Below, in pieces: positions 1 to 64,000 of a stretch of DNA of 64,000 nucleotides. The stretch comes from an uncultured Planctomycetota bacterium (GTDB lineage Bacteria; Planctomycetota; Planctomycetia; Gemmatales; Gemmataceae), in contig CAWKHF010000012.1 in assembly GCA_963849325.1 (NCBI GenBank), positions 672,001-736,000 of the forward strand, written 5' to 3'. The notes below the pieces were generated by a model. That model was not told the origin of the DNA. It saw only the letters and a program-made list of their open reading frames with translations, and made no database searches. The translations under genes and the position numbers were made by a program. Numbering within the stretch: the stretch's first letter is position 1; every line of letters starts with the position of its first letter.

Positions 1-1
1 G

Positions 2-1681
2 GTGGAGGTTTCGGAGGCGAATACAGGATCGCTGATCTTCGGTATTGGCGTGAACAGCAACTCGGGTCTGACCGGCAGCATTGTATGCAATGAACGCAAC
101 TTCGCGTGTGAGCCGTCGAAGGTAGTGCAGCGCTTGGCGGAGGACGAGTTGCCCCCCGCCGCATCCATCTACGACGCCCTGCCCGCCGCGCTGCCGACGC
201 CCAACCTGTATGAGTTGCGTCCGACCGCTCGCCGCACACTGGCCGGCTCGCTGCTGTTCGGATTCAACCCGCTGATGGCGCTGCTGCCGACCGACAAAGC
301 CCTCGATGCCCCCGACGATCATCCACAGCGCGTGGCCGGCGACGATGTATTCCTCGACATGCCCGCCTTCCTCTCCAAAGAGTGTGAGAAAGATCTTCTA
401 CATTCTTCATTCTTTATCCCTCAAGCTTGGGGTGATCGCCTTAACAGCACCGAGTGGTTCAAATGGCTCGTGGCCCGCTACGCCAAACAGCACGACGCCC
501 CCGCCCCGGCGCAGAATGAAGGTTATCTCAACGTCGCCGTGGTCGCCGCCCTGACGTCGGCCGACACGCCCGCCGCCGAGATCGACGCGCCGCTCGTCCC
601 CGCCGCCGAGGCGCTGCCGATGCCGCAGGAAGACAAGCCGCACAAGAAAAAACACAAGAAACATCAACGCAAGAGCGAACCGCTGGCCATGCCGAAGGAG
701 GACGCTGCCGCCGGCGCATCGGCGGACGGCATCACCTGCCCCTACCTCCGCCAGCAGATGATCGATCGCCACGCCTGCCAGACCGCCGACCCGCAGCTCG
801 GCTGCGACGTGCTCGACAATCTCGAACGGCTGAAGAAGGCGGATGATTTGCTGGAACTGGCCCGCGACTTCGCCCGCGCCGGCCACGCCGCCGAGGCGTT
901 CGAGTGCTACGCTCTCGTTCGAGATCTCTGCCCCGGCAGTCCGTGTGCGAATCGCGCCGATGCCCTCGCTCTGGAACTGTATCTCGCCGAGGTCTGCGAC
1001 CGGCCGGCCGGCGCGGAAGACGCCGCCGAGCCGCGCGACGAGTCGTCCGACAAGCCGGCGGGCGTCGAGCAGCAGGTCAGCGGTCTGATGAAGGCGTGCC
1101 GTCTGCTCGTCAACGAGGGGCTGCACGAGCAGGCCGCCGAACTGGCCCGGCAGGCATACGCGCTGGACCCCGAGCGCGTCATGGCCGATCCGCTCGTCTA
1201 CAAGATGCACCTCCTCGCCACGACGCCACGACAGTCGTTCGGCTCCTCGAAGCCGGACGGCTCGACCGAATCGAGTGAGCCGGCCTCGTGTCCGTACTGT
1301 CCCCGCATCGGCCAACCGATCCGCGCGATCGTGCCGGACAAGAAGAAGCGTGCGTCCGGTCCCACGACGCTGCTCGTGCCGCCGATGCCGCCGGTCGATT
1401 ACGAAGTCGTGCCGGTACTCGATGGCGTGCTGACCGAGAAGGACCGGCCGGCGGGCGTGGAAGAGGCGAGCGAAGAGGAAACGCCGTCGAGCCTGGATGA
1501 GCTGGTCGAGTCCATCATGGGAGGCCACGGCGAAAGCCTGTTCGGCATCGGCATCAACGGAGATGGAAGTCTGCGCGTGAGCGGCGAGTGGTCGGGCGGC
1601 GGCAGCGTCTACCACGTCCTGTTCAACCGAGGCTGCCTGGCGATCTGGAAGACGCCGGACGCGGCGAAAGTGAAACCGTGA
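2..1681 (+). CDS. Hypothetical protein, 5'-truncated by the window edge; BamA-like beta-hairpin motif at the start, TPR-like helices, Cys motifs
   Basis: Open 559-codon frame. Starts EANTGSLIFGIGVNSNSGLTGSIVCNERNF; contains TCPYL, CPGSPC, SCPYC and helical AAELARQAYALDP segments. Confidence 0.6.
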   Translation: MEVSEANTGSLIFGIGVNSNSGLTGSIVCNERNFACEPSKVVQRLAEDELPPAASIYDALPAALPTPNLYELRPTARRTLAGSLLFGFNPLMALLPTDKALDAPDDHPQRVAGDDVFLDMPAFLSKECEKDLLHSSFFIPQAWGDRLNSTEWFKWLVARYAKQHDAPAPAQNEGYLNVAVVAALTSADTPAAEIDAPLVPAAEALPMPQEDKPHKKKHKKHQRKSEPLAMPKEDAAAGASADGITCPYLRQQMIDRHACQTADPQLGCDVLDNLERLKKADDLLELARDFARAGHAAEAFECYALVRDLCPGSPCANRADALALELYLAEVCDRPAGAEDAAEPRDESSDKPAGVEQQVSGLMKACRLLVNEGLHEQAAELARQAYALDPERVMADPLVYKMHLLATTPRQSFGSSKPDGSTESSEPASCPYCPRIGQPIRAIVPDKKKRASGPTTLLVPPMPPVDYEVVPVLDGVLTEKDRPAGVEEASEEETPSSLDELVESIMGGHGESLFGIGINGDGSLRVSGEWSGGGSVYHVLFNRGCLAIWKTPDAAKVKP

Positions 1682-1688
1682 CATTCCC

Positions 1689-1750
1689 GGCGAGCGGGGG
1701 GCGTCAGCCCCCTGTTGGAAGCAACAGGGGGCTGACGCCCCCCGCTCGCC
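1689..1750. repeat. REP-like GC-rich palindrome between convergent genes
   Basis: ggcgagcggggggcgtcagccccctgtt-ggaagc-aacagggggctgacgccccccgctcgcc: perfect 28-bp arms. Confidence 0.85.
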
Positions 1751-1758
1751 GAATGTTC

Positions 1759-2019
1759 TCACACCGAGGAATGGGCCGTTTGCAGATAGTCAAGGACTTG
1801 ATGGATCGTCATTCGCTGGATGCCGGGGAAGAGGTTCATCTGCACGGCCAGGGCGGCGAGGATGTGTTCTTCGCTGACCAGCCCCATGGCGCGAGCCAAC
1901 TGGCCGAATTTCTGCCGCCGCTCCTGCCGCCGCATCGCTTCCAGCACGCGGTCGAGGTCGAAACGGCTGAGGACCCTCAAACGGACTAGGATCTCGCCCA
2001 GCTTCGGTTCCGTGCGCAT
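1759..2019 (-). CDS. Small standalone MshEN-like (GspE/PilB N-terminal type) protein
   Basis: KLGEILVRLRVL...KFGQLARAMGLVSEEHILAALAVQ resembles the tandem RLGxxLxxxGLxxxxxLxxxLxxQ motif. Confidence 0.65.
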   Translation of the reverse strand: MRTEPKLGEILVRLRVLSRFDLDRVLEAMRRQERRQKFGQLARAMGLVSEEHILAALAVQMNLFPGIQRMTIHQVLDYLQTAHSSV

Positions 2020-2094
2020 CGGTTGTGCCCTGTCTCGCCGGCGGCGGAGCGATGCCGCCCCCGTTCAGCACAACTATAGCTCACGCAGGGTCCG

Positions 2095-3045
2095 TCAGTG
2101 TTTGGGGAAGTAGTTGTTGAGCGTCTGCAGGCGGGAGACGCTGAGGTCGAGATTGTCCTGGGCGGCGCACATGTGCTCCAGGGCCTCCTCGAAGCGCGAG
2201 ACGCAGGCGTCCAGTTCGCTGCGCGGCGCGTCGGTGTAGAGCAGACAGCTGGACAGCTCCTTGATGGCCTCCTCCAGTTCGTCGCCGAGGACTTGCTGGA
2301 AGCGTCGGCCGAACTCCTCCGACTCGCCGGCGGCGGCGTGCAGTGCGATCAGCAGGTTGCCGTGGAGGTTGGGGTCCACGGTTCGGTCCATCTCGACGGA
2401 CCCGGGGCGGGCGGCCTTCGACTGGGGAGCGGCCACCGTCGGGGTCGTCGCACTGCTGCCGGACGGCTCACCCTGGCCCAGCATCTCCCGGGCGTGTTCC
2501 CGCCCTTCAAGCGCCTTTTCCCAATCCGGCCGAAGCTTCAGTGCCTCGTCGTAGTTCTGGATGGCCGGGCGATATTGTTTTTTCTCGACATACAGGTTGC
2601 CCAGGTTGAGGTAGGCGTCGGCCATGCGCGGATTGAGGCGAATGGCCTCGCGGTACGCCTGGATCGACAGATCGAGCTGGCCCTTGCGGCGGTAGACCAG
2701 GCCCAGGTTGTAATAGCCCTCGACGCGCTGCGGATCGAGTTGAATGCCGCGGCGCAGGGCGGCGACGGCCTCGTCCAGGTCTTGCAGGAGATTGTGGACG
2801 GCGCCCAGGTTGATGTAGGCGCCGGCGCGGAGCGGATCGAGACGAGTAACTTCCTTGAAGTGGTGGGCGGCACTGGTCAGCTCGCGGAGCTGGAAATACA
2901 CGGTAGCCAGACCCATGTGGATGTCCGGCGAATCGGACTTGAGTCCCAGCGCCATCAAGTAGGCCTGCTTGGCCTTCTCCCAATCGCGGGCCTCGATGGC
3001 TTGCCGCGCCTTGAGACAGATTCGTTCGATTTTCCCCGGTATCAT
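2095..3045 (-). CDS. TPR-repeat protein with helical C-terminal domain
   Basis: Repeated AYINLG / YYNLGLVY / AYLNLGNLY TPR units; GGAGG upstream of ATG 3045. Confidence 0.85.
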   Translation of the reverse strand: MIPGKIERICLKARQAIEARDWEKAKQAYLMALGLKSDSPDIHMGLATVYFQLRELTSAAHHFKEVTRLDPLRAGAYINLGAVHNLLQDLDEAVAALRRGIQLDPQRVEGYYNLGLVYRRKGQLDLSIQAYREAIRLNPRMADAYLNLGNLYVEKKQYRPAIQNYDEALKLRPDWEKALEGREHAREMLGQGEPSGSSATTPTVAAPQSKAARPGSVEMDRTVDPNLHGNLLIALHAAAGESEEFGRRFQQVLGDELEEAIKELSSCLLYTDAPRSELDACVSRFEEALEHMCAAQDNLDLSVSRLQTLNNYFPKH

Positions 3046-3190
3046 GGCTTCGCCCCTCCCCGGTGAGGCATTTCGCACAGTCCTGGACATAGAGGATTGG
3101 GATAGACAAACCAATTATAAACGGACATTCGCGCTGTCCACAACTGGATTCGGTCGGCGAACGTCGGCGTGACGGTTGCCTGGGCCGCAA

Positions 3191-3348
3191 GCGGCTTAGC
3201 GTCTGTCCCGTAATCTCCCCTCTCCCCCCCTTCGGGGGAGAGGGGTTGGGGGTGAGGGGGAGAGAAACCTCGGGAAAGCGCACCCCCTCACCCCACCCCT
3301 CTCCCCCGAAGCGGGGGAGAGGGGCTTACGGGACAGACGCTAAGCCGC
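3191..3348. mobile_element. MITE-like element with terminal inverted repeats and internal REP-like palindromes
   Basis: Left gcggcttagcgtctgtcccgtaa is the exact reverse complement of right ttacgggacagacgctaagccgc; internal cccctctccccc...gggggagagggg hairpins. Confidence 0.7.
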
Positions 3349-3454
3349 CAGCGGCTTTTTCTGGTAGAATGTCGGATGAAACCTCGCCGGAACCTACCCG
3401 CCTCGGAGGTCCACCCTCGGACCTGCCCGTGCCGCTTCGCCGAAGGAGAGAACC

Positions 3455-6400
3455 GTGCGGACTGAATACCCGCTCGCCGTTGGTCTGATGGCCCTGTTGA
3501 GTTGCTGCGGTCTGTCCCGAGCGGCCGAGAAACCGCGTGTCGATTTCGCCCGCGACGTGCTGCCGATCTTCCAGCGCCGCTGCTTTTCCTGCCACGACGG
3601 CCGCAAGCATAAGGCGGGCCTGCGCCTGGACGTGCGTGCCAGCGCCCTGCGCGGCGGCGAGTCCGGCAAGCCGGCCCTCGTCCTCGGCGACGCTCCCAGG
3701 AGCGAGTTACTCCGCCGCGTCAGCATCGCGGACGACGACGAGGTCATGCCGCCCGAGGGGGAGCGGCTGTCCGCCGCCGAAGTGAAACGACTGCGCGACT
3801 GGATCGACGCGGGAGCGGTCTGGCCCGACGCCCTGGCCGGCGACGACGCCCCGTGGAAGCGTCACTGGGCCTTTCGCGCTCCGGTGCGCCCGTCGCTGCC
3901 GGCCGTCAAGAATACGGCGTGGGCGCGACACCCGCTGGATCGCTTCGTGCTGGCGCGGCTGGAAAAAGAGGGATCAGCGCCGTCGCCGCAAGCCGATCGC
4001 GTCACCCTGCTGCGCCGCCTCAGCCTCGACCTGATCGGACTGCCGCCGACCATCGCGGAGGTGGACGCCTTTCTCGCCGACAACAGTGAGCAGGCTTACG
4101 AGAAGGCCGTCGAGCGCTTGCTGGCCAGTCCGCACTACGGCGAACGCTGGGGCCGGCACTGGCTCGACGCCGCTCGCTACGCCGACTCGGACGGCTTCGA
4201 GAAGGACAAATCGCGCTCGGTGTGGTTTTACCGCGATTGGGTCATCGCCGCGCTCAACCGCGATCTGCCCTACGACCAGTTCATCATCGAGCAGCTGGCC
4301 GGCGACCTGCTGCCGGGGGCGACGCAAGATCAAATCGTGGCCACGGGGTTCCTGCGCAACTCGATGATTAACGAGGAGGGCGGCGTCGATCCCGAGCAGT
4401 TCCGCATGGAGGCGATGTTCGATCGCATGGAGGCCATCGGCAAGAGCGTCCTCGGCCTGACCATCCAGTGCGCCCAGTGCCACAACCACAAGTTCGACCC
4501 ACTGGCCCAGGTTGAATATTACAAGATGTTCGCTTTCCTCAACAACGACCACGAGGCGAACATCGCCGTGTACACGCCGGAAGAGCAGATGCGGCGGGCC
4601 GAGTTGTTGCGGCAAATCCACGCCATCGAGAACGAACTGCGGCACCGCCACCCCGATTGGCGGAAGCGCATGCACGCCTGGGAGGACACCGTTCGAGAGA
4701 ATCAGCCCGAATGGATCGTCTTGCGGCCGGCCGTTGAGGAGGAATCGACCGGCGGGCAGAAATACCTGCCGCTGACGGACGGCTCGTTCCTCGCCCAGGG
4801 CTACGCGCCGACCAAGCACACGGTACGAATGAAGGTAAAGACCGATGTGTCCAACATCACGGCGTTTCGTCTGGAGTTGCTCAACGATCCGAACCTGCCG
4901 CTGGGTGGGCCGGGGCGTTCTCTTCACGGCACGGGAGCGCTGACCGAGTTCAAGGTGCAGGTGGTGCCGGCGGACCATCGCGGTCAAAAACCGGAGTGGG
5001 TCAAGTTCGTCAAGGCGACGGCGGACGTCAATCCGCCGGAGAAGCCGCTCGATGCGGTCTATTACGACAAAAGCGATCGCAAGCGTATGACAGGTCCGGT
5101 AAACTTCGCCATCGACGGCAACAACGACACGGCCTGGGGCATCGACATCGGTCCGGGCCGCCGCAATCGGCCGCGCAAGGCCGTCTTTCTCGCCGACAAG
5201 CCGATCGCCAATCCCAAGGGGACCATCCTGACGTTCCATCTGACGCAGAACCATGGTGGCTGGAACAGCGACGACAATCAGAATCACAACCTCGGCCGCA
5301 TTCGCCTGTCCCTGACGACGTGGCCCGGCGCGGAGGCGGACCCACTGCCCCAGCACGTGCGGCAGATCCTCGCCGTCCCGCGCGAACGACGGACACCGGC
5401 GCAGGAGGGGGTCATCTTTAGCTACTGGCGGACCACCGTACCGGAGTGGAAGGACGCCAACGAACGGATTGAGGCGCTGTGGCAAAAACACCCGGAAGGC
5501 TCCTCGCAGTTGGTGCTGCAAGGGCGTCCGCGGCCGCGCGACACGCACGTCCTGAAGCGCGGCGATTTCCTCAAGCCGGCCCAGGCGGTGACGCCGGGCG
5601 TGCCATCGTTCTTGCATCCGCTGCCGCCCAACGCGGCGCCGAATCGCCTGACGTTCGCCCGCTGGCTGGTCGATCGCCGTTCGCCGACGACGGCACGGGC
5701 CATCGTCAACCGCGTTTGGCAGACGTATTTCGGCACCGGACTCGTCGCCACCAGCGAGGATCTCGGCACGCAGAGCGAAGCGCCGTCGCACCCGGAGCTG
5801 CTCGACTGGCTCGCTGTCGAGTTCATGGAAGGCGGCTGGAACCTCAAGAAGCTGCACCAGCTCATCGTCGGCTCGGCGACCTACCGGCAATCGTCGCGGG
5901 TGACGCCGGAGCTGCACGCGCGCGATCCGTACAACCGCCTGCTGGCGCGGGGAGCGCGCTTCCGCGTCGAGGGCGAGATCGTGCGGGACATCGCCTTGTC
6001 GGCGAGCGGCCTGCTGAACCCGGCCGTCGGCGGCCGCAGCGTGTTTCCGCCGTTGCCCGGCTTCCTGCTCGTGCCGCCGGCCAGCTACGGGCCGAAGATT
6101 TGGCCGGAAGACAAGGGGCCGAACCGCTATCGTCGCGGCCTGTACACGTTCCGCTATCGCTCGGTGCCGTACCCGATGCTGCAAACGTTCGATGCCCCCA
6201 ATGGCGACGCCTCGTGCGTGCGGCGGTCGCGCTCCAACACACCGCTGCAAGCGCTGATGACGCTCAACGAGCCGGTCTTTCTCGACTGCGCCCGCGCGCT
6301 GGCGCTGCGAACCCTGGCCGACGGCGGCGCGACGGACGCCGAGCGCATGGTCTACGCCTTCCGCCGCTGCGTCGCCCGGACGCCGACCAGCGCGGAGAAG

Positions 6401-6596
6401 GCCGAGCTGCTGAAACTGCTGGACAAGCAGCAAGAACGCTTCGCCCGGCCTGACGCCAAGCCGTGGGATCTGGCCGCGACGGAATCCGGCGCATCCGCCG
6501 TCATTGCCGAAAGGCGCGACGCCGGCGCAGGCGGCGGCGTGGACCGTCGTGTCGCGCGTGCTGCTGAACCTCGATGAGACGATCGCCAAGGAGTAG
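3455..6596 (+). CDS. Planctomycete cytochrome c / DUF1549 / DUF1553 protein (frameshift near 6490)
   Basis: Signal peptide, CFSCH and CAQCH haem motifs, YGERWGRHWLD, PSHPELLDWLA, SNTPLQAL; the typical end VLLNLDETIAKE* is in another frame with TAG at 6594-6596. Confidence 0.92.
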
Positions 6597-6818
6597 GAGA
6601 TTTTGACGAGCAGCCTTTGAAGACGCCGATCGTCTTCCGCAAAACGACGTTGGGCGGCATGGAAGATAAAAGGAATGGACACCGATTTTCCCGATTTTCT
6701 GATACACTACACTATACCGCGATCGGTCGAAACGGCCTCCCCATGCCTCGGCGGTAACGCGACAAGGGCAGGCAAGCAAACAAAAAAGAACGGACATCCA
6801 TTTCCCGAAGGGCATCCC

Positions 6819-7103
6819 ATGACCGTGAAAAAGACCCCTCTCCTCCCCGCCGCCCCGCGTCGAGAAGGGGTGACGCGCACCGTGATCTCGCAAACGTTGC
6901 CCTGCACCCCGGAGGACTGGCGTCAACGCATCGAGGCGCTGGGCACCCGCATCGCCGGATACGTCCAGTTCATGTGCGAGCCGGGCGACCTGGGCGGCAC
7001 CTCGGCCGAGGCGAGGGAAAAAGCCATCGCCGTCTTCGGCGCGGCGATGGTGGTGGCGGAGCATCGGCTGGGCCGGATCCAGGAAGAGTTCCGGCTCGAA
7101 TAG
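6819..7103 (+). CDS. Hypothetical small helical protein
   Basis: Protein-like composition from ATG 6819; no family recognised. Confidence 0.45.
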   Translation: MTVKKTPLLPAAPRREGVTRTVISQTLPCTPEDWRQRIEALGTRIAGYVQFMCEPGDLGGTSAEAREKAIAVFGAAMVVAEHRLGRIQEEFRLE

Positions 7104-8176
7104 GCGACAGGGATACGGTGGAACGGCCGCGAAGTCGCCGGGACCGCCTCGGCCGACGGGATCGGGCAAACGATGTCGCCGGCTCGGTCAGGTCCGGCGC
7201 CCTTGCGCTGCGCCTGCTTGGACGGCAGCTTCACGTTCCAGGCGAGGCGGGCCAGGGCCAGGGCGCGGATGACGTAGTAACTGACATCGATCTGCCACCA
7301 GCGCAGGCCGTGGCGGGCCGAGGTCGGGAAGGCGTGGTGCGTGTTGTGGAAGCCTTCTCCCAGCGCCAGGACGCCGAAGACGAAGTTATCTCGGCTCTCG
7401 TCGCCGCTGCGGTAACGCCGGAAGCCCCACAGGTGGCAGACGGAATTGACGCTCCAGGTGACATGGTGGACCAGAAAGACCCGGATCAAACCTCCCCACG
7501 CCAGCCCGGTCCAAACCCCCATCCAGGTCAAGGTGATCACGCCGCCGAGGGCGGCGGGGAGCAGTAAGCCGAGGACCAACCAGGCCGGGAACAACGCGCT
7601 CACCACACGCAGGGGCCGGCTCTGGCTGAGGTCCTTGACGTAGCGGTCCAGGTCTGGAGGGTCGGCCTGGAACACCCAGCCCACATGGGCGTGCCAGAGG
7701 CCGCGCAGCACACCCCAGACGCCGCGCCCGTGCAGGTGCGGGGAGTGCGGGTCGCCGGGCCGGTCGCTGTGCTGGTGGTGCCGCCGGTGCAGGGCGACCC
7801 ACTTCAATAGGGAACCCTCCACGGCCATCGAGCCGAGGATGCCCAGCACCAGCTGCACGCCTCGATAGGTCTCGAACGAGCGGTGGGTGAAAAGCCGGTG
7901 GAAGCCGACGGTGATGCCCAGGGCCGTCAGGACGTACATGCCCAACATCAGCCCCAGGTCCGTCCAGCTAAAGCCCCAGCCCCAGAAGAAGACGACAGCG
8001 GCCCCCAGGCCGCACAGGGGCAAGGTGACCGCGAGGAGGTTCGCTATCCACAGTCCCAGCGGCAACCGCCCGGAGACCGCCACGGACGGCGGCAACTCGG
8101 CGGCAGGGTCGGCGACCGGCAGGACCGCAAGTTCTTCCGCGGGGTCTGTGGCGGTCTCCGGGGGCATCTCATCCAC
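6923..8176 (-). CDS. Delta-9-type fatty acid (acyl-CoA/acyl-lipid) desaturase; true 3' end probably near 7190
   Basis: His boxes GFHRLFTH, HRRHH, GEGFHNTHH plus transmembrane segments; family similarity ends near NVKLP. Confidence 0.92.
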   Translation of the reverse strand: MDEMPPETATDPAEELAVLPVADPAAELPPSVAVSGRLPLGLWIANLLAVTLPLCGLGAAVVFFWGWGFSWTDLGLMLGMYVLTALGITVGFHRLFTHRSFETYRGVQLVLGILGSMAVEGSLLKWVALHRRHHQHSDRPGDPHSPHLHGRGVWGVLRGLWHAHVGWVFQADPPDLDRYVKDLSQSRPLRVVSALFPAWLVLGLLLPAALGGVITLTWMGVWTGLAWGGLIRVFLVHHVTWSVNSVCHLWGFRRYRSGDESRDNFVFGVLALGEGFHNTHHAFPTSARHGLRWWQIDVSYYVIRALALARLAWNVKLPSKQAQRKGAGPDRAGDIVCPIPSAEAVPATSRPFHRIPVAYSSRNSSWIRPSRCSATTIAAPKTAMAFSLASAEVPPRSPGSHMNWTYPAMRVPSASMR

Positions 8177-8262
8177 GAAAAAGACTCCTCTCGCGGGCCT
8201 CGGCCTCCGTTGGGACGGCGCAGCCCGCGAGGCCTCGACGTCAGGGCTCGTTTTACCCTTGT

Positions 8263-8272
8263 ATTATACCAT
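8263..8272 (-). promoter_or_regulatory. Extended -10 promoter candidate for the desaturase
   Basis: Minus strand reads aTGgTATAAT about 90 nt upstream of the start codon. Confidence 0.4.
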
Positions 8273-8574
8273 CGCGGCGTGGACCGGGGGAGAGCGAACG
8301 GCCCCTGTTCGTCCGGGCGATGGCGGACGTCCATCCGTCGGAAAAACCGCCGCCACGCGCCCCATGCCTCGACACGAGCGCGACGAAGGTAGACACGCAA
8401 CCACGGAACGGATGCCGATTTACTTCCTCTTGCGTGACGGCGTGACGTCTTCGATGATGGAGAGGTGAAACGAGAGAGAGCAAAACGTCGGAAGGCAAGG
8501 TGCGTCCGCGGTACGCGGTCTCTCCGACGCAGGCGGCCCCGGATGTTCCCCCCAGAAAAACGAGACGCGACACC

Positions 8575-10011
8575 ATGAATGGTCCGACGCATCTTTGCCT
8601 TGTCCAGGATCCCAAGCTCATCACGCGCCGCTGGTTCTTCCGCGACTGCGGCGTCGGCCTGGGAGCCATCGCCCTGGGCGAATTGCTGCGTGAATCCGGC
8701 TTCGCCGCGCCGGCGCAGGGCGACCCGCTGGCCGTCAAGCGGCCGCACCACCCGGCGCGGGCCAAGCGCGTCGTCTTTCTGTTCATGGCCGGCGCGCCCA
8801 GCCATCTGGAGTTGTTCGACTACAAACCGCAGCTGGCGAAGTACGACGGCACGCTGCCGCCCAAACATCTCCTTGAGGGCTACCGCGCCGCCTTCATCAA
8901 CCCCAGCTCGAAGCTGCTGGGGCCGAAGTTCACTTTTTCGCGCCACGGCCAATGCGGCGCCGAGCTGTCCGAACTGCTGCCGCACCTGGCCACCGTGGTC
9001 GATGACATCGCCATCGTCAAATCGATGGTCACGGATGCCTTCAACCACGCGCCGGGCCAGATCTTCATGAACACGGGTTCGCAGCAGTTTGGCCGGCCGA
9101 GCTTCGGCGCCTGGGTGACGTATGGCCTGGGCAGCGAATCGCGCGACTTGCCGGCCTTCGTCGTACTCAACTCCGGCAAGAAGGGGCCCAGCGGCGGCAA
9201 CTCGAACTGGGGCAGCGGTTTCTTGCCCACCGTTTACGAGGGTGTGCCGTTCCGCGGCAGCGGCGATCCGGTGCTGTACCTGTCCAACCCGCCCGGCGTC
9301 GATGCCGCTATCCAGCGCGAATCGCTGGACACCATCGAGCACCTCAACCGCGCATCGCCTCGACGTGGTCGGCGATCCCGAGATCGCCACGCGCATCAAC
9401 TCCTTCGAGATGGCCTACCGCATGCAAGCCAGCGCCCGGAGCTGATGGACCTGTCACGGGAGCCGAAGCGCGTCTTGCAAATGTACGGGGCCGAGCCGGG
9501 CAAGCCGTCGTTCGCCAACAATTGTCTGCTGGCCCGGCGTCTGCTGGAGCGCGGCGTGCGTTTCGTGCAGCTGTTCCACGAAGCCTGGGACCAGCACGGC
9601 AATCTCAAAAAAGACCTGACGAAGAACTGCCAGGACACCGACCGAGCCTGCGCCGCCCTGGTGCGCGATCTGAAACAGCGTGGTCTGCTGGATGAGACGA
9701 TTGTGCTGTGGGGCGGCGAGTTCGGGCGGACGCCGATGGTGCAGGGCGGCGGCGACGACGGCCGCGATCACCATCCCAACGCCTTCTCCATGTGGATGGC
9801 CGGCGGCGGCATCAAGCCGGGGTTGGTGCTGGGCCAGACCGATGAGTTCGGCTTCAACGCCACCGACGACCGCGTTCACGTTCACGACCTGCACGCGACA
9901 CTGTTGCACCTGCTCGGTTTCGATCACACGAAGTTGACGTATCGCTTCCAGGGCCGCGATTTCCGTCTGACGGACGTGCATGGCCAACTCGTGCGTAAGC
10001 TACTGGCGTGA
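8575..10011 (+). CDS. DUF1501 family protein (compensating frameshifts around 9350-9440)
   Basis: TRRWFF leader, [50 protein letters not shown]. Confidence 0.93.
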
Positions 10012-10039
10012 GACGGGGGTCTGGGAGGAGGGATCATTC

Positions 10040-10288
10040 ATGGCGACACTTGTTCTGGACAATGTCCCTGACGAGTTGCTTACCGAACTGGAACACCTGG
10101 CGGCGCGGGAGCATGTTCCCGTGGCGGAGAAGACCGTCCGTCTGCTCCAGCAAGCCGTCGGCCAGAGAGCACAGCCGAACGGTTGGCGTGTACAGGAAAT
10201 CCTCGATCGCCTGGTTCGCAACCGCTTCAACCCCGACCCCGGAGGCCCGGACGTGGTGGCGATGCTGCGTGAGGACCGCAATCGATGA
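10040..10288 (+). CDS. Antitoxin (FitA/VapB ribbon-helix-helix-like)
   Basis: MATLVLDNVPDELLTELEHLAA...LREDR; ATGA overlap with the PIN gene. Confidence 0.75.
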   Translation: MATLVLDNVPDELLTELEHLAAREHVPVAEKTVRLLQQAVGQRAQPNGWRVQEILDRLVRNRFNPDPGGPDVVAMLREDRNR

Positions 10289-10920
10289 CCGCTCCGCTTG
10301 TGTACGTGGTCGATGCGAGTGTGGCGGCCCAGGTGGTCTCGCCCGAACCGTTGACCGCTCAGGCGACGGCCCTTTTCGCCTTGCTGAACGGCAACCGGGC
10401 CACGTTTCACGTTCCCGAATTGTTTTACGTCGAATGCGCAAACATCTTCTGGAAGAAGAAACAGCGCGGCGTTTGCTCCGAGAGTCAGGCCGTGCAAGCC
10501 CTGGCTGATTTGCTCGCTTTGCCGCTGATTTCCGCAGCCAATTCGCTGCTGGCCGTCGAGGCGTTGAAACTGGCCGTCGCGCTAGACATCACGGCCTACG
10601 ACGCCTGCTATCTCGCCCTGGCCGAACGACTGGGCGTGCCCTTCATCACGGCGGACCAGAAATTGGAGCGGAAACTCGCCGGCAGCGGGCGAGCGGTCCT
10701 TTGGCTTGCGCCTGGACGCCTTGAAACACGCGAGCGCGGCCTGAAGGTGGACGAGTTCGGCTTCAACGTCAGCGAAGACCGCGTTCGCATCCACGACCTG
10801 CACGCAACGCTGTTGCACCTACTCGGCTTCGATCACACGAAATTGACGTATCGCTTCCAGGGCCGCGATTTCCGCCTGACCGACGTCCATGGCCAGCTCG
10901 TCCGCAAGCTGCTGGCATGA
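10285..10920 (+). CDS. vapC: VapC/PIN-domain toxin, read through in frame into a duplicated DUF1501 tail
   Basis: VVDASV, VECANIFW, AYDACYLALA, FITAD; the PIN domain ends near 10710. Confidence 0.85.
   Translation: MTAPLVYVVDASVAAQVVSPEPLTAQATALFALLNGNRATFHVPELFYVECANIFWKKKQRGVCSESQAVQALADLLALPLISAANSLLAVEALKLAVALDITAYDACYLALAERLGVPFITADQKLERKLAGSGRAVLWLAPGRLETRERGLKVDEFGFNVSEDRVRIHDLHATLLHLLGFDHTKLTYRFQGRDFRLTDVHGQLVRKLLA
10750..10920 (+). repeat. Diverged direct duplicate of the last 171 bp of the DUF1501 gene (9841-10011)
   Basis: Both copies encode [51 protein letters not shown] with many synonymous differences. Confidence 0.92.
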
Positions 10921-11056
10921 GGGGAGCCGTTCGCGGATTGACGCCGGGAGAATCGTTGCATACGCGGAGGGAGCGGGTACAATCGACCCGTTCGCAGGAA
11001 GCGGACCCCGCGTCATTTCCCCGGAAGGAGCCTGTCCCGCTGTTGGGAGCGCTCCC

Positions 11057-12179
11057 ATGCGTCGCCTCTCATTGTTGCTGGTGATGGCGTGTTCCGTGTC
11101 GGCGGCCCGCGCGGCCGAACCGGCCGACAAGCACGAGGGCAAGCTTTTCGTGCTCGGCATCGCCCTCAACCAGTTTCCCGACAAGAAGAACAAGGAAACA
11201 ATTGCCTCGTTCAACTATTGCGCCGAGGAGTTCACCCGCCTCTTGCGGGAGGGTGGCGCGCCAGTCCATCGCCAGGTCGAGGCGCACGCTCCTGGGCCGT
11301 CAGGTGACGGGGTCGCGCTGCCAATCCGAGCTGGCGCGCCTGGTCCAGCGCGCGGCGCGGCAAGACGTGGTCGTTCTGGGCATCTTTGGCCACGGACTCA
11401 GCCACGCCAAGGAGGGCTGGGGCATCGAGACCGCCGATCGGCAGACGCTGTGGGGCCATCAAATCAAGGCCGTCCTCAGTCGGCTGCCCTGCTCCGCCCT
11501 GATCGTGATCGAAACCGGCACCTCGGCCGCGCTCGTCAAGGGACGAAGCAAGAGCGCCGCGCTGTCGCCCAACGTCACCGCCCTTTGTGCCTGCCGCGGC
11601 CGCCAGCAGAGCGACAACCACCTCAGCCTCGCCGTCGCCGAGGCGCTGGCGGGCAAGGCCGACTTCGACAAGGATGGCGTCGTCGAGATGGCGGAGCTAA
11701 TGAGCTACGTCCGACTGCGCCTCCAGGAGCTGGACCCCGACGGCCGAGCCGGCAAGGACGGCGAGGCGCCGCTGCTGGTCGAGGCGAAGGCGGGGCCGCC
11801 CAGGTTGCCGTTGACGGCGGTGACGGCCGACCTGGTGACGGTGGCCATCAAGGACGAGTGGTATCAGGCCCGGCTGCTGAAGAAGGGAGAAAACGGCCGT
11901 TTTCGGATCCATCCCCTTGGCTGGGACGCCAGGCCGGGTCCATACTTTTTGGCCGACGAGGTGGACCGCGAGCACATTTGTCTGCCCGGTGATCCGCCGC
12001 CGGTCAAGGTCGAGGTCAACGGCCGGATGCGTCTGGCCCGGCTGGTGAGCAAGGACGGCACGCAGTGGAAGGTGCGGTATCTCGGCGGCGCGGGGAAGGA
12101 AGAAACCGTTCCCGGAACCAAGGTCAAGCAACTGTTTGGGACCGAGACCCGCGTGCCGAAAAAACGCAAGAAGGCGTGA
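11057..12179 (+). CDS. Secreted caspase-like (C14) domain protein with C-terminal Tudor/SH3-like barrels (frameshift near 11280)
   Basis: Signal peptide, LFVLGIALNQF, DVVVLGIFGHG, ADFDKDGVVEMAEL, WYQARLLK and WKVRYLG repeats. Confidence 0.65.
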
Positions 12180-12301
12180 GAGGCGGCGGACGAGGAGGTC
12201 AGGGCGAATACGATGAAAGAAAACTCCCGCGCTTGCTGGAGGCTGATCGGCTGGGGCAGGAGGCGGCGGCTGACCTGACATCCCTCCTGCTCGCTCGATG
12301 G

Positions 12302-12910
12302 TTATGCGGCTTGCGCGGACACGCCTTGGATGGCCGCTAGCGCCAAGGCGGCATATCGAGGATTGAGGTCAATCCCCAGACAGCGCCGGCCGATTGACAC
12401 AGCGACGCGACAAGCTGTTCCCGATCCCGCGAAAGGATCGACCACTAGATCGCCGGGGTCGCTGCACGCTTCGATAATAGGACGAACCAGTTGCTCCGAG
12501 AAAGTGGCGTAGTGGCGCTCGGACGTGTTCGACGCCGGCAGGGACCATACGTCGGTAGGCAGGCAACCGCGCGGGTTTAGCTTGAACGTCTGTCCGTGCC
12601 GCATACAAGAATCTTTGGCATTTCGTCGTGTGCAGCTTTTGGAACCTCCGTAGGACTGACCAGCCCCCCAACGCCTCAGCGTCGCAGCTGCATAGGGAAC
12701 ACGCACCGCATCGGCGTTGAAGCGGTAGCCACTGGGGCGCTTGGTCAAGAAGAGGATGTGCTCGTGACCAGCACGCCAGCGATTCCGCGGACTTTCGGGT
12801 GCGGGGTCCGATTTGTTCCAGATGATGTCGTTGCGGACGGTCCATCCTATCGAGTCGGCCAACAATGCGATTCGGTGGGGAACCAGCAACGGCTTGCGTT
12901 TCGCTAGACG
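12302..12910 (-). pseudogene. 5'-truncated N4/N6 DNA methyltransferase (beta class)
   Basis: IIWNK, HEHILFLTK, HYATF and VVDPFAGSGT are present; no upstream SPPY/DPPY motif before the divergent gene at 12977. Confidence 0.75.
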
Positions 12911-12976
12911 CGAGTAGACAATTCCTGCTATTGCGAGGTCAACAACCCTTGCTTTGCATAAACAGGAACCGAGGTC

Positions 12977-13744
12977 ATGACTCACGATCTGAACCACCGC
13001 CGCTTGGAAATAGAAGCAATCGTCCTCGGATACGCGATGAGTCGCCTTGATGAGAGGTATTTGCGTTCTCGCGGGGTTCGGACGTGGAAAAGAGCCTTCG
13101 AGGAAGCTGCCACGGCTTTAGCTATCCGCTCCTCGAGCATCAAGAACCTCCGTGACGAGTTCGATCCCGCCCACGGCAATGACCGGAGAGGATGGCATCA
13201 GCGACCTCTCCGTCCGAATCGCCAGAGGGTGCTGGATGATTTGAAGGATGTTAGCGATGATGCCTTGATGGCTCTCGTTGATCGAATCATTGCTCGCGAT
13301 CAGGAAGCGACCGCCGAGGCAGTGGATTCCATGGCCGCGATTCCTCGCACGGCCCATAATGTTGCAGAAAGATTGCTGACAGGACGGAGGGCCGAAGAGT
13401 ATTTCCTGGCGCACAGTCGATCCCTTGTAGGCATCGAGGCTGATGAGTTGGAGGATCGACGGCTATCGGCATGTGGATATGACTTCGGGGTGAGGCGACT
13501 CCCCGAGGTGGGCATCGAAATAAAGGGGTTGAAACACGTCACTGGAGAAGTGTTGTTCACGGATCGCGAGTGGAGTGAGGCGAATACTCGTCAGGAGCAT
13601 TACTGGCTCGTAGTAATCGGGAACCTGGAATCGAAACCTCGGGGCAAAGTGCTACGAAATCCTCACAGCAATCTGCCAGCAATCTGTTCCTATCAGATGA
13701 CTGTTGCCGCAGTTTGGCGATCTAAATTCAGTGTTGCATCCTAA
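12977..13744 (+). CDS. Putative nuclease with C-terminal DUF3883/NOV-C-like PD-(D/E)xK domain
   Basis: TGRRAEEYF, GYDF...IEIKG, YWLVVI; lower GC than the surroundings. Confidence 0.7.
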   Translation: MTHDLNHRRLEIEAIVLGYAMSRLDERYLRSRGVRTWKRAFEEAATALAIRSSSIKNLRDEFDPAHGNDRRGWHQRPLRPNRQRVLDDLKDVSDDALMALVDRIIARDQEATAEAVDSMAAIPRTAHNVAERLLTGRRAEEYFLAHSRSLVGIEADELEDRRLSACGYDFGVRRLPEVGIEIKGLKHVTGEVLFTDREWSEANTRQEHYWLVVIGNLESKPRGKVLRNPHSNLPAICSYQMTVAAVWRSKFSVAS

Positions 13745-13811
13745 ACTTTCCGGAATGGCAGCCGCGAAGACAGAGCGAACCGGGATGCGGACTCCAATTG
13801 CGAGAATCATC

Positions 13812-13838
13812 GGCGAGCGGGGCCGCGTAAGCGTCCCG
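13812..13838. repeat. Single REP-like unit related to the 1689 palindrome arm
   Basis: ggcgagcggggccgcgtaagcgtcccg shares the GGCGAGCGGGG start. Confidence 0.5.
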
Positions 13839-13839
13839 A

Positions 13840-14786
13840 GAAGTGGCCTGGCATCGGGGCCATCGTCACATGAAATGTCGTGCTCTCGACGATGAAATCG
13901 CCAGGCTGGCCGGAAAGGTCGTCCGCCGCCGAGTTACTTGAAGGGATGATCAGTCCAGTCGGAACCCGTCCTGGGTCCAGTTCCATTACCTTCATGGCCC
14001 TGAGCAATTTCTCGACCGCATCCTCCCGATCGACTTCAAAATCGCTTTGATCTAGATAGTCGCTGGACGGTTGCTTCAGAGTGTCGTATGCCGCTTCCAA
14101 AGCTCGCAGGATGACATTCCGTTCGTTATCGTTCATTGCTCTCTCCTCTCGGTACAGGTTGACTTTCAGCTAGGTATTCGACCGTTTTGAATGTCCCGTT
14201 GGGTTAGATTTATTTCTCACCTTGACCTTGGGGAAGCGCAGCTGGAGTTTCGCGCCGACCAGATATTGGGCCACGGGGCCGCGCTTCCCCGTCTCCTCGG
14301 CCAAAGCGAGCAAATCGCAGATGAAATGTCGGGTGCTTTGAGTGGGGTCGTAAACGGGCTTCAAACGCTCCCGATTGTGAAATTCGCGGACTTTATCGAC
14401 TAGAAAACTCTGGAGTTCGTGAAGCACGGCCCGTCGCTCCTCCTCGCCCAGCGCTTGCAGGCCGGCGGACCCGATCGCTCCCAACAGCCCTTTCGCGTAG
14501 GCCGGAGATGCGCGGTTGGTTCGCCCGCCCTCGCCGACAAAGGCCCGAGTCTCGCCAAAGGCGGCGAGGATGTTCCTCACGGCGGCACCGGACGCCCCCT
14601 GAATCTGAGCGCCTCCCGGCGCGAGGTGGGAGGCGAGATCCAGGTCGAAGCTGGTCTTCAATCGCTCCAGCACCACCAAGCCCACGGCGAGCGCCCCCTT
14701 GGGGGGAGCGCTGCCGGAGGCTCTGGGCGCGAAAGCGCGTCGTACCACGCCCGCAACTCGGCCAGCGCTTTCCTATGGGAGGTCAT
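13840..14786 (-). pseudogene. DUF4928-like protein, interrupted by a 270-bp insert and 3'-truncated
   Basis: GEGGRTNR, GPVAQYLVGAKLQLRFP, then after the insert SAADD..PGDF...FHVTMAPM in the same frame. Confidence 0.65.
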
Positions 14787-15084
14787 GACGGCTTCTCGGC
14801 GGGAAGCTGAGCGAGAGGATGCGCAAGTGCGCAATCCGCAACACTCGCTATTTTGCGCAGGCTTGTTCAAGCCCGCAAGAGGCTGGCAAGAATTGTGGCT
14901 TCCAGTGCTAGGATTGAGAACGTCGCGCACGGTAAAGTCCGCAAGCTCGCTGGGCAGGGGTGTCCGCTGTCCCTTTTGCCTCGTGGCGCGGCCCCCTCCT
15001 CTGCGGAGCGACGGTCTTTCGGGTTCGCCATAGAATCTACCCGGAGACACGGCATTAAAGCGCCCCGCCAACGACAGGCCGATC

Positions 15085-16735
15085 ATGCAAGACACCACCA
15101 AGAAGATCCTCCGTTTGCTGCACCCGGACCAACAGGCGGACGTGCGCTGTGCCGCCGCCCTAGTACTCGGTGAGATCGGTGGCAAGGACGCCGAGTTGAC
15201 CCGCGCCCTGTGCGACGCCCTGAGCGACAGCGAGTCGCAGCTGCGCTTGCAGGTCATCCGCGCCGTGGGCAAGCTCAAGATCGAGGCGGCGCTGCCGCGA
15301 CTTGCTGGAACGCATCAAGGAGGGCGGCGAGGAGGCGGAGCAGGCGGCGCAGGCGGCGGCGAAGCTTGGGTCCAAGGGCAGCCGCGCCCTGCAAGAACTG
15401 ATGCCGAAGGTCGCGCCGGGGCTGCGGCGTTACATCGCCTCGGCGCTGGCGGCGGCCGGCACCGCCAGCGCCGAGACGGCGGCCGTCGCCGTGCTGCTCG
15501 ACCGAGACCCCGGCGTCGTCGAGGCGGCCGTGCGCTCGCTCAGCGCCCAGGTCCACACGCTGACGCCGGCCCATCGCAAGGCGCTCGCCGACCAACTGCT
15601 GGAACTGGCGAATAATAAGAGAGAGCCGCTGGCCCCGGCGTCCGAGTCGGCCGTGCTGCGTCTGCTGGCCGGGCTGGATGACCCGCGGATCGAGGCAGTG
15701 CTATGGGAGCGCATCGTCCCGCCGCATCCGCCGGAGGTGCGCGCCGCCGCCCTGCAAGCGCTGGGCAAGTGGGCGACTTCGCCCGGCAAGGAACAGCTCA
15801 AACGGCTGTTCGCCTGCGCCACCGAGACGGATTTTCGACTGGCCGCGCCGGCGCTGGTGCTGCTTGAAGAACCTGCCGGTCGGCGATCGCGCCGTGTCGG
15901 AGTGGCTGACGCTGTTGCAGGCGGCGGACGTGGCGGTGCGCAAGCTGGCGATGGAGAAGGTCGGCGACCGCGACAACGCCGAAGTGGCCGACGCCCTCTT
16001 GCGACAGCTCGACCACCCCGACCGCTCGCTGCGCGACGGCGCCCTGGCCCGGCTGGCGCGGCTGAAGAAGGGACAGCAGGCGTTGACGGACGCCCTGCTC
16101 GAAGCGGACTCGCCCGAACGGGCATGGGTGCTGGCGCGGCGCAGGCGCCATTCGCCCGCAAGTATCCGCCGGATTGGCGTGAAAAGGTGTTCGCGCAAGC
16201 ATGTGAATACCTGGAGGCGAACGACCGGCGGGCCGACGCGCTGTTGTTTCTGCTGCGCGAGGCCGACGCCGTCGAGCTACGCGATCGGCTCGAACAGCGC
16301 GCCATCCACTGGCGCAAGAAGAAGGCGTATGAGAAGGCCTTGCTGTATCTGCGGCTGCTGATCCGCGATCCGTCGAGCGGCTTTCCGATCCGCCTGGAGT
16401 TGGCGTGCTGCGGCCTGAAGGTGTCCAGCCACGACTTGTCGCCGGAGGCGCGGACGAATGATCCGTGTCTGCAACAGTTCGCCACGCTCTGCCAGGGCTA
16501 CGAGGCCGAGCTGTCGGCCGAGCTGAAGAAAATCAAGTGGCTGGAGGCGGAAGATCTGTATTACCTGGGTTTTCACTTCGCGGAACAGGTAGGACAGCAA
16601 AGACAATTCGGCGGCAAGGTGCTGCGATGGATGGTCAAGCGCTCGCCGCGGACGAAACTGGCGCAGTCGGCGAAGAGCAAGCTGCGCGGCGCGGGGCTGG
16701 AACAGGTCACCGTCGCGGTGAAAGGGAACTCCTGA
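15085..16735 (+). CDS. HEAT-repeat protein (three frameshifts)
   Basis: DVRCAAALVLGE, EVRAAALQALG, AVRKLAMEKVG spread over ORFs 15085, 15302 and 15678. Confidence 0.8.
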
Positions 16736-16809
16736 TATAAATGAAAGAACGGTGAAGTGGTCCGCGGGACCGCCTCTCTCCTCATCACGAGGCTCCAGAG
16801 GAGTCCTTC

Positions 16810-18189
16810 ATGTCGTGGCGTCCGCTCGTCGCCCTCACCCGCCGCGGACTGGCGCTGCTGTCCAACGCCGCCGTCCTGGTCATCCTGATTGGTCTTCTCT
16901 GGTGGGGGCGGGTGCAGAAATGGAAGGTGCCTTCCTTCGTCGCCCTCACGGGCGCCGCCGCCGAGGAGAAGGCCAAGGTGGCGGAGACCCTCAGCGGGAC
17001 CGGGACGAACATCGCGCCCATCTCGGCGGGCAACCCTAGCCTCCGGGACGAAGAGCCGCCCCTGTATCAGGTTCGCCTGCGCTCGGTGGAAACCGTCGGC
17101 AAGGCGGGCATCCAGGTCGCGGCGGTTGCGGAACGCGCCCTGGCCCAGTACGTGACCGCCAACGGCGTCCTCGACTTCGATCAGACGCAGTACGCCGAAC
17201 TGTCGCCGCGCACCTCGGGCACCGTCTGGCGCATGCTGAAAAAAGAGGGCGACCCGGTTCGCAAGGGCGAAGTGCTGGCCCTGGTGGCCGCTCCTGACGT
17301 GGCTCGCGCCAAGGCGGAGCTGCTGCAAGGACTGCTGCGCATCGAAGTGCGGACGCGCGTCCTCAAACGCCTGGAGTCGGCCCAGGACGTCATCGCCCTG
17401 CGGCAACTGCACGACGCCGAGGCTGCCCTGGCCGAAACGCAGCTCCGCCTCTTCGACAATCAGCAAAGCCTCATCAATCTCGGCCTGCCCGTCGAGGTCG
17501 AGGCGCTGCGCAGACTCTCCGAGTCGAAACGGACCCAGGTTCTGCGTGTCCTGGGCGTTCCCGAAGCCCTCCAGCGCGACAGCGCCGGCGCGACGCTGCC
17601 GACCAACCTCCTGCCGCTGATCGCTCCCTTCGACGGCGAGATCGTCAAGCGCGACATGGTGGAAGGCGAGGTGGTGACCAGTTCGCAGGTGCAACTGATC
17701 GTGGCCGATACGCGGCGGCTGTGGATCCGGCTGGACGTGCGCCTCGAAGACGCCAACGACGTGAAGATCGGTCAGGAAGTCCGCTTCGAGCCGGACGGGC
17801 CCGGCAAAGAACCGGCGTCCGGCCGCGTCACCTGGATACGTCCCGGTGTCGAGAAGAAGACACGCACCGTCCACGTGCGGGCGGAGGTCGCCAACGGCGG
17901 TGGTTGGCTGCGGCCGGACACGTTCGGCACCGGCCACATCCTCGTCCGCTCGTCGGAGCGCAGCGTCGCCGTGCCCACGTCGGCCATCCAGCGCGAGGGC
18001 AAGGTCTACTTCGTTTTCGTCCGCGCCGGCGATCGCGCCTTCGAGCAGCGCCGCATCGTGCCGGGCATTCACGCCGGCGACGTTACCGAGGTCCGCTCCG
18101 GCGTTCAGCCCGGCGAACTCGTGGTGACGGCCGGTAGTCACCTGCTCAAGTCGGCCATCGTCCGCAGTCGCCTCGCCGGGGAAAATTGA
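16810..18189 (+). CDS. Efflux RND periplasmic adaptor (CzcB/CusB-like)
   Basis: N-terminal TM, GDPVRKGEVL, IAPFDGEI, TRTVHVRA, VAVPTSAI, GELVVTAGS. Confidence 0.9.
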   Translation: MSWRPLVALTRRGLALLSNAAVLVILIGLLWWGRVQKWKVPSFVALTGAAAEEKAKVAETLSGTGTNIAPISAGNPSLRDEEPPLYQVRLRSVETVGKAGIQVAAVAERALAQYVTANGVLDFDQTQYAELSPRTSGTVWRMLKKEGDPVRKGEVLALVAAPDVARAKAELLQGLLRIEVRTRVLKRLESAQDVIALRQLHDAEAALAETQLRLFDNQQSLINLGLPVEVEALRRLSESKRTQVLRVLGVPEALQRDSAGATLPTNLLPLIAPFDGEIVKRDMVEGEVVTSSQVQLIVADTRRLWIRLDVRLEDANDVKIGQEVRFEPDGPGKEPASGRVTWIRPGVEKKTRTVHVRAEVANGGGWLRPDTFGTGHILVRSSERSVAVPTSAIQREGKVYFVFVRAGDRAFEQRRIVPGIHAGDVTEVRSGVQPGELVVTAGSHLLKSAIVRSRLAGEN

Positions 18190-18200
18190 TACGAAATGGA

Positions 18201-18257
18201 TCCGAGCCTGAAGCATAAGCGAAGGATTGGCAACTTCGCTTACGCTTCAGGCTCGGA
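18201..18257. repeat. REP palindrome of the CCGAGCCTGAAGC family, copy 1
   Basis: tccgagcctgaagcataagcgaag...cttcgcttacgcttcaggctcgga. Confidence 0.85.
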
Positions 18258-18267
18258 GGAGATCTTC

Positions 18268-20838
<2,571 letters not shown>

Positions 20839-20849
<11 letters not shown>

Positions 20850-20892
20850 AGCGTGAGCGAAGAGCACTCTTCGCTGAGGCTTCAGGCTCGGA
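20839..20892. repeat. REP palindrome of the CCGAGCCTGAAGC family, copy 2
   Basis: tccgagcctgaagcgtgagcgaagag-cac-tcttcgctgaggcttcaggctcgga; contains the czcA stop codon. Confidence 0.85.
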
Positions 20893-20908
20893 TTGGCGCC
20901 CAAACGTC

Positions 20909-22168
20909 TCAGCGGAACTTCTCCATCTGCAACAGTCCCGCCACCTGCACGGCGTTGGTCCACAGGTTTATCAGCGCATCCACATAATCGCTGTTGGCCT
21001 GCACCAAACTCCGCTGCACCTGCAGGAAGGTGGCGAAGTCGGTCAACCCCTTGGCGTAGCCTTCCTGGGCCAGCCGCAGCAGTTCGCGCGTGTTGGGCAG
21101 AATCTCCGCCTCGAACTTGCGCACGATCTCGCGGGCCGCCTGATACTGGCTGAGCAGGTTGTGAGCCTGGTTGAGCAGGTTGAACTGGATCGTCGCCAGG
21201 TTCTCCTCGGCGGCCCGCACGTTGCCTCGCGCAGCCCGGATGCCGCCCTGGTTGCGGTTGAGCACCGGGATGTCGAACTGAATGTTGAACCAGAATTGCT
21301 CGGCGCCCGGCAAGAGACCGTACTGGTACGCCGGACCCATGTACGGGTTGGGGAACGGCTCGACCTCGGCCCGGCGCAGCTGGAACTTGGTCTGCTCGAT
21401 GACCGCCTTGGCGATCAGGACCTGCGTGTTCTGCATCGTCACGAAGCGCTTGACCATCTCCTCGTCGAAGACGGGATAATCGCCGCTCAGTTCGCCGACC
21501 ACGTCGCCGCTAACCAGGCCGGGGATACCGACGAGGGCGCCGAGTTGCTTGCGGTCACCGTCGAGCAGGGCACGAGTGCTGAGCAGGTTGGCCTCGGCCC
21601 GCTGCAAGTCGAGGCGCAACAGCAGCACGTCGGCCTGGCTGGCCTCGCCGGCCTTGCGCTTCTTCTCGCCCGTCTCGTAGGAGCGGCGCAGTACCTCGAC
21701 CATCTCGTTCAGCACCTGGATGCGGCGCTGGTCGGCCAGCACCTGGTAAAACTGCTGGCGGATGTTGGTGAACAACACCAGGCGGTCCTGGGGCAGGGTG
21801 AACTCGGTCTGCCGGGCGTTCTCGTTGGCGGCGGCCTGGTCCAGCCGCTTCTTGCCCATCACGGGGATTTCCTGTTGGAAACCGGCGTTCAGCAGCGTGG
21901 TCCGGCCGTTGAAGACCTGCGGGTTGTTGGTGTCGAAGCGCGGATTGTTCCACAAGCCGGCCTGCGTGGCGGTGCCGCGGGCGGAATCGATCTGGGCGCG
22001 GTCGCGCGGCAGGATCGGGTTGTACTGATCGGCCAGTTCTTCCAGGCGTCGCAGGGTCAGCGACTCGCCGCCGTCGCGGAGGGCCGGCGGCAGCAGCGCC
22101 TGCGCCGGCAGCGCCGGCGTCAGCACCCCGAGCAGGCAACAGGCTGTCGCAAACCATCGACCCATCAC
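20909..22168 (-). CDS. TolC/CzcC-family outer membrane efflux protein
   Basis: Signal peptide, QAGLWNNP, IPVLNRNQGGI, GYAKGLTDF, coiled helices. Confidence 0.9.
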   Translation of the reverse strand: MMGRWFATACCLLGVLTPALPAQALLPPALRDGGESLTLRRLEELADQYNPILPRDRAQIDSARGTATQAGLWNNPRFDTNNPQVFNGRTTLLNAGFQQEIPVMGKKRLDQAAANENARQTEFTLPQDRLVLFTNIRQQFYQVLADQRRIQVLNEMVEVLRRSYETGEKKRKAGEASQADVLLLRLDLQRAEANLLSTRALLDGDRKQLGALVGIPGLVSGDVVGELSGDYPVFDEEMVKRFVTMQNTQVLIAKAVIEQTKFQLRRAEVEPFPNPYMGPAYQYGLLPGAEQFWFNIQFDIPVLNRNQGGIRAARGNVRAAEENLATIQFNLLNQAHNLLSQYQAAREIVRKFEAEILPNTRELLRLAQEGYAKGLTDFATFLQVQRSLVQANSDYVDALINLWTNAVQVAGLLQMEKFR

Positions 22169-22216
22169 GTCATCCCTATCTTCCGTTCTGAGTCTTTCGC
22201 TCAGAATTCAGAACTT

Positions 22217-23371
22217 TCAGTACCGCCACTCGCCGCGCAGGAAGAAACCCTGGAGTGTCAGGGCGGCGTTGGAATCGCTGGTCGCCCCCACCCACCACCA
22301 GCGCTGCCATTGGTAGCCGAACGTGAAGCGCCACAGGCGGTCGTCCCATGGGACGTAACTGAATCCGCCCTCGGTGCCGAAGATGCCCACGCCGTTGCTC
22401 TGCCGCCGCAGGGCGACCGATTCGCTGACGGGTCCGCTGTCGCTGGCGACCGTCTCGCTGAAGTGCTGCCGCGTGAAGCCGATCAGGCCGGTCGCGTCTA
22501 CCTCGCCATACAGGCGGAAATGCGAACCGGCCAGCGGCTTGTGGAACTGGAAAGCGACCGTCGGGCCGACGCCGCCGAAATTGCTGCTGGCCGATTGTTC
22601 GAGGATTTCCTGGCCGCGCGCCCGCGAATCGAAGAAGACGTTGGCCGCACTCACGCCGAAGCGCGCGGCCCAGATGCGATTCAACTCCGGGGCGTTAGTC
22701 AGGTACTCGCTGGTACCGTAGGTGAAGCTGGCGTATTGCACGTTGAGGCGGCTTTGCAGCAGGCCGGTGCCGGAGGCGTCGAAATTCGGGATGGTGTCGT
22801 TGCCCTGGCTGGCCACCATGCGCCAGTCCAGCCGCACGTCGCCGGCGCCGTTGGCGAAGCGATAGCCCAGGCGCAGGAACGGACTGCCCGTCCAACTCAG
22901 TGGGGCAATCGGCAACGTGATGTGATCGCCGAACGGCGCGAGGACGTTGGCGTTGCTTCCCGGCGGAGCGCTGGTCTGCACCGAACCCGTCGGCGTGGAC
23001 GGGGTGAGGAAAGGCGCCTTGATGTTGGTGCCGCTGTTGAGGTGCGAATCGATGTGGGGATTGATCAGGGCGCCGTCGAAATTGACGTACCAGCCGTCCC
23101 ACTGCCCCGGCGGTCCCAGCACGCCGTTCTCCTGAGGCGGTCCTTCGGCGAGCGGGGCCGGTGGTAAGCCGGGAGAGACGGGCAGGGCCGGCAGGGGAGT
23201 GGACAGCGAGGGCGGCACGACGGACGGCGGCGTTTCCAAAGGGCGCGGCGGCGTCGGGATCGTCTCGGTTGCGGAGTCGGCCGGCGGCGTGGTCTGACCG
23301 AACGTCCCGGCCGGCCCAAGTAGGCCGACCAGAACGACAAGGATCAGTAGACCACGCGGCGAAAGAAACAT
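22217..23371 (-). CDS. Planctomycete outer-membrane beta-barrel protein
   Basis: Signal peptide, Pro-rich linker, amphipathic strands, aromatic C-terminal beta signal GFFLRGEWRY. Confidence 0.75.
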   Translation of the reverse strand: MFLSPRGLLILVVLVGLLGPAGTFGQTTPPADSATETIPTPPRPLETPPSVVPPSLSTPLPALPVSPGLPPAPLAEGPPQENGVLGPPGQWDGWYVNFDGALINPHIDSHLNSGTNIKAPFLTPSTPTGSVQTSAPPGSNANVLAPFGDHITLPIAPLSWTGSPFLRLGYRFANGAGDVRLDWRMVASQGNDTIPNFDASGTGLLQSRLNVQYASFTYGTSEYLTNAPELNRIWAARFGVSAANVFFDSRARGQEILEQSASSNFGGVGPTVAFQFHKPLAGSHFRLYGEVDATGLIGFTRQHFSETVASDSGPVSESVALRRQSNGVGIFGTEGGFSYVPWDDRLWRFTFGYQWQRWWWVGATSDSNAALTLQGFFLRGEWRY

Positions 23372-23479
23372 TCGAGACATCCTCCGGGTATCCGTCTTCC
23401 GCAATTATCGAGCGAGGGCCGAAGCTCGCATCAGCATTTCCGGCATAAGCGGCACATTCGGCAAAGTCGGACGGAAGAT

Positions 23480-23526
23480 GGGTCGCTTGCGGCCTGGCGA
23501 CAAGGTCGCCTAGCCGCAAGCGACCC
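23480..23526. repeat. REP-like palindrome (GCCGCAAGCG family) in a divergent intergenic region
   Basis: gggtcgcttgcggc...gccgcaagcgaccc. Confidence 0.6.
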
Positions 23527-23625
23527 TGGCAAATCCGCACAGACCCTTGCAAATTGCCCCGTCTCCCTCTACAGTGGCGCGAAACCTTCGCGGGGTGCCC
23601 CGCGTTCGATCGGAGGTTCTCTCCC

Positions 23626-24365
23626 GTGCTGATCCTGCCGGCCATCGATCTGCGAGGCGGCCAGTGTGTGCGGCTGCGGCAGGGCGATTACGCGCAGGAA
23701 ACCGTCTTCGGCGACGATCCGGCCGCCATGGCTCGTCGCTGGGTCGAACAGGGGGCCGAGTATCTGCACCTCGTCGATCTCGACGGCGCCCGCCAGGGCC
23801 ATCCGGTCAACGGCGACAGCGTGCGCCGCATCGTGCAGGCCGCCGGCGTGCCCTGCCAGCTCGGCGGCGGCCTGCGCAGCGAAGAACACATCACCGAGGC
23901 GCTCGGCTGGGGCGTCGAGCGCGTCATCCTCGGCACGCGCGCCTTGCTCGATCCGGCGTGGTGCGAGACCGTGTGCCGGCGTTTCCCCGGCCGCATCTGC
24001 CTGGGCATCGACGCACGCCAGGGCCGCGTCGCCGTCCAGGGCTGGGAGCGCGATTCCGAGCGCTCCGCCCTGGACCTCGCTCGCCACTGCGCCGCCTGGC
24101 CGCTGGCCGCCATCATCTACACCGACATCAGCCGCGACGGCATGCTCGAAGGGCCCAACGTCGAGGCCACCGCCGAGCTGGCCGCTGCCGTGTCCGTGCC
24201 GGTCATCGCCTCGGGCGGCGTGACCACGCTCGACGACGTCGCGCGCCTGGCCGGCCGGGGGTTGGCTGGCTGCATCATCGGCCGCGCCCTCTATGAGGGC
24301 CGCATCGACCTCACGGCCGCGATACACGCTGGCGCCAGGAAACGGAGAAACACACGCCGAACTAA
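23626..24365 (+). CDS. hisA: ProFAR isomerase HisA (3' end approximate)
   Basis: ILPAIDLRGGQCVRLRQGDY, LHLVDLDGA, QLGGGLR, YTDISRDGMLEG, IASGGV, IIGRALYEG. Confidence 0.95.
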
Positions 24366-24367
24366 TC

Positions 24368-24405
24368 GGGCCGCTGGCGGCTTCGCGCTAAGCCGCCAGC
24401 GGCCC
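24368..24405. repeat. REP-like palindrome (TAAGCCGCCAGCGGC family)
   Basis: gggccgctggcggctt-cgcgct-aagccgccagcggccc. Confidence 0.7.
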
Positions 24406-24430
24406 AACCGCAACCGAATAGGAGATTCTC

Positions 24431-26565
24431 ATGAGGAAATATCAAGTGGCGGACATTCGGAACATCGCCCTGGCGGGACATCGGGCGTCGGGCAAGACCT
24501 CGCTTGCCGACGCCCTGCTGTTCCAGGCCAAGGCCGTCGATCGCCGCGGCAGCGTGGACGACGGCACCAGCGTCTCCGACTACGACGAGGAAGAACACAA
24601 GCGCCACTTCTCCATCGACACCAGCGTCCTGCACCTGGAGCACAAGGGCAAGCACGTCCACCTGCTCGACACGCCCGGCGATCCCGCTTTCGTCGGCGCC
24701 GCCCTGGGGGCGCTGGCCGCCGTCGAGAACGTGGTAGTGGTCGTGTCGGCGGCCAACGGCGTCGAGGTCAACACGCGCCGCATGTTCGACGAGGCCGGCA
24801 AGCGCGGCCTGGCCCGCATGCTGGTCATCAACAAGCTCGACGCCGACAACGTCAAGTTCGCCGACCTGCTCAAGACCCTCCGCGACACCTTCGGCAAGGG
24901 CTGCGTGCTGTTCAACGCGCCGATCAACCCCGGCCCGAAGTTCAGCGGCGTCGTCAGCGTCCTCAATCCGCCGGAAGCGGCGCCGGCCGGCTGCGCCGTC
25001 GATCTGACCGCCGCCCGCTCGCAGCTGGTCGATGCCGTCGTCGAGGCCGACGACGCCCTCATGGAGAAGTACCTGCTCGAAGGCGCGGTCAGCGCCGAGG
25101 AGTTGGCCGACCGCTCTGCCCAAGGCGCTGGCGGCCGGCACCGTCATCCCCGTCTTCTGCACGGCGGCCAAGAAAGACATCGGCATCGCCGAGCTGCTGG
25201 ACGGCCTGGCCGACTACGCCCTCTCGCCCGTGCAGGGCCAGCGCCGCAAGGCCAAGAAGGGCGACGGCGAGGTGACGCTGGAGCCGACGGCGTCCGGCGA
25301 GTTCGTCGGCCAGGTGTTCAAGGCCGTCACCGACAAGTTCGTCGGCAACCTGAGCTTCATCCGCGTCCTGTCGGGAACCTACAAGCCGGACCAGCCGCTG
25401 GTCAACGTCCGCACCGGCAAGTCGGCGCGGACGGCCGGCTTGCTGCTCATGCAGGGCAGCAAGCACACGAACATCCCGGAGGCCATTCCCGGCGACATCT
25501 TCGCCGTCACCAAGGTCGAGGATCTGCACATCGGCGACACGGTCGGCAACCACGCCGGTACGCCGACGCTGCCGACGCCGGCCTTCCCGACGCCGATGTT
25601 CGGCCTGGCCGTCGAGCCCAAGGCGCGCGGCGACGAGCAGAAGATCTCCGGCAGCTTGCAGAAGATCGCCAACGAGGACCCGACCTTCCACGTCACGCGC
25701 GACGCGCAGACGAAGGAGATGGTCATCACCGGCATGAGCCAGCTGCACCTGGACGTGCTCATCAATCGGCTCAAGCGCCGCTTCGACCTGGAGGTCGTCA
25801 CCAAGGAGCCGAAGATCCCCTACCGCGAGACGATCACGACGCACGCGGAGGGCCAGCATCGCCACAAGAAGCAGACCGGCGGCCGCGGCCAGTTCGGCGA
25901 GGTCCATCTGCGCGTCTATCCGCTGCCGCGCGAGATCGACAGCGAGGAGCAGCTGCTGCGAGAACTTCGCCAACAAGGACAAGTTCGAGAAGATGCGCTC
26001 CGCCCACTACGATGCGGAGCACAACTTCGCCTTCATCGACACCATCGTCGGCGGCACCATCCCCAACCAGTTCGTGCCGGCCGTCGAGAAGGGCTGCAAG
26101 GAGCTGCTGGAGCGCGGCGCGCTGGCCGGCTACCGCATCCAGGACGTGGCCGTGGAGGTCTACTTCGGCAAGGACCATCCGGTGGACAGCTCGGAAGCGG
26201 CGTTCAAGACGGCCGGCCGCATCGCCTTCAAGAACGCCTTCCTGGCCGCCCGTCCGGTGCTGCTGGAGCCGATCGTCGAGCTGGAGGTGACGGTGCCGAC
26301 GAAGTACACCGGCGCCATCCTCGGCGACCTGAACACCAAGCGGGCGCGCATCGAGAACCAGGACAGCCTGCCGGGCGACCTGGCGGTCATCACGGCGCAG
26401 GCGCCGCTGGCCGAGGTGACGCGCTACGCCGCGCAGCTGGGCAGCATCACGCAGGGGCAGGGCTCGTTCAGCATGGAGTTCAGCCACTACGACGTGGTGC
26501 CCGGCAACGTGCAGCAGCAGATCGTCAGCAAGGCCAAGCTGGGCGCGGACGAGGACGAAGGTTGA
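24431..26565 (+). CDS. fusA: Elongation factor G paralogue (EF-G2 type), frameshifts near 25110 and 25960
   Basis: IRNIALAGHRASGKTSL, LLDTPG, NKLD, GMSQLHLD, HKKQTGGRGQFG, HPVDSSEAAF, LLEPI. Confidence 0.9.
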
Positions 26566-26573
26566 TAAGCCCG

Positions 26574-26614
26574 CGGCGTCGGCGACGGATTTTCGCAGCT
26601 CGTCGCCGACGCCG
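26574..26614. terminator. Hairpin between convergent EF-G2 and xisI
   Basis: cggcgtcggcgacg...cgtcgccgacgccg, 14-bp stem without a clear U-tract. Confidence 0.5.
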
Positions 26615-26619
26615 AAACC

Positions 26620-26955
26620 TCATCCCACGGCAAAGCCGGTGAACGGCCGCACGTCAGCGGGATGGAAGGCCAGCACGATGTCCTCTTGAGGAATCCCAGC
26701 TGCGATCAACTCATCCGCGACAGGACGGTTGGTCCCGTCATACTGGAGCCAGACCTTGTCGCCGATGATGTCGAGATGCACGACGGAGCCATGCACGCGG
26801 CGTTGACCGTCCCAACCGACGTGCATGACTTCATAATGGTCGTGTTCCCGATCGATAATGGCTTCCGTCTCGATTTGGCCGTGCGAAGGTTTGCCGCTGG
26901 CATAGTCCTCAATGACGCGACGGACGATCTCGCGGTAGCGTTCTAGTTTATCCAT
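26620..26955 (-). CDS. xisI: XisI family protein
   Basis: MDKLERYR...HYEVMHVGWD...VHLDI..KVWLQYDGT...GIPQEDIVLAFHP. Confidence 0.92.
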   Translation of the reverse strand: MDKLERYREIVRRVIEDYASGKPSHGQIETEAIIDREHDHYEVMHVGWDGQRRVHGSVVHLDIIGDKVWLQYDGTNRPVADELIAAGIPQEDIVLAFHPADVRPFTGFAVG

Positions 26956-27362
26956 TGGACGACACGCTCCTTCTGGTGATCAAAAACCAGCACTCGCAGA
27001 TTCAAGCGACGGACAATAAGCTGCCCGAATCGCTCCGTCAACAATCCCTCGTAGATGCGAAGAGGGACCGCGAGGTACAGCAAACGATCCGACCCATTTT
27101 CGGCCAGGATAGCCCGGTAAATGTCATATTGGCCGACCGCCTCCTGGAGATCGCGTACCGGCGACGGGTTGAGAAAACTCTGGATCTCAACAGCAATTCG
27201 CTGCTCTCCCTTTTCCGCCCCAATCGTTGTCCGTTCCGCGCCGAGATCGACGTAGAGATCCCTGCTCCCGAAGGAGATTCTTAAGGGGTCATCCGTGATC
27301 GTCCAACCATCCGCCGTTAGGGCCTGAATGACGACGTCGTGATAGATGTTTTTCGCGGGCAC
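26943..27362 (-). CDS. xisH: XisH family protein
   Basis: PAKNIYHDVV..AL..DGWTITDDPL, YVDLGAE, IAVEIQSF, AVGQY, LYLAVP. Confidence 0.92.
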   Translation of the reverse strand: MPAKNIYHDVVIQALTADGWTITDDPLRISFGSRDLYVDLGAERTTIGAEKGEQRIAVEIQSFLNPSPVRDLQEAVGQYDIYRAILAENGSDRLLYLAVPLRIYEGLLTERFGQLIVRRLNLRVLVFDHQKERVVQWIN

Positions 27363-27500
27363 GGACTATCCCCTCAGACACTTCCTTGTCTGACGCGGCG
27401 TTCTCCGCCATTGTGCCTCAACCAGCACAGAGCCGCAATCGCGAAGACGTGGGATACTCCCCTCGTCCATCCGGTTGCGGCTCTGTTTCTTGGATCGTGT

Positions 27501-28764
27501 TTACTGCCCTTTCATGCTCTCGATGAGAATGCGGGCCGTTGAGGGCCGCATGACGCGCGGGTCGGGCAGCTCGCCCTTGCGCAGCGTCTCGCGGAGGATG
27601 CGGCCGGCGATGGTCACTTGCTTGTAGCCCTTCGGCTCGTACTCCTCGACCAAGCCGACGCGGCCCAACTCCTCGTAGTACGCCGCGAAACCGATCTTCA
27701 CCGGCTTGATGAGCAGTTCGCCCTTCAGCTCGTCGAACTTGCGCTGCGCCGCCAGGCCGTCCCAGATGTCCTTGCCGTCCTCATACGGCGCGTCGGCGTG
27801 CTTGCGGCCGATGATGATGTCGGTGAAGCCGAAGTTCTGCCGATAGATGGCGTGCATGATCGCCTCCTTCGGCCCACCGTAAAACATCTTGATGTCCAGG
27901 CCCAAGAAGAATAATGCGATCCGTAATGTCGCAGCCGGTCTTCTTCCAGAGTTCTTCGTCCTTGTCGCCTTCGCCCAGCGCCTTGCTCTCGATCAGCGCC
28001 CGGTAGGTGCGCATGCGCGTGACGGCGTTGACGTCGTCGCCCTTGGTCTCGCCGACCAGCGGATTGAGCACGGCGCCGGCGAAATGGCCCTCGCGCACCA
28101 GTCGTTCCAGGCCGGCGACCAGGGCGTACTCGTGGGCGCGGTGCAGCGGATTGCGCGTCTGGAAGGCGACGACACGCTTCCAGCCCTTGTCGCGGAACAG
28201 TGCCCGCGTCTGGCGCGGCGACAGGATGAACTGCCCGTATTCGGGATGTTTCGGCTGCGGCAGAACGCGCACCGTGCCGCCGAGCAGATGCGTGCGCGGA
28301 TCGCGCTCTGACCATGCGGCCGCCCGGATGATCGAAACGCTCGGTGCCGTAGACGCTGCGGACGTAATGGGCCTTGTCCCACGCAAACACGTCGCTGATC
28401 GTCAAGCGAGCCGACCACTTCGTTCTGCGGATTGACCAGGGCGACGGTCTGTCCCGCCTTCAGCGTCTTCGCCTGCGCCTCGTCCACCGGGAACGACAGC
28501 GGAATGGTCCAGGCGTATTTCTTGCCGTCGTGGACGATCACTTCCTCGTCGAGGACGCGATTGAACGTCTCGCGGTCCATCGGGCCGGTTAGCGGACTGA
28601 GGCCGCCGTCGCCGAGACGGTACAGCGTCGAGAGGTCGGCGTCGCTGACGGACACGCGCGGCAGCGACGCCGTGCGGGCGCGGAAGTCCGCCGCTTCCTC
28701 GGCGGGGACGTTGACGATTGACGGGTTCGCTCAGCCCGCCGTGCGGCGGAATCAAATCGGACAT
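27501..28764 (-). CDS. sat: Sulfate adenylyltransferase (Sat type), frameshifted
   Basis: [56 protein letters not shown]. Confidence 0.93.
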
Positions 28765-28776
28765 CGCAAATCTCCA

Positions 28777-29212
28777 CTAAATCTGATAGGACAGGGCGTG
28801 ATTCTCCTGAATGCGGCGAACGAGTTCCGCCAGGGTGATGCGCTGCAAGGCGCGTTGCTCCTCGGCTTGCATGTCCTGCCAGATGGCGAGCAGGACGCCG
28901 ACGGCGCGGCGAGCGGCGGGCCTCGCTCAAGGCCGAGCGCGGCGTCAAAGCCCGGTCGTCGATGGCGTTGATGACGGCGGCGAGCGTGATCTCCTCCGGC
29001 GGCCGGGCCAGCTGATAGCCGCCGGAGGCGCCGCGCACACTGACCACCAGGCCGGCCGTCTTCAACTGCAACAGGATCTGCACCAGGAAGCGCGGCGGAA
29101 TGCCCTGCGCCTCGGCGATGGCCTTGATGCGCAGCGGCTGCGGCTCGGCGAAGCTGGCGGCCAACTCCAGCATGGCCACACAGGCGTACTCGGCCTTGGC
29201 GGAGATGCGCAT
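28777..29212 (-). CDS. Rrf2-family regulator (CymR-like), frameshifted
   Basis: MRISAKAEYAC, IAEAQGIP..FL.QIL, SVRGASGGYQLAR; ends LSYQI* in another frame. Confidence 0.88.
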
Positions 29213-29293
29213 GCTTCTCTCCTCTCGTTGAGCCGCGACTGCGCAGCAGGAGCGCGGGAGATTCCCGCGCTCTGCTCCGCATCGCGGCTAAAC

Positions 29294-30021
29294 TTAAATA
29301 CCGCCGCCGTCCTGGACCTCGATGACGTGCAGACCGCACTCCTTTTTGACGGTGCCGGCCCAGCGTCCGGCGCGCTCGTCCGCGCCGTCGCCGACCGCCG
29401 CCGTGCAGGGCCAGCAGCCGATGCTCGGATAACCCTGGTCGTGCAGCGGGTTGTAGGGAATATCGTGCTGGAGGATGAAGTTCCACACGTCCTTGCGCGT
29501 CCAGGCCAGAAGCGGATTGACCTTCACGAGGTTGAACTTGGCGTCCCACTGCACGACGCCGGCCGCGGCGCGATGCGAGGTTTGATCGCGGCGAATGGCG
29601 CTGATCCACGCCTCGTAGCCGACCACCGCCCGCCGCAGCGGCTGCAGCTTGCGATCGTGGCAGCACTGGTCCGGCCGAATGCGATACAGCGGACCGCCGT
29701 GCTCCGCCTCGTACTCCGCCACCGTCGTCTCCGGACGCACTATCTCGACTTCGATGCCGTACCGTTCCTTGATGCGCTCGCGCACTTCGCAGCGTCTCGG
29801 GGAATTGGTAGCCCGTGTCCAGGTTGAAAATGCGGACACTCGGATCGATCTCGGCCAGCAGATGGATCAGGCAGCAGCCCTCGGCCCCGAATGCCGTCGC
29901 CATCGTCAGCTTGTCGCCGAACGTCTCCACCGCCCAGCGCAAAATCGTTTCCGGCGTTGCCTCGGCCAGGCGCTCGATTGGCGGCGGCGATCTGCTCGGT
30001 GGTCATCGTCAGTGTGGCCAT
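29294..30021 (-). CDS. cysH: APS/PAPS reductase, Fe-S type (CC...CxxC), frameshifted
   Basis: TAFG, LDTGYQFPET, CCHDRK, KVNPL, GYPSIGCWPCT, RAGRW, KECGLH. Confidence 0.93.
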
Positions 30022-30160
30022 CAAACTCCTCTTGCGGACGGCAATCCCTGCCGGTCCCGGCTGGACGAGGCCGGGAACCGAACGAACTATCTTTATCAGT
30101 ATACTAATGATTTCGGCAAGAGCCGAGGGGAAATGAAGCGCCGTTTGGTCGAGCCTCTCT

Positions 30161-30217
30161 TTCCGAGCCTGAAGCGTAAGCGAAGGGACACTCTTCGCTT
30201 ACGCTTCAGGCTCGGAA
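30161..30217. repeat. REP palindrome of the CCGAGCCTGAAGC family, copy 3
   Basis: ttccgagcctgaagcgtaagcgaag...cttcgcttacgcttcaggctcggaa. Confidence 0.85.
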
Positions 30218-30238
30218 AGAGGGCATTGCCTCTTGCCG

Positions 30239-30994
30239 TTACTTCTTGTCTTTTTTCTCTTCCGAGACGGGTTCGAGGATAACCACAACCTTGGTTTCCA
30301 GCGGCGGGATGCGCTCGGTGAAGGCGAGGAAGGCCAAATCGGCGTTTTCCTTGGAGCTTTTGATCGGCAGGTCGAGCAGGGCGGTTTCAAAGTTGGAGAC
30401 GCAGATCAGATCGCCTTCGTTGGCGAGGTATTGTTTCTTGTCGGGTTCGAGCGGGTTGGACACGAGGTGACTGCCGGCGAACACCCAGTCGCTTTCCAGG
30501 GTCTTGCCGGTTTTCATGTTCTTGACCCACGACTGGCCCGGCACCGTCACGAGCTTGTCCTGGTCCTTGTACTGCACACTGACCTTGATCCGCGTGCCGC
30601 AAGCGGGGCGATAGCGCGGGGCGAACTGGACGGGCGATCCCTCGACGGCGCCGGCGGCGTTCAGGGCGGCGTGGAGCTTCTGCGCGTCCACGTCGGCCGT
30701 CAGGATGGCCTCGTGCTCCTTGGTCTGCTTGCGGCACATCAGCAGTTCGAGCTGCCCCTCGCGCAGGCAGACCTCGGCGGAGACCAGGACGCGGCGCTCT
30801 TTACCTCGGACCTCCAGGAAAATGTTGCGGGCGAGGAGGACTTTCTTGGACTCGGCCGGCTTTTCCTTGGCTGCGGCCTTTTCCCTCGACTTCGCTTCGT
30901 CGCGGTCGGCGGCCCCTTCGCAGCCCGCGGCCAAACCGATGCCCAGAAGGGCCAGGACGAACAGGAAAGGGGATCGTCGCGTGGGTGCGTTCAT
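30239..30994 (-). CDS. YdjY-domain lipoprotein
   Basis: Lipobox LAAGC; VCLREGQLELLMC..KEHE, WVFAGS, GDLICVSNF, IPPLET. Confidence 0.75.
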   Translation of the reverse strand: MNAPTRRSPFLFVLALLGIGLAAGCEGAADRDEAKSREKAAAKEKPAESKKVLLARNIFLEVRGKERRVLVSAEVCLREGQLELLMCRKQTKEHEAILTADVDAQKLHAALNAAGAVEGSPVQFAPRYRPACGTRIKVSVQYKDQDKLVTVPGQSWVKNMKTGKTLESDWVFAGSHLVSNPLEPDKKQYLANEGDLICVSNFETALLDLPIKSSKENADLAFLAFTERIPPLETKVVVILEPVSEEKKDKK

Positions 30995-31030
30995 GCCCTC
31001 AGTTTAGCAGAGGGGCGAAGGCTTGAGAAC

Positions 31031-31076
31031 AAAAAAGCCAACGGAGGCGAGCCTGGGCGGCCCTCCTCCGTTGGCT
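31031..31076 (-). terminator. Intrinsic terminator after the Cys-rich gene
   Basis: Minus strand agccaacggagg...cctccgttggct followed by a T run. Confidence 0.8.
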
Positions 31077-31136
31077 GGGCGTTACTCCCCCGAGCAGCTC
31101 GCGGCGGTCATCCGGCCGCCGGGAGCTGGGAGGAGG

Positions 31137-33110
31137 TTAGTTGCAGCAACTCCCGCAAGAGGAGTTGCCGCAAGGATCGCAGCAGGTCGGCGTGCAGCAG
31201 CAGCGGCGGCTGAACAGCTTGCTCATCCAGCCGGACTTCTGGCAGCAGCAGGGCGAGCAGCAGCACGGCGTGCAGCAGGTGTTGCAGCAGCAGGCCGGCT
31301 GGCAGCACGTCGTCGGGCAGCACGTCGTCGGGCAGCAGGTCGTCGGGCAGCACGTCGTCGGGCAGCACGTCGTCGGGCAGCACGTCGTCGGGCAAGCCGG
31401 AGCATGGCAGGCCGGGGCCGGGCACGCGGGGGCCGGGCAGGGGTCGCAGGCCACCGGCACACGGCGGCAGCGCTGCACGCACACCTCGACCGGCACGCAC
31501 GTCTTGACGCGCTTGCAGACCGTGCAGGGCACGCACTCCGTGACCGTGTACGGCACCTTGCAGTGGACCGTGTACGGCACCTGCGTGCAGACCGTGTAGG
31601 GCACCTGCTTCATGACCGTGCACGGCACCATCTCGCAGACGGTGTAGGGCACCATCTTCTTGACCGTGTGCGGCACCATGCGGCAGACGGTATAGGGCAC
31701 CGTCTTGACGTGCTGCTCGGTCACCGTGCGCCAGACGGTATAGGGCACCTGCTTCTTGCACACCTCGGCCACCATGCGGCAGCTGGTCGTGGTGTAGCTC
31801 GTGGTGTAGGTCGCGCCGCACACGAACCTCCGGCCGGAGGGCGAAGCGGTGCCGGGAGCGGAGGCGGAACCGCAACCACCGGCGCCGGGGTCGCCATGAC
31901 CGACGCCCTGAGCGTCCACCCAGGCGCCCTTGCAGCAGCGCACGACCGTGTACGGCACCTGCTTCTTGCACACCTGGGTCTCGTAGCGCGTGACCGTGTA
32001 CGGCACCTTCTGCACCGTGGTCACCGGCACCATCTTGCAGACGGTGTACGGCACCTTCTTGACGACGGTGTAGGGCACCTTCTTGCAGACGGTGTAGGGC
32101 ACCATCTCGGTGACGCACTGCTTGACCATCTTGGTGCAGGGCACCGGCTCGCAGATGGTGCGGCATCTTCATGACCTGGCGGGTGCACATCTGGTCGGGG
32201 CACTTGATCGTGCAGCGCTGCCAGTGGCCCTTCTGCTGCTGGCACGCAGCAGGTGCAGGGGTCGAAGCAGCAGCTATCGCAGGTACGCTGCCAGACGTGC
32301 TTGGTCTTGCCGGGCACGCAGTACGTCTCGCAGCAGCACTCCTTGACCTTGCGCGTGACCGTCTTGCAGGTCGTGACCGGCTTGCAGATCGTCTTGGTGC
32401 ACGGCTTGTAGCAGGTCTCGATGCAGTCGCGGTAGCAGGTCTGGCAGCACTCCTTGTAGCAGGTCTGGTAGCACGGCTTGCAGGTGGTGCAGCAGACTTC
32501 CTTGACGCACTGCACGCAGACCGGCTTGCAGACGGTGTAGCAGCACTCGCGGCAGCACGTCTCGCAGAACTGATGGCAGGCCTGATGGCAGGCCTGGTGG
32601 CAGTGCGTCTCGTAGACCGGCTTGCAGACCGTGTAGCAGCACTCGCTCACGCAGCACTCCGGCACGCGCTTGCAGGTCGTGTAGCAGCACTGCTTGTAGC
32701 AGGTCTCGTAGCACGGCTTGCAGCAGGTCTGGCAGCACTTCCTTGTAGCAGGTCTTGTAGCACGGCTTGCAGCTCGTGCAGGGCACTTCCTTGTAGCAGG
32801 TCTGGTAGCAGGCTTGATAGCAGGTCTTGCACTCGTCGCGGTAGCAGGTCTTGCAGACCTGCTTCATGACGGTCTCCTGGACCGTCTGATAGCAGGTCTG
32901 CCAGCGTTTCTCCAGAACGGTGTCGTAGACCAGCTTGTAGCAGGTCTTGCACTGTTGCTGGCAGGTCGGGAAGCAGCACTGGGCGTCGCAACACGGCTGC
33001 GGACAGCAGCTGTAGTTGGAGCAGCCGCAGTGCGCTGCCGCCGCATACTGGACGACCCCGAACAGGCCGACCATCGCAGCCAGCAACGGCGCTCCCAAGC
33101 GCATCCTCAT
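31137..33110 (-). CDS. Secreted Cys-rich YTV-repeat protein (~650 aa, frameshifted)
   Basis: Signal peptide MRMRLGAPLLAAMVGLFG..AAA; CYK/CCYTVCKP repeats, then many VPYTVC repeats, then a CCPTT tail. Confidence 0.85.
31301..31394. repeat. 15-bp coding tandem repeat x6
   Basis: ggcagcacgtcgtcg units (one variant) encoding (CPTTC)n on the minus strand. Confidence 0.9.
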
Positions 33111-33498
33111 GACAATCGCCTCCTCATCGACACGATGTTGTGTGGAATCCCAGGGGAGAAGTTCTGCCGGCGTGGGGCTCTCCAGCCGGGCTGTCCGACG
33201 AGAGGCTACGCCCTCCCGCCGCCTGACAGCCCCACCGTGGACAACGAGCGGGTGGGTTCGCTCCTTGCTGTGCGTCCGCCGACGCGGATCGCGTTCTGGC
33301 GTTTGTTATCGGCTCGCCAGATTCGCCCGGAATAATGGTTCGGGACAGATTACGGCCCTTACCTGGCCTTCGCCCCTTCCGCCCGCAACGGCCGTAACGA
33401 CCGTGCCGAACGGCGCGGATGCGCCGGCGCTGGTGTCGCCGTCATCCGCCGCGTAGAATGGCGAAAAGACAACCCAGCTGCTTCGGGAGGACACGGCC

Positions 33499-33705
33499 AT
33501 GAGCGACCCCATCCACGACCTTGCCCCAGCGGATTACTGTGATCCGGTCATCGAAGCGTACAAGAAGGACGTGGACCGCACGCTGCTGCGCGAGAACCTG
33601 AAGCTCACCGTGGAGCAGCGGATTCGCAAAGCGGAGAGTTTTCACCGATCCATCAAGGCCTGGAGAGAGGCGGGCGAGCGGTCGCGGAGAACGGAACGCG
33701 CATGA
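33499..33705 (+). CDS. Small conserved-looking protein, antitoxin-like
   Basis: DPVIEAYKKDVDRTLLRENLKLTVEQRI; GGGAGG RBS. Confidence 0.6.
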   Translation: MSDPIHDLAPADYCDPVIEAYKKDVDRTLLRENLKLTVEQRIRKAESFHRSIKAWREAGERSRRTERA

Positions 33706-33725
33706 TTGCGTCGTTCATCTTGCGC

Positions 33726-33760
33726 AAAAAGAGGCCGGCGACGTGAATCACGTCGCCGGC
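33726..33760 (-). terminator. Intrinsic terminator
   Basis: Minus strand gccggcgacgtg-att-cacgtcgccggc then ctcttttt. Confidence 0.65.
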
Positions 33761-33873
33761 GAGTGGAGGGGTTGCGGGATTTGGGTCGGGGTGGGAGGCC
33801 GCCCGCCGGGACGCTGGGTCCCGGCCTACCCGGGTCAGGCGGCGGCCAGGGGGAGTGCGGGCAAAGGGACTCC

Positions 33874-34077
33874 TTAGGCGACCGGTTCGAGGCAGCAGCG
33901 CCGTCGCAGCGTTTCACACAGACGCTGACAACGGGCCAGGTCGCGGATCATGTTTTCGGTCAACAAACGGATCGTGTCCGGGTCTTCCGTCCATTCCAGC
34001 CGCTGCCGGCTGTCGGACAGGTGTTCGAGGATGTCTCGCAGCCACAGGATATTGGCGTCGCGCTGACTCATCTGCAT
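33874..34077 (-). CDS. Small hypothetical helical protein
   Basis: MSQRDANILWLRDILEHL...; AGGAG upstream and a terminator downstream. Confidence 0.5.
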   Translation of the reverse strand: MQMSQRDANILWLRDILEHLSDSRQRLEWTEDPDTIRLLTENMIRDLARCQRLCETLRRRCCLEPVA

Positions 34078-34288
34078 ATCCACTTGTGTTGATCTCCTGT
34101 TTCGCCTTCCGTGCCGAGGAACGATTGCAACCGCCGTGCCAAGATTCAGCGCGTGCCGGGCCGGCACCGTACAAGTGCTTGCGAAATGAACGGTTAGAAC
34201 GGATAAGGCCGTGCCCTTCGGTTGTCGCGGCGGCCGAGGGCTTTTGCAAATCTTACCGAGGCGAGGGGGCGAAAGATGAAAAAGTTGC

Positions 34289-36076
34289 TCACCTTGTCAT
34301 CTTCACGGGCCGGCGCGAGCGACGGTAGATCGGCTCGTCGTACCAATGCCGGGTACGTTCGTGGTCGGCGACCCAGCGCAAGGCCCGTTTGAGAAACAGG
34401 CGCGACATCAGCCAGAAGATGAGGGCCAGGCCGAGCACAGGTCAGGAGGAAGAACACGCGATGGTCGAAGGAGACGAACGGGTTGGCGCTGGTGCTCAGT
34501 TGCGTGCCGAGCTGCGCGATCGATGGCCCCGAGCAGGGCACCGAGGATCACGGCCGCGATGGCGAGGATCGGCGTGGTACCCAGATAAATGGCCAGTCCG
34601 CCGACATAGCCGGCCGCCATCGTACCCAGCAAGGCCCGCCACGAGCTGCGCGAGCGAACCGAGGCCCACAGCCCCGCCGCCCCGATGTAATACATGGCCA
34701 ACACGGTGACGGCCAGCCACAGCAGCACCCAGCACAGGGCCAGCACGCCGCCGAGGACCGACAGGACGACGGCCGGCGCCGCGTAGGCCAGCAGGTAGAC
34801 GTAGCTGGCCCCCATGATGCCCCAGAGCTTGCCGCGGATCAGCTGCTTGGCGCTGAGCGGCGTCAGCAGCAGGGCCTCCCAGGTCCGCCGCTCGCGCTCG
34901 CCGGTGACGGCGCCGGAGCAGCGGATGCCGACAACCAGGCTGGCCAGCAGCATGACCACCAGCCCCTGCACGAGGAAGCCGTCGCCAGCCGCGGGCATCC
35001 GGACGGTCAGGCGCTCCGGCTGGAAGTGGACCAGCGCCAGGATCAGGTCGCCGGCGCGGACACCGGACGGCAGCGACAGCAGTAGGATCAGCAGCGACGA
35101 GGCGATGGTGAGGGTGGAGACGCCGGCGACGGCGAGCCACGGCGGGACGCGGCGCAGGCCCGGCGTCGGCGCCAGCCCCTCGACGTGCCACTCGCGCCAG
35201 CGGATCGGCTCGTCCGCACCGGCGCGGCGCAGGGCGTTGTACCAGCGCACGGCCCGCGATCGGACGTTTTCCAACTCTCTCCGGTAGGCCGGCCGCAGTC
35301 GTCCGATGGCCAACGCCAGGCAGGTGCCGCCCAGCGTACCCCAGCACAACGACGACACGAGCAGGCGCCGACCCAGTTCGGCGAGGTCCAGACTTTGCCA
35401 CGTCCCCCACGCCGGCGCGACAACCGCAAGAGGGTTGAGGTAATCGAAGGGGCCACGGAAATACCAGACGAGCACGCCGCCGAGGGTGCCGAGCACGTAC
35501 AGGGCGAGGACGGCGTCGCGCGTCTGCCGGCACAGGACGGAGGCGAGCGAGACTGACAGATGCCAGCGCGAACAGCGGCAGGAGCAGGGCGACGGCCACG
35601 GCCACAAGCGTCACGGGCTGCACGCCGCCGAAGCCGGCCAGCAGGGCGAACAGCGGCAGCCCGGCCAGGGCCACCAGCGACACCTGAGCGACCCGGCCGA
35701 GCAGCTTGCCGAGCAGGATGTGCCGCGCTTCCAGGTCCGCCGTTAGCAGATATTGCAGCGTGCCGCGGCGCTTCTCGTCGGTGATGGAGCCGGCGACGAA
35801 GGCCGGCGTCGCCAGGACCAGAACGATCAACTGCTGGGCCACGAACGTTTCGGCGAACCATTGGCCGACGATTTCCGGGGCCGAGGCGCGGGCGACGAAG
35901 GAAGACGTGTTGGCGACGAGCCGTCCCCTCAGCCGGGTCGCCTCTTCATTTTCATACCGGACGTATCCGTAAAAAACCAGCACGACGAGCCAGCCGGCGT
36001 AAACCCAGCGGAACAGGTACAGCCGATGGCGGCGACTGCCGAGCAGCCATTCCTGATGCAACACGGCGCCAACCAT
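34289..36076 (-). CDS. ABC-2-type transporter permease with duplicated domain (frameshifted)
   Basis: AGSITDEKRRGTLQYLLT...ILLGKL and GAVTGERERRTWEALLLTPL...LIRGKL. Confidence 0.85.
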
Positions 36077-36142
36077 CGGCCACGCCCTCGGAGTACTTCC
36101 TACTCACCCAGGCTACCGTAGCCGGCACGGGTCCGCAACACG

Positions 36143-36196
36143 GTCGGCCGGCTCTGGAAGTTCCAGGCCGAGGAGATCGACGCCTGAGTGCGCGGT
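36143..36196 (+). pseudogene. Relic of an excisionase-type HTH (HTH_17/Xis) gene
   Basis: Reads VGRLWKFQAEEIDA*VRG, matching the family wing and helix motif with Trp replaced by TGA. Confidence 0.55.
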
Positions 36197-36346
36197 CCAT
36201 GGGCCAGGCCCTCGTCCGTGACCGCATCGCAGCTGAGGAACAGATTGACTACAAAAGAGAGGTAAAATAGAAATTTAAAGGCAAAGCTTGCTCGACGGCC
36301 CCAATGGCCTTTTCCGTCGGGACAGCCAGTCGCCGGCGAGGACGTG

Positions 36347-37286
36347 TCAAGAGGAGGACGATTCCGGCCGCATTCGCCGTGACACGTCGCGGAGCCGGCT
36401 GAGCTGCTGCACGAGGAGAGGGACGCCGCCGAGGCCGCCGGCGAACAATTGGACGTACCGGAAGATCGCCACGACCGAGCCGCGTCGGCGCCCCCCGTAG
36501 CACAGGAACGCAGGAGCGCAACCGCCATCAGTCCCAGCACGAACACCTCCATCCGCCCGAAATTAAGTGCCTCCCCGTCCGATAGCGCCACGCGCCACGC
36601 GCCAACATGCGATAGTGTCGCCGTACCTCGCGTGGCCGCCCTCGACCGATCGCGTCCACCTCGCGTTCCAGCTGGTCGTTGAGCCGGCCATTCAGCCGTA
36701 GCATCTGACGGCCATAGGAGCAGTTGAGGCTGTACAGCGGGAGCAGCAGCGACAAACACAACGGCACCATTACCCAGTCATAGAGGGCGAGCATGGCGGC
36801 GGCGCCGGCCAGCGAGTACAGCACCTCCAGGGCGACGGGCACGTCGCGCTCGAAGAAGGACACCATCTCGCGCGACAGGGCCGACCGCGCCGCCAGCCGC
36901 GACAGCTCGACCCGCCCCCGCTGCGCGAGGACCAGCCGGCTGGCCAGGTCGGTGTAGATGTGGCTGAAAGCGCGCGTGTCGTACATGCGCCGCCCGCCGC
37001 TGAGCAAGACGTAGACGGCGTGCTGGAGAACGAAAAACAACAGCCCTCGGTAGGAAGCGCCCAGGAGGTCGTGCACGGCCAAGCCCAGCACGAAGGGATG
37101 CGCCAGCCGGGCCAGGTTCTCCAGGGTGAACAGGCCATAGGTCAGCAGGATACGTCGGCGGTGGATACGGAACAACGCGCGGAGGCCCGTTAGCTGCGGT
37201 TGGCATCCTGGCGTCGTTAGGCCGCCATCGTCCGCGACGGCGGCCGCCGTCGCCTCGTCGGTCGTAAGCTCCAGTGTCGTGCTCAT
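36347..37286 (-). CDS. ABC transporter six-TM membrane domain without ATPase (frameshifted near the 3' end)
   Basis: TYGLFTLEN, RRMYDTRAF, SREMVSFFERDVP, LNDQLEREV; ends VPLLVQQLSRLRDV...* at 36347. Confidence 0.75.
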
Positions 37287-37314
37287 GGATCATCTCCCCT
37301 TGAGACTTCCACAC

Positions 37315-39219
37315 TCATCCCGAGACCAATGCGCGCTCCGCCCTGGTCGATTCGTGCCGTCCGTCCGGGCGGATCACTCGGCTCGGAACGGGCCGCTGCT
37401 CCAGCCAGCGCGGTAACAAATCCAGCCATTTGACGATGGACAGGGTGTTGTCCAGGCTGATGGCGCCGTGCGGGCTGCTGATGCCGAGCGCGGCTTGATG
37501 CAGACAGCTCAGCAAGGAGGCCTTGTCGAAGAGGCCGAGTTCCTCGGAAGGCGACGCACGGATCAGCTGCTCCAGGTAGGCCTGGTTTCGTGACAGGCCG
37601 GTGTAATAGACGGAGTTGTAATGCGTCTTGCCGCGGCGCTGGCGAATGTTCGCGGGGAGGACGTCGCGCATCGCCTCGGCGAGGATCGGCTTTTGCGCCC
37701 CCGGCTCCGGCCGAACGTGGACCCGGATGCCCAGTGCGTAGCGGAAGACGCGCAGGTCCCGAAACGGATGGGCCGCGACAATGCCGAGCGGCGCCGCCAG
37801 CGTGTACCGGCCCCAATCGCCGACGGCCGAACGAGCCCGTTCCAGTGCCTCGGATTGCACCACGGTGCCGGCTGCATGGAAGTGCCGGCGAACGTTGTTC
37901 AGCGCCCGGTCGCGCAACTGACCCCGGCGGGCGAAGTCGGGGAGGACCCAGGGAGCGATCGTCCAAAAATTCTGATGCTTCCAGTCGGCGTAGCCTTGGT
38001 GAAACAAGGCACGCAGGCCCACTTGCGCCCACGCGGGCATCAAAGGAGTCAGGCCACAGGGACGAAGGACGCTCCAAATACTGCTGTTGCGGGCCCGCGC
38101 CCACCGACACGACTCGGACCAGGCAGCCCCCAGACGCCCTCGCCGGAGCAGATCGGCGATTCGGAACGGTCGCTGGGCCAGCATTTCGTCGGCCCCCGTG
38201 CCGGTGAGGACCGTATCCGCGCCCACCGCGGCTGCCGCTCGCAGCAAAGCCCTCTCCACGCCGACTCGTTGCAGCCCCGGGATCGGCTCGTCATGCAAGG
38301 GCATATCGTGGAACACATCGAAGTCCAGGATGTTGTCGGCAGGAATTCGGTGCGCGACCAGGCCAGGCCGGTTCAGGGCCTCTTCCAGAAACGGCGTCTC
38401 GTTGTGGAGGTTCGCCAGGCCCTGGTACGTCAGCGACAGGGTGTGCAGGGGACGACCTTCGCGGACGAGTTCCTCGCGCGCCAGCAGGGCGACCGAGGTG
38501 GAGTCCATCCCGCCGGAAAAATGCGCGGCCATGCACCCCTTCAGCCGTTCGCGTACCGCTTGACGAAGCAACTGACCGTACTGGTCGGCAAGTTCGGTGG
38601 TACAGGCGGTGCCGGGGTCCACGGCTCGTTCGGGCCATTTCCAGAACTCGTGCTGCCCCACCGTGCCTCGCGGCAGATCGGCCGTGATCGACCAACCGGG
38701 TACCAGTCGCCGCACGCCCTCGAACACGGTCCCCTCGAAGTAGTCGATCTCGAAATTGGGCAGCATCAGCATCTCGCCCAGGAACTCGACGTTCAGCGCG
38801 CGGCGGGGCAACCGATCGACGAGCGGTCGAAGGCCGGTGGCGAAGGCGACGGTTTCGCCCTGATGCAACCAGTAGATCGGATATCCACCCATCGCCTCCC
38901 GGGAAGCAAGCAGGTGCCGCTGCTTGCGGTCCCAGATCACGAGAGCGAAATCGCCTTCCAGCTGCTCGACGCCGGCAAGCCCCCGGTGGCGGTAGGCTGC
39001 CAGGGCCAGGTCCGCATCGCCGACAGGACTTCGATCGTCGCCGGCATCCGGCAAGCGCGCCTTCAGCTCACTCCGATAGTAAAGCCGGCCCATGAGTACG
39101 GCCTGGCAATCCCGGTCGGCGGCCCAGGTGACCAGATGCGGACGACCGGGATGATCCGGGCCGAAAACGTGAAATTCCACCATGTCGCCCCGGGCGACGA
39201 CCATGAAGCCAACTTGCAT
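37315..39219 (-). CDS. Lasso peptide cyclase (asparagine synthetase-like, C protein)
   Basis: LEGDFA, HFSGGMDS, VLTGTGADE, HPFRD, KPILAEAM; no N-terminal catalytic Cys; directly downstream of the B gene. Confidence 0.88.
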   Translation of the reverse strand: MQVGFMVVARGDMVEFHVFGPDHPGRPHLVTWAADRDCQAVLMGRLYYRSELKARLPDAGDDRSPVGDADLALAAYRHRGLAGVEQLEGDFALVIWDRKQRHLLASREAMGGYPIYWLHQGETVAFATGLRPLVDRLPRRALNVEFLGEMLMLPNFEIDYFEGTVFEGVRRLVPGWSITADLPRGTVGQHEFWKWPERAVDPGTACTTELADQYGQLLRQAVRERLKGCMAAHFSGGMDSTSVALLAREELVREGRPLHTLSLTYQGLANLHNETPFLEEALNRPGLVAHRIPADNILDFDVFHDMPLHDEPIPGLQRVGVERALLRAAAAVGADTVLTGTGADEMLAQRPFRIADLLRRGRLGAAWSESCRWARARNSSIWSVLRPCGLTPLMPAWAQVGLRALFHQGYADWKHQNFWTIAPWVLPDFARRGQLRDRALNNVRRHFHAAGTVVQSEALERARSAVGDWGRYTLAAPLGIVAAHPFRDLRVFRYALGIRVHVRPEPGAQKPILAEAMRDVLPANIRQRRGKTHYNSVYYTGLSRNQAYLEQLIRASPSEELGLFDKASLLSCLHQAALGISSPHGAISLDNTLSIVKWLDLLPRWLEQRPVPSRVIRPDGRHESTRAERALVSG

Positions 39220-39236
39220 GACAGGGATCTCCGTAA

Positions 39237-39325
39237 GAGGCACTAACAAAATGTGGCAACACGTTTTCAACGTGTTGGATTGTACGGCACGTTACAAACG
39301 TGCCGCCACATTCGGTTCGTGCCTC
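39237..39325 (+). mobile_element. 89-bp MITE copy 1, TAA-flanked
   Basis: taa-GAGGCACTAAC...GTTCGTGCCTC-taa with internal cacgttt/aacgtg palindromes. Confidence 0.85.
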
Positions 39326-39331
39326 TAATGC

Positions 39332-40111
39332 TCATTGATAGCGAAGTGCTGGGATGTACGAGACGCAGTTTTCCGCGTGGTCGCTGACGATCCAGGGTCC
39401 GGCCTCGCACCAGCAATGGCCGGAGAGGGGAAAGAGTTCGACGCCGATCACCAGGGCGGCCGGCAAGCCGGCGAGACGAGCCAGGACCCAACAAGAAAGG
39501 GCACGTTCCTTGCAAGCCACGCCGAACGGGTTCCAGGCCGCCGCGCTGCAAACCGCGTCATCGATGGCCCGGACCCGCGCCTCCGCTTGGCGCGGCGAAA
39601 GACGAAGCGGACGGATCGGGAACTGCCGTCGCCAGGCGGCGATCGTCCGGGTCCAACCCAGGGAGGCGAGGCAAAGCTTCGCCGCGGTCAACAGCACGGC
39701 GGCTCGGGCCTTCAGTGAGGGCGTCCAACTGAGGGTCCGGTTCAGCATTCCAGCCGCCAGGCACGTCTTGCCGAGGTTTTCCAATCCTCGGCCGGCGCCT
39801 CCTCGATTCCGCCAGAGAATGCCCCGCTTCTCCAGGGTCGCCAGAAAGTGCCTCAAGTCGGCTTCCACCTGAGAGCACGCGACGTCGTACTCGGCCGCCA
39901 CACGCTGGACGGCGGCCGCAGGCCCGTGCTGGAGTGTCTGCCGCAGCATCAGGATTGCGGCGGGTGGAACAGCATAAAAGCGGTCTGCCATATCCAAAAT
40001 GCGGGCACTGCCGTCCGCCATCGGAATGACGGCCACATCCGGCGCCAGGGAATACTCCAGGCCGTTGTTGGTCGCGGTTTGCTGCCGACAGAGAATCGTT
40101 TGGGTGGACAT
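39332..40111 (-). CDS. Fused lasso B1 (PqqD-like RRE) and B2 (transglutaminase-like leader peptidase)
   Basis: ARILDM..RFY, VAAEYDV...VEADLRHFLATLEKRGIL (RRE); CKERAL, LVIGV, HCWCE (B2 Cys-His). Confidence 0.92.
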   Translation of the reverse strand: MSTQTILCRQQTATNNGLEYSLAPDVAVIPMADGSARILDMADRFYAVPPAAILMLRQTLQHGPAAAVQRVAAEYDVACSQVEADLRHFLATLEKRGILWRNRGGAGRGLENLGKTCLAAGMLNRTLSWTPSLKARAAVLLTAAKLCLASLGWTRTIAAWRRQFPIRPLRLSPRQAEARVRAIDDAVCSAAAWNPFGVACKERALSCWVLARLAGLPAALVIGVELFPLSGHCWCEAGPWIVSDHAENCVSYIPALRYQ

Positions 40112-40181
40112 GATATTACCTCTCTCGTCAACAAGGCCCGTTGGAAAAGGACGCCGTACTTCGCCAAGGTTGGGACCGTAA

Positions 40182-40270
40182 GAGGCACTAACCGAATGTG
40201 GCGGCACGTTTGTAACGTGCCGTACAATCCAACACGTTGAAAACGTGTTGCCACATTTTGGTAGAGCCTC
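40182..40270 (-). mobile_element. 89-bp MITE copy 2, inverted
   Basis: Its reverse complement matches copies 1 and 3 with only a few substitutions near the ends; flanks are taa/gaa. Confidence 0.85.
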
Positions 40271-40333
40271 GAAGGGACCCAATAGCTCGGCACGTAAAGG
40301 GCATCCTCATCCAACGAGTCCGGTTGCTTGGGA

Positions 40334-40525
40334 TCACCAGTAGCGGGTGCGGTTGGCGTCGGAGTAATTGCCGCCGCCGCCCCCCTGCACCAGCTCGACC
40401 GCCTTGCCGACGTCGTGCAGTTCCGGAGTGTGATACGCGCGGGGCGAAACCAGGCTGTCCTGCCGAGTCTCGGTCCCCTCGACGGAAGCGACCGGACTAC
40501 CCAACTTGAGATCTTTGGCCAACAT
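40334..40525 (-). CDS. Lasso precursor A2 (63 aa); predicted core GGGGGNYSDANRTRYW
   Basis: AGGAG RBS; leader YHTPELHDVGKAVELVQ (YxxPxLxxxG); core Gly1 with Asp9. Confidence 0.85.
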   Translation of the reverse strand: MLAKDLKLGSPVASVEGTETRQDSLVSPRAYHTPELHDVGKAVELVQGGGGGNYSDANRTRYW

Positions 40526-40635
40526 GACGTTCTCCTGTTCAGGATAAGTGTGGCAAGCCGGCATCAGGGCCCCTTGCTCCGATGATCTCGTCCTGCCGCA
40601 GTCACAAAGAGTCCGTTGCGAAGAACACCGTCCGA

Positions 40636-40824
40636 CTAATACTGGCGGGCGCGGTTGTTGTCGGCGACATTGCCGCCGCCCCCCTGTACCAGTTCGACCG
40701 CCTTGCCGACGACGTGCAGCACAGGGGCGCGATAGACACGAGGCGCGTCCGGAGCGTCCTGCTTCCTCTCGGCCGTCCCGGCGAAGGCATTCTCGACACT
40801 CGACGTGAACTTGGTGGGAACCAC
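40636..40824 (-). CDS. Lasso precursor A1 (62 aa); predicted core GGGGNVADNNRARQY
   Basis: AAGGAG RBS and GTG start; leader YRAPVLHVVGKAVELVQ; core Gly1 with Asp8. Confidence 0.85.
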   Translation of the reverse strand: MVPTKFTSSVENAFAGTAERKQDAPDAPRVYRAPVLHVVGKAVELVQGGGGNVADNNRARQY

Positions 40825-41091
40825 AGTGGTCTCCTTGAAGATGGTTTCTCAGGAGGGCATCAAAGCCCATCGTTCTGATGATCTCCTCCTGCTTTCGCAG
40901 ACTGTTACGCTCGTCGGGCCGAGACGTTACAGCCCCTTCGGGCAGGATTTTCTCGCCAAGACTTCAACGAGAAAACCCGACGGATTGCTTGTGTGGCCCA
41001 ACCCGTTCGAGGATAATTGATCCTTTCCGCAGTCCACCGTCCGTAATCGTGAGTCCGGACGTGCTTGGGATGACCTCTGGCTGGAGTCGCC

Positions 41092-44000
41092 ATGTTCGCT
41101 CCAAGGTCTCGTGCCTGGTTCGTCATCGGAGCGTGGATCGTGGTTCCCTCGCTCTGGGCCGAAACACCAAAACCACCTCTGACACCCGAAAAACAAGCGA
41201 AGTTGGAGGAGCGCGACCGTCATCTGGCGAAGGCGCGGACGCTCTTCTCGGAGGGCAAATTGGCCGAGACGCTCGCCGTCGTCGAAAAGATGCTGGCGCT
41301 GGATCGTCAATTATTTGGCGATGCGCACGACGACACGGTGGAAGCGCTGGAGTGGCTCGCCGAACTGTACGAGCTAAGGGAAGACTTCGCCGCCGCGCGC
41401 AAGGCTCGTGGAGAGGTTGTGGACATCCAGGCCAGGATGCACGGCCCAGACAGCCCTCTCGTCGCCGGTGCCCGCCTGGCCCTGGAGCACGTCGATCGCC
41501 TGGAGAAGCTCGACAGGGATCAGCGCCGGCTCCTGGCGGAAGCGGGCCCACTGCTGGCGCGGATGCACGCTCTTATCCAGGCCAACAAGCATCGCGACGC
41601 CATTCCTGTGGCGGAGGAAGCACTGGCCAGGCGGCAGAAGGTGCTGGGTGAACCGCACTGGCTCTGCGCCGAGACGCTGGCGACGATCGGATTCTTGTAC
41701 CGGCGAACCGGCGATCTCGTCCGGGCGGAGCGGTGCTATCTTCGTGCCCGCGACATCCGTAAGCGGACGCTGGGCGAGACACACCCCGATTACGCCATCG
41801 TCCTCAATAACCTGGGCACCCTCTACCTTGTGCAGCGGGATTACGACCGAGCCGGGACGTTCTACCGACAGGCGGCGACGGCCTTGAAGCAATCGCGGGG
41901 AGAGAAGCACCACCAGTATCTTATGGCCGTGACCAATCTCGCCTTCGTCCATCGGCAAAGGGGCGAATACGACGAGGCGGAGAAGCTCTACCGCGAGGTC
42001 CTCGACGCCAAACGGCAGACGCTAGGGGAAAAGCACGCCGACTACGCGAGCGCCCTGGGCGATCTGGCGGAATTCTACATGACTCGGGACACCCCCGCTG
42101 GCGCAGAACCGTTGGCGCGTCAGGCGCTGGACATCTTCCGGGAGGTCCAGGGCCAGCGCGATCCCCAGACACTTTACGCTCTGAACCGTTTGGCCAATGT
42201 CTACTGGAGGATGAAGGACTACGCCAAGGCCGAACCGCTCTATCGCCGGGTGGTTGAGGTCCGCAAGGAGACGGTGGGCGAGAAACATCCCGATTACGCG
42301 GCGAGCCTGAACAATCTCGCGCTGCTCTACGCGAATAAGGGCGAGAGCGAGCGTGCCGAGCCGCTCTTTCTGCGGGCGATGGAGATCACCCGCCAGACGC
42401 AAGGGGAAAAGCACCTCGGATACACGACCCAGCTCCGCAACCTGGGACGCCTCTATCAGGACGAGAAACGGTACGACAAAGCCCTGCCGCTCTTGCAACA
42501 GGCAGCGACCCTCCACAAGGAGTTACTGGGCGAGAAGCATCCATCCTACGCGACCGCGCTGAACGACCTGGCCATGCTGTACGTGGACCTCAAGAAGTTC
42601 GCTCAGGCCGAGCCAATCTTCCGGCGGCTTCTGGCCATCCACAGAGAGACGGTCGGCGAGAAACACCCCGACTACCTCGGCAGTCTCCGAAGCCTCGGAC
42701 TCCTGCTGGAGGACCAGGCCCGGGAATACGAGTCCCGCGACGACCTGGCGTCGGCTCGCAAGGCACGTCAGGAGGCACTGTCGATCCACACCAAACTGGA
42801 TGGCGGCCGGCACTGGCGGACGGTCGATGCGCGCCTGCGGCTGGAATTGCTCGAACGTCTGGGGCCATGGGACCCGGAGCGGCGCCGGCAGTTGCGCGAA
42901 ACGGAAGGCGTGTTGAGTCGGGCTTGGGAGCTGAAGAATCGCGGCAAGGATCGAGAGGCCGTGCCGCTGGCACAGCAAGCGCTGCAGGTCCGGCAGCAGC
43001 TATTGGGCGAAGACCACTGGCTGACGGCCGATGCTCAGACAGGGCTGGCTTCCGCTCTCACCGATGGCCGGGAATACGCGCGGGCGGAACCGCTTTACCA
43101 GCGCGCACTGACGACCTCGCAAAAGGTCCTGGGCGAACAGCATCCCGATTGCGGCTACCTGCTGCATCAACTCGGCTTCGTCCACGAAAACAGGGGCGAG
43201 TATGCTCGTGCCGAGCGGAGATACCAGGAAGCCCTCGACATTCGCGGCCGCGTGCAGGGCCAAAAGAACCGCTCCTATGCCACGACCCTCGGCAACCTGG
43301 CCGCGCTGTGCCGGATTCGGGGAGACTATGCACGGGCCGAGCGGCTGGGCCGGGAGAACCTGGAACTCCGGGAGCAAGTGGTTGGCCGACACCATCCGGA
43401 TTACGCCCTGAGTCTGATGACCCTGGCCTGGCTCGCCGAGCACCGGCGCGATTACGTGCAGGCGGAGAAACTGACGCGCCAGGCCCTGGACATCCGCACG
43501 AAGGCCCTCGGCGAAGCTCATGCCCAATGCGGGGAGTGTTGGAATCTGCTCGGCGACGTAGCCTGTTACCGAGGCGACTTTGCGCGAGCGGAGTCGCTGC
43601 AACAACAGGTCCTGGCGATCTACCGCAAGGCGCAAGGAGAGAAGCACCCGGATTGTGCCTGGCCCCTCACGAACCTGGCCGAAATCTATTCGAAAACAGG
43701 CCGTTTTCTCCAGGCGGAGACTGCCAACCGTGAGGCCCTGGCGATCCTCCGCCAGTCTCTGGGAGAGAAACACCCGCGCTACGCTCGGCTCCTGCACGAA
43801 CGGGGCGCCCTGTACCGCCACATGGGCAAGCCCGCACAGGCCGAGGCGCTTCTTCGCCAAGCGCTGGCCATTCACAAGGAGACGCTCGGCGAGAACCACA
43901 TCGAGTACGGCAACACCCTGTCCGAGCTGGCGTCGCTGGCCAACCACCAGGGGAGATACGTCGAGGCCGAGGCGTTGTATCGCCGCGACCTGGCGATCCG

Positions 44001-47000
44001 CAAGCAAGCCCACGGCGCGAAGACGAGCGATTACGCCATCATCCTGAGCAATCTGGCGATCGTCGCGGACAACCGAGGTGCCTACGCCGAGGCGCAGTCT
44101 CTGCACGAAAGCGCCCTCGCCATTTACAAGGAGCTGGGACGAGAGAAGCATCCCGATTTCGCTACCGCCCTGAATAACCTGGCCTGCGTGTGCGACCACA
44201 AGGGCGACTACGCGCGAGCCGAAGGCCTGTACGCGCAGGCCTTGGCGATCCGCAAGGAAGTGCTGGGGGAGTCCCATCCGGATTACGCCCTCAACCTGAA
44301 TAACCTGGCGTCTCATTATCGCTCCCGCGGCGAGCTGAAGCGATCGGTGGCGCTGGCGCGAAAGCGCTGGAGGCGAGGCGGCGGGCCGTGGGAGAGAAGC
44401 ACCCCGACTATGCCCTCACCCTCAACAACCTGGCCATGAACCTGTATGAGGACATGGGCGAATATGCCGAGGCCGAACGACTCCTGGGACAAGCCCTGGC
44501 GATTCGCAAGGAAGTGCTGGGGGACAAGCATCCCGATTATGTCAATTCGCTGAGCAGCCTGGCCGGCTTCCATCAGACCAAAGGCGAGTACACCCGCGCC
44601 GAGACCTTGTACAAGGAAGTGGTGGCGACCCGCAAGGAGATCCTGGGCGAACGCGACCTGGAGTACGCCTCCGCTCTGAACCGTCTCGGCCAGCTCTATG
44701 TTCACATGGGAGATACTCTCCGCGCGGAGCCTCTTCTGCGGCAGGCGCTGGCGATTCGCAAGGACATCCTGGGCGAGCGGCACCGTTCCTACGCCCAGAG
44801 TCTCTACGAGCTGGGCAAGATGTACCTCGCCAAGGGAGATTACGTTCGCGCCGAGCCGTTCTGTCGCCAGGCGCTGGAGGTTGATCGGAAGACCCTCGGA
44901 GCGAAGCATCCCTCCGTGGCGAACAGCCTGTCCCTGCTCGCCACGCTTTACCAAGAGATGGGGGATTACGCCCGCGCCGAGGCCTTCGTGCTTCAGGCGC
45001 TGGCGATCGACCGGGAGGCGCTGGGGGAGCAACATCCCGCTTACGCGATCACCTTGACCAACGCGGCGATCCTGTACAGCGCCCGAGGCGATTACCAACA
45101 GGCCGAACGGATGACGCGGCAAGCGCTGGCGATCCGAGAACGGACCCTGCCCAGGAAGCACCCCTCGTATGCCAACAGTCTCAACAGCATGGGGGCCCTG
45201 TGTCGCCGCCGGGGCGATGACGCCGCGGCCACGGAATACTACCAGCGCGGTCTGGACGTGTGGCAGCAGGTGTTCGGGCAGGACAACGTGCATTGCGCGG
45301 TTGGTCTCCATAATCTGGCCGTGTCCTCTATCTACCAGCGCGATTGGCAGAAGGCGGAGTCGTATCTCCAACAATCCCTCCGGATTCGCAGAGCCGTGCG
45401 AGGCGAATTCGATCCGGCCGTTGCCGGCGACCTGTCGGACCTGGCCTTGCTCTCGTGGGTAAAGGGAGATTATCTCACGGCCGAGACGTTTTCTCGTCAG
45501 GCGGTCGAGGCCATCCGCCAGCACAACGATCGGCTCGCCGCTGTCCAGTCGGAGCGCCAGCAACTGGCTCGCGTTCATACCCTGCGCGATCTACTCGATC
45601 GCTACCTGTCCTTGACGGCGGAGGCGAACCTCGCCGGGGAGCAGGTCTATCCGCAGGTTCTGGCCTGGAAGGGGGCCGTCTCGGCTCGTCAGCGAGCCAT
45701 CCGCGCCCTGCAGCGCGCCACCCGAGGAGGCGACAAGCCGGAGGTCGCGCGGCTTTACCAGGATCTGGACCAAGCCACGCGGCGGCTGGCCGTCCTCTCG
45801 CAACTCGACGCCGCCGACCGCGACCACCGCCGCAAGGTCCAGGAACTCAGCGATGCGATTGAGCGACTGGAACGGAAGTTAGCCGAAATCAGCCAGGATT
45901 TTCGCCGACAGGTGGAGCAGCGACGGCGCACCGCCGACGATCTCCGTCGCGCTCTGCCAGCCGGCAGCGTGCTGGTCGATGTCTTGGTCTACGACCACGC
46001 CGTGCCGACCAAGGAAGGCCCGATGAAACTGATCACCGAAGTGCGCCTGGCCGCCTTCGTCGTCCGACCGGATCGGGATCGCATCGAGCGCGTCAATCTC
46101 GGACCGGCCCAGCCCGTCACGGAAGCGCTGAATCGTTGGCGGTTGGCCCTGCAACGACGCTTTCGCACCGAGGGAGACGCGCGCCTGTCCGCGGAAGTTC
46201 GCCGGCTGGTCTGGACGCCGCTGGAGAAGCACGTCGGAGACGCCAAACTCGTACTGATCTCCCCCGACGGAGCCTTGACTCGTTTCCCGTGGGCGGCCCT
46301 GCCCGGCGCGAAGGCGGACAGCTACCTGATCGAAGAGCGGGCCTTGGCGGTCATCGCAGTGCCTCAGCTGCTGCCCGACCTGCTCGCCGAGCGCGCCGGG
46401 CCGCCAGACGAGCCGTCGCTGCTTGTCGTCGGCGGCGTGAACTTCGACGCGGAGGCCGGCGCGGTCGGGGGCGACGCCCTGACGCGGTCGTCGCCGCGCG
46501 CGGCCGCGCGGGGGAGCCGTTCCAGTGGACGCGGTTGCCGGGAACGCTCCTGGAGATGCAGGCCGTGCGCGACACCTTCCGTTGCCGTTACCCGGCCGCC
46601 GGTTTGGTGGACCTCCGCGAGGACCGGCCAACCGAAGCGGCCGTGCGCCAGGCCATCGCCCGACATCGCTTCCTGCACTTCGCCACCCACGGCTACTTCG
46701 CCCCCAAGGAATTGCGCTCCGCCCTGGCCGAAACGTCGCGACGGCACGAACTGGAGACCGACGACCTGTCGGCGCGGCGAGACCTGGTTGGCTTCCATCC
46801 GGGCTTGCTGTCGGGCCTGGTGCTGGCCGGCGCCAATCGGCCGGTGCATCCCGAGAGAGACGACGGCATCTTGACCGCGTTGGAAGTGGAAGCGTTGGAC
46901 CTGACCGGCGTGGAGTTGGCGGTGCTGTCGGCGTGCGAGACAGGGTTGGGCGAGGAAAGAGCGGGTGGCGAAGGTCTGTTGGGACTGCAACGTTCCTTCC

Positions 47001-47296
47001 AGGTGGCGGGGGCGCGCGGCGTGGTGGCGAGCCTGTGGCAAGTGGACGACGCGGCCACGCGGAAGCTCATGACCGAGTTCTATCAGAACCTGTGGCAAAA
47101 GAAGCTGCCCAAGCTGGAGGCGCTGCGTCAGGCTCAGCTGTGGATGTTGAAAGAGGGTGAGGGCTGGATGCGTAAGGAAGGCATTCCCCGCGGCCTGATC
47201 GACGTGAAGGTGCCGCGCGAGCGGCTGGCGAAAGACGATGGTCGTCTGCCGCCGTACTACTGGGCCGCCTTCGCCCTATCCGGGGACTGGCGTTAA
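41092..47296 (+). CDS. Large secreted TPR-repeat CHAT-domain protease (~2060 aa; frameshifts near 44360 and 46510)
   Basis: Signal peptide; many 42-aa GEKHPDYA.SLNNLA repeats; LISPDGAL, LHFATHG, LAVLSACETGLG, VVASLWQVDD, PYYWAAF. Confidence 0.93.
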
Positions 47297-47385
47297 GAGG
47301 CTCTAACAAAATGTGGCAACACGTTTTCAACGTGTTGGATTGTACGGCACGTTACAAACGTGCCGCCACATTCGGTTCGTGCCTC
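47297..47385 (+). mobile_element. 89-bp MITE copy 3, inserted at the CHAT gene TAA stop
   Basis: taa-GAGGCTCTAAC...GTTCGTGCCTC-taa; one difference from copy 1. Confidence 0.85.
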
Positions 47386-47437
47386 TAAATATTCTATCCC
47401 AAGCGACTGCACCTGTCCTTACGACGACGCCTCGTGT

Positions 47438-47479
47438 TCGGAGCGCGAGCGACGGATCGGCCCGTCGCTCGCGCTCCGA
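47438..47479. repeat. REP-like palindrome
   Basis: tcggagcgcgagcgacgg-atcggc-ccgtcgctcgcgctccga. Confidence 0.75.
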
Positions 47480-47584
47480 GTTGGTTGTTTATGCGCGCAC
47501 CCGTTACATTGAAACACTATGTCCGCCCCGAGAGAAGCCGTCGAGTTCCTTTGATCCGACTCTCAGAGACAAACCAAACGGAGA

Positions 47585-49048
47585 GTGGAACCCGTGAAAT
47601 CAAGAGGTTGGAGCTTCCTCAGTCTTGTCCTGGTCACTTCCTTCGGTAGCCGCGCGTGGGCCGAGCCTTCCGCGGCACTGGAAGGGCGACGACCCAACAT
47701 GATCTTTGTTCTGACGGATGACCAGGGCTACGGCGACCTGTCGTGCCACGGCAACCCGATCCTCAAGACCCCGAACCTCGACCGGCTGCACGACGAGGGC
47801 GTCCGCTTCACGGACTTCCACGTCAGCCCAACCTGCTCACCGACGCGCTCGGCCTTATTGACCGGCCGGCATGAGTTCAAGAACGGCGTCACGCACACGA
47901 TCCTTGAGCGAGAGCGCTTGACGCGGAAGGCGACAACCGTTGCCCAGGTGCTGAAGTCGGCCGGCTACACGACCGGCATCTTCGGGAAATGGCACCTCGG
48001 CGACGAGTCCGACCACTGGCCGGACAAGCGCGGTTTCGAGGAGATGTTCATCCACGGCTGCGGGGGCATCGGCCAGAGCTACCCCGGCAGCTGTGGCGAC
48101 GCCCCCGGCAACACCTACTTCGACCCGACCATCCTGCACAATGGCAAGTTCGAGAAGACCAAGGGCTATTGCACCGACGTCTTCTTCGGCCAGGCACTGC
48201 GCTGGATCGAGTCGGTGAAGGGCAGGAAGCCGTTCTTCTGCTATCTGCCCACGAACGCCCCCCATGCCCCACTGCAGGTACGCCCCGAGGACGAGAAACG
48301 CTACGCCGACAAGGTGAAGGACCCGAACACGGCGAAGTTCTTCGGCATGATCGCCAACATCGATGACAACGTCGGACGACTCCTGGATAAGCTCAAAGAA
48401 TGGGGTCTTGAGCGCGACACACTGGTCATCTTCATGAACGACAACGGTGGTACGGCCGGGGTGCGCGTCTTCAACGCCGGTATGCGCGGCGCCAAGGTCA
48501 CGCCCTGGCTGGGAGGCACGCGGGCGGCGTCGTTCTGGCGCTGGCCGGGAACGCTGAAGCCCGGCGACGTGGATCGCCTGGCCGCCCACATCGACTTCTT
48601 CCCCACCGTGGCCGAGATCGCCGGGGCGAAGCGAAGCGACAAGGTGAGAGCGCAGGTGGAAGGCCGGAGCCTGGTGCCCCTGTTGCGCGAGCCGAAAGCG
48701 GAGTGGCCCGACCGAATTCTGTTCACACACGTCGGCCGCTGGCCGAAAGGAGCGAAACCGGCGGACCACAAATACGCTCATTGCAGTGTGCGCAGCCCGC
48801 GCTGGCACCTGGTCTGCGACACCAGGGACGGCACGAAGAAGTGGCAGTTGTTCGACGTGAAGGCCGACCCCGGCGAGAAGACCGACGTGGCGGCCAGGCA
48901 TCCCGAGGTGGTGAAGGAGCTGGACGCGTCTTACGACAAGTGGTGGGACTCGGTGCAACCGGGTATGGTGAACGAGGACGCTACTGGGCCGAAGGTCAAC
49001 CCGTTCAAGGAACTGTACGAGAAGCAGTTCGGCGGCAAGTCGAAATAG
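47585..49048 (+). CDS. Secreted Cys-type arylsulfatase
   Basis: PNMIFVLTDDQGYGD, CSPTRSALLTGR, GKWHLG. Confidence 0.95.
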   Translation: MEPVKSRGWSFLSLVLVTSFGSRAWAEPSAALEGRRPNMIFVLTDDQGYGDLSCHGNPILKTPNLDRLHDEGVRFTDFHVSPTCSPTRSALLTGRHEFKNGVTHTILERERLTRKATTVAQVLKSAGYTTGIFGKWHLGDESDHWPDKRGFEEMFIHGCGGIGQSYPGSCGDAPGNTYFDPTILHNGKFEKTKGYCTDVFFGQALRWIESVKGRKPFFCYLPTNAPHAPLQVRPEDEKRYADKVKDPNTAKFFGMIANIDDNVGRLLDKLKEWGLERDTLVIFMNDNGGTAGVRVFNAGMRGAKVTPWLGGTRAASFWRWPGTLKPGDVDRLAAHIDFFPTVAEIAGAKRSDKVRAQVEGRSLVPLLREPKAEWPDRILFTHVGRWPKGAKPADHKYAHCSVRSPRWHLVCDTRDGTKKWQLFDVKADPGEKTDVAARHPEVVKELDASYDKWWDSVQPGMVNEDATGPKVNPFKELYEKQFGGKSK

Positions 49049-49134
49049 ATGACGAGAGGACCGTGCAACGCGCGCTGTATACGATCTGCTGCTGGAGTCA
49101 AAGTCCAACCCCCAACCCGTGAGGGATCGGAATC

Positions 49135-50586
49135 ATGTCCTGTTCGCGGCCCTGGAGAGAGGGCATCCTCATGCTCGCCGCCGTGCTCGTGGCTCCGCCA
49201 GCCACGTTGCGGGCCGAGGATGGTCCGGCCAAACCGAACGTGCTGTTCCTGTTTGCCGACGATCAGCGCGCCGACACCATCGCGGCACTCGGCAATTCGG
49301 AGATCAAGACGCCTTACCTCGACCGTCTTGTGAAAAAGGGAGTCGCGTTCGACCGCGCCTACATGCAGGGGGGATTGCAAGGGGCGACGTGCGTACCCTC
49401 GCGGGCCATGCTGCTCTCGGGCCGGTCGTTGTTCCATATCGACGAGAAACTGAAACGCCATCCCACCTGGCCGAGTGCCTTCGGGAAGTCCGGTTACACG
49501 ACCTTCCTGAGCGGCAAGTGGCACAACGGACCCGATTCGCTCCCGGCCAGTTTTCAGATTGCCCGATCTGTCTTCGCCGGCGGCATGACGAACCCAATGC
49601 AGGCGAAGCTCAGCGACATGGTTGATGGCAAGCTCGGCAAGCCCCAACTCGCTCGCCGTCATGCCTGTGCGGTCTTCGCCGACGAAGCCATCCGCTTTCT
49701 CCAAGAACACAAGCGTGGACCGTTCTTCTGTTACGTCCCCTTCGACGCGCCGCACGATCCGCACATTGTTCCGGACGATTTCCCGATCCGATACGATGCC
49801 GCCAGGATCTCCCTCCCGCCAAACTTCCTGTCCCAACACCCCTGGGACAACGGCGAGATGACGGTTCGCGACGAGCAACTCCTCCCTTGGCCGCGAACTC
49901 CCAAGAAAATCCGGGAGATGAACGCCGAGTATTATCGCTACATTTCGTATCTCGACGCCCAGATCGGTCGGATACTGAACGCCCTGGACGACTCGCCTCA
50001 CGCGAAGAACACCCTTGTCGTCTTCTCTGCCGACTCGGGAGTCGCGCGCGGCAGCCACGGGCTGATCGGCAAGCAGAATGTCTACGAACACTCGGTACGG
50101 GTGCCGTTGCTCATCAGCGGACCCGGCATCCCGGCAGGCAAACGCAGCGATGCCATGGTCTACCTCTTCGACGTCCTGCCAACCCTCGGCAAGCTGTGCG
50201 GTGTGCCTGCCCCGAACACCAGCGAAGGGATCGAGTTCACGACCTCCTTGAGCGACCCGACGAGGCCAGCGCGACCGCAGTTGATGTTCGCCTACCGCAA
50301 CGTCCAGCGGGCGGTTCGCGACGATCGCTGGAAGATCATCCGTTATCCGCAGGTCGATAAGACGCAACTGTTCGATCTCCGGGCCGATCCCCACGAAACC
50401 ACCAACCTTGCCGACAAGCCCGAGCATGCAGCCAGGGTGCACACCCTGACGGTGTTGTTGGCGAACGAACTGAAGCAGTACGGCGACACCGCCCCCCTTA
50501 CCGTACCCAAGCCAAAGTCCGGCAAGTGGACGCCGCCCAAAAAGGACCGAACGCCCCGTGGCAGCCAGAGGAAGGAACAGCCATGA
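49135..50586 (+). CDS. Secreted Cys-type sulfatase
   Basis: PNVLFLFADDQR, CVPSRAMLLSGR, GKWHN, PHDPH. Confidence 0.95.
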   Translation: MSCSRPWREGILMLAAVLVAPPATLRAEDGPAKPNVLFLFADDQRADTIAALGNSEIKTPYLDRLVKKGVAFDRAYMQGGLQGATCVPSRAMLLSGRSLFHIDEKLKRHPTWPSAFGKSGYTTFLSGKWHNGPDSLPASFQIARSVFAGGMTNPMQAKLSDMVDGKLGKPQLARRHACAVFADEAIRFLQEHKRGPFFCYVPFDAPHDPHIVPDDFPIRYDAARISLPPNFLSQHPWDNGEMTVRDEQLLPWPRTPKKIREMNAEYYRYISYLDAQIGRILNALDDSPHAKNTLVVFSADSGVARGSHGLIGKQNVYEHSVRVPLLISGPGIPAGKRSDAMVYLFDVLPTLGKLCGVPAPNTSEGIEFTTSLSDPTRPARPQLMFAYRNVQRAVRDDRWKIIRYPQVDKTQLFDLRADPHETTNLADKPEHAARVHTLTVLLANELKQYGDTAPLTVPKPKSGKWTPPKKDRTPRGSQRKEQP

Positions 50587-50760
50587 AACAATCGTGCATT
50601 TCAAGGCCGGCCTTCCGGAAAAGAGCCGATGTCCCAGCCCTTGGCGTGGCAGAGCCCTCCCCCGTCACAACCGCTTTGCTGTCGCAGGGAACGGGGGACG
50701 ACAGGAGGGATTCCCGGACCGTCGCGGATGATTCTCCCGCATGGGCACGGTCAATGATTC

Positions 50761-53700
50761 TTACTCTTGCTGTAACTCGCGTAGGTTCGCCTCGATAGTC
50801 TGGATCTGCGTTTGCAAATCGGCCACGAGGTCGCGCTGCTGCTGCACGATCTCCTTCGGGGCGCGATCGACGAAGTTGGCGTTGCCGAGCTTGGCTCGCG
50901 CCGCCTGCACGTGCTTGAGCTTGTCCGCGAGCTGCTTCTGCAAGGCGGGCAATCTCCGCGGCCACGTCGATCAAGCCCGCCAGCGACACGTACAGCCTCG
51001 AACTCCGGCGTCACGTGCGTCGCCGCCTGGCGCGGCTTGGCCGTCTCGGGTCCGCACTCCAGCCGGCCGACACCGGCCAGGGCGGCAAGGAACGGCGCCA
51101 GCGTGCGGAAGTCCTCGGCCACCGCCTCGGAGCAACGCACGAACACATCAAGGCTCGTTTTCAGGTCCACATTGTAGCGATTGCGCACTTCACGCACGGC
51201 TCGGACCAACTCCTGCATGCGGCCGATGCGCGTCTCCATCGCCGAGTCCCGCCACGAGGCGGGAAGGCTCGGCCACGGAGCGATGACCACGCTCTCGGCG
51301 GCCGGCTCCGGCGCCGGCAGACCGCGCTCGAAGGCCGACTCGTTCAGCGCCTGCCAGACCGACTCGGCCACGAACGGCATGACCGGCTGCACCAGTCGCA
51401 GGATGCCGTCGAGCACGCCAACCAGTACGCGCTGCACCAGCGGCCGCGATGCTGCGTCTTGCAGGCGGCCCTTGCTCATCTCCACGTACCAGTCGCAGAA
51501 CTCCGACCAGGTGAAGTCGTAAATCGTCCGCGCCACCTCGCTGAAACGGTAGTTCTCCAGGTGCGCCGTCACCGCCGCCGTCGTCGTCGCCAGGCGGCTC
51601 AAAATCCAGCGGTCCTCGATGGGCAGTTCGTCGTGGCGGATCGCTCCCGGTTGGTAGCCCTCCAGGTTGAGAAACAGAAATCGAGCGGCGTTCCACAGCT
51701 TGTTGGCGAAGTTGCGGCCCATGTCGAAGCGCTCCGACGCCTGCCTGGCCGTGGGCAATTCCGGGTCGGGCGCCGGCCACGGGCCGCCGGGACGAAACGG
51801 CTTCTTGCACTCCGGGCACGTCACCTTGCGCGTCCGCATGTACATATGCTCCTGCTTGATGGGCACGAGCGTATCGCAGTGCGGGCACACATTGGCCACC
51901 GGCATCTTGCTGTCCTGCGTCTCCGTCGCCTGATGCACCATCAGAAAGCGAAGTGCGTCGGTACCGTAGCGCTCGATGATGTCGAGCGGGTCGATGCCGT
52001 TGCCCTTGCTTTTGCTCATCGTCTCGCCGAAGCCGTCGAGGATCTTCGGATGGATGTAGACGTGGCGGAACGGCACCTCGTCCAGGTTGTAGAGTCCGGT
52101 CATCACCATGCGCGCCACCCAGAGCGTGATGATGTCGCGGCTGGTCACCAGCACGCTCGTCGGATACCAGTAGGCCAATTCCGGCGTGCGCTCCGGCCAA
52201 CCGAGCGTCGAGTGCGGCCACAGCGCCGAGCTGAACCAGGTGTCGAGTACGTCCGGGATCCTGTTCCAGGGGATATTTCGGACCCAGCATATCGCTCGGA
52301 AGGTCTTCGAGGGAGCAGATGAGCCAGCGAGCGTTGGCCTCATCGAGCCGCCACGTCACGTCGTCGCGGCCGGCGAAGAGGCGTTTCAACTCGCTCTCGG
52401 GGCAGCTGGCGTACCAGATGGGAATGCGATGGCCCCACCACAGCTGCCGGCTGATGCACCAGTCGCGCTTCTCGCCGAGCCAGTCGAGATAGGTCTTGGC
52501 ATAGCGCTCGGGGGTGAACTGGACCCGGCCGTCCTTCACGGCATCGATGGCGCGCTGGGCCAGGCCCGCCTGTCCGTCGGCGTCGCCCATGCGCACGAAC
52601 CATTGATCCGACAGGTACGGCTCGATCGGCGTCTTGCTGCGGTCGCTGAGCGGGATGGTGTTCTCGATGTCCTCCTCGCGGTCGAACAGGCCGAGTTCCT
52701 GCAGGTCCGTCGACCACCCGGCGGCGAGCCTCGGTGCGATCGAGTCCGGCGTAGGAGAAGGCCCGGCCGCGGAATTCTCCCCTGCCGTTGTCGTTGATGG
52801 AGCCGTCGGGGTGGAGAATGTTGATCGGCGGGCCGGTGTCCTTGTGTCGTTCCCAGACGGCGTAGTCGTTGTAGTCGTGGGCCGGCGTGATCTTCACGGC
52901 GCCGGTGCCTTTCTCGGGGTCGGCGTAGCGGTCGGCGATCAGCGGCAACTTGCGGCCCAGCAACGGCAGTTCCAGGATGGTGCCGGCGCGGGCCATCTCC
53001 GCCAATTTCTCCAGATGCGGCAGCATCTCCTCGCGCCGGCGGCGCAGCCGATCGAGGCGTTCCTGGATGTCGCGGGCGTCCTTGTCGCCGGCCTTGGCCA
53101 GAGCGGTTTCCAGGTCGCGCTCGCGCCTGTCCAACTCTCGCGCCGGCTCGGGATGGACCGCCACGGCCGTATCGCCCAGCATCGTCTCCGGCCGTGTCGT
53201 GCCGATCAGCACGTGATCGAGGGAGCCGGATGCAGCCGACAAAACTGGATAGCGAAAGTAGTAGAATTTGCCCTTCTGCTTGACGTTCTCCACCTCGTCG
53301 TCGGCCACCGACGTTTGCAGCTGAGCGTCCCAGTTCACCAGGCGTTTGCCGCGAAAAATGAGGCCGTCCTTGAACATATTGAAAGAAGGTGGTGCGCACG
53401 GCGCGGCGCAGACCGGGTCCAGCGTGAAGCGCGTCCGCTGCCAATCGCAGCTGCATCCCAACTCGCCGAGCTGGCCGAGGATGCGTTTCTCGTACTGGTC
53501 CTTCCACTGCCAGATGCGTTGGACCAACTCCTCGCGGCCGAGGTCGTGGCGTGTCTTTTTTTCCTCGTCGCGCAGACGGCGTTCCACCACGGCTTGCGTG
53601 GCGATGCCGGCGTGATCGGTGCCGGGCATCCACAGGACGTCGTAGCCCTGCATGCGCCGCCAACGGATGAGCACGTCTTGCAGCGTGTTGTTGAGGGCGT

Positions 53701-53865
53701 GGCCCAGGTGCAGGCGCCGGTGACGTTGGGCGGCGGAATGACGATGCAGAACGGCTTGCGGTTGGGGTCGGGCCGGGCATGGAAGAAGCCGCGTTCGTTC
53801 CAGAAGCGCAGCCAGCGCTCCTGGGCGTCGCGGGGATCGTAGTGCTTGGGGAGTTCCATCGACAT
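50761..53865 (-). CDS. valS: Valyl-tRNA synthetase (several frameshifts)
   Basis: IPPPNVTG, PGTDHAGIATQ, TTRPETMLGDTA, GTGAVKITPAHD, DWCISRQLWWGHRIP, DVLDTWFSS, TMSKSKGN, NKLWNA. Confidence 0.96.
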
Positions 53866-53903
53866 GAGACAGGCATCCTTTGCGGAGAAAAACCGCGGCC
53901 GTA

Positions 53904-54716
53904 TCAGGACGGTCCGCGCAGGCGGTTCAACTCGGCTTCGAGCTGGCGGATTCGCTCTTCGGCGGCGTCCGCTCGCGCTCGTTCGGCGTCGGCACGCGCC
54001 TCGGCCTGTTGCGCTTCTTGCATCACCTCCAGATAATCGCGCAGATACCGGCCCTCGGCATCGCGGCATACCAGGCGGCCATCCTCGAATCGCAACCACA
54101 GGCCAATCGGCTTCAACGCCAACCAGCCTTCTGCATCCGGCTCGACCAACACATAACCTTGTTCCCCCGGACGATAGGCGAAGAGACGGGGCTGCGTCGC
54201 CTTCTGGAACTGGCGATCCACGATAGCGTAGTACGGTATCCCCGCCTGGTAATACTCGCTCACTTTCTCTTCGAGGTCTCCCTCGCGCGTCGTGGGCGAT
54301 GTCACTTCGATCACCAGCAGCGTGCGGGCGCCGAACTCGGTCAGGCGAAATGTCCCACGTTGTCCGTCCCAGTCCTCCGGAAAGCCCTCGACCACCGCGA
54401 AATCCGGCCCATGAGGCTCAATCCCCTCCACACCCCAATCCATGCGATGATCGTAAAAGACGTGGACTCCGGGGCGGTTAGCCAGATGGGCGTCCAGGAT
54501 GGTCTTCAGGAAGTGACAATCGCGCGTATGATCGTCATTTTGCACGATGAAGTCGTCCTCCTGCGGATGCAGCACATCCTCTTTTGTGAGCGGCACCTGA
54601 ATCACCTTAATCTGGCCGTCCGGGCCGGTCTGCTCCACGTATCGCCAACCGTAGTACCACGGATCCTCCTGCGGGGTAGGCTCCGGTTTCGACTTCGTCT
54701 CCACACGGGTACTCAT
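53904..54716 (-). CDS. Uma2/DUF820 family endonuclease
   Basis: GPDFAV, LVIEVTSPTT...D..K...Y...GIPYYAIVD; coiled-coil tail. Confidence 0.9.
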   Translation of the reverse strand: MSTRVETKSKPEPTPQEDPWYYGWRYVEQTGPDGQIKVIQVPLTKEDVLHPQEDDFIVQNDDHTRDCHFLKTILDAHLANRPGVHVFYDHRMDWGVEGIEPHGPDFAVVEGFPEDWDGQRGTFRLTEFGARTLLVIEVTSPTTREGDLEEKVSEYYQAGIPYYAIVDRQFQKATQPRLFAYRPGEQGYVLVEPDAEGWLALKPIGLWLRFEDGRLVCRDAEGRYLRDYLEVMQEAQQAEARADAERARADAAEERIRQLEAELNRLRGPS

Positions 54717-54752
54717 GTTCTCGCCTCCGATCTCCCGCCAAGCCGCGAGCGG

Positions 54753-56326
<1,574 letters not shown>

Positions 56327-56341
56327 GAATGATCCTGCAAC

Positions 56342-56371
56342 AAAAAAGCCCTGAAGCGCTCGCTCCAGGGC
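56342..56371 (-). terminator. Attenuator terminator upstream of cimA
   Basis: Minus strand gccctggagcg-ag-cgcttcagggc followed by tttttt, 15 nt before the ATG. Confidence 0.8.
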
Positions 56372-56411
56372 CGGGACAAAGGAGTCCTTCAAGTGAGGAA
56401 CGATCCCGGCG

Positions 56412-56507
56412 TTAGTCTCCCGTAACGGCGATAGCGATGACGGCGCGGCGCACTCCCTGCGCCGTGCGAATGTCGATCGGCCGTACTTTCCCAGAGACGA
56501 ACAACAC
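56412..56507 (-). CDS. Putative Ile/Val leader peptide (31 aa) MLFVSGKVRPIDIRTAQGVRRAVIAIAVTGD
   Basis: GGGGAG RBS 7 nt before GTG; VIAIAVT cluster just before TAA; antiterminator and terminator follow. Confidence 0.65.
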   Translation of the reverse strand: MLFVSGKVRPIDIRTAQGVRRAVIAIAVTGD

Positions 56508-56660
56508 GCCGGAACTCCCCCGTGTTTATGTCCTCGGAATCAGTCGTTATTAAAGCAAATGCGGGCAGCGCTGTCCAATGAGTTCCCGCGCTCCGCTGCG
56601 CGTCGCGGCGAAACGGGGAACTTATTTTTCGACAGCCCAGAAGGGGAACGTACTCTTAAC

Positions 56661-58294
56661 TCACAAAAGCGCCGCAGTGGTCCCCGTTGGATCGGGGAGC
56701 CGGGATGGGCAGTCGAGGTGGCGCAGCCAGTGGGCGTCGTCGCGGGCAGGGTAGTCGGAGCGGAAGTGGACGCCGCGCGATTCGCGGCGCTGCAGCGCCG
56801 ACCAGATCATCAGCCGGGCGACGGTCAGCAGGTTCTGCAGCTCCCAGCCGGCCCGGCTGGCGAACTCGCGGCGCAGGACGTAGCGGCACCAGAAGGCGAC
56901 CGTGCGCTCCGCCTCCAGCAGCCCGGCGCGGTCGCGGACGATGCCCATGTTGCGCACCATCAGGCTGCGCAGCGAGTTGGTCAGGTCGGCCACGTCGAGG
57001 GCGGGTCCGCCGGTCTCCGGCTGGAAGTCGCCCTGCACCGGCGGCACGACGAAGGCGTCCGGCATGGCTGCCGCCGCCTCGGCCGCGCCCTGGCCGCAGG
57101 CCGTGCCGAAGACCAGACCTTCGAGCAGGCTGTTCGAGGCCAGCCGGTTGGCGCCGTGCAGGCCGCTCGACGTCACCTCGCCGGCCGCCCACAGTCCCGG
57201 CAGGGTCGTCCGGCCGTGCAGCGTCCACCGTGACGCCGCCGACCATGTAATGGGCACCCGGACGCACCGGGATGAGGTCGCGCGTGATGTCCAGGCCGAA
57301 CTCGCGGCAGACCTTGTCGATGCCGGGGAAGTGTTCGCGGACGCGTGGCCGGGTCGAGGTGCGACAGGTCGAGGTAGACGTTGGGGTGCTGGGTGCGTTC
57401 CATGCAGCGGACGATGGCCTGGGCGACCACGTCGCGCGTGGCCAGCTCGGCGCGCGGGTCTTCGTCGAGCATGAAGCGGACGCCGTTCTTGTCGCGCAGG
57501 TACGCCCCTTCGCCGCGCACCGCCTCGCTGATGAGGTAGCGGCTGGAGCCGGCGACGTAGAGCACGGTCGGATGGAACTGCATGAACTCCATGTCGCGCA
57601 GCTCGGCGCCGGCGCGGTAGGCGGCCGCCATGCCGTCGCCGGTCGCCACCGGCGGGTTGGTCGTCTCGCGGTAGACCATGCCGGCGCCGCCGCAGGCCAG
57701 GATGGTCTGCTTGGCCCAGATGAGCAGCTTGCCGTGCTGCTTGCGATGCACCAGGGCGCCGACGCAGCGCGCCGTCGTGGGTCAGCAGATCGATGGTGAA
57801 GGTGCGGTCCCAGAGGGTGACGTTGCGCGGCCTTGCTTGGCCCGCTCGATGATGGCCCGCATGACCTCGAAGCCGGTGGCGTCGCCGAGGGCGTGGACGA
57901 TGCGGCGATGGCTGTGGCCGCCCTCGATGCCGGGTTCGCTCGTCGAACTGCGTGCCACAGGCGGATGAGGTCGTCGATCTGCCGCGGCGCCTCGCGCACC
58001 ACCATCTCGACCACGTCGCGGTCGCACAGGCCGGCGCCGGCGGTGAGCGTGTCCTCGATGTGGTTCTCGAAGCGGTCCTCCGGCGAGCGCACGGCGGCGA
58101 TGCCGCCCTGGGCGTAGGTGCTGTTGCTCTGCTGCAAGCGGTCCTTGGTGACGACGAGCACGCGCAGGTCGCGGCGGCGCGGCCAGGGCCGCCCGCAGCC
58201 CGGCGATGCCGCCGCCGATGACGAGCAGGTCGGTGAAGACGTGCGGCGTCTGCTTGGGACCGAAGCGGACGAGATAACGCTTGGGAAACGTCAT
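56661..58294 (-). CDS. nadB: L-aspartate oxidase (many frameshifts, possible small gap near 57940)
   Basis: IGGGIAGL, SNSTYAQGGIA, EGGHSHRRIVHA, QFHPT, LISEAVRGEG, GLHGANRLASNSLLEG, ESRGVHFRSDYP. Confidence 0.93.
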
Positions 58295-58305
58295 AACGAC
58301 CACCA

Positions 58306-58469
58306 AATTCATTCACCACGGAAAACACGGAAAACACGGAAAAAGACAAAAGACAAAAATGACCTGAATACTACAAAGACCAGGTCGGCCCCTCACGTCC
58401 CTTCGTTCTTTCTGCCCTCGTTCTTGTGGTCTTTTGTCTTTTTTCCGTGTTTTCCGTGGTGAATGAATT
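58306..58469. repeat. AT-rich inverted-repeat (MITE/REP-like) element
   Basis: aattcattcaccacggaaaacacggaaaa...ttttccgtgttttccgtggtgaatgaatt with tandem cacggaaaa and gacaaaa units. Confidence 0.8.
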
Positions 58470-61400
58470 ATTTCTTGTTGGACATTTGGCGTGTGAAGGC
58501 GCGGAAGGAGTCGCGGTAGCCGGGCGGCGGCTGGCCGTGATCGGGTCCGTGGACGTCGCCGGCCGCGTTCGACGGCGCGGGCTGGATTTGCCGGCCGGGA
58601 ATGCTGGGAAGCGTCTTCGCCTGCCGAGGCTCTACCGGCGCTTCCGGCGCGGCTTGTCGGACGGCGCGGCCAGCTTCCGCTTCGACTCGACGTATTTCTT
58701 CCACGCTTCCTCCGAGACGCCGGCGTCCTTGAGGATTTTCTTATCGACCTTCTTGAGGAAGTCTTCGAGCTGCATCTGCGTGGCGCGGTGTTCGCGCGGC
58801 TGCGAAGGCTTGACCGGAGGCGATTGGGGGCCGCCGACGCCTCCGCCGTGGTCATCACCGCTGCGGTTGTTGCCGCCGCCTCCGGCCGTGTTGCCGCCCT
58901 CCCGGTTCCGCGCCGCGCTGGCCGGCGACGTGTCCCGGTCCCCGGCGCCGGGTTTGCCTTCACCCTGCGCAGCCTTATCGCCCCCCTCCCCTTTGCCTGC
59001 GGAGGGCTTGACTTCGCCCGGTGTGGACGGATCGCCGCCCTTTGGGTCGGAGCCGCCCTGTTTTCCCTCGGCCTTGCCGTCGTCGTTGTTCTCGCCCTGG
59101 CCCTTCGGCTCGCTCCGAGGGTTGCCACCGCTGGGGTTGTCTTTCGCCTCGCCCGCCCCTTCACGCTCGGCCGGAGGGCCGACGGCATCGGCGGGTTTGC
59201 CGTCGCCGTTAGGGGTGGGGTCTTGTCCTCGGCCCATCGGCGGCGCTTTCGCCTCGCCGGCACCCTTGCTCTCTTGCGGGTCGCCACCCGGTTTGCCCTC
59301 GCCCGGCTGGGGGGGCTGGTCCGGCTTGCCCTTGCCTTCGCCTCGCTCGCCACCGCCGGGCGGATTCATCGGCTCGCTGCCCTTCGCCTCGCCCTTGTCG
59401 CCCGGCATCGGATGAGGCTGGTTGTCGCCCTTGCCGTCGCCCTGCGCGGGGTCCGTGCCGGCCTGCGCTTGACCCTTGTCCTTGCCCTCGCCGGCCTGGT
59501 TGGCACCCTGCTGGCCGGCGCTCTTGCCCTCGCCTTCGGACTTGTCGCCGGCCTGACCGCCGCCGCTCGGTTGCGCATCCTTGCCCTCGCCCTCGCCGCC
59601 CTTGTCGGGCTTGGCCTCGCCCTGGCCGTTCTCGCCCTGCTGGTTTTTCTCCAGGGCGTCCTTGATCTTGTTCTCGACGTCCTGCTGCTCCTTCGGCAGT
59701 TCGTTGTTGTTCGCGCCGGATTGTTCGGATCACCCTGGCCATTGTTGGGGTCGCCTTGCTGCCCGCCTTTGTCCTGGCCTTCCGGGTTGTCCGGCTTGCC
59801 GCCATCCTTCGGCTGAGATCGGTCGCCGGCGGCCCCCTTGTCGGCCTCGTTGCTTTTGTCCTGTTCTTCCTTGTTGTGGGATTCCTGCTCTTTGCGCTCC
59901 TGCTGGCGCGTCTGGTTTTCCTGCTGGAGCTTCTGGTCCTGCTTGTCCTCGTGCTGCTTTTTGTCCTGTTCCGCCTGCTTCTTCTGTTGCTGTTGCTTCG
60001 ACTCGTCCTTCTCCGGCTCGGTGAGCAGGATGCGGTAATGCTTGCTCTCGCCGATGTTGGCTTTGGGATAATCGCAGGCGTCGGCGGCTTCGAGCCAGTA
60101 TTCCAGCTCCATGCCTGCCCGCAGCGGAAAAGCCCGTCCCTCCTCGCTTTTGACCTGAACCAGATCCACAAAGTCCTTGTATTCCAGTTCGCGCGGGTAA
60201 CCGCCGTCGGCCAGTCGCAGTTTGTCGCTCGGAGCGATACGGCTGTCCGCGCAGGGTTTCGCCGCCGACGACTTGCAGACGCAGTACCAGAACCTTGACG
60301 CCGAGGTCGTCGCTCGCCTTGCCCTCCAGGTGCAGCATCCCATCCGCCGGCAAGCGGATGTCCTGGCCCGGTTTGGTCAATTCGACCGTCGGCGGCCTGT
60401 CCGGCACCGCCGTCACCGGGTAGGCGACCGGGTCGCCATACGCCTCGCCCTCGGTCGAGGTGAAGTGTAGACGATATTTGCCATCTTCGTTGAGGACGAA
60501 GCGGACGAGCAGCACGCGCGGATCGTCGGCGGCCGGTTCGCCGGGTATGGCCTTCGTACCGTCCTTGCTCTCGAACTCCAGCCGCCCCTCGCGGAGCGTG
60601 CGGTTGGTGCGGACGCGCAGGGCAACCTCGGTGCCGCGCAGCGCCTTCAGCTCGCGCTCATGACGGACCTCGTCGGCGCGAGCGACGTAGGGCCGGTAAT
60701 GATAGGTCGCCAGGAAGTCGGTGACGGCGGGGGCGGCGCGGACGCGGATACGATACTCCTCGGTGGCGGCGTCGCCGCCGGTGACGCGATACCACAAGCC
60801 GTTCTTGACCTCGATCGCCGACAGCGACGTCGTCCATTCTCGGCTCGCGCTCGCGGAACAGCAGGCGTTCCAGCCACGGCTCGCCCTCCTCGTAGCGATA
60901 CAGCAGCTTGACCGCGTCCGGCGCCTTCGGGTCGGGTTCCTTTCCGTCCACGTCGAACGACGAAGCTGATGCCGCGGCCGACGGTGAGGACGGCGTTGCC
61001 GCCCTCGGGCTTGAGGATCGTCAACTGCGTGCGCGTCGAAACGCCGATCTGGCCGAATGGGTTGAAGGCGCGGGTGAGCAGCGAATAGAACGGCGACGGG
61101 CCGAGCAGGAAGAACGAGGCGACGAAGGCGACGGCGCACACGGCGGCGGCGCCACCCGCCCAGGCGGCGCGGCGGCCACTGATGGCACGGTCCAGATCGA
61201 CGCGCGACAGGTCCTTGGCGGCGCGCTGACCGAGCGCGCCGCGGATGGCCGGCGGCAGTGGCTGCGCGTGCAGATCGACCCAGTTGACGATACTGTTCTT
61301 CGCCTCCGGCAGCTGTCGCTCCACCTGCCGAGCCGCGTAGTAGGGATTGACCCGCAGCCGCAACGGACGAACGACCGCGACGAACAGATAGACGGCGCTG

Positions 61401-61635
61401 ACGGCCAGGATGATGTACAGCGAGAGCTGCGCGCGCGTGCGGCGATAGCTCGAGTTTGCTGTCGCACAGGACCATGCCCACGACGTAGGCCAGACCCAGG
61501 GCGGCGAAGCCGAGCAGAGCGGTCGTCAGGTCGAGCAGCCGGATGCGGCCCTCCGCCTTCGCCAGCTGGGATGCGACGAAGCGCATCGTACTTGCCGCCC
61601 GGCGTGGATTTGGCCCGGCCCAGATCGGTCGCCAT
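58468..61635 (-). CDS. Large membrane-anchored protein with Ig-like middle region and Gln/Gly/Lys/Asp/Pro-rich tail (DUF4175-like), frameshifted
   Basis: N-terminal TM helices, PDRPPTVELTKPG, ASDDLGV, EYWLEAAD, low-complexity tail, terminal PPPGYRDSFRAF. Confidence 0.7.
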
Positions 61636-61739
61636 CGCTGTACTCCCGGAAGAGACTCTCCCCCGTCTTTCGCTTTCTCTATTATAAGGGCGGAGATCGC
61701 CGTGCCTCAACGAATTCCCCACTCGCCGGGAGCCTCCCC

Positions 61740-62628
61740 ATGCAACGCCGTCAGTTTCTGCACACCGGCGCCCTCGCCGCCGCCGGACTCGCCGCCACGA
61801 CCGCTTCCGCCGCCCCCTCCGGCAAAACGGTCACGACCCCGAAATTCCGCCTCGGTCTCGTCACCTACAACCTGGCCGCGTCGTGGGGCCTCGACACGCT
61901 GCTTCGCGTGTGCAAGAGCACCGGCGTCTCGCCGGTCGAGCTACGCACCACGCACAAGCACGGCGTCGAGCCGTCGCTTGAGCAAGGACCAGCGTAAGGA
62001 CGTGCGCCGTCGCTTCGCCGATGCGGGCGTCGCCATCTGGGGCTGCGGCACGGTCTGCGAGTTCCAGTCGCCCGACGCCGCCGTCGTCCACAAGAACATC
62101 GAAACGTGCAAGGCGTTCGTGGACCTCGTCGCCGACCTCGGCGGCCGCGGCGTCAAGGTACGGCCCAACGGTCTGCCCAAGGGCGTACCCGTCGAGAAGA
62201 CGCTGGAGCAGATCGGCAAGGCGCTGATCCCGTGCGGCAAGGCGGCGGCAGACGCCGGCGTCGAAATCTGGGTCGAGGTCCACGGATACGGCACCGCCCA
62301 TCCGCCGCACGTGAAGACCATCATGCAGCACTGCGGCCATCCGAAGGTTGGCCTGACCTGGAACTCCAACTCCACCGATCTTAAGGATGGCTCGGTGGAG
62401 GAGTATTTCGAGCTGCTATGGCCGTGGATTCGTTCGTGTCACATCAATGAACTGTACAAGGACGCGGCCGGTGTCTACCCCTACCGTGAGCTGTTCCGCC
62501 TGTTCCGCGAACACGGCTATGATCGAGCGACACTGTGCGAGGTCGGCCGCGGCTGGGCCGACGAGACGGCCGGTGCCGAGGTGCTGCGCTATTACAAGGC
62601 GCTGTGGACGGAACTGAATCGCGGCTGA
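61740..62628 (+). CDS. Tat-exported sugar phosphate isomerase/epimerase (TIM barrel), frameshift near 61980
   Basis: MQRRQFL Tat motif, VELRTTHKHG, GVKVRPN, WVEVHG, CHINEL. Confidence 0.88.
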
Positions 62629-62794
62629 AGCCCTGTATCCCGAAAGGGCTTCTTGCCCTGTCGAAATGCTTGGAAAAAGGAACAGCTAATCCCGATTATC
62701 CCGATCGTTGAGATAGGGTCGAAAAACGGGTACAATTATCTCGGCTGTAAAGGGTGCCTTGATGGTTGACACGAACCCTTGCGGAGGATGCGTC

Positions 62795-63259
62795 ATGATC
62801 GCCATCCCCGACTTCTTCCAAGACGAGAGTGAGGAAGCGCTCCGCTCCCAGGTCGAGTGGCAGTCGGGACACCTCGGGCTGGAAGACAGCTTTTTCGCCA
62901 GACTCCTCCGTGAGGATCCGCGCATTTTTTCCGGCTGGAGGAGGGACGCCGACGCCCTCACCAGGGGCAAGGAGGACGTGTTGCGCGACTGGTGGCAGAC
63001 GGTCCTCCATTTGCTTTCCTTCCAGAGCTTCGACGAAGAGAAAGTCCGAGCGCTTCTGGAGCAGACAGCCCCGACCCACCTCCGGGCCGAGCCGTCGGTG
63101 TTCTCCCCAGCTTGGTCCACGTCGTCGCTAAAGGAGTACCTGGAGAACCTAGGTCCAGAGGCGATTGCGGAGGTGAACAGGTGGGTGGAATCGTTTCGGT
63201 TCGGCGACCCCTACACGCCGCACCGTAGGGGTAGCTCATGCCTGTCAACCCAAACCTAG
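62795..63259 (+). CDS. Divergent Xre/MbcA-like antitoxin
   Basis: HTH-like LGLEDSFFARLL...FSGWRR; C-terminal YLENLGPEAIAEVNRWV; overlaps the RES gene. Confidence 0.6.
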   Translation: MIAIPDFFQDESEEALRSQVEWQSGHLGLEDSFFARLLREDPRIFSGWRRDADALTRGKEDVLRDWWQTVLHLLSFQSFDEEKVRALLEQTAPTHLRAEPSVFSPAWSTSSLKEYLENLGPEAIAEVNRWVESFRFGDPYTPHRRGSSCLSTQT

Positions 63260-63963
63260 CGGTCGCCATCCAGGCAGGCGTTCCTCTCTACCGGATCACC
63301 GCCCTCTCTTACCGCACACCCAACCCCATTCACCACAAGAAGGTGGTGAACGGGATGGGGGCTAAGAACAGCTACGCCGGCGGGAGGTACAACCACGGCG
63401 GCGTCGTGACCGTCTACTTGGCGGACAGCATCGAGACATGCTTCGCGGAGAAGATGTTCTACTTCCAGCGGGAGGTCGTCCGCCGCCTCGACGCTCTGCA
63501 CCTGCCCCTTAGTCCTGGCCTACCCACGTTCTTGGGCACGTTCACTCTTTGGGAGATACGCCTCAAAAAAGCCGTCTCGGACGTCTGTCATCTGACGCAG
63601 GCCAGCGCCAGCGCCGTCGGCGTTTTCCCTTCCCTCATGGTGAACCCGTCCCAGGACTACGACCACCTGAAGGACCGGAGGATGTTCATCCAGAGTAACG
63701 GCTACAAGGGGATCCGGCGCACTTCCAGTAGATCGGCGGCGGGCGGCGAGATCATCGTGTTGTTCGATGACCAGAGTAAGAACGTGGATTTGGCCCCTTA
63801 CACGGTCGAGTTCCGCCTGGTGACACATCCACCCGTGGCCCCGTTCGGCAACCACCTGACGGAACTGCTCGATTTCACGGCCGGCGAGGTGCGGTTCGTC
63901 GGGGGGGCGCCTCCGGGGATCGCGGGGTACGTCGGCTGGACCCGGGCACCCTTCAACCACTGA
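63238..63963 (+). CDS. RES-domain toxin
   Basis: LYRI, GGRYN, VYLADSIETCFAE, GIRRTSSR, IIVLF. Confidence 0.8.
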   Translation: MPVNPNLAVAIQAGVPLYRITALSYRTPNPIHHKKVVNGMGAKNSYAGGRYNHGGVVTVYLADSIETCFAEKMFYFQREVVRRLDALHLPLSPGLPTFLGTFTLWEIRLKKAVSDVCHLTQASASAVGVFPSLMVNPSQDYDHLKDRRMFIQSNGYKGIRRTSSRSAAGGEIIVLFDDQSKNVDLAPYTVEFRLVTHPPVAPFGNHLTELLDFTAGEVRFVGGAPPGIAGYVGWTRAPFNH

Positions 63964-64000
63964 CGCGAGGTTTGTTTTGCCGCTATGCTCGGCATAAAGC

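Follow-up and report, generated by a model that had tools for sequence, protein, structure and literature searches.

The window analysed here, a 64,000-nt stretch of a Gemmataceae genome, contains five co-directional minus-strand genes: two encode short precursors (A1 and A2), and one each encodes a leader-binding protease (B), an Asn-synthetase-like cyclase (C) and a membrane domain. Two copies of a hairpin-forming repeat occupy the spacers on either side of B (Table 1). The first-pass annotation had described the locus as a complete lasso-peptide-type cluster in a planctomycete-like genome. All five genes were recovered at or inside the intervals proposed there, and the planctomycete character of the host was supported by a planctomycete YTV domain protein encoded near the cluster. 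All checkable sequence-level features of a lasso gene set are present, in the same order as in relatives, and the order B-C-membrane domain is repeated in two other Gemmataceae genomes. As had been claimed, A, B and C carry no frameshift, each aligning with its relatives as a single segment. From a metagenome scan, L008 and L009, both short, were the only loci obtained. ABC-2 permease ORFs located further downstream (34408-36076) were left out of the cluster because related loci have no counterpart of them.

Table 1. Genes and repeats of the cluster, with the basis for each assignment
Feature	Position	Strand	Basis
A1 precursor	40636-40824	minus	ORF; 62 aa; core near-invariant in homologues
A2 precursor	40334-40525	minus	63 aa; D1/D3/D4 repeats and environmental homologues
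104-nt palindromic MITE/REP-like repeat, A2-B spacer	40174-40277	.	inverted repeat I1
B, RRE and Cys protease fusion	39332-40111	minus	Pfam, NCBIfam and PDB matches; invariant triad
104-nt repeat, second copy, inverted, B-C spacer	39230-39333	.	hairpin; absent in relative
C, Asn-synthetase-like lasso cyclase	37315-39219	minus	domain scores; SGGMDS; no Cys2; clade
PF13748 (ABC_membrane_3) six-helix TMD	36347-37286	minus	profile match; tblastn; fold matches

Leader-binding protease and cyclase

B has 259 residues when counted from the ATG that matches its relatives, and the proposed fusion of an RRE with a Cys/His peptidase was borne out by profile searches. Its N-terminal, PqqD-like RRE (approximately residues 20-98) scored 28.3 bits against PF05402 (cut-off 23.4), and the protein scored 54.9 bits against Transglut_core3 (cut-off 26) and 57.1 bits against the NCBIfam lasso B2 model NF033537 (cut-off 33); the score against the Streptomyces-specific RRE model NF033530 was 25 bits, below its cut-off of 70. 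The Cys-His-Asp triad (C200 in CKER, H232 and D244) was invariant in all 21 aligned B proteins. Residues 8-98 aligned with TfuB1 (PDB 6jx3_B, E = 7.3e-6), the RRE protein of the fusilassin/fuscanodin system of Thermobifida fusca (TfuA, B1, B2 and C). In that actinobacterial system B1 and B2 are separate proteins, whereas they are fused here.

C comprises 634 residues from a conserved start, MQVGF, and thus has no Cys at position 2. The description of C as an SGGxDS cyclase devoid of the N-terminal glutaminase Cys was accurate: its PP-loop, SGGMDS (residues 235-240), was invariant in four of four aligned cyclases, and a Met-Cys start was found in 0 of 20 B-linked cyclase relatives, counting only those with a match reaching the N-terminus. 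C scored 108 bits against Asn_synthase (PF00733), and its best family scores, 192 and 175 bits, were to lasso and macrolactam cyclases, compared with 56 bits for AsnB. The scores against the curated lasso cyclase models NF033535 (174.6 bits, cut-off 525) and NF033561 (192 bits, cut-off 300), which are labelled as subfamily or exception models, were below the cut-offs. B adjoins C in 24 of 33 cyclase-centred loci. Rather than grouping with AsnB, C of the window falls inside a single clade formed by 25 B-linked cyclases (SH-aLRT 100).

Precursors and predicted products

A1 begins with a GTG codon that has an SD-like AAGGAG 7 nt upstream, and A2 begins with an ATG codon inside a longer, spurious ORF. 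A1 consists of a 47-aa leader ending in ...YRAPVLHVVGKAVELVQ and a 15-aa core, GGGGNVADNNRARQY, with Asp at core position 8; A2 consists of a 47-aa leader ending in ...YHTPELHDVGKAVELVQ and a 16-aa core, GGGGGNYSDANRTRYW, with Asp at core position 9. The two precursors are 47% identical and have in common the sequence Y-x-x-P-x-L-x-x-x-G-K-A-V-E-L-V-Q followed by GGGG. Both therefore contain YxxPxLxxxG, the lasso leader recognition motif, as first reported. The A1 unit is duplicated in tandem as A2, at a distance of approximately 299 nt; direct repeats D1, D3 and D4 recur at intervals of 296-302 nt.

Searches with A1 identified nine environmental homologues with a near-invariant core, and searches with A2 identified eight further environmental proteins, seven of them with the 16-aa core type. 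In the resulting set of 19 precursors, namely the window's own pair and the 17 environmental proteins, all members contained Y..P.L...G, five residues, VQ and then a core starting with Gly; the core was of the 15-aa type with Asp8 in 11 and of the 16-aa type with Asp9 in 8. Leader N-termini diverge among the homologues, and the cores are near-invariant. One A1-type protein, one A2-type protein and an intact 319-aa transporter were each reported from a 60,365-nt contig. A precursor pattern scan of genome contigs gave 87 matches, 0 of which were confirmed.

The predicted products are the A1 core closed by a Gly1-Asp8 ring and the A2 core closed by a Gly1-Asp9 ring. The assertion that two new lasso peptides are encoded here agrees with the literature searched, from which the core substrings used as queries were absent. 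Among the publications listed by these searches there was likewise no characterised lasso peptide from planctomycetes, as the first-pass annotation had supposed. The products would represent new chemistry from a phylum so far unmined. Across the 17 environmental sequences the two core types are almost unchanged, an argument that the products are real and selected and have a specific target.

Transporter gene and hairpin repeats

The membrane domain proposed as the fifth gene matched PF13748 with 148 bits, profile positions 1-197 of 237 being covered in one frame; its role in export is predicted. The gene runs through three frames, which were aligned by tblastn to a 319-aa relative (P0012; 89% identical) that contains PF13748 only. 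The frame breaks are two 1-nt deletions at approximately 36597 and 36480, about 120 nt apart. A contig from the DNA run X1 (share 0.05), which holds a relative at approximately 90% identity, contains one extra base at 36597, restoring the reading LARWRVALS, and ends before the site at approximately 36480. Further frame breaks occur in the window, where leuS and leuA are each spread over three frames and two frames each are needed to read ATP sulfurylase and a CHAT domain. The host genome has a completeness of 84.7% in 14 contigs. Because the essential genes leuS and leuA are equally frame-broken, the indels are probably a property of the assembly, and the most likely origin of the two in the transporter gene is assembly error. 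The description of the cluster as complete depends on both transporter frameshifts being such errors, as is likely. In an assembly so riddled with indels, broken genes should not be read as pseudogenes.

The structural model of the transporter (pLDDT 87.5) consists of six long helices, and the top Foldseek matches shown were type IV ABC transporter chains. The PF13748 score and the predicted fold together identify a type IV ABC exporter membrane domain. The best Z in the VIA structural comparison was 14.5; the lasso exporter McjD (4pl0) gave a Z of 12.2 (rmsd 3.0 over 189 residues), within the range below approximately 13 that, according to the tool's own note, may be generic for helical bundles. 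SbmA/BacA (PDB 9g3d), similarly an ABC-exporter-like membrane domain without a fused ATPase, was rejected as the nearest fold: it ranked 23rd, with a Z of 10.3 (rmsd 3.6, 182 residues) that is also in the possibly generic range, behind true ABC exporters. Unlike the predicted exporter, SbmA imports peptides, microcin J25 included, and it belongs to another Pfam family.

The fused nucleotide-binding domain of McjD-type exporters is absent from the transporter. A search without a length filter found this domain in 0 of the best 150 PF13748 representatives, none of which exceeds 371 aa. No ABC_tran gene was detected in the neighbourhood of the window's transporter, and a downstream ATPase partner was discarded as a candidate, there being no ABC_tran gene directly after the transporter in the five relatives checked; in L036 a full ABC gene lies at a distance of 2.2 kb.

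The two 104-nt repeats are 91% complementary to each other, and both are predicted to form strong hairpins (-56.4 kcal/mol, z -7.6, in the A2-B spacer; -53 kcal/mol, z -7.7, in the B-C spacer). The second copy fills the B-C spacer, its end lying 9 nt short of the ATG of C. The repeat is dispersed across the host genome, is absent from 49 of 49 loci of other genomes and is missing between B and C in the relative, whose contig joins 39234 to 39332 by GGGGCT only; a lasso-specific RNA element was rejected on these grounds. The repeats are mobile-element insertions specific to this genome and not lasso machinery. They may change mRNA stability or read-through, and strong hairpins on both sides of B could block expression; the pathway does not need them.

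Proposed pathway and alternative readings

Taken as a whole, the locus is very probably a lasso peptide gene cluster of canonical class-II type that encodes two precursors. Its chemistry is ordinary, and the unusual part is a transporter gene without the usual ATP-binding motor domain. A pathway can be outlined by homology. The genes are probably cotranscribed from the minus strand; a promoter and terminator scan returned no promoter-like sites, and two terminator-like sites were predicted, both inside C and fewer than in shuffled sequences. The RRE of B would bind YxxPxLxxxG in the A1 and A2 leaders, and the Cys/His/Asp protease of B would cut after the invariant ...ELVQ, freeing Gly1. Using ATP at the SGGMDS PP-loop, C would then adenylate the Asp8 (A1) or Asp9 (A2) side chain and join it to the amine of Gly1 around a pre-folded 7-residue tail (D-x-N-R-x-R-aromatic). 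The predicted products are threaded lassos of 1529.708 Da (A1) and 1711.745 Da (A2), exact masses that open a direct LC-MS search; the calculated [M+2H]2+ ions lie at 765.861 and 856.880, respectively. The PF13748 protein would export the peptides or protect the producer, probably as a dimer that has the fold of type IV ABC exporters and no ATPase domain.

This arrangement resembles the proteobacterial clusters of microcin J25 (McjABCD) and capistruin (CapABCD), which also have a fused B protein, in the order of A, fused RRE/Cys protease B, Asn-synthetase-like C and membrane exporter, and in the predicted isopeptide ring of 8 or 9 residues from Gly1 to Asp/Glu. It differs from them in that the fourth gene encodes a membrane domain of approximately 320 aa only, that a pair of precursors is encoded, representing two conserved types, and that the ring is mostly Gly, the cores having no sequence similarity. 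Furthermore, all 19 precursors have Val at leader position -2, where Thr is the usual residue in lasso precursors. Several precursor genes per B/C pair are likewise found in the caulosegnin and astexin clusters, but these encode an isopeptidase and a TonB-dependent receptor, neither of which was seen here, and have no exporter.

Several other readings were weighed against this one. That C should be a standard glutamine-dependent asparagine synthetase, and the small ORFs products of chance, is scarcely credible. The Pfam domains GATase_7 and Asn_synthase fit such an enzyme, as does a PDB match, though weak, to AsnB (1ct9, E = 9.8e-5), but C lacks Cys2, scores far below the cut-offs of TIGR01536 (122 of 267 bits) and NF006949 (56 of 499 bits) and adjoins a lasso B2 protein that passes its own cut-off, and the small ORFs are represented by 17 conserved homologues; on sequence grounds, this identity of C is refuted. 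The enzymes could act as proposed and yet yield different products, either in another cleavage or ring register (A2 cut one Gly later, for example, would give 8-residue rings in both peptides) or as unthreaded branched-cyclic peptides. We consider this unlikely: the run of four or five Gly does provide several possible N-termini, and the tails have just 7 residues, but all 19 precursors keep the same distance between the motif and the first Gly, and all eight type-2 cores retain the extra Gly, which would be expected were ring size important. It appears quite improbable that the cluster is decaying, with the transporter a true pseudogene, B flanked on either side by invading mobile hairpin elements, and peptide production or export slight or absent. 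The two closely spaced deletions, the intact transporter in P0012 and on the X1 contig and the absence of the B-C repeat from the relative are all compatible with decay, and the occurrence of B homologues in 0 of 8 genomes of the host genus and 3 of 200 genomes of the host family fits a dispensable, patchy trait. Against this, the similarly broken leuS and leuA point to the assembly, and A1, A2, B and C are intact across approximately 3.1 kb.

The role of the PF13748 protein is a separate matter, and it is rather unlikely that this protein is not the exporter of these peptides but a neighbour with no connection to them, a protein for import or sensing, or a membrane subunit whose ATPase partner is encoded elsewhere. 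Such a role would be consistent with the missing ATPase, with the high conservation of cytoplasmic-loop residues, with the divergent stand-alone ABC_tran gene beside PF13748 at the planctomycete locus L064, and with the 6 of 21 PF13748 loci at which the queries used found no RiPP enzyme. However, in 6 of 24 B-linked loci, in addition to the window, the next gene after C on its strand encodes a PF13748 protein, and at 14 of 21 other loci MNIO-plus-partner genes (MbnB/TglH/ChrH-type operons) immediately precede the PF13748 gene; the family therefore accompanies operons for peptide maturation by two unrelated chemistries. In the remaining 18 B-linked loci no PF13748 gene directly follows C, and one of these has a partial match elsewhere in the locus. 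Most PF13748 genes sit outside lasso clusters, and the family is not specific to them; in Planctomycetia, it was found at the ends of 3 lasso and 14 MNIO operons among 23 loci outside the window. Beyond the predicted export function, we tentatively raise the possibility, itself doubtful, that PF13748 proteins are dedicated, undescribed ATPase-less RiPP transporters, recruited independently by lasso and MNIO operons and perhaps ATP-independent, and that A1 and A2 perhaps form a two-peptide system. Transport could, for instance, be coupled to protons as in SbmA but run outward, and the pairing of A1-type and A2-type peptides (8- and 9-residue poly-Gly rings with a common DxNRxR-aromatic tail) may reflect joint action. 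Because a family without an ATPase domain, as judged from its best 150 representatives, ends RiPP operons of two unrelated chemistries, the question of how some RiPPs exit cells becomes askable.

Gene set, core enzymes and host distribution

Five co-directional genes occupy the minus strand within 36347-40824, in the arrangement described by the first-pass annotation, and constitute a predicted canonical lasso pathway. The reading of B as an RRE fused to a Cys/His peptidase was upheld: B scored 28.3 bits against PqqD (cut-off 23.4), 54.9 against Transglut_core3 (cut-off 26) and 57.1 against the NCBIfam lasso B2 model (cut-off 33), its N-terminal domain aligned with the solved lasso RRE TfuB1 (6jx3_B; E 7.3e-6), and all 21 B proteins that were aligned keep Cys200 (in CKER), His232 and Asp244 unchanged. 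It was the only lasso B2 match in this genome. C had been described as an SGGxDS cyclase lacking Cys1, in agreement with its SGGMDS PP-loop, invariant in four of four sequences, and its N-terminus, MQVGF.

Features of the lasso cluster, its surroundings and related loci (window coordinates unless loci are named)
Feature	Position	Strand	Remarks
A1	40636-40824	minus	62 aa
A2	40334-40525	minus	63 aa
B	39332-40111	minus	PqqD, Transglut_core3 and NCBIfam lasso B2 all over curated cut-offs
C	37315-39219	minus	Asn_synthase, 108 bits; inactive-looking GATase domain
PF13748 ORF	36528-37286	minus	148 bits; profile positions 1-197 of 237 only
Repeat arm 1	39230-39333		104 nt; 91% complementary to arm 2
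Repeat arm 2	40174-40277		104 nt; 91% complementary to arm 1
Third repeat copy	about 47290-47390		
leuS	50997-53722		three frames; consecutive tRNA-synt_1 profile coordinates
leuA	54789-56329		three frames; consecutive HMGL-like profile coordinates
ATP sulfurylase	27513-28239		two frames
TPR-CHAT	41092-47230		CHAT domain split over two frames
HEAT repeats	15058-16301		two or three frames; consecutive Pfam coordinates
ABC-2 permease	34408-36076		two or three frames; consecutive Pfam coordinates
MNIO-partner-PF13748 trios	L052-L059, L062, L065, L069-L072 (Planctomycetia)		co-directional; PF13748 last

Glutamine-dependent AsnB was considered as the alternative identity of C, an alternative already raised in the first-pass annotation. 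The best NCBIfam matches were to the macrolactam cyclase model (192 bits) and the lasso cyclase model (175 bits), both under their own cut-offs, compared with 122 and 56 bits for the AsnB models. Scanning reference genomes with a four-cyclase alignment yielded 33 loci, in 24 of which a B homologue adjoins the cyclase (B-linked loci); among the 20 B-linked relatives matched as far as the N-terminus, not one starts with Met-Cys. A quick maximum-likelihood tree was built from the window's C and all 33 of these cyclases, with every row kept; in it, the 25 B-linked cyclases, C included, formed a single clade (SH-aLRT 100), and the nine without B fell outside it. AsnB was rejected because the cyclase models outscore it, Met-Cys is lacking and C lies among B-linked cyclases; C is thus best read as a lasso cyclase.

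Within this clade, C belongs to a subclade of four rows (support 99), the others carrying the labels Vineibacter, Alphaproteobacteria and Anaerolineae, and the three other Gemmataceae cyclases occupy three separate places apart from it. This placement suggests horizontal spread, bearing in mind that MAG labels can err and that repeated changes do not prove transfer. The loci L014 and L016, labelled Alphaproteobacteria and Anaerolineae, hold near-identical lasso clusters (branch lengths of 0.025 and 0.05 for the cyclases) with two or three precursors bearing Cys-containing cores, implying either that a bin is wrong or that transfer was very recent. At L037, from 7751 onward, an Asn-synthetase-like gene with no B homologue beside it precedes a small ORF whose leader is YxxPxLxxxG-like (YHAPKLEDYG...ELTQ), a possible lasso-like system in which no peptidase is recognisable.

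The genome search placed G022, G138 and G109 in the window's own family, Gemmataceae. There, searches recovered B from 3 of 200 other genomes and from none of eight belonging to the window's genus, and the precursor profile matched one of 200, weakly. In Planctomycetota, a few non-canonical triculamin-like cyclases occur, according to PMC12070363. The papers listed for lassopeptides and planctomycetes look like genome or metagenome mining studies. No characterised planctomycete lasso peptide was found in the searched lasso/planctomycete literature (exclusive of supplements and author manuscripts), in line with the first-pass annotation, which knew of none; as far as that literature shows, the canonical lasso pathway of the window comes from a lineage in which none has yet been characterised.

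A probably conserved pair of precursors

A1 and A2 are 47% identical and share the leader ...P-R-x-Y-x-x-P-x-L-H-x-V-G-K-A-V-E-L-V-Q, followed by a Gly run. Direct repeats D1, D3 and D4 show the two to be tandem duplicates of a ~299-nt unit. Searches of 5.8 billion proteins recovered 17 environmental relatives, and all 19 precursors carry Y..P.L...G, the leader motif annotated earlier in both genes, then five residues, VQ and a Gly-start core. The core is the 15-residue GGGG[NS][YWV]ADNNR[AS]RQY, with Asp8, in 11 of the 19, and the 16-residue GGGGGNY[LS]DANR[ST]RY[YW], with Asp9, in the other eight. Leader N-termini diverge while the cores are nearly invariant, a pattern expected of a selected mature peptide; A1 and A2 belong to a real, conserved precursor family. 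A contig of 60,365 nt is the reported source for each of the A1-type P0002, the A2-type P0132 and the intact transporter P0012, and one of 3,169 nt for both P0005 and P0134; judging by these equal contig sizes, the A1-type/A2-type pair is probably conserved.

Other cores follow a similar leader end at L008, in G138 and G109, and at 10 of the 24 B-linked loci, where 12 of 13 precursors have Val or Ile at leader position -2, none of these twelve having Thr. Thr is the usual residue at this position of lasso leaders, and microcin J25 tolerates Val. The window's cluster combines a probably conserved two-peptide design with Val at -2.

Cleavage by B after Gln47 would release a 15-mer from A1 with a Gly1-Asp8 ring and a 16-mer from A2 with a Gly1-Asp9 ring (computed monoisotopic masses minus water, 1529.7083 and 1711.7451 Da). 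Each would have a seven-residue tail with two Arg and a C-terminal aromatic residue as possible plugs; we infer the cleavage site, ring register and threading. As to whether identical cores are already described, the core substrings were absent from the searched literature (again exclusive of supplements and author manuscripts).

A transporter without an ATPase domain

The membrane exporter annotated earlier is present as a PF13748 domain, but its gene is split over three frames as assembled. P0012, a relative of 319 aa (89% identical), aligns to the window in three frames, with single-base deletions near 36597 and near 36480; in the contig of a ~90% identical relative from DNA run X1, one extra base at 36597 restores ...LARWRVALS....

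The PF13748 gene comes directly after C, and on its strand, in G022, in G109 and in six B-linked loci out of 24 (L013, L017, L020, L023, L026 and L036), five of the six belonging to the nine labelled Planctomycetota; L034 has a partial match elsewhere in the locus. With occurrences in 4 of 200 other sampled Gemmataceae genomes and 19 of 400 sampled Planctomycetia genomes, the family is not specific to lasso clusters. Sorted by neighbouring enzymes, the 21 PF13748 loci examined outside the window comprised 14 with an MNIO enzyme (PF05114; MbnB/TglH/ChrH), a ~270-aa partner without a Pfam match and PF13748 on one strand, one with lasso B-C-PF13748, and six with neither arrangement. The MNIO trio looks like an undescribed RiPP operon type. 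Because PF13748 closes an operon for peptide maturation, by either of two unrelated chemistries, in 17 of 23 loci (these 21 plus G022 and G109), gene order supports a role in RiPP export or immunity, energy coupling being a matter it does not address. The searched literature contained no link between PF13748 and RiPPs; the two papers naming the domain treat other subjects.

An AlphaFold model of P0012 built with 57 homologues (pLDDT 87.5, pTM 0.82) has six long helices. The best Foldseek matches listed were type IV ABC transporter chains, with weak E-values (from 4e-3). Full structural comparison gave a best Z of 14.5; McjD, the lasso exporter (4pl0), scored 12.2 with an rmsd of 3.0 across 189 residues and SbmA scored 10.3, values that helical bundles can reach generically. 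When 1.84 billion representatives were searched with the family profile and no length filter, 1083 matches had E <=0.001 (398 at <=1e-30), and none of the best 150 of these exceeded 371 aa; on those 150, the family appears to lack an ATPase domain. No ABC_tran gene lies near the PF13748 gene in the window or directly downstream of it in five relatives. The lasso pathway comes with a transporter lacking an ATPase domain. At L064:6782-8746, a PF13748 gene stands back to back with a divergent ABC_tran ATPase gene that stands alone, and sulfotransferase-like and methyltransferase genes come next. This hints that an ATPase acting in trans may serve some members of the family.

Hairpin repeats and probable assembly errors

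The copies flanking B each form one long hairpin (-53 and -56 kcal/mol, z ~ -7.6), and all three window copies of this ~100-nt palindromic element fold singly at -48 to -56 kcal/mol. A 17-nt arm pattern occurs 46 times genome-wide, 23 per strand, at ~24 sites (both arms at 22), and in 6 of 30 relatives, just 1-5 times each; the repeat was found in 4 of 53 loci compared, all four from the window's genome. In the ~90% identical relative, B is joined to C by GGGGCT without the element. Given this dispersal and the relative's junction, a part in the lasso machinery was rejected, and the repeat is read as a mobile MITE/REP-like insertion. It may still influence how stable the mRNA is, or read-through towards B and C.

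The frame-split genes, housekeeping and other, point to pervasive indel errors in the assembly (84.7% complete, 14 contigs). Since the cell could not do without an intact copy of an essential single-copy gene, and given the low completeness, the transporter indels are most likely assembly errors, and broken genes of this genome should not be called pseudogenes. Elsewhere, two adjoining minus-strand ORFs (31137-33110) encode Cys/Tyr/Lys-rich repeat proteins, one with the planctomycete YTV domain (PF07639) and the second with what seems to be a frame change near 32742.
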